17,632 bases of DNA from Deltaproteobacteria bacterium UBA5758 (GTDB lineage: Bacteria > Desulfobacterota > Syntrophorhabdia > Syntrophorhabdales > Syntrophorhabdaceae), in contig DIFC01000046.1 in NCBI GenBank assembly GCA_002418945.1, forward strand, positions 1 to 17,632, in the 5' to 3' direction. This document shows, in pieces, positions 1 through 17,632 of the stretch. Position numbers and translations under genes: made by a program. A model generated the notes under the pieces. That model was not told the origin of the DNA. It searched no databases and worked only from the letters and a program-made list of their open reading frames with translations. How positions within the stretch are numbered: the first letter of the stretch is position 1; each line of letters begins with the position of its first letter.

Positions 1-38
1 AAGATTTAATATGAGGCAATTCGCCTGGCAAGAAAGTG

Positions 39-67
39 TTGACAATACGCACCCTTTTGATTACTAT
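39..67 (+). promoter_or_regulatory. Candidate sigma-70 promoter of the gap operon (TTGACA-17 nt-TACTAT)
   Basis: TTGACA lies at 39-44, followed by a 17-nt spacer and TACTAT at 62-67. This is about 28 nt upstream of the gap ATG. A GGGAGG SD sits at 84-89. Confidence 0.45.
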
Positions 68-94
68 AAGACAAAAAAATAGTGGGAGGTTGTT

Positions 95-1093
95 ATGGCC
101 GTGAAGGTTGCTATAAATGGTTTTGGAAGGATCGGAAGGCTTGTCCTCAGGGCAGGCTTGGGAAGCAAGGACGTGGAATTTGTCGCAGTGAACGATATTA
201 CAGATCCGAAAACGCTTGCCCACCTGTTAAAATATGATTCTGTGCACGGAATTATGGATGCCGAGGTGAAGGCAAAAGAGAATGCGATAATGATTAACGG
301 CAAAGAAGTGAAGGCTTATTCGATAAAAGAGCCCGAGACGCTGCCGTGGAAGGACCTGGGTGTAGATGTGGTTCTTGAAAGCACCGGCAAGTTCACCGAC
401 AGGGCAGGCGCCGAAAAACATTTAAAGGCAGGCGCAAAGAAGGTTGTTATATCGGCGCCCGCAAAGAATCCCGATGTGACATTTGTGCTGGGCGTAAATC
501 AGGAGGTCTACGACAAGACGAAGCATCACGTCATATCCATGGGATCCTGTACGACGAACTGCCTTGCGCCGATAACAAAGATACTTCAGAGGGAGTACGG
601 CATCGAGTATGGTCTTATGACCACTATCCACGCCTTCACGAACGACCAGGTAGTCCTTGACGAGCCCCATAAAGACCTCAGGCGGGCGCGCGCCGCTGCG
701 CTTTCTATGATACCGACAACGACAGGCGCTGCAAAGGCCATATCCGAGGTCATCCCTGAACTAAAAGGCAAGCTCGACGGCATGGCGATACGGGTGCCGG
801 TTCCCAATGTGTCCGTTGTCGATTTTGTGGCTATTGTTTCGGCAAAGGTAACGAAAGAAGACGTCAATGCAAAATTCAAGACCTACGCGGCAGGACCGAT
901 GAAGGGCATCCTCCTGTGTTCCGAGGACCCGCTTGTTTCCAAGGATTTCAACACCAATCCCCATTCCTCTATTGTTGACCTGGAGTATACCAATGTAATC
1001 GGCGGCAATATGGTCAAGGTGTTGTCCTGGTACGACAACGAATGGGGCTTCTCGAACAGGATGCTGGAGCTTCTTTCCTTTATCATGAAGTAG
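95..1093 (+). CDS. gap: Glyceraldehyde-3-phosphate dehydrogenase, type I
   Basis: 332-aa ORF. It carries the N-terminal NAD-binding motif INGFGRIGR, the catalytic-Cys motif SCTTNCLAP and the C-terminal WYDNEWG. The GGGAGG SD lies 5 nt upstream of the ATG. Confidence 0.97.
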   Translation: MAVKVAINGFGRIGRLVLRAGLGSKDVEFVAVNDITDPKTLAHLLKYDSVHGIMDAEVKAKENAIMINGKEVKAYSIKEPETLPWKDLGVDVVLESTGKFTDRAGAEKHLKAGAKKVVISAPAKNPDVTFVLGVNQEVYDKTKHHVISMGSCTTNCLAPITKILQREYGIEYGLMTTIHAFTNDQVVLDEPHKDLRRARAAALSMIPTTTGAAKAISEVIPELKGKLDGMAIRVPVPNVSVVDFVAIVSAKVTKEDVNAKFKTYAAGPMKGILLCSEDPLVSKDFNTNPHSSIVDLEYTNVIGGNMVKVLSWYDNEWGFSNRMLELLSFIMK

Positions 1094-1123
1094 GTATAAC
1101 GAACAGAGAAAGGCAGGACATGT

Positions 1124-2314
1124 ATGAAGTCTATAGACCAGGTTGATGTGAGCGGAAAACGGGTACTGATTCGCGTCGATTTTAATGTACCTGTTGACGC
1201 AAGCGGAGACGTTGCCGACGATACGCGGATAAAGGCTCATTTCCCCACAATAAATTACTGTCTAGACAGGGGCGCAAAGGTGATCCTCATGTCCCACATG
1301 GGGAGGCCCAAGGGCGCCAGGGTCGACAAGCTTTCCCTGAAGCCTGTTGCGGAAAGGCTTTCGAAGCTCATACAGAAACAGATACTCTTCGTCGATGACT
1401 GCATCGGCGAAAAGGCAGAGACCGCCATAGCCGCCATGAAAGAGGGCGATATCGTACTCCTTGAGAATCTAAGGTTCCATATCGGCGATGAGAAGAACGA
1501 TAGCGACTTTGCCCGCACGCTTTCCGGGCTCTGCGATGTCTATATCGACGACGCCTTTGCGGTCTCCCACAGGAAGGCCGCGTCAAATACGGCGATCACC
1601 GAATTTGTGAAGGTCTGCGCTGCAGGTTTTCTTTTAAAGAACGAGATAGACTACTTTCAGAAGGCCATGGGCAGTCCGGAGAGGCCCTTTGCGGCCATTA
1701 TCGGAGGCGCAAAGGTTTCGGATAAGATAGGTGTGTTGGAGAACCTCATCGAAAAGGTGGATCGCCTTATCGTCGGCGGCGGGATGGCATTTACATTCAT
1801 CAAAGCCCTTGGATATGAGGTCGGTAATTCTCTGTGTGAAAAAGAGATGCTCGATAAGGCAAAGAGCATTATGGAAAAGGCAAAGTCAAGGGGCGTGAAA
1901 CTCTGCCTGCCCGTTGATTGCGTTGTGGCAGAAAAGGCGTCAGCCGACGCAGAGGCGAAGGTCAGCAGCATTGAGGAGATCCCGGCAAACGGCATGGGCC
2001 TAGATATAGGGCCGGCGACCATAGCGCTCTTCTCAGGGGCTTTAAAGGACGCGAAGACGATCGTCTGGAACGGTCCTATGGGCATGTTCGAGATCGACGC
2101 CTTCAGCAAGGGGACCTATGAAGTGGCTTCGTCGGTAGCGGCATCGGGTGCGCTCTCGATCATCGGGGGCGGGGACACCGACGCGGCGGTGCACCGCGCG
2201 GGGGTGAGCTCAAAGATATCCTACATCTCAACAGGGGGCGGAGCGTTCCTTGAGCTTCTTGAGGGGAAGACGATGCCTGCCGTTGAGGCGCTTGAAAAGT
2301 GTGGAGATAAATAA
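1124..2314 (+). CDS. pgk: Phosphoglycerate kinase
   Basis: 396-aa ORF with RVDFNVP near the N-terminus, GGAKVSDKI, and C-terminal IIGGGDT and STGGGAFLE motifs typical of Pgk. Confidence 0.97.
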   Translation: MKSIDQVDVSGKRVLIRVDFNVPVDASGDVADDTRIKAHFPTINYCLDRGAKVILMSHMGRPKGARVDKLSLKPVAERLSKLIQKQILFVDDCIGEKAETAIAAMKEGDIVLLENLRFHIGDEKNDSDFARTLSGLCDVYIDDAFAVSHRKAASNTAITEFVKVCAAGFLLKNEIDYFQKAMGSPERPFAAIIGGAKVSDKIGVLENLIEKVDRLIVGGGMAFTFIKALGYEVGNSLCEKEMLDKAKSIMEKAKSRGVKLCLPVDCVVAEKASADAEAKVSSIEEIPANGMGLDIGPATIALFSGALKDAKTIVWNGPMGMFEIDAFSKGTYEVASSVAASGALSIIGGGDTDAAVHRAGVSSKISYISTGGGAFLELLEGKTMPAVEALEKCGDK

Positions 2315-3072
2315 TGAGAACATGGATGGTTGCCGGAAACTGGAAAATGAACAACACGATCCGCGAGGCGATAGACCTTGCGAAGGACGTGAGGGACAGA
2401 GCCGCGGGGGCCAAGGGCGGAGAGGTGGTGCTGGCCCCGCCGTACACTGCGCTGCAGAGCGTCTATGAAACGATAAAAGGCTCTCAGATCCTGCTCGCCG
2501 CGCAGAATATCTATTTTGAGGACAAAGGCGCCTACACCGGCGAGGTGTCGCCTGCCATGCTGAAGGATGCAGGCTGTACCTACGTTATCGTCGGGCACTC
2601 GGAGAGAAGAAAATATTTCCACGAGACCGATGAAGGCGTCAACATGAAGGCAAAGAAATGCTTACTGTCAGGGCTGAAGCCGATCATATGTGTGGGCGAA
2701 ACTGAGACCGAAAGGGAAAAGGGGGTCACTGAATTCGTCATCGGTATTCAGGTAAAAAAGGCCCTCTCCGGCATCGATACCCTTGACAACGTTGTTATCG
2801 CCTACGAGCCTGTGTGGGCTATCGGCACCGGCAAGAACGCAACGCCGATAGAGGCGGAGGAGGTCCACAGGTTTATCAGGAACATCGTGGGCGACATGTA
2901 CGGCGATATATGCAAAAAAATAATGATCCTTTACGGCGGAAGCGTAACGCCCGACAATATTGGAGAACTGATCAATATGGAAGACGTTGATGGGGCGCTT
3001 GTCGGCGGAGCATCCTTGAAAATTGACAGCTTTCTTGGTATAATAAGGAACATTACGGAGAAACAGAAATGA
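2314..3072 (+). CDS. tpiA: Triosephosphate isomerase
   Basis: Motifs GNWKMN, catalytic HSERR and YEPVWAIGTG. The ATG overlaps the pgk TAA by 1 nt (TAATG), and a GGAG SD lies upstream. An alternative start exists at the second Met (2326). Confidence 0.95.
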   Translation: MRTWMVAGNWKMNNTIREAIDLAKDVRDRAAGAKGGEVVLAPPYTALQSVYETIKGSQILLAAQNIYFEDKGAYTGEVSPAMLKDAGCTYVIVGHSERRKYFHETDEGVNMKAKKCLLSGLKPIICVGETETEREKGVTEFVIGIQVKKALSGIDTLDNVVIAYEPVWAIGTGKNATPIEAEEVHRFIRNIVGDMYGDICKKIMILYGGSVTPDNIGELINMEDVDGALVGGASLKIDSFLGIIRNITEKQK

Positions 3073-3368
3073 TGACGGTTATTTCAATAATTCATGTGGT
3101 AGTTGCTGTGGCCCTAATCTTTATCGTTCTCCTTCAGACAGGAAGGGGATCTGAGATCGGGGCAGCCTTCGGAGGCGGCTCCAGCCAGACGCTGTTCGGG
3201 AGTTCGGGTTCATCAGGCTTTATGACGAAGCTTACTACCGCGGCGGTCGTCATCTTTATGGTGACGAGCCTCGGCCTGGCATATATTTACAGCCACAGAG
3301 AAGCTGGATTGAAGATAGCTCCTGTTCAAACAGAAGAGAATGTACCTCCTGTCCAGGAGAAAAAATGA
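3069..3368 (+). CDS. secG: Preprotein translocase subunit SecG
   Basis: 99-aa ORF with two hydrophobic helices flanking a Gly/Ser-rich loop (GAAFGGGSSQTLFGSSGSSG), which is the SecG architecture. The start overlaps the tpiA stop by 4 nt (ATGA). Confidence 0.88.
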   Translation: MMTVISIIHVVVAVALIFIVLLQTGRGSEIGAAFGGGSSQTLFGSSGSSGFMTKLTTAAVVIFMVTSLGLAYIYSHREAGLKIAPVQTEENVPPVQEKK

Positions 3369-3370
3369 GT

Positions 3371-3455
3371 GCCGAAGTGGTGGAATTGGCAGACACACCA
3401 TCTTGAGGGGGTGGCGGGGAGACCTGTGCGGGTTCAAATCCCGCCTTCGGCACCA
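3371..3455 (+). tRNA. tRNA-Leu, anticodon GAG, type II long variable arm, encoded CCA
   Basis: I hand-folded an 85-nt cloverleaf. The acceptor stem is GCCGAAG/CTTCGGC. The anticodon stem is CCATC/GGTGG with loop TTGAGGG (U33, anticodon GAG, purine 37). There is a 13-nt variable arm and a T arm GCGGG-TTCAAAT-CCCGC, followed by discriminator A and CCA. Confidence 0.9.
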
Positions 3456-3646
3456 TATAACTATTTGTTTCATTAGAATAAATACCCCGTAAAATCTGGT
3501 TCTATTTTTAAGAGCGATAACCTTTCGTATCATCTTTATGATACTGAGCCGTCGAACATTACTTTGTTGAATGTTGCAGATGGTATTCAGTAATACTTTT
3601 AAAAATATTTTATGATATAATAAATAATATATTGGGTGGGGTTACT

Positions 3647-4279
3647 ATGGGATGGAAAAACATTATACTGGATTTTGACGGAACACTTATTGATTCACAG
3701 CATCTTTTTCTTGCCTGTGCAAACGAATTAAGCGAGGTATTCGGATATGAACCGATCGACCAGATCTCAAGGCTGCGCGAGAAAAGCACGCCCTCCGTGC
3801 TGACTGACGTGCTGGGTCTGCTGCCTGAACAGATACCTCTATGGATGCAGAAATTAAAGGACAGGCTTAGTAACAATATACGCAGCGCTGTTACAGTCAA
3901 GGGGATGAAAGAAGCCCTCTTTGCCCTGCGGGATGACTATCGTCTGGGCATATTGACATCGAACTCTGAAGAGACGGTGAGGCATATTCTTGTTAGAGAT
4001 GGTATTGGACAAGTCGATTTCATATGGGCTGACGCATATGTATTAGAAAAGGATAGGGCTATCGAGGGGGCGGTGGCAAAATATGCCCTTTCTCGGGAAG
4101 AGACGGTTTATGTCGGGGATGAGGTAGGAGATGTTGACGCCTGCCGAAAAGTGGGTATCAAGATTATCGCTGTGTCCTGGGGCTTCAACTCCAAAAAAAT
4201 ACTTGAAAGAAAGGAACCGGACTATCTGGTTGAAACGCCGATGCAGTTACGTTCCATCTTAAAAACTTATGATATTTAA
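3647..4279 (+). CDS. HAD-superfamily hydrolase, phosphoglycolate-phosphatase-like (capped type)
   Basis: HAD motif I ILDFDGTLIDS (DxDGT), motif II LTSNS and motif IV YVGDEVGDVDA. I prefer ATG 3647, which has a GGTGGGG SD 5 nt upstream, over the TTG at 3632 used by the ORF track. Confidence 0.75.
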   Translation: MGWKNIILDFDGTLIDSQHLFLACANELSEVFGYEPIDQISRLREKSTPSVLTDVLGLLPEQIPLWMQKLKDRLSNNIRSAVTVKGMKEALFALRDDYRLGILTSNSEETVRHILVRDGIGQVDFIWADAYVLEKDRAIEGAVAKYALSREETVYVGDEVGDVDACRKVGIKIIAVSWGFNSKKILERKEPDYLVETPMQLRSILKTYDI

Positions 4280-4306
4280 GGGGTGTTGTTGCAATATTGA
4301 AACCCC

Positions 4307-4335
4307 TTGACAACTTATTGAAATAGCGTGAGAAT
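4307..4335 (+). promoter_or_regulatory. Candidate sigma-70 promoter for the response-regulator gene (TTGACA-17 nt-GAGAAT)
   Basis: TTGACA lies at 4307-4312, followed by a 17-nt spacer and GAGAAT at 4330-4335, about 45 nt upstream of ATG 4381. Confidence 0.35.
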
Positions 4336-4380
4336 GAATAGAATAGTGAAAACAAAAACATTTAAATGTAAAGGGTTGAT

Positions 4381-5034
4381 ATGACTATACGCTTAATTCT
4401 GGCTGACGATCACAAAATAGTACGAGAGGGGCTTCGTGCCATCTTTGAAAAAATAACCGATGTTGAAGTGATTGCAGAGGCCGAGGATGGATTGGAAACA
4501 GTGCGACTCGCCAAAAAATTGCTGCCGGACATTGTGATCATGGATATAGGCATGCCCAATATGAACGGCATCGATGCTACCCGTCAGATCATAGCAGAGA
4601 CCAAGGGCGTAAGGGTGCTTGCGCTATCCACGCACACAGACAGCAAGTTTGTAATGCAAATGCTGGGTGCAGGCGCATCGGGATACCTCCCCAAGGATTG
4701 TACCTGCGAGGAGCTTGTAGCGGCGCTTCATGCGGCAATCACAAACCAGCTTTATCTAAGTCCGCGGATAACTGATGTGGTGATAAGAGAGTACCTCCAT
4801 AATCTCCCCAAAAGGGAGCCTTCCGTATTTACCATACTAACAACCCGTGAGCGGGAAGTGCTTCAAATGATGGCCGAGGGAAAAACAACAAAAGAGATTG
4901 CATCAAGGCTTAATGTAAGCGTAAAAACAGTTGATACCCATCGCCAGCAGATAATGGCGAAGCTCAATATTCACAGCATTGCAGAGCTTACGAAATATGC
5001 GATTCGCGAGGGGATCACCTCCCTCGAACCTTAA
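4381..5034 (+). CDS. NarL/FixJ (LuxR-type HTH) family response regulator with no adjacent histidine kinase
   Basis: The receiver domain has acidic pocket LADDH, the phospho-acceptor context IVIMDIGMPNMNG and a conserved Lys (YLPKD). The C-terminal LuxR/GerE HTH reads LTTREREVLQMMAEGKTTKEIASRLNVSVKTVDTHRQQIMAKL. Confidence 0.9.
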   Translation: MTIRLILADDHKIVREGLRAIFEKITDVEVIAEAEDGLETVRLAKKLLPDIVIMDIGMPNMNGIDATRQIIAETKGVRVLALSTHTDSKFVMQMLGAGASGYLPKDCTCEELVAALHAAITNQLYLSPRITDVVIREYLHNLPKREPSVFTILTTREREVLQMMAEGKTTKEIASRLNVSVKTVDTHRQQIMAKLNIHSIAELTKYAIREGITSLEP

Positions 5035-5110
5035 GTCGCCTCGCACCCGTACAGCCATCTTCTGTACTAATTTTCATACATTTGGAAGGTCAAAATCATA
5101 CTTTCGCCGA

Positions 5111-5139
5111 TTGTCGACAGCCTAAATGGCGTGTACACT
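5111..5139 (+). promoter_or_regulatory. Weak candidate sigma-70 promoter for the 5288-12624 unit (TTGTCG-17 nt-TACACT)
   Basis: TTGTCG lies at 5111-5116, followed by a 17-nt spacer and TACACT at 5134-5139. Both hexamers sit inside 8-bp palindromes (TGTCGACA and GTGTACAC). This is a pattern match only. Confidence 0.25.
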
Positions 5140-5287
5140 TGTAAAATAGAGCAAAAGCAAACAAGGAGGCGATAGAGTATTCGGTAGATAAGATATAACG
5201 ATTGATATAGGCATTAATGGTAAGCAATTTCTAGGATGCTGTGATATATGTTATGGGAAGTATCAAATAAAAAAAGGGGGCTACGAA

Positions 5288-6361
5288 ATGAATCCTGGAA
5301 AAACAGAAAGATGGGTAGTTTCTTTTCAAGAATGCGGAAAGGATGACGCCGGTTTAGTAGGGGGCAAGTCTGCCAACCTGGGAGAAATGTGCAAACTGGG
5401 AATCCCTGTCCCGCTGGGATTCACCGTTACGAGCGAAGTAAATAAAAGATTCTTCGAAATTACCAGCAATGAAAAAAAGATCGAGGAATTCCTCAGTAAG
5501 TTTCCCGAGAAGCCGACCGCCATTGATGAATTTAACGAAATAGCCAACTACGTTCAAAACCTTATTGAATCAACAGAGATCCCGGTAGAATTTCAAAAGC
5601 CAATCTCCGAGGCATACAGTGGTCTATGTGACAGGTATAAGGTAAAAGATGTTCCTGTGGCCGTCAGATCAAGCGGTGTAGCGGAAGACATGGCAATGGC
5701 AAGCTTTGCCGGGCAATACGATTCATATCTCAATGTGCAGGGCACGGAGGAGGTCTTCAAAAACGTGCTGAAGTGCTGGGCCAGTGCATTTACTCCACGC
5801 TGCATATCGTATCGTATCAAGAATAATTTGCCTATTTTCTCGAAAGCTGTCTCAGTGGCGGTTGCAGTGCAAAAAATGGTCAGGTCTCGTGCCTCCGGGG
5901 TAGGATTTACCGTTAATCCGAATACGGGCAATAAAACAAAGATAGTGCTCGAAGGTAATTGGGGAGTAGGTGAAAGCGTAGTTCAGGGGATAGTGGAACC
6001 GGACAGGTTCGAAGTTGATAAGGAGACGCTTAGAGTAGTAAATGCAGAAATCCGCTGCAAGCAGAAACAGGTCGTATTCTCAGAAAAGGGCACCATAGAG
6101 CAAGACGTTCCTGCGGAAAAACAGAAGACACCTTGTATAGCGCACTGTGAGGCTGAGATGGTGGCAAAGTGCGCAAAGATGGCTGAAGAATATTATGGCT
6201 TGCCCCTGGATATAGAGTGGGCCATAGACACAGATCTCGAATTTCCCCAGAATGTCTTTTTAGTGCAGGCGCGCCCTGTTACTGCGATGGCCACAGAAAG
6301 AAGCGCAACGGAAAAGATCCTCGATTTTTTGTGCACCCGTACATTCCCGGTGAGCCATTAA
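5288..6361 (+). CDS. PEP synthase/PPDK N-terminal ATP-grasp (nucleotide-binding) domain protein, stand-alone; similar to the phenylphosphate synthase beta subunit (PpsB)
   Basis: 357 aa (about 40 kDa). Motifs are GGKSANLGEM, VAVRSSGVAEDM..SFAGQ and IEWAI....FLVQARPVT, which characterise the PPDK_N/PpsA N-terminal domain. The ORF stops before any swivel-His or PEP/pyruvate TIM-barrel domain. An AAGGGGG SD lies upstream. Confidence 0.8.
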   Translation: MNPGKTERWVVSFQECGKDDAGLVGGKSANLGEMCKLGIPVPLGFTVTSEVNKRFFEITSNEKKIEEFLSKFPEKPTAIDEFNEIANYVQNLIESTEIPVEFQKPISEAYSGLCDRYKVKDVPVAVRSSGVAEDMAMASFAGQYDSYLNVQGTEEVFKNVLKCWASAFTPRCISYRIKNNLPIFSKAVSVAVAVQKMVRSRASGVGFTVNPNTGNKTKIVLEGNWGVGESVVQGIVEPDRFEVDKETLRVVNAEIRCKQKQVVFSEKGTIEQDVPAEKQKTPCIAHCEAEMVAKCAKMAEEYYGLPLDIEWAIDTDLEFPQNVFLVQARPVTAMATERSATEKILDFLCTRTFPVSH

Positions 6362-6378
6362 AAAACAGGAGAGTTATT

Positions 6379-7614
6379 ATGCCAAGAAGCATTGTCATCA
6401 TTGGGACCTTGGACACCAAATCTGAAGAAATTCTTTTCGCTAAGGAGCAGATCGAGCTTAGAGGTCATAAGGCGATCGTAATGGACATGAGTGTGGGCAG
6501 CAAACCGTCAGTCAAGGGGGATATTACCAGCCAGGAGGTGGCAAGGGAAGGCGGGGGCGACATAAAGGCGATATGGGGAAATCCGGATAGACCGAAGATC
6601 AACAAGATCATCACCGATGGCGCCATAAAGATATGCAACGAGCTCCTGAAGGAAGGAAAATTGGATGGGATTCTCTGTATCGGCGGCGCGGGCGGCACGC
6701 TTATCGGAACAGACGTGATGAAGGGTCTCCCTTTCGGGGTACCCAAATTTGTCATCTCCAGCAATGCAGCGCTTCCTGGATTTTCGTCAAAATATTTTGG
6801 CACAAAAGACATCACCATGATGCACACGATGGTAGATATTGCCGGATTGAATGATATCCTGAAGACTCTCTTAAGCCAGGCAGCCGGCGCTATTTGCGGA
6901 ATGGCAGAGGCATTTGCAATGTCGCCTCATACAACGTCCGATGCGGAGAAAAGGAAGTCTTCGGTTGCGCTCTGTGAGCTCATGGCGAGCGCAAAATGCA
7001 TCAGCAATATCAAGCGCCTCCTTGAAGAAAATGGTTATCAGGTAACTGTATTCATGGCAACCGGTGTTGGAGATACGGCAATGGAGGAGCTCATCAGCCA
7101 GGGGCTTTTTGATGCCGTATTGGATCTGTCTCCGGGAGGCATCATCGACAGCTTTATCGATGGCGGCACACGCAAGGCCTGCAAGGTAAGGTTGGAATCG
7201 GCAGGGCTCAAAGGGATTCCACAGGTCATCGTTCCTGGGGGGTTAGATTTTATTACGCCGCTGCTCTCAAAGTATAAACCGGAATATGATGAGCGAAAGA
7301 TCTTCAGGCCGGACAAGCTCAGGCAGCTCATCAGATCCAATATTGATGAATTAACCCGTGCCGCCGAAGTAATCGCCAAAAAGCTCAATGCAGCTAAGGG
7401 ACCTGTAAAATTCATAATACCCCTGAACGGGTGGTCCAGGGTCGACGGACCCGGAAGGCCTCTTTACGATCCTGAGGCGAATGCGGCATTTGTGAAAGAA
7501 TTGAGAAGACAGCTCAAGCCGGAAATTGAGGTCCGGGAGATCGATGCATGGATAGAAGACCCGGTCTTTGGCGATGTCCTGGTTGAGGCGCTCAATGAAA
7601 TGATGCACAAATAA
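6379..7614 (+). CDS. UPF0261 / Tm-1-like ATP-binding domain protein
   Basis: The N-terminus MPRSIVIIGTLDTKSEEILFAKEQIELRGHKAIVMD and the overall length of about 410 aa match my recollection of the UPF0261 family (Pfam PF06792). I chose ATG 6379 because it has an AGGAGAG SD at 6367-6373. The ORF-track start at 6217 overlaps the upstream gene and is an unlikely extension. Confidence 0.75.
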   Translation: MPRSIVIIGTLDTKSEEILFAKEQIELRGHKAIVMDMSVGSKPSVKGDITSQEVAREGGGDIKAIWGNPDRPKINKIITDGAIKICNELLKEGKLDGILCIGGAGGTLIGTDVMKGLPFGVPKFVISSNAALPGFSSKYFGTKDITMMHTMVDIAGLNDILKTLLSQAAGAICGMAEAFAMSPHTTSDAEKRKSSVALCELMASAKCISNIKRLLEENGYQVTVFMATGVGDTAMEELISQGLFDAVLDLSPGGIIDSFIDGGTRKACKVRLESAGLKGIPQVIVPGGLDFITPLLSKYKPEYDERKIFRPDKLRQLIRSNIDELTRAAEVIAKKLNAAKGPVKFIIPLNGWSRVDGPGRPLYDPEANAAFVKELRRQLKPEIEVREIDAWIEDPVFGDVLVEALNEMMHK

Positions 7615-7710
7615 GATGCCTTCACATATAAGGAGGTGGTGTTGTATGGCAGGTGCTTTCTTATAGTTTCAGAAGCATCCTAATACACAAAGAAAGGGAA
7701 GGAGGAAAAG

Positions 7711-9354
7711 ATGCGACCGCAACGTTATACAGATGAGATGGTTAAAGAATATTTGGATAAAGGCTACTGGACAAAGACTACCTACGCCGATCTGTTCGAA
7801 AGAAACGCTAAAGAGTATGCCCAAAAAGAAGCTTTTGTTGACGATTCGGGAAACAAATTTACATGGGCCGAGGCAAACCAGGCCGTAAACCGGCTTGCCT
7901 TGAAGCTTGTGGAACTGGGATATAACAAAGATGATACGCTTATGATCCAGCTCCCTAACCGCGTCGAGATCATCCTTATGCGCGTAGCATGCGAAAAGGC
8001 AGGGATCATCTCGATACCGGTGGTAAGGACCTTAAGACACGATGAAATAGGTTACATCCTGAAGCTTGCAGAGACAAAAGGCTATGTGGGCTTATGGAAA
8101 TTCAGAGATTTTGACTACTGGCAAATGATACAGGAGTTACGTCCAGGCCTGCCGGCATTAAAGAACATCTTTTTTTGCGGAGACGAGATCCCCGAAGGAG
8201 GAATCTCGATAAAAGAGGTCCTGGCAACCCCGATGGAGAAGAAATATTCAGTGGATGATTTGAAAAAGAGGCAGGTCCAGGTGGATGAAGTGGCATGGAT
8301 TGAGCTAAGCACGGGTACGACAGGTTTTCCCAAGGTTATACAGACGCCGATGGCGCTTGCTACATCGGTGTCTCCGTCGCATATGGCGAAGATCAAGATG
8401 ACCGGCGATGACGTAGCATGCGCCTTTGCCCCTATCTCAGGCGCAGGGCGCGGCCTCGCACGATTTACCCCTTTTGTGGCCGCGAAAGGAGTTTTGATGG
8501 AGCATTTTGATGCAGAAGATGCCTTCAAGCTCATAGAAAAGGAAAAGATATCGATACCAATGGTGGTGCCGGCCCAGCTTGCAATGATGCTCCAGAGCAC
8601 GAATTACACTAAATACGATCTGAGGTCACTCCGTGTATTCCAGGTTGCGGGCGCCCCGCTTCCTCCGCATATTGCAGAAGAGGTTGAGACAAGATTCAAA
8701 TGCCTTGTGGTGAACCATTACGGCGGCATGGATGCCGGTTCCCTGACAAGCGTCAGCGCAGATGATCCTGTGGAAGTGAGGCGCTTCTCCGTAGGAAAAC
8801 CCCACCCGGGAAATGAGATCAGATTGCTCGATGATAACGGGAAAGAGGTAAAACACGGAGAAGTCGGTGCAGTATATTTTAAGGGGCCTACCTCTGTCGG
8901 AGGATATTACAAAGATCCCGCAATGACAAAAGAGGCCTGGGGGGCAAATGGATTCAACATGGGCGACCTGGCAAAGTTCGATGAACAGGGGAATCTCTAT
9001 ATCGTAGGCAGAAAGAAAGACATCATAATCCGCGGCGGTTTTAATGTCTATCCCGCCGAGGTAGAGGCTATCCTTGTGACGCACCCAAAGGTGGAGGCGG
9101 CTGCAGTTGTCGGATACCCGGACCCGATAATGGGGGAAAGGGCGTGTGCCTATGTGGTGGTGAAGAAGGGCGAAACATTCACCTTTAAAGAGATGGGCGC
9201 CTATTTCAAAGAGAGGAAGATCAATCTTAACAAGACCCCGGAGAGGCTTGAGATCATAGAAAAGATGCCTCTTGTAGCCGATATGAAGCTGGACAAGAAG
9301 GTGCTGAAAGAAGACATACTTAACAAGGTCAAGAGTGAAGGCAAGGCCTCCTGA
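7711..9354 (+). CDS. ANL-superfamily aryl-acid AMP/CoA ligase (EntE/DhbE-like aromatic acid-activating enzyme)
   Basis: 547 aa. The N-terminus (YLDKGYWTKTTYADLFERNA) resembles EntE (YREKGYWQDLPLTDIL). It has the AMP-binding core LSTGTTGFPK, YGGMDAG aligning with FGMAEG of aryl-acid adenylases, and GDLA plus GRKKDIIIRGGFNVYPAEVE hinge/A8 motifs. An AGGAGG SD lies upstream. Confidence 0.85.
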   Translation: MRPQRYTDEMVKEYLDKGYWTKTTYADLFERNAKEYAQKEAFVDDSGNKFTWAEANQAVNRLALKLVELGYNKDDTLMIQLPNRVEIILMRVACEKAGIISIPVVRTLRHDEIGYILKLAETKGYVGLWKFRDFDYWQMIQELRPGLPALKNIFFCGDEIPEGGISIKEVLATPMEKKYSVDDLKKRQVQVDEVAWIELSTGTTGFPKVIQTPMALATSVSPSHMAKIKMTGDDVACAFAPISGAGRGLARFTPFVAAKGVLMEHFDAEDAFKLIEKEKISIPMVVPAQLAMMLQSTNYTKYDLRSLRVFQVAGAPLPPHIAEEVETRFKCLVVNHYGGMDAGSLTSVSADDPVEVRRFSVGKPHPGNEIRLLDDNGKEVKHGEVGAVYFKGPTSVGGYYKDPAMTKEAWGANGFNMGDLAKFDEQGNLYIVGRKKDIIIRGGFNVYPAEVEAILVTHPKVEAAAVVGYPDPIMGERACAYVVVKKGETFTFKEMGAYFKERKINLNKTPERLEIIEKMPLVADMKLDKKVLKEDILNKVKSEGKAS

Positions 9355-9381
9355 GTTGTTAAGGGAGGTTATTCTATATCA

Positions 9382-9404
9382 ATAACTATCAGGAAGATAG
9401 TTAT
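9382..9404. repeat. Perfect 9-bp inverted repeat with 5-nt spacer (ATAACTATC-aggaa-GATAGTTAT)
   Basis: Read directly from the sequence. It lies in the 64-nt ligase/ppsA-like intergenic region, 15 nt upstream of ATG 9419. Confidence 0.6.
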
Positions 9405-9418
9405 AAAAAGGGGGCATT

Positions 9419-11083
9419 ATGCATTATGGAAGGACACCGATGTGTTGGGAGATTACAGATTATGATCTTGAGCACTACCCTGTCTGGGTGAGGACGCCCG
9501 CTCACACAGAGCCGGTCATGACGCCGCTCTACTGTGAGTTCTGGTATGGGTACATGACGGACGGGATCCGCCGGGGCTGCGAATACATTTCGCTTCCCAC
9601 GACCCTTGGATATTACTGGAAGCTCTACAAGGGCCACGGTTATTTGACGCGGGCAATCCCGCTGGACAGCGAGATCCCCGCCAGGGAAAAAAGGTATCGT
9701 GAAATGGCGGCAAAGATCATTGATGATCCGTTCGGATTTTGCGACAGCATCTTTGCCAAGATGGATAAGCTCATGGAACCCTATTACGACATGAACCTTG
9801 AATCAATGACAAGGGGAGAGCTTATTGAGCATGTACACGATATGATCTACCTCCATACAAAAGCCATATACCTCTATTTTCAAGGCTGGTTTGGCGCAAC
9901 ACCGATGCCTGCGCTCTTTCAACAGCTTGCCGGGGAATTCACAGGTCTGAAGGCCACGGACCCGCTCTATTCAAAGCTGACGATAAGCATGGACAACCCT
10001 CTCTACAGGTCAAACCGGGGGATCGCCGACCTGGCGCGCCTGGCAATCGATTCAAAGATAGAGAAAAACCTGATGCTTCCCGACAATGAAGTAGTAAAAG
10101 CGATGGAACAGAGCGCGGCAGGAAAGAAATGGATTGAAGAGATGAAGAAATTTCTCAAGGTGCACGGATGGAAGCTGCTGCGCATGTACGAATTTGTTGA
10201 ACCGGGCTGGTATGAGGATCCGGCGATACTGATGCCCGATATAAAGAGATATATCGAAGTAGGTGGCGCGCACAAGATCGATGAAGATCGCGACGCAATG
10301 ACGAAAGAGAGGGATGAGTTGTCGAAGGAATTTCTTGCAAAGGTCCCCGAAGGCCAGCGGGACTGGATGGAAAAGCTCCTTGTGGCCGCACGCGCCGCAA
10401 ACCACTGGAGCGAGGGGGCGGCATGGCATGGTGAATTCAAACGCATGGCCTTCGGAAGGCGTTGTTTCATCGAATGCGGCAAGAGGATGGTCCAGGATGG
10501 AGCCCTCAATGATGTGAACGATGTATTTATGCTGTTCACCGATGAGATCATTTCCGCCGTCGGCAACCGGGAAAAGGGACGCTATGTACAGCTTGTCCAG
10601 GACAGGCGCAAGGAATGGGAAGGCTATAAGGCGCTCACATATGGTTCGGACGAAGTGCCCCCGGTTCTGGGCGACCCCAATGCCATCATGCCGATGCTCA
10701 AATTTGATCCCACGCTTACCGTGAGCATCTCTATGCCCATCGAAGATCCTGAAAAGGTGGGAGCCGTCTGCGTCGGCGGGGCAGGGAGCCCCGGTGTAGT
10801 TGAGGGGATCGCAAAGGTCATCTTTGATGAATCACAGTGGAAGGAGATCCAGAAAGGCGACATCATGGTCTGCCCCATGACAAGCGCCACGTGGACCCCG
10901 CTATTCGGTATTATCAAAGGGTTGGTATGCAATAGCGGAGGCTCTTTATCGCACCCGGTTATTGTGAGCCGCGAATATGGTATACCGGCAGTGGTCGGAA
11001 CGGGTGATGCTACCATGAAGATCAAGACAGGAGATAAGTTAAGGATCGACGGGAACCTCCTGAGGGTTTACAAGATAAGCTGA
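9419..11083 (+). CDS. PEP-utilising-enzyme swivel (phosphohistidine) domain protein with a large unassigned N-terminal domain; similar to the phenylphosphate synthase alpha subunit (PpsA)
   Basis: 554 aa. The C-terminal roughly 100 aa (GVVEGIAKVI...GDIMVCPMTSATWTPLF...NSGGSLSHPVIVSREYGIPAVVG) form a PEP-utilisers mobile domain with the catalytic His in GGSLSH. I could not assign the N-terminal roughly 430 aa. It has no ATP-grasp and no TIM-barrel domain. Confidence 0.72.
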   Translation: MHYGRTPMCWEITDYDLEHYPVWVRTPAHTEPVMTPLYCEFWYGYMTDGIRRGCEYISLPTTLGYYWKLYKGHGYLTRAIPLDSEIPAREKRYREMAAKIIDDPFGFCDSIFAKMDKLMEPYYDMNLESMTRGELIEHVHDMIYLHTKAIYLYFQGWFGATPMPALFQQLAGEFTGLKATDPLYSKLTISMDNPLYRSNRGIADLARLAIDSKIEKNLMLPDNEVVKAMEQSAAGKKWIEEMKKFLKVHGWKLLRMYEFVEPGWYEDPAILMPDIKRYIEVGGAHKIDEDRDAMTKERDELSKEFLAKVPEGQRDWMEKLLVAARAANHWSEGAAWHGEFKRMAFGRRCFIECGKRMVQDGALNDVNDVFMLFTDEIISAVGNREKGRYVQLVQDRRKEWEGYKALTYGSDEVPPVLGDPNAIMPMLKFDPTLTVSISMPIEDPEKVGAVCVGGAGSPGVVEGIAKVIFDESQWKEIQKGDIMVCPMTSATWTPLFGIIKGLVCNSGGSLSHPVIVSREYGIPAVVGTGDATMKIKTGDKLRIDGNLLRVYKIS

Positions 11084-11214
11084 TAGCGGGAAGCATAAAT
11101 CCAGGGAGCTTTTAAGCGGATAAAGAACAGGCAGGTCAGCGCCCGTAATGATGATTGCGGTTAGGCGCAGTGCTGAAGGCTCAAGGTTTATAAACTTATT
11201 TCGGAGGGTGAGCT

Positions 11215-12624
11215 ATGAAAGATTTACGAGACTTTATAGCCAAATGCGAGCAGGAAGGCGAGCTCCGTCGCATTAAGGCGGAGGTAGATTGGAATTTGGA
11301 ACTATCCCACGTAGCCAAAAAGAATGAAGAGCTGGGTGGCGGGTCCGCACTCCTCTTTGAGAATGTCAAGGGTTATAAAATACCGGTTTTTATAAGCGCA
11401 TTCACAAGACCCAGGCGGATGGCGATCGCCATGGGACAGCCGGTGCATTACTCCATGCAGGACCTGTCCCGGGAGTGGATGAATTTAGTCACCAAAAAGC
11501 TTATAAAGCCGAAGATGGTAAAGAAGGCCCCCCTCATGGAAAACGTACAGGCAGGGGATAAGGTCAACCTCTATGATCTGCCTGCCCCCTTCTTCAACAT
11601 ATTAGATGGGGGGAGATTTATCGGTACCGCTGTGTATCTCGTAACCAAAGACCCGGAGACAGGCTGGGTCAATCTTGGAACCTATCGGATGCAGATTCAC
11701 GAGAAGAACAAATGCGGAGTTCAGATCATTAAAGGCAAGCACGGCGACCTGATGCTTCAAAAATATAGAGCAAAAAAGCAAAAAATGCCTGCCGTGGCGG
11801 TCATTGGTGGTGACCCTCTACTGTATCTTGTCTCGAGTTGCATGGTTTCTGCCCAGACAGACGAATATGATATTGCAAGCACGCTGCGAGGGGAACCTAT
11901 AGACATCATAGAGAGCGACCTGACGGGTCTGCCCCTTCCGGCATATGCCGAAATTGCCTTAGAGGGAGAAATAGACCCGGACAACCTCATAACAGAAGGC
12001 CCCTTTGGTGAATACACCGGCTATTACTCGGGCAAGCCATCACCGAAGATATTTCTCGACGTGAAAAGGGTGCTGCACAGGAACAATCCCATCTTCTGGG
12101 CAACTGCTGTTGGAAGGCCGCCAAACGATGTAGTAATGATCCAGTCGCTTAACCGTACTGCGAGCCTATGGGCGGACTTGAAAGATATGAAGATCCCGGG
12201 AATAAAGGCCGTCCATGTTCCCGCTTCATCGTCCGGCAGGTACTGGGCAATCGTATCCGTCAAGCAACAGTATCCGGGCCATTCCATGCAGGTAGGAACG
12301 GCGGTTATTTCTACTACAACAGGAAGCTACGGCCTCAAGGGAGTTATTGTTGTAGGGGATGATATTGATGTTGAAAATTGGGATCAGATCATCTGGGCGC
12401 TTTCTGTGAGGTTTGACCCTGCACGTTCTGCGCAGATCATAAACAGGGGACGTTCAACTCCCCTGGATCCTTCCCTCCCTGTTGCGGCACGGGAGATCAC
12501 CTCGAGAATAATCATGGACGCTTGCACCCCATTTGAATGGAAAGAAATGCCGGTTCCCGTTGATCCGGATAAGGCAACAACAGAAAAGGTGGAGAAGAGA
12601 TGGAAAGAAATTTTTCCTGATTGA
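11215..12624 (+). CDS. UbiD-family prFMN-dependent aromatic (de)carboxylase
   Basis: 469 aa with UbiD-type N-terminus MKDLRDFIAKCEQEGELRRIK. The conserved GTYRMQ and EGPFGEYTGYY motifs are present (compare EGPFGDHTGYY in E. coli UbiD). A GGAGGGTG SD lies upstream. Confidence 0.9.
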   Translation: MKDLRDFIAKCEQEGELRRIKAEVDWNLELSHVAKKNEELGGGSALLFENVKGYKIPVFISAFTRPRRMAIAMGQPVHYSMQDLSREWMNLVTKKLIKPKMVKKAPLMENVQAGDKVNLYDLPAPFFNILDGGRFIGTAVYLVTKDPETGWVNLGTYRMQIHEKNKCGVQIIKGKHGDLMLQKYRAKKQKMPAVAVIGGDPLLYLVSSCMVSAQTDEYDIASTLRGEPIDIIESDLTGLPLPAYAEIALEGEIDPDNLITEGPFGEYTGYYSGKPSPKIFLDVKRVLHRNNPIFWATAVGRPPNDVVMIQSLNRTASLWADLKDMKIPGIKAVHVPASSSGRYWAIVSVKQQYPGHSMQVGTAVISTTTGSYGLKGVIVVGDDIDVENWDQIIWALSVRFDPARSAQIINRGRSTPLDPSLPVAAREITSRIIMDACTPFEWKEMPVPVDPDKATTEKVEKRWKEIFPD

Positions 12625-12658
12625 ACATGCTGAAAGTTCCTGCACAATGGTTTACATC

Positions 12659-12687
12659 GAAGAGACCCCGCGGCCCGGGGTCTCTTC
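12659..12687. terminator. Bidirectional intrinsic-terminator-like hairpin between convergent ubiD-family and MBL genes
   Basis: A perfect 12-bp GC-rich stem, GAAGAGACCCCG (12659-12670) / CGGGGTCTCTTC (12676-12687), has a 5-nt loop. It is followed by a T-rich stretch (TCATTT) on the + strand and sits 35 nt after the ubiD stop. Confidence 0.7.
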
Positions 12688-12722
12688 TCATTTGACCCCG
12701 GCCTGCAGCCCCGCCAACTCCA

Positions 12723-13703
12723 TCATATCCTCGAGTATACTATCTTTTTTTCTCTTGTCTCCTTTTTTATCATCCCTTTTCCTTCAAGGTATTTTAAATG
12801 GGCGATCGCCTCACCGGTAGCGAAAAATTTCTGCATGGCAGGAAAAGAACCCCAGGAGTCGCAATCAATATTCCATGTCATCTGCGATGCCACCTGGTAG
12901 GCATTTTGGCTGCATTCCTTCAGTATGGAGATAATTTCATTGCTCCGCTGCCTGTGATGGTCTTTCAATTCCCTGATCCTTTCTTTGCAATTCCTGAAGC
13001 TGCCTTTGTGGCCAGGCAAAACAAGTTTGATATCCAGTTCATACACCCTGTCCAGGCTTAAGAGGTATTCCTCCAAGGGGTTCGCGGCGTCATATCTTGA
13101 CAAAATAGAAGGCGTTATCTCATTGAGGAGATGATCTCCTGATATAAAGATCTTCTTATCGGGCTCGTATAGACACATATGGCCCCTGCTGTGACCAGGC
13201 GTTGCTACACATTGGAATCGGTATTCCCCTGCCTCTAATCTGTCTCCATCTGCCAGAAACGTAAAGGGGAGGGGTTTCCTCCACCAGTGGTCATGAACGG
13301 GGCGGAAAGTGAGGGCTTCCTGAAGCTCATCCTCGGGGAAACCGCTCATTCGGCCGGAATCAGTGAGCTCTTGCAAAAAATTGCCGGACCTCACCCAATC
13401 AATGCCGGCAGACTCTGTTTTGTTAAAGTATATGGTTGAGTTATCGGATATTAATGTGGGGGCAAGGCCGAAATGATCCATGTGAAAATGGGTAATGAAA
13501 AGGTCTGTTCTTTCCAGATCTACTCCAAGCTTCTCCAAACTTTTATGCATTGCCTGCCGGCCTTCTTCATTGTCCATCCCTGTATCGATAATCAGATTCC
13601 TGTTTTTTGCCTTGATGATATATGAGTTGACAAACTGCAAAACCATATCGGGAAGGGGAATCTCAATCTTGTATAAGTTTGCAGCGATTTGTTCTATCAT
13701 CAA
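12723..13703 (-). CDS. Metallo-beta-lactamase-fold hydrolase
   Basis: 326 aa with the MBL zinc motif ITHFHMDHFG (HxHxDH), a later TPGHSRGH and GDH. Specific activity is unknown. Confidence 0.85.
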   Translation of the reverse strand: MMIEQIAANLYKIEIPLPDMVLQFVNSYIIKAKNRNLIIDTGMDNEEGRQAMHKSLEKLGVDLERTDLFITHFHMDHFGLAPTLISDNSTIYFNKTESAGIDWVRSGNFLQELTDSGRMSGFPEDELQEALTFRPVHDHWWRKPLPFTFLADGDRLEAGEYRFQCVATPGHSRGHMCLYEPDKKIFISGDHLLNEITPSILSRYDAANPLEEYLLSLDRVYELDIKLVLPGHKGSFRNCKERIRELKDHHRQRSNEIISILKECSQNAYQVASQMTWNIDCDSWGSFPAMQKFFATGEAIAHLKYLEGKGMIKKETREKKIVYSRI

Positions 13704-14195
13704 CCTGACCTGCCTTGCATTATTGTACTGCTAACGGCGCTGCCGCATGTATGTTTTTCGCTGAAAGTGAGGGTACAACAGCCCGGGCAACGGGGTCAAG
13801 CCTTTTATTTTTGCATGTCAAGATTTCCCCGCGAGAAGCCGGTGAGTGGCCGGATGATGGGCGGGTACAGATTTTGATCCCCCCCTCACCCTTGACCCTC
13901 TTCCGCCAGGGGAGAGAGAACGGTGTTGCCTAATGAAAAGAGAACACACCAGTACTTATACACCGGCCCTCTAACGCGAGGGAAGGGATAACCTTACCCA
14001 ATCTGTAGGCTGGGACCTTCTGTAAATTATCATGCTAAATTGATCCAGTATTTTCACGAAAGCTGGTCCACCTGCATTATCCTGCCTTCTATCAGCAAAA
14101 CATGATAGGAGGAGAAAGGTGGTCAGCATAGAAGACGAACGCACAATATGTGGTGTAGGAAAAACAGGTGAACTGAAATTCATGAAAAAGTTGCA

Positions 14196-15338
14196 TCATG
14201 TATAGTTCTCGAGGAGAAGAGACAATGTCCGTTCGATACTGCCAGGTTCTTTCTCTTCAATTTCCCTTATCGCTTTCTTGATGCGGGCATAGGTGTATTT
14301 ATCCTGCAAGTCGCTGGTACTCTCATACATTCCTGTCATTCTCCCGTATCGATAAACAAGCCTTTGCTCTTCAGTCAGTGCAAAAAAGTCATTGATTACG
14401 GACAATAGATGATCTTTATCTTCGGGAAGCTTGCCATCCACCTCTTGAAGGAGATTAAAGATGTGGTCGCTTTTTATGTGGCTGGTTATGCCTTCAAGCC
14501 GTTCTATAATGGACTTTTCCTCAACAAGAACCTCCTCTTCATGCAGTATTGTGAAATCACCACTTTCTACTTTTTGGTAGAGTGGCATCCCTCTCAATAC
14601 CTTCAAGGTCCTAAAGCGAATGAACGCCGGATTAATCCTGTTTAACGTATCAGAAGTTTCTGAGACATGCTCCTTCCACCATCTTTTGCCTCCTAGTCCA
14701 AGGATCACATACTCTGAGAGCTCGATGCCTGATTCCTTTACTTTTTGCGCACAATCAATATGCTCCTCTTTTGTTACCCCTTTGTTCATATACTTTAGGA
14801 GAAGATTACTTCCCGTTTCAAGACCGATGTGAAGCCTTGTCAGACCTGCTTCCCGCATTCTTACAAGGTCATCAACGGTAAATCGTTTTGCAATGGTGCG
14901 GGAACGGGCGTAGGAAGTTATTCTTTCGATAGAGGGAAATTGTTCTTTCAAGTATGAAAGGGCTTCAATAAAATCTCCGGGCTTCATGACCAGAGAATCA
15001 GCATCCTGAATAAAAACGTTCCGGCCCCCAGAATAGAGCCAGATTGCAATGCTTGCAAAGTATTCGTTGTAGAAATATGTTGAGGTGATGATGTTGAGAA
15101 AGTTGTCGTTAATAGCCCCGCCGAAGCCTTTTTCCCACGACAGGGCAACGATTTCGTCCCGTATTTTACGGATAGAATCAATGTCTTTTTTAATTTCTTC
15201 AACGCTGCGTTTTTCGAATCTATTATTTTTAAAGGTTCTGCAGAAGAGACACTTATTCCATGGACAATTTCTTGTAAATCTCACAAGGAGACTGCCTGCT
15301 TCGTTTGGTGGTCGTATCGGCCCTATTTCGTTATACAA
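14196..15338 (-). CDS. Radical SAM domain protein with non-canonical CX4CX2C cluster motif
   Basis: 380 aa. The N-terminus reads PIRPPNEAGSLLVRFTRNCPWNKCLFC. Its Cys spacing is C-x4-C-x2-C rather than CX3CX2C. The only in-frame start after the upstream stop is TTG at 15338, with a weak GGTG SD. Confidence 0.8.
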   Translation of the reverse strand: MYNEIGPIRPPNEAGSLLVRFTRNCPWNKCLFCRTFKNNRFEKRSVEEIKKDIDSIRKIRDEIVALSWEKGFGGAINDNFLNIITSTYFYNEYFASIAIWLYSGGRNVFIQDADSLVMKPGDFIEALSYLKEQFPSIERITSYARSRTIAKRFTVDDLVRMREAGLTRLHIGLETGSNLLLKYMNKGVTKEEHIDCAQKVKESGIELSEYVILGLGGKRWWKEHVSETSDTLNRINPAFIRFRTLKVLRGMPLYQKVESGDFTILHEEEVLVEEKSIIERLEGITSHIKSDHIFNLLQEVDGKLPEDKDHLLSVINDFFALTEEQRLVYRYGRMTGMYESTSDLQDKYTYARIKKAIREIEEKEPGSIERTLSLLLENYT

Positions 15339-15362
15339 TGAGACACCATTACATTCTAAAGA

Positions 15363-15971
15363 TCAGGTTCTCCGGTTTCCAACACTTTGTGCGAGTTCAA
15401 TCTTGTTCGCGGCCTCCCCCTCCCATCTTTGAAAGAGATTGTGATCTATATCCATAAGGTCCAGTATCTTGCCCACGATGTGATCTATAAGATCCTCGAT
15501 TTTTCTTGGATAATGATAAAAGGCAGGAACAGGGGGTAGAATTACGCCGCCCCGGTCGGCTACTTTAGTCATTAACTCAAGATGGCCCTTGTGAAGAGGT
15601 GTTTCCCTGACTACCAAAACAAGTCGCCGCCCTTCCTTCAGCATTACATCGGCTGCCCTTGTAATAAGGTTGTCATTATAGGAACTGGCTACGCCAGATA
15701 ACGTTTTGATGGTACACGGGACGATTACCATTCCGTCTGTTTTGAAGGACCCGCTTGAGATAGAAGCCGCCATATCCTTGGGGTTATAAAGCCTCGAAGC
15801 AAACTTTTTGACGTCTTTTACTGTCATATCGGTCTCAATGATAATATTTTGCTCGGCTGCTTCAGACATCACAACGTGTGACTCGATATCCGTGTCTTGC
15901 AACACTTCCAGTAGCCTCACGCCATAAATGACCCCGGTTGCCCCCGTGATTCCTACGATGATTTTCTTCAT
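15363..15971 (-). CDS. ubiX: UbiX-type flavin prenyltransferase (prFMN synthase)
   Basis: Motifs are MKKIIVGITGATG, SSGSF, PCTIKTL, VRETPLH and PAFY. I chose ATG 15971 because a perfect AGGAGG SD (15984-15979) lies 7 nt upstream. The ORF-track TTG at 16001 adds 10 unlikely residues. Confidence 0.9.
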   Translation of the reverse strand: MKKIIVGITGATGVIYGVRLLEVLQDTDIESHVVMSEAAEQNIIIETDMTVKDVKKFASRLYNPKDMAASISSGSFKTDGMVIVPCTIKTLSGVASSYNDNLITRAADVMLKEGRRLVLVVRETPLHKGHLELMTKVADRGGVILPPVPAFYHYPRKIEDLIDHIVGKILDLMDIDHNLFQRWEGEAANKIELAQSVGNRRT

Positions 15972-16021
15972 TCCGTGGCCTCCTGTACAGAGCATCTTCA
16001 ACTGTTTTGAGTTTTAAATTA

Positions 16022-16037
16022 TGCAAATGTCATACCA
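16022..16037 (-). promoter_or_regulatory. Sigma-54 (-24/-12) promoter upstream of ubiX
   Basis: The minus strand reads TGGTATG-ACAT-TTGCA against the consensus TGGCACG-N4-TTGCW. GG and GC are separated by exactly 10 nt. The element lies about 50 nt upstream of the ubiX ATG and directly downstream of a sigma-54 activator gene. Confidence 0.6.
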
Positions 16038-16207
16038 TTTAAGTTTTTTAACCAGTTATCCAATATTAAAAAATTATGGAAGCATTGAGAGGGGGATAAT
16101 TTCTTAGCTGGATCGTGTGCCGTTTGTGATTCTTCGCTGCTTTTACCCAAAGGAGATTTTATGCCCTTGGGCGTAGAACTTAAAAGGAAATTATGAAAGT
16201 CTATAAG

Positions 16208-17632
16208 TTATTTGGTGATGATGTTGTACAGTTTCATCTTTTTGTAAAGAGTAACCCTTGACATATTTAGGAGTATTGCTGCCTGCCTTTTGTTGCCCTT
16301 GGTTCTTTCGAGAACGGATAAAATCAAATTTTTTTCATCCTTTTCAGGCATTCGGCTTTCCGCGGAAAAAACATGAGCAAAACCGGTCTCTTGGTCCTCG
16401 GGGGAAAGTATTTCTCTCGGCAGGTGTTCTAATGCAATCTCGCGCGCATCCCATGCAGTGATGGCTATCTGCTCCAGTATGTGTATAAGTTGCCTTACAT
16501 TCCCGGGCCACTGGTAGCTGATAAGCTTATCCAAAGCTTCTTTGGTATATCCTCTGATATTGGTTTTAAAGGATTTATTGATATTATCCAGGAAAGAATG
16601 CAAATACAAGGGGATATCTTCCGGGCGTTCACGCAGACTGGGGGCGTGCAGACTTGCTGAGGCTACCCTGTAATAAAGATCATGGCGAAATTTTCCTTCC
16701 TCTACGAGTTTGCGCAGGTCCACATTTGTGGCCGCAATAAACCGGAAATTTACCTTAACGGCCTTGTTGCTTCCCAACCTTTGTATCTCTCTCTCCTGAA
16801 GCACACGTAAAAGCTTTGCCTGAATCGAGAGGGGCAATGACGAGATTTCATCTAAAAACACGATGCCATTATTAGCTGTCTCAAAAATGCCTGCTTTGCC
16901 CGATGAATTTGCGCCTGTATATGCCCCCTTCTCGTACCCAAAAAGTTGGGATTCGGCGAGTTCAAAAGGAATGGCAGGGCAATTTAATTTTACAAAAGGC
17001 TTATCGTTGCACCGGTAGCTATGAATGCTGTGGGCGAACAATTCCTTACCGGTTCCACTCTCTCCCTCAATCAGAACATCGGCATCAAGCATTGATATTC
17101 TTTTTGCAGTAGCTACGGTGTCTCGGATTAACCAGCTTTTGCCTAAGATACTGTCAAAGGTGTATGCCGAACTGTACTCAGTTTTCTGCCTTTGCTTGAG
17201 ATTGTGCATTTCATTCTTCAGACGAGTTATTTCTTTGTGCACCTTTTCCAGTTCTTCAAGAGGATGAAAGACTATCCTCCCGATGGCGCCAACAATCTCC
17301 CCCTTTGTTCTGAGTGGATAAACAGAAGTTACCCTCTTGACCTCCCCGACTTCCCTTACTCTCCCGATGACAGGGGTTCCTGTTGTTATCGCCAATTGGT
17401 AATCTGAAGCGGGCGCCAGCTCCAGTATGTTCTTGCCTATGCCGCCGCCGGGTTGTAGCCCCAAAAATTTCTCTGTCGGTGGGTCGATGAACTGGATAAT
17501 GTAATTTTTGTCTATTACCGTAATGCTTTCATAACGGTTTTTGAAGCAAAACTTTACTACTGAAGCAATGACAGGGTTATATGGGTACGGTTCAATCGCC
17601 GCGAGCAAATCCTGCCTTTCCTTGTTCTTCAT
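16208..17632 (-). CDS. Sigma-54-dependent transcriptional activator (PAS-like sensor, AAA+ domain, Fis-type HTH)
   Basis: Walker A GESGTGKE, sigma-54 contact loop GAYTGA (a GAFTGA variant), Walker B VFLDEI, and the C-terminal HTH RQAAILLNMSRVTLYKKMK. An N-terminal segment of about 140 aa looks like a PAS-type sensor, and there is no receiver domain. The ATG sits on the last 3 nt of the window, so the true N-terminus may lie outside it. Confidence 0.9.
   Translation of the reverse strand: MKNKERQDLLAAIEPYPYNPVIASVVKFCFKNRYESITVIDKNYIIQFIDPPTEKFLGLQPGGGIGKNILELAPASDYQLAITTGTPVIGRVREVGEVKRVTSVYPLRTKGEIVGAIGRIVFHPLEELEKVHKEITRLKNEMHNLKQRQKTEYSSAYTFDSILGKSWLIRDTVATAKRISMLDADVLIEGESGTGKELFAHSIHSYRCNDKPFVKLNCPAIPFELAESQLFGYEKGAYTGANSSGKAGIFETANNGIVFLDEISSLPLSIQAKLLRVLQEREIQRLGSNKAVKVNFRFIAATNVDLRKLVEEGKFRHDLYYRVASASLHAPSLRERPEDIPLYLHSFLDNINKSFKTNIRGYTKEALDKLISYQWPGNVRQLIHILEQIAITAWDAREIALEHLPREILSPEDQETGFAHVFSAESRMPEKDEKNLILSVLERTKGNKRQAAILLNMSRVTLYKKMKLYNIITK

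Follow-up and report, generated by a model that had tools for sequence, protein, structure and literature searches.

A predicted ani-type module for arylamine activation in a probably Syntrophorhabdus-like anaerobe

Which aromatic compound is activated by a five-gene block in which a PEP-synthase-like phosphotransferase is divided between two proteins and accompanied by a UbiD-family carboxylase, a CoA ligase and a UPF0261 protein? The original prediction, made for a block within the 17.6-kb stretch of DNA analysed here (the window), described a non-canonical unit whose substrate and subunit composition were undescribed. This description was not upheld, as the same gene order is found in the sulfate reducer Desulfatiglans anilini and the UbiD protein belongs to a characterised clade. 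The pathway is already known, because the five genes closely match the published D. anilini ani genes. We consider it likely that the five genes form an ani-type module with which a probably Syntrophorhabdus-like anaerobe activates aniline (or a closely related arylamine) and 4-aminobenzoate independently of O2. This reading draws on sequence homology, shared gene order, conservation of catalytic residues and biochemical work published for the D. anilini orthologues.

Layout and boundaries of the block

As shown in Table 1, the five genes are co-oriented, with successive gaps of 17, 96, 64 and 131 nt. Their coordinates and domains, as originally predicted, were confirmed by the ORF list and Pfam. 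For the UPF0261 gene, the start at 6379 was preferred over a longer GTG ORF from 6217 because the D. anilini orthologue has 411 aa. Among the 15 major ORFs of the window scanned for domains with Pfam, there was no PEP/pyruvate TIM-barrel, CBS protein, second UbiD or KdsC-like HAD, in agreement with the predicted lack of a TIM-barrel and of delta and CBS subunit ORFs beside a single UbiD. The HAD protein at 3632-4279 is phosphoglycolate-phosphatase-like (HAD-IA). Mo-hydroxylase genes of the 4-hydroxybenzoyl-CoA-reductase type were absent from the window.

Table 1. Coordinates of the block and associated features in the window.
Feature	Position	Strand	Basis or detail
AT-rich intergenic region, 253 nt	5035..5287	+	presumed promoter region upstream of block (sequence read)
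PasB-like ATP-grasp (nucleotide-binding) subunit, 357 aa	5288..6361	+	PF01326 PPDK_N
UPF0261 (MarK-family) protein, 411 aa	6379..7614	+	PF06792 + PF23189 (N and C domains)
Aryl-acid-CoA ligase, 547 aa	7711..9354	+	PF00501 AMP-binding + PF13193 AMP-binding_C
PasA-like subunit, 554 aa	9419..11083	+	RPH-type helical substrate-binding domain (modelled) + C-terminal swivel domain with His512
PpcB-type UbiD (prFMN-dependent) carboxylase subunit, 469 aa	11215..12624	+	UbiD_N/UbiD/UbiD_C
Perfect 12-bp GC-rich hairpin	12659..12687		GAAGAGACCCCG-CGGCC-CGGGGTCTCTTC, between convergent UbiD and MBL genes
UbiX flavin prenyltransferase	15363..16001	-	NF004685, 272 bits, cut-off 188

The ATG at 5288 is preceded by the Shine-Dalgarno sequence AAAGGGGG, and the terminator scan found a weak hairpin at 5049-5067, 3' of the upstream response-regulator gene. 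No sigma-54 -24/-12 element with two or fewer mismatches, nor any other promoter of the block, was identified in 5035-5287. Judged from gene spacing, the five genes are presumably co-transcribed. At the downstream end, where a strong terminator had been predicted, the hairpin of Table 1 is present and the folding energy of its 98-nt region is -31.8 kcal/mol (z = -2.2), but no T-run follows it and the terminator consensus scan made no call there. The hairpin is probably a terminator without a U-tract. Just past it, at 12692, the DNA-level homology with the closest relative (L085) stops.

The split dikinase and its D. anilini counterpart

The original prediction had allowed for the same gene order in a studied degrader, and D. 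anilini H567DRAFT_03868-03872 has it: pasB, UPF0261, acyl-CoA synthetase, pasA and ppcB-type UbiD. The proteins have 353, 411, 549, 554 and 473 aa there vs 357, 411, 547, 554 and 469 aa here, with full-length identities of 51% (Pas-beta, 03868), 62% (03869), 66% (03870), 71% (Pas-alpha, 03871) and 69% (Ppc-beta, 03872). In D. anilini, aniline and 4-aminobenzoate give high levels of the five ani proteins, which are scarce or absent with phenol and benzoate; refolded Pas-alpha and Pas-beta convert aniline and ATP into phenylphosphoamidate in vitro, and Ppc-beta with Ppc-beta2 converts this into 4-aminobenzoate in vitro, two UbiD subunits being needed (Xie et al. 2020, PMC7500099). The proteins in these assays were refolded from inclusion bodies, and FMN was used rather than prFMN (Xie et al. 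2020, PMC7500099).

The five-gene block accompanies every PasA homologue of at least 68% identity where the contig is long enough; it was found in the MAGs of Desulfobacula (L001) and Thermincola (L088/89), in L093 and L094, and in D. anilini (L096/97). Mo-hydroxylase genes of the type named above flank it in D. anilini, Desulfobacula and Thermincola. The lone UbiD, the lack of gamma, delta and CBS subunits, the inserted UPF0261 gene and the EntE-like ligase are defining features of the strict-anaerobe type. The original prediction did cite the aniline scheme of D. anilini, but as an analogy only, and each difference that it listed belongs to the published ani cluster.

The PEP-synthase machinery is split over two proteins as predicted, since Pfam found PPDK_N only in the 5288 product (residues 23-339, E = 1.8e-97, no further domain) and PEP-utilizers (PF00391) only in the 9419 product (residues 477-546, its sole domain). 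The 5288 product also matches the RPH N-terminal domain model NF041857 with 240 bits. The catalytic His expected in the 9419 product is present as H512, which is invariant in 21 homologues and aligned to His825 of Listeria RPH. In D. anilini Pas-alpha, His512 was named as the equivalent of T. aromatica His569 (Xie et al. 2020, PMC7500099). On these alignments, His512 of the 9419 product is the predicted phospho-carrier. Its N-terminal region of about 430 aa, previously left unassigned, can be aligned with rifampin phosphotransferase, PigC and RedH, and homologues carry Pfam PF27448 Rph_4th. Moreover, the AlphaFold model (pLDDT 90.5) superposes along its whole length on the substrate and His domains of RPH 5FBU (TMq 0.70, E = 1.9e-19); as modelled, this domain is the substrate-binding fold of rifampin phosphotransferase.

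These comparisons bear on the alternative that the block activates phenol in the manner of strict anaerobes (Geobacter, D. anilini phe), with a phenylphosphate synthase, a PpcB-only carboxylase and a 4-hydroxybenzoate-CoA ligase. D. anilini PasAB does phosphorylate phenol in vitro (Xie et al. 2020, PMC7500099), and phenol-type clusters likewise contain a single PpcB along with UPF0261, DHB-AMP-type ligase and UbiX genes. However, the His protein shares 71% identity with Pas-alpha vs only 25-34% with PpsA-type proteins of 560-620 aa, and it scores 167 bits with the PpsA-like NCBIfam model, below the cut-off of 578 bits. In addition, the D. anilini ani proteins are not phenol-induced, and their carboxylase does not convert phenylphosphate (Xie et al. 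2020, PMC7500099). We regard a phenol module as improbable.

Carboxylase, ligase and UPF0261 protein

The 11215 product scored 546.5 bits with TIGR02724 phenyl_P_beta (cut-off 468.95, E = 4e-164) and keeps 109 of 109 family-conserved columns. Of 100 bootstraps of the UbiD tree, 92 grouped it with the ani-linked UbiDs and 95 recovered the core group that includes D. anilini. The original prediction had foreseen placement in a characterised clade as one outcome, and these results place it there. The NCBIfam name, phenylphosphate carboxylase beta, speaks for the phenol module. A reverse route had also been proposed, in which the ligase would make an aryl-CoA for decarboxylation by UbiD, as by phthaloyl-CoA decarboxylase, the kinase genes being unrelated. 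In principle UbiD enzymes can run in either direction, and a CoA ligase gene adjoins, but this route is unsupported because similarity to phthaloyl-CoA decarboxylase reaches E = 1e-8 only, against 4e-164 for the PpcB model. Furthermore, ligase and UbiD are strictly linked to the split dikinase across lineages, and the orthologous D. anilini UbiD acts on phenylphosphoamidate; the reverse route is hardly credible.

Hardly any signature positions are private to the ani UbiD clade, suggesting that the carboxylation step may discriminate little between substrates. This favours a reading with the same enzymology and another physiological substrate, N- or O-phosphorylated, para-carboxylated and thioesterified: a substituted aniline or other amino- or hydroxy-aromatic (toluidines, aminophenols, halo-anilines). 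Identities of 51-71% do not fix substrate specificity, PasAB takes both aniline and phenol, and the 4-X-benzoyl-CoA reductase genes found beside other ani blocks are missing here. Against this, the window proteins nest inside the clade holding the D. anilini proteins, not beside it, and the UPF0261 pocket described below is nearly the same. A different substrate is a minor, rather unlikely reading.

UbiX is probably an accessory gene, transcribed separately, that would supply the prFMN cofactor to UbiD. A sigma-54-like TGGTAT-N5-TTGC lies just upstream of it (16037-16023), and UbiX homologues adjoin related UbiD clusters in L093, L003, L034 and L098.

The 7711 product is a candidate 4-aminobenzoate-CoA ligase. 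Its D. anilini orthologue is an acyl-CoA synthetase induced by aniline/4-aminobenzoate and a proposed 4-aminobenzoyl-CoA ligase (Xie et al. 2020, PMC7500099). The best three NCBIfam ligase models were medium-chain fatty-acid-CoA ligase (334 bits), cyclohexanecarboxylate-CoA ligase (306 bits) and DHB-AMP ligase (297 bits), none of which reached its cut-off. The earlier term "EntE-like" is loose, given the two scores above that of DHB-AMP ligase.

The 6379 product matches MarK (PDB 9MPY) with E = 1.8e-51 and 31% identity. MarK (Saro_1862), the first UPF0261 protein with demonstrated activity, is a kinase that phosphorylates aromatic hydroxyl groups at the expense of ATP, forming ADP, and its phenol-binding G195, H219 and H304 are reported to be >90% conserved (Hall et al. 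2025, PMC12624787). In the alignment, D12-T13-K14 corresponds to the MarK ATP motif D14-T15-K16, and G195/H219/H304/H348 are replaced by M202/M226/P311/V355. The first three positions are M, M and P in all ani-type orthologues; the four-residue pocket signature M/M/P/[IV] differs from that of D. anilini only at its last position, which is V here and I there. UPF0261 copies in phenol-type clusters retain G195/H219, which further argues against the phenol module. By this alignment, the 6379 product has kept the ATP site and lost the phenol-binding site. The residual novelty of the cluster is this gene, the unexplained member of an otherwise known pathway.

Proposed pathway and comparison with known systems

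In the arylamine pathway that we favour, PasB would bind ATP, and His512 in the swivel domain of PasA would receive the beta,gamma-diphosphoryl group from it. Once phosphate has left, the phospho-His would swing towards the other PasA domain, the RPH-type helical one, and phosphorylate aniline on its amino group, the products being AMP, Pi and phenylphosphoamidate. With prFMN from the nearby UbiX, and probably partnered by a second UbiD subunit encoded elsewhere, the PpcB-type UbiD would then displace the phosphoryl group by para-carboxylation to yield 4-aminobenzoate. The ligase would form 4-aminobenzoyl-CoA, and reductive deamination by an enzyme encoded outside the window would lead to benzoyl-CoA. 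The UPF0261 protein is a conserved fifth component, co-induced in D. anilini and predicted to bind ATP, and it may bind the aromatic compound of the pathway or its phosphorylated form. By analogy, the substrate in this organism is presumably that of D. anilini. The general chemistry originally proposed (phosphorylation of a hydroxy- or amino-aromatic, UbiD carboxylation, thioesterification) gains support from this orthology. Counting against the arylamine reading are the identities of 51-71%, the phenol activity of PasAB, the refolded proteins and FMN of the D. anilini assays, the missing Mo-hydroxylase and one UbiD vs two, as well as co-transcription judged from spacing alone, the lack of an identified promoter and the hairpin without a U-tract.

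In T. aromatica, PpsABC/PpcABCD form a split dikinase with ATP-grasp and His-carrier subunits, whose products are AMP and Pi. The block shares this split logic, the UbiD-family carboxylase acting on a phosphorylated intermediate and the PpcB family. It differs in its His subunit (554 vs ~610 aa), in the absence from the window of the CBS PpsC, PpcA, gamma and KdsC-like delta subunits, in the ligase and UPF0261 genes inside the unit, and in the predicted amine N-phosphorylation rather than phenol O-phosphorylation. RPH-Lm (PDB 5FBS/5FBT/5FBU/5HV1) likewise has ATP-grasp, helical substrate-binding and swivel-His domains, but on a single ~865-aa chain; its identity to the PasA model in structural alignment is 17-19%, and its substrate is rifampin rather than the small arylamine proposed here. 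MarK shares the two-domain UPF0261 architecture and the D-T-K motif, but acts alone with a biotin-type carboxylase, whereas the 6379 gene sits in a dikinase/UbiD cluster. The strict-anaerobe phenol clusters compared (Geobacter metallireducens pps-ppc, D. anilini phe and the Burkholderiaceae MAG locus L098) resemble the block in their PpcB-only carboxylase, UPF0261 gene, DHB-AMP-type ligase and UbiX; their synthases are PpsA-type (~610 aa), and they are phenol-induced, not aniline-induced. The D. anilini ani cluster differs in having an adjacent Mo-hydroxylase (a 4-aminobenzoyl-CoA reductase candidate) and an upstream PasA-like/REC fusion protein (03867), neither of which occurs here; UbiX is near the block here and in the phe cluster there. 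Both share the catalytic His512, a lone PpcB-type UbiD and the absence of gamma, delta and CBS subunits. The host here is probably Syntrophorhabdus-like, not Desulfatiglans, and such a host of an ani-type block looks new.

Gene content of the block and its match to the ani cluster

The block at 5288-12624 consists of five co-oriented ORFs separated, in order, by 17, 96, 64 and 131 nt. The ATP-grasp and swivel-His parts of the phosphotransferase are divided between two proteins, of which one carries PPDK_N alone and the other PEP-utilizers alone. The 15 major window ORFs scanned include no PEP/pyruvate TIM barrel, CBS protein, second UbiD or KdsC-type HAD, and the sole HAD protein near the block is phosphoglycolate-phosphatase-like. 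The ORF, Pfam and missing-domain results agree, and the descriptive part of the original prediction (five co-oriented genes with these positions and gaps, a split synthase, no TIM barrel, one UbiD, and no CBS or KdsC-like delta protein) was therefore correct. Its "strong terminator" was upheld in part: a perfect, GC-rich 12-bp hairpin lies between the convergent genes downstream of ubiD, but no T-run follows it and the consensus terminator scan did not call it. No sigma-54 promoter was found upstream of 5288, though the window contains a sigma-54 activator gene. The sigma-54-like matches in the window were at or below the number expected by chance, so only the position of the -24/-12 element TGGTATGACATTTGC is suggestive: it precedes the annotated start of UbiX by about 22 nt.

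Features of the window and the corresponding proteins of the ani cluster of Desulfatiglans anilini (PMC7500099)
Feature	Position	Strand	Size	Domains and remarks	D. anilini counterpart
tRNA-Leu (anticodon GAG)	3371-3455	+		directly after secG, end of the gap-pgk-tpi-secG housekeeping operon	
HAD protein	3632-4279			phosphoglycolate-phosphatase-like	
NarL-type response regulator	4381-5034	+		stand-alone receiver protein, directly upstream of the block	
PasB-like ATP-grasp protein	5288-6361	+	357 aa	PPDK_N only (Pfam)	H567DRAFT_03868, pyruvate, water dikinase (Pas-beta), 353 aa
UPF0261 protein	6379-7614	+	411 aa	both UPF0261 domains (Pfam)	H567DRAFT_03869, uncharacterized protein, UPF0261 family, 411 aa
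Ligase	7711-9354	+	547 aa	AMP-binding and AMP-binding_C (Pfam)	H567DRAFT_03870, acyl-CoA synthetase, 549 aa
PasA-like His protein	9419-11083	+	554 aa	PEP-utilizers swivel domain, residues 477-546 only (Pfam)	H567DRAFT_03871, PEP synthase/PPDK (Pas-alpha), 554 aa
[quoted passage not shown]
Hairpin	12659-12687			perfect 12 bp	
Metallo-beta-lactamase-fold (MBL) protein	within 12723-15338	-	326 aa	best match Strvi_7410 family	
Radical SAM protein	within 12723-15338	-	380 aa	weak B12-binding methyltransferase-type model matches	
UbiX	15363-16001	-		prFMN supply proposed	
Sigma-54-like element	16023-16037	-			
Sigma-54 activator	16208-17632	-			

The block corresponds to the ani cluster described for anaerobic aniline degradation in D. 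anilini (Xie et al., 2020; PMC7500099), with the same gene order and almost exactly the same protein sizes. The D. anilini contig AULM01000060.1 (locus L096) was reached through cluster membership. In full-length alignments, the five window proteins were 51, 62, 66, 71 and 69% identical to those of L096 (block order), a level of identity that is not enough to fix the substrate. The order pasB - UPF0261 - acyl-CoA synthetase - pasA - ppcB-type ubiD was also found in a Desulfobacula MAG (L001), a Thermincola MAG (L088) and L093. Moreover, the dikinase is split in the ani manner, into an ATP-grasp-only subunit of about 350 aa and a subunit of about 554 aa with a C-terminal swivel domain. On these sequence grounds, the locus is most likely an aniline/4-aminobenzoate activation block of the ani type in a new, probably syntrophic, lineage.

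The split phosphotransferase, the carboxylase and the proposed route

The original prediction had named the catalytic His of the PasA-like protein as a point to check. H512 is present, invariant across 21 homologues, and aligned with His825 of the Listeria rifampin phosphotransferase (RPH). In D. anilini, the authors identified His512 of Pas-alpha as the equivalent of His569 in Thauera aromatica Pps-alpha, and the phospho-carrier His thus has the identical number in the two proteins. The N-terminal region of about 430 residues had been called unassigned, while in fact it is RPH-type. The NCBIfam models RPH, PigC and RedH match the protein from residue ~120-220 onward, its homologues carry Pfam PF27448 (Rph_4th), and an alignment-based AlphaFold model (pLDDT 90.5, pTM 0.89) superposes on RPH-Lm over about 590 columns (TMq 0.70, E = 1.9e-19). 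In RPH the ATP-grasp, helical substrate-binding and swivel-His domains are on one chain, whereas in the window they are distributed over two polypeptides. PasB and PasA together are thus one three-domain phosphotransferase of RPH type, with the ATP-grasp on one chain and the substrate domain plus swivel on the other.

The UbiD protein passes the equivalog cut-off of NCBIfam TIGR02724 (phenylphosphate carboxylase beta; 546.5 vs. 468.95 bits), so that the PpcB subunit type of T. aromatica has a counterpart in the window. In the 126-member family alignment, 109 columns reach a conservation of 98% or more, and the window UbiD retains every one of them. In a tree of the 126 sequences, which was built by neighbor-joining only and included no characterized T. 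aromatica reference, it fell into a single clade with all ani-syntenic UbiDs (92/100 bootstraps). The core clade of the window UbiD, D. anilini 03872 and the Desulfobacula type had 95/100 bootstraps, and the window UbiD grouped with Ppc-beta 03872, not with the other PpcB proteins. No close kinship to phthaloyl-CoA decarboxylase was found: the match to 8OZ5 reached 37 bits (E = 1.3e-8), compared with 250 bits against other UbiD structures. UbiX homologues recur next to related clusters, and UbiX is the only part of the window flanks that does so.

The ani proteins of D. anilini were induced on aniline and 4-aminobenzoate; refolded Pas-alpha and Pas-beta converted aniline and ATP into phenylphosphoamidate, from which Ppc-beta (ani) and Ppc-beta2 (phe, the phenol cluster) formed 4-aminobenzoate (PMC7500099). 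Because the window proteins are orthologous to these, PasB and PasA would transfer a phosphoryl group from ATP through His512 to the amino group of aniline, yielding phenylphosphoamidate, AMP and Pi. The PpcB-type UbiD would then carboxylate the ring para to the nitrogen to give 4-aminobenzoate, which the ligase would convert into 4-aminobenzoyl-CoA, and the nearby UbiX may supply prFMN. By the same orthology, the general chemistry originally predicted is probably right. D. anilini PasAB also phosphorylates phenol, and the ani carboxylase rejects phenylphosphate (PMC7500099). The second PpcB-type subunit required for carboxylation in D. anilini, Ppc-beta2, is encoded in the separate phe cluster (PMC7500099), and no second UbiD is present in the 17.6-kb window.

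The UPF0261 protein

The UPF0261 protein is the one part of the block that the literature leaves unexplained. The first activity in this family was reported in 2025 for MarK (Saro_1862, PDB 9MPY), which phosphorylates aromatic hydroxyl groups in an ATP-dependent, ADP-forming reaction. Its ATP site includes the N-terminal D14-T15-K16, and its phenol-binding site G195/H219/H304 was reported as >90% conserved (PMC12624787). With MarK, the window protein shares 31% identity (E = 1.8e-51); it contains the UPF0261 N and C domains and keeps the D-T-K motif as D12-T13-K14. In contrast, G195, H219, H304 and H348 of MarK are replaced by M202, M226, P311 and V355, and the M/M/P combination at the phenol-binding positions is shared by D. 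anilini 03869 and all ani-type orthologues. Among the 136 nearest representatives of the UPF0261 family at 50% clustering, G/H was found in 109 and M/M in none. The copies beside PpsA-type (phenol-type) synthases keep G195/H219 (loci L013, L014, L018, L024, L034, and L098), and the aromatic pocket thus tracks the pathway, with G/H in phenol-type and M/M in aniline-type clusters.

In D. anilini, each pathway has a separate UPF0261 copy that is induced with its own substrate. The MS signal areas (replicate 1, PMC7500099) of the ani copy 03869 were 5.4e9 on 4-aminobenzoate, 6.5e8 on aniline, and 0 on both benzoate and phenol. Those of the phe copy 02057 were 0 on 4-aminobenzoate, 5.0e7 on aniline, 5.3e7 on benzoate and 2.5e9 on phenol. 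According to the supplement table, this was an about 50-fold greater abundance of 02057 on phenol, and 03869 was detected on aniline and 4-aminobenzoate only. H567DRAFT_02057 (403 aa) lies between the ubiX-like 02056 and the DHB-AMP-type ligase 02058/ppc-beta2 02059. Neither 02057 nor 03869 is discussed in the D. anilini papers. The UPF0261 gene always adjoins the ATP-grasp subunit gene or a lone PpcB-type ubiD gene; in L098 the neighbor is the ubiD, whose stop codon overlaps the UPF0261 start.

L098:6964-13898, from a Burkholderiaceae MAG (GCA_046348365.1), is a phenol-type cluster comprising a XylR-type sigma-54 regulator, PpsA (611 aa), PpsB, a single PpcB-type UbiD, UPF0261, a CBS protein and UbiX. 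The pairing of a lone UbiD and UPF0261 with a PpsA-type synthase thus occurs outside strict anaerobes too.

We infer that each UPF0261 copy serves its own pathway and binds the aromatic substrate of that pathway, either as such or once phosphorylated. It may be a second kinase, a partner of the carboxylase or have some other role. It could act as a phosphoryl-handling partner in place of the delta (phosphatase), alpha and gamma subunits of Thauera, and it might even run the MarK reaction backward (aryl-P + ADP -> ATP), regaining part of the activation cost. UPF0261 was dispensable for the slow in vitro reactions of the refolded D. anilini proteins (PMC7500099). That it is an integral substrate-recognizer in the aryl-phosphate/aryl-phosphoamidate carboxylation of strict anaerobes, and no bystander, is an idea we put forward as a long shot. 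If true, it would address why phenylphosphate carboxylase activity was not demonstrable in extracts of Geobacter or D. anilini, and how energy-limited anaerobes afford aryl activation. Such a role could also explain the resistance of lone-PpcB carboxylases to in vitro reconstitution.

Distribution, host and comparison with known systems

Besides the Desulfobacula MAG (L001) and the Thermincola MAG (L088/L089), the same block was found in L093 and, with permuted order, in L094, which come from other MAGs or metagenome contigs. Among 97 fetched loci, PasA homologues of at least 68% identity were accompanied by all five partners wherever the contig was long enough. Those of 48-49% kept the ATP-grasp protein, UPF0261 and ligase and had no UbiD, and more distant homologues had variable partners. 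A contig profile search with the PasA alignment returned distant PEP-utilizer relatives, none above 42% and no D. anilini among the matches listed. P0019, P0030, P0021, P0018, P0003, and P0150, considered as D. anilini proteins, proved not to be so, and comparative loci were obtained from them. The benzene-activation clusters ORM2 "Magic" and BzS1 had unrelated content (flavoprotein/Hdr-like, CoA-transferase, hydratase).

Some neighboring arrangements were also recorded. The 48-49% PasA homologues lie in a different conserved block (L082:293-9855, L083, L084, L092:1829-15305) that contains ETF alpha/beta, an FAD oxidoreductase, an SDR, an aldehyde:ferredoxin oxidoreductase, a ligase, a PasA-like protein, PasB fused to a receiver (REC) domain, UPF0261 and RidA, without UbiD; it possibly represents another, undescribed arylamine or aromatic pathway. 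Receiver domains recur with this dikinase family, in L096:984-3140, L001:3488-5659, L082:6662-8161, and, in the window, as the NarL-type regulator, for which no sensor kinase was seen nearby. Rph_4th, PEP-utilizers and REC are fused in D. anilini 03867 and in the corresponding Desulfobacula protein (718-723 aa), and the 48-49% tier has PPDK_N-REC fusions. In the ani-type L094:8458-14101, the order is PasA, UbiD, PasB, UPF0261, and the neighbors include hydantoinase A/B and an acetone-carboxylase-gamma-like gene, which constitute an ATP-dependent carboxylase of the acetone/acetophenone type.

Upstream of the block, the phosphoglycerate kinase shares 86% identity with its counterpart in a Syntrophorhabdus sp. 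MAG and 71-74% with those of other Syntrophorhabdaceae or Syntrophorhabdales, and by this single marker the host is therefore probably Syntrophorhabdus-like. Literature searches found no link between the Syntrophorhabdus group and aniline. The closest relative, L085, shares 97% (PasA) and 95% (UbiD) protein identity and 88% DNA identity, with DNA homology limited to the PasA-UbiD segment (window 9380-12692, L085:1206-4520). On its left, PasA is immediately preceded by a DDE_3 IS transposase at the start of the contig; on its right, the homology ends just past the hairpin and the downstream genes differ (Nramp, GreA). The block therefore stands in different contexts among close relatives. L086 resembles the window in that the 3' end of the ligase gene precedes PasA. 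None of the MBL, radical-SAM, HAD and NarL-type genes that flank the block was conserved near other ani blocks. The MBL and radical SAM genes, 492 nt apart, lie between ubiD and ubiX, and Rfam and tRNA scans detected tRNA-Leu as the only RNA gene in the window.

Aniline and related arylamines are widespread industrial pollutants. Anaerobic arylamine degradation has been resolved to the enzyme level in one organism only, according to PMC7500099 and our literature searches. The window and the comparative loci show the ani core to be a five-gene block that is conserved, transferable and present in no fewer than three distant lineages. The probably Syntrophorhabdus-like syntroph among them suggests that aniline is activated in methanogenic communities, and the core could serve as a marker set for finding it there.

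Compared with known systems, the D. anilini, Desulfobacula and Thermincola blocks (L096, L001, L088) adjoin a 4-hydroxybenzoyl-CoA-reductase-like Mo-hydroxylase, a candidate 4-aminobenzoyl-CoA reductase, whereas none was found among the ORFs of the 17.6-kb window; its genes could lie elsewhere in the genome. The T. aromatica cluster differs further, with PpsC (CBS), PpcA, gamma and delta (KdsC-like) subunits that the window block lacks. Its PpsA-type alpha subunit (~610 aa, NCBIfam PRK08296 family) is also distinct from the window PasA, which scored 167 bits against a cut-off of 578, was covered by the best PRK08296 sub-model over residues 181-550 only, and was 25-34% identical to PpsA-type proteins. 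These differences from Thauera had led the original prediction to call the substrate and composition undescribed, yet all those it listed are published traits of the ani cluster: one UbiD, no gamma, delta or CBS protein, UPF0261 and ligase between the synthase halves, and an EntE-like ligase. Several are also known from phe-type clusters, since those of Geobacter and D. anilini have a PpcB homologue only, and that of D. anilini has an induced DHB-AMP-type ligase and its own UPF0261 gene, 02057 (PMC7500099 table). With the UbiD inside the characterized ani clade and the gene order recurring in an already-studied degrader (D. anilini 03868-03872), the claim of novelty is therefore wrong. The remaining interest lies in the distribution of the block and in the unexplained UPF0261, a conserved but overlooked component of strict-anaerobe clusters for aniline as well as for phenol.
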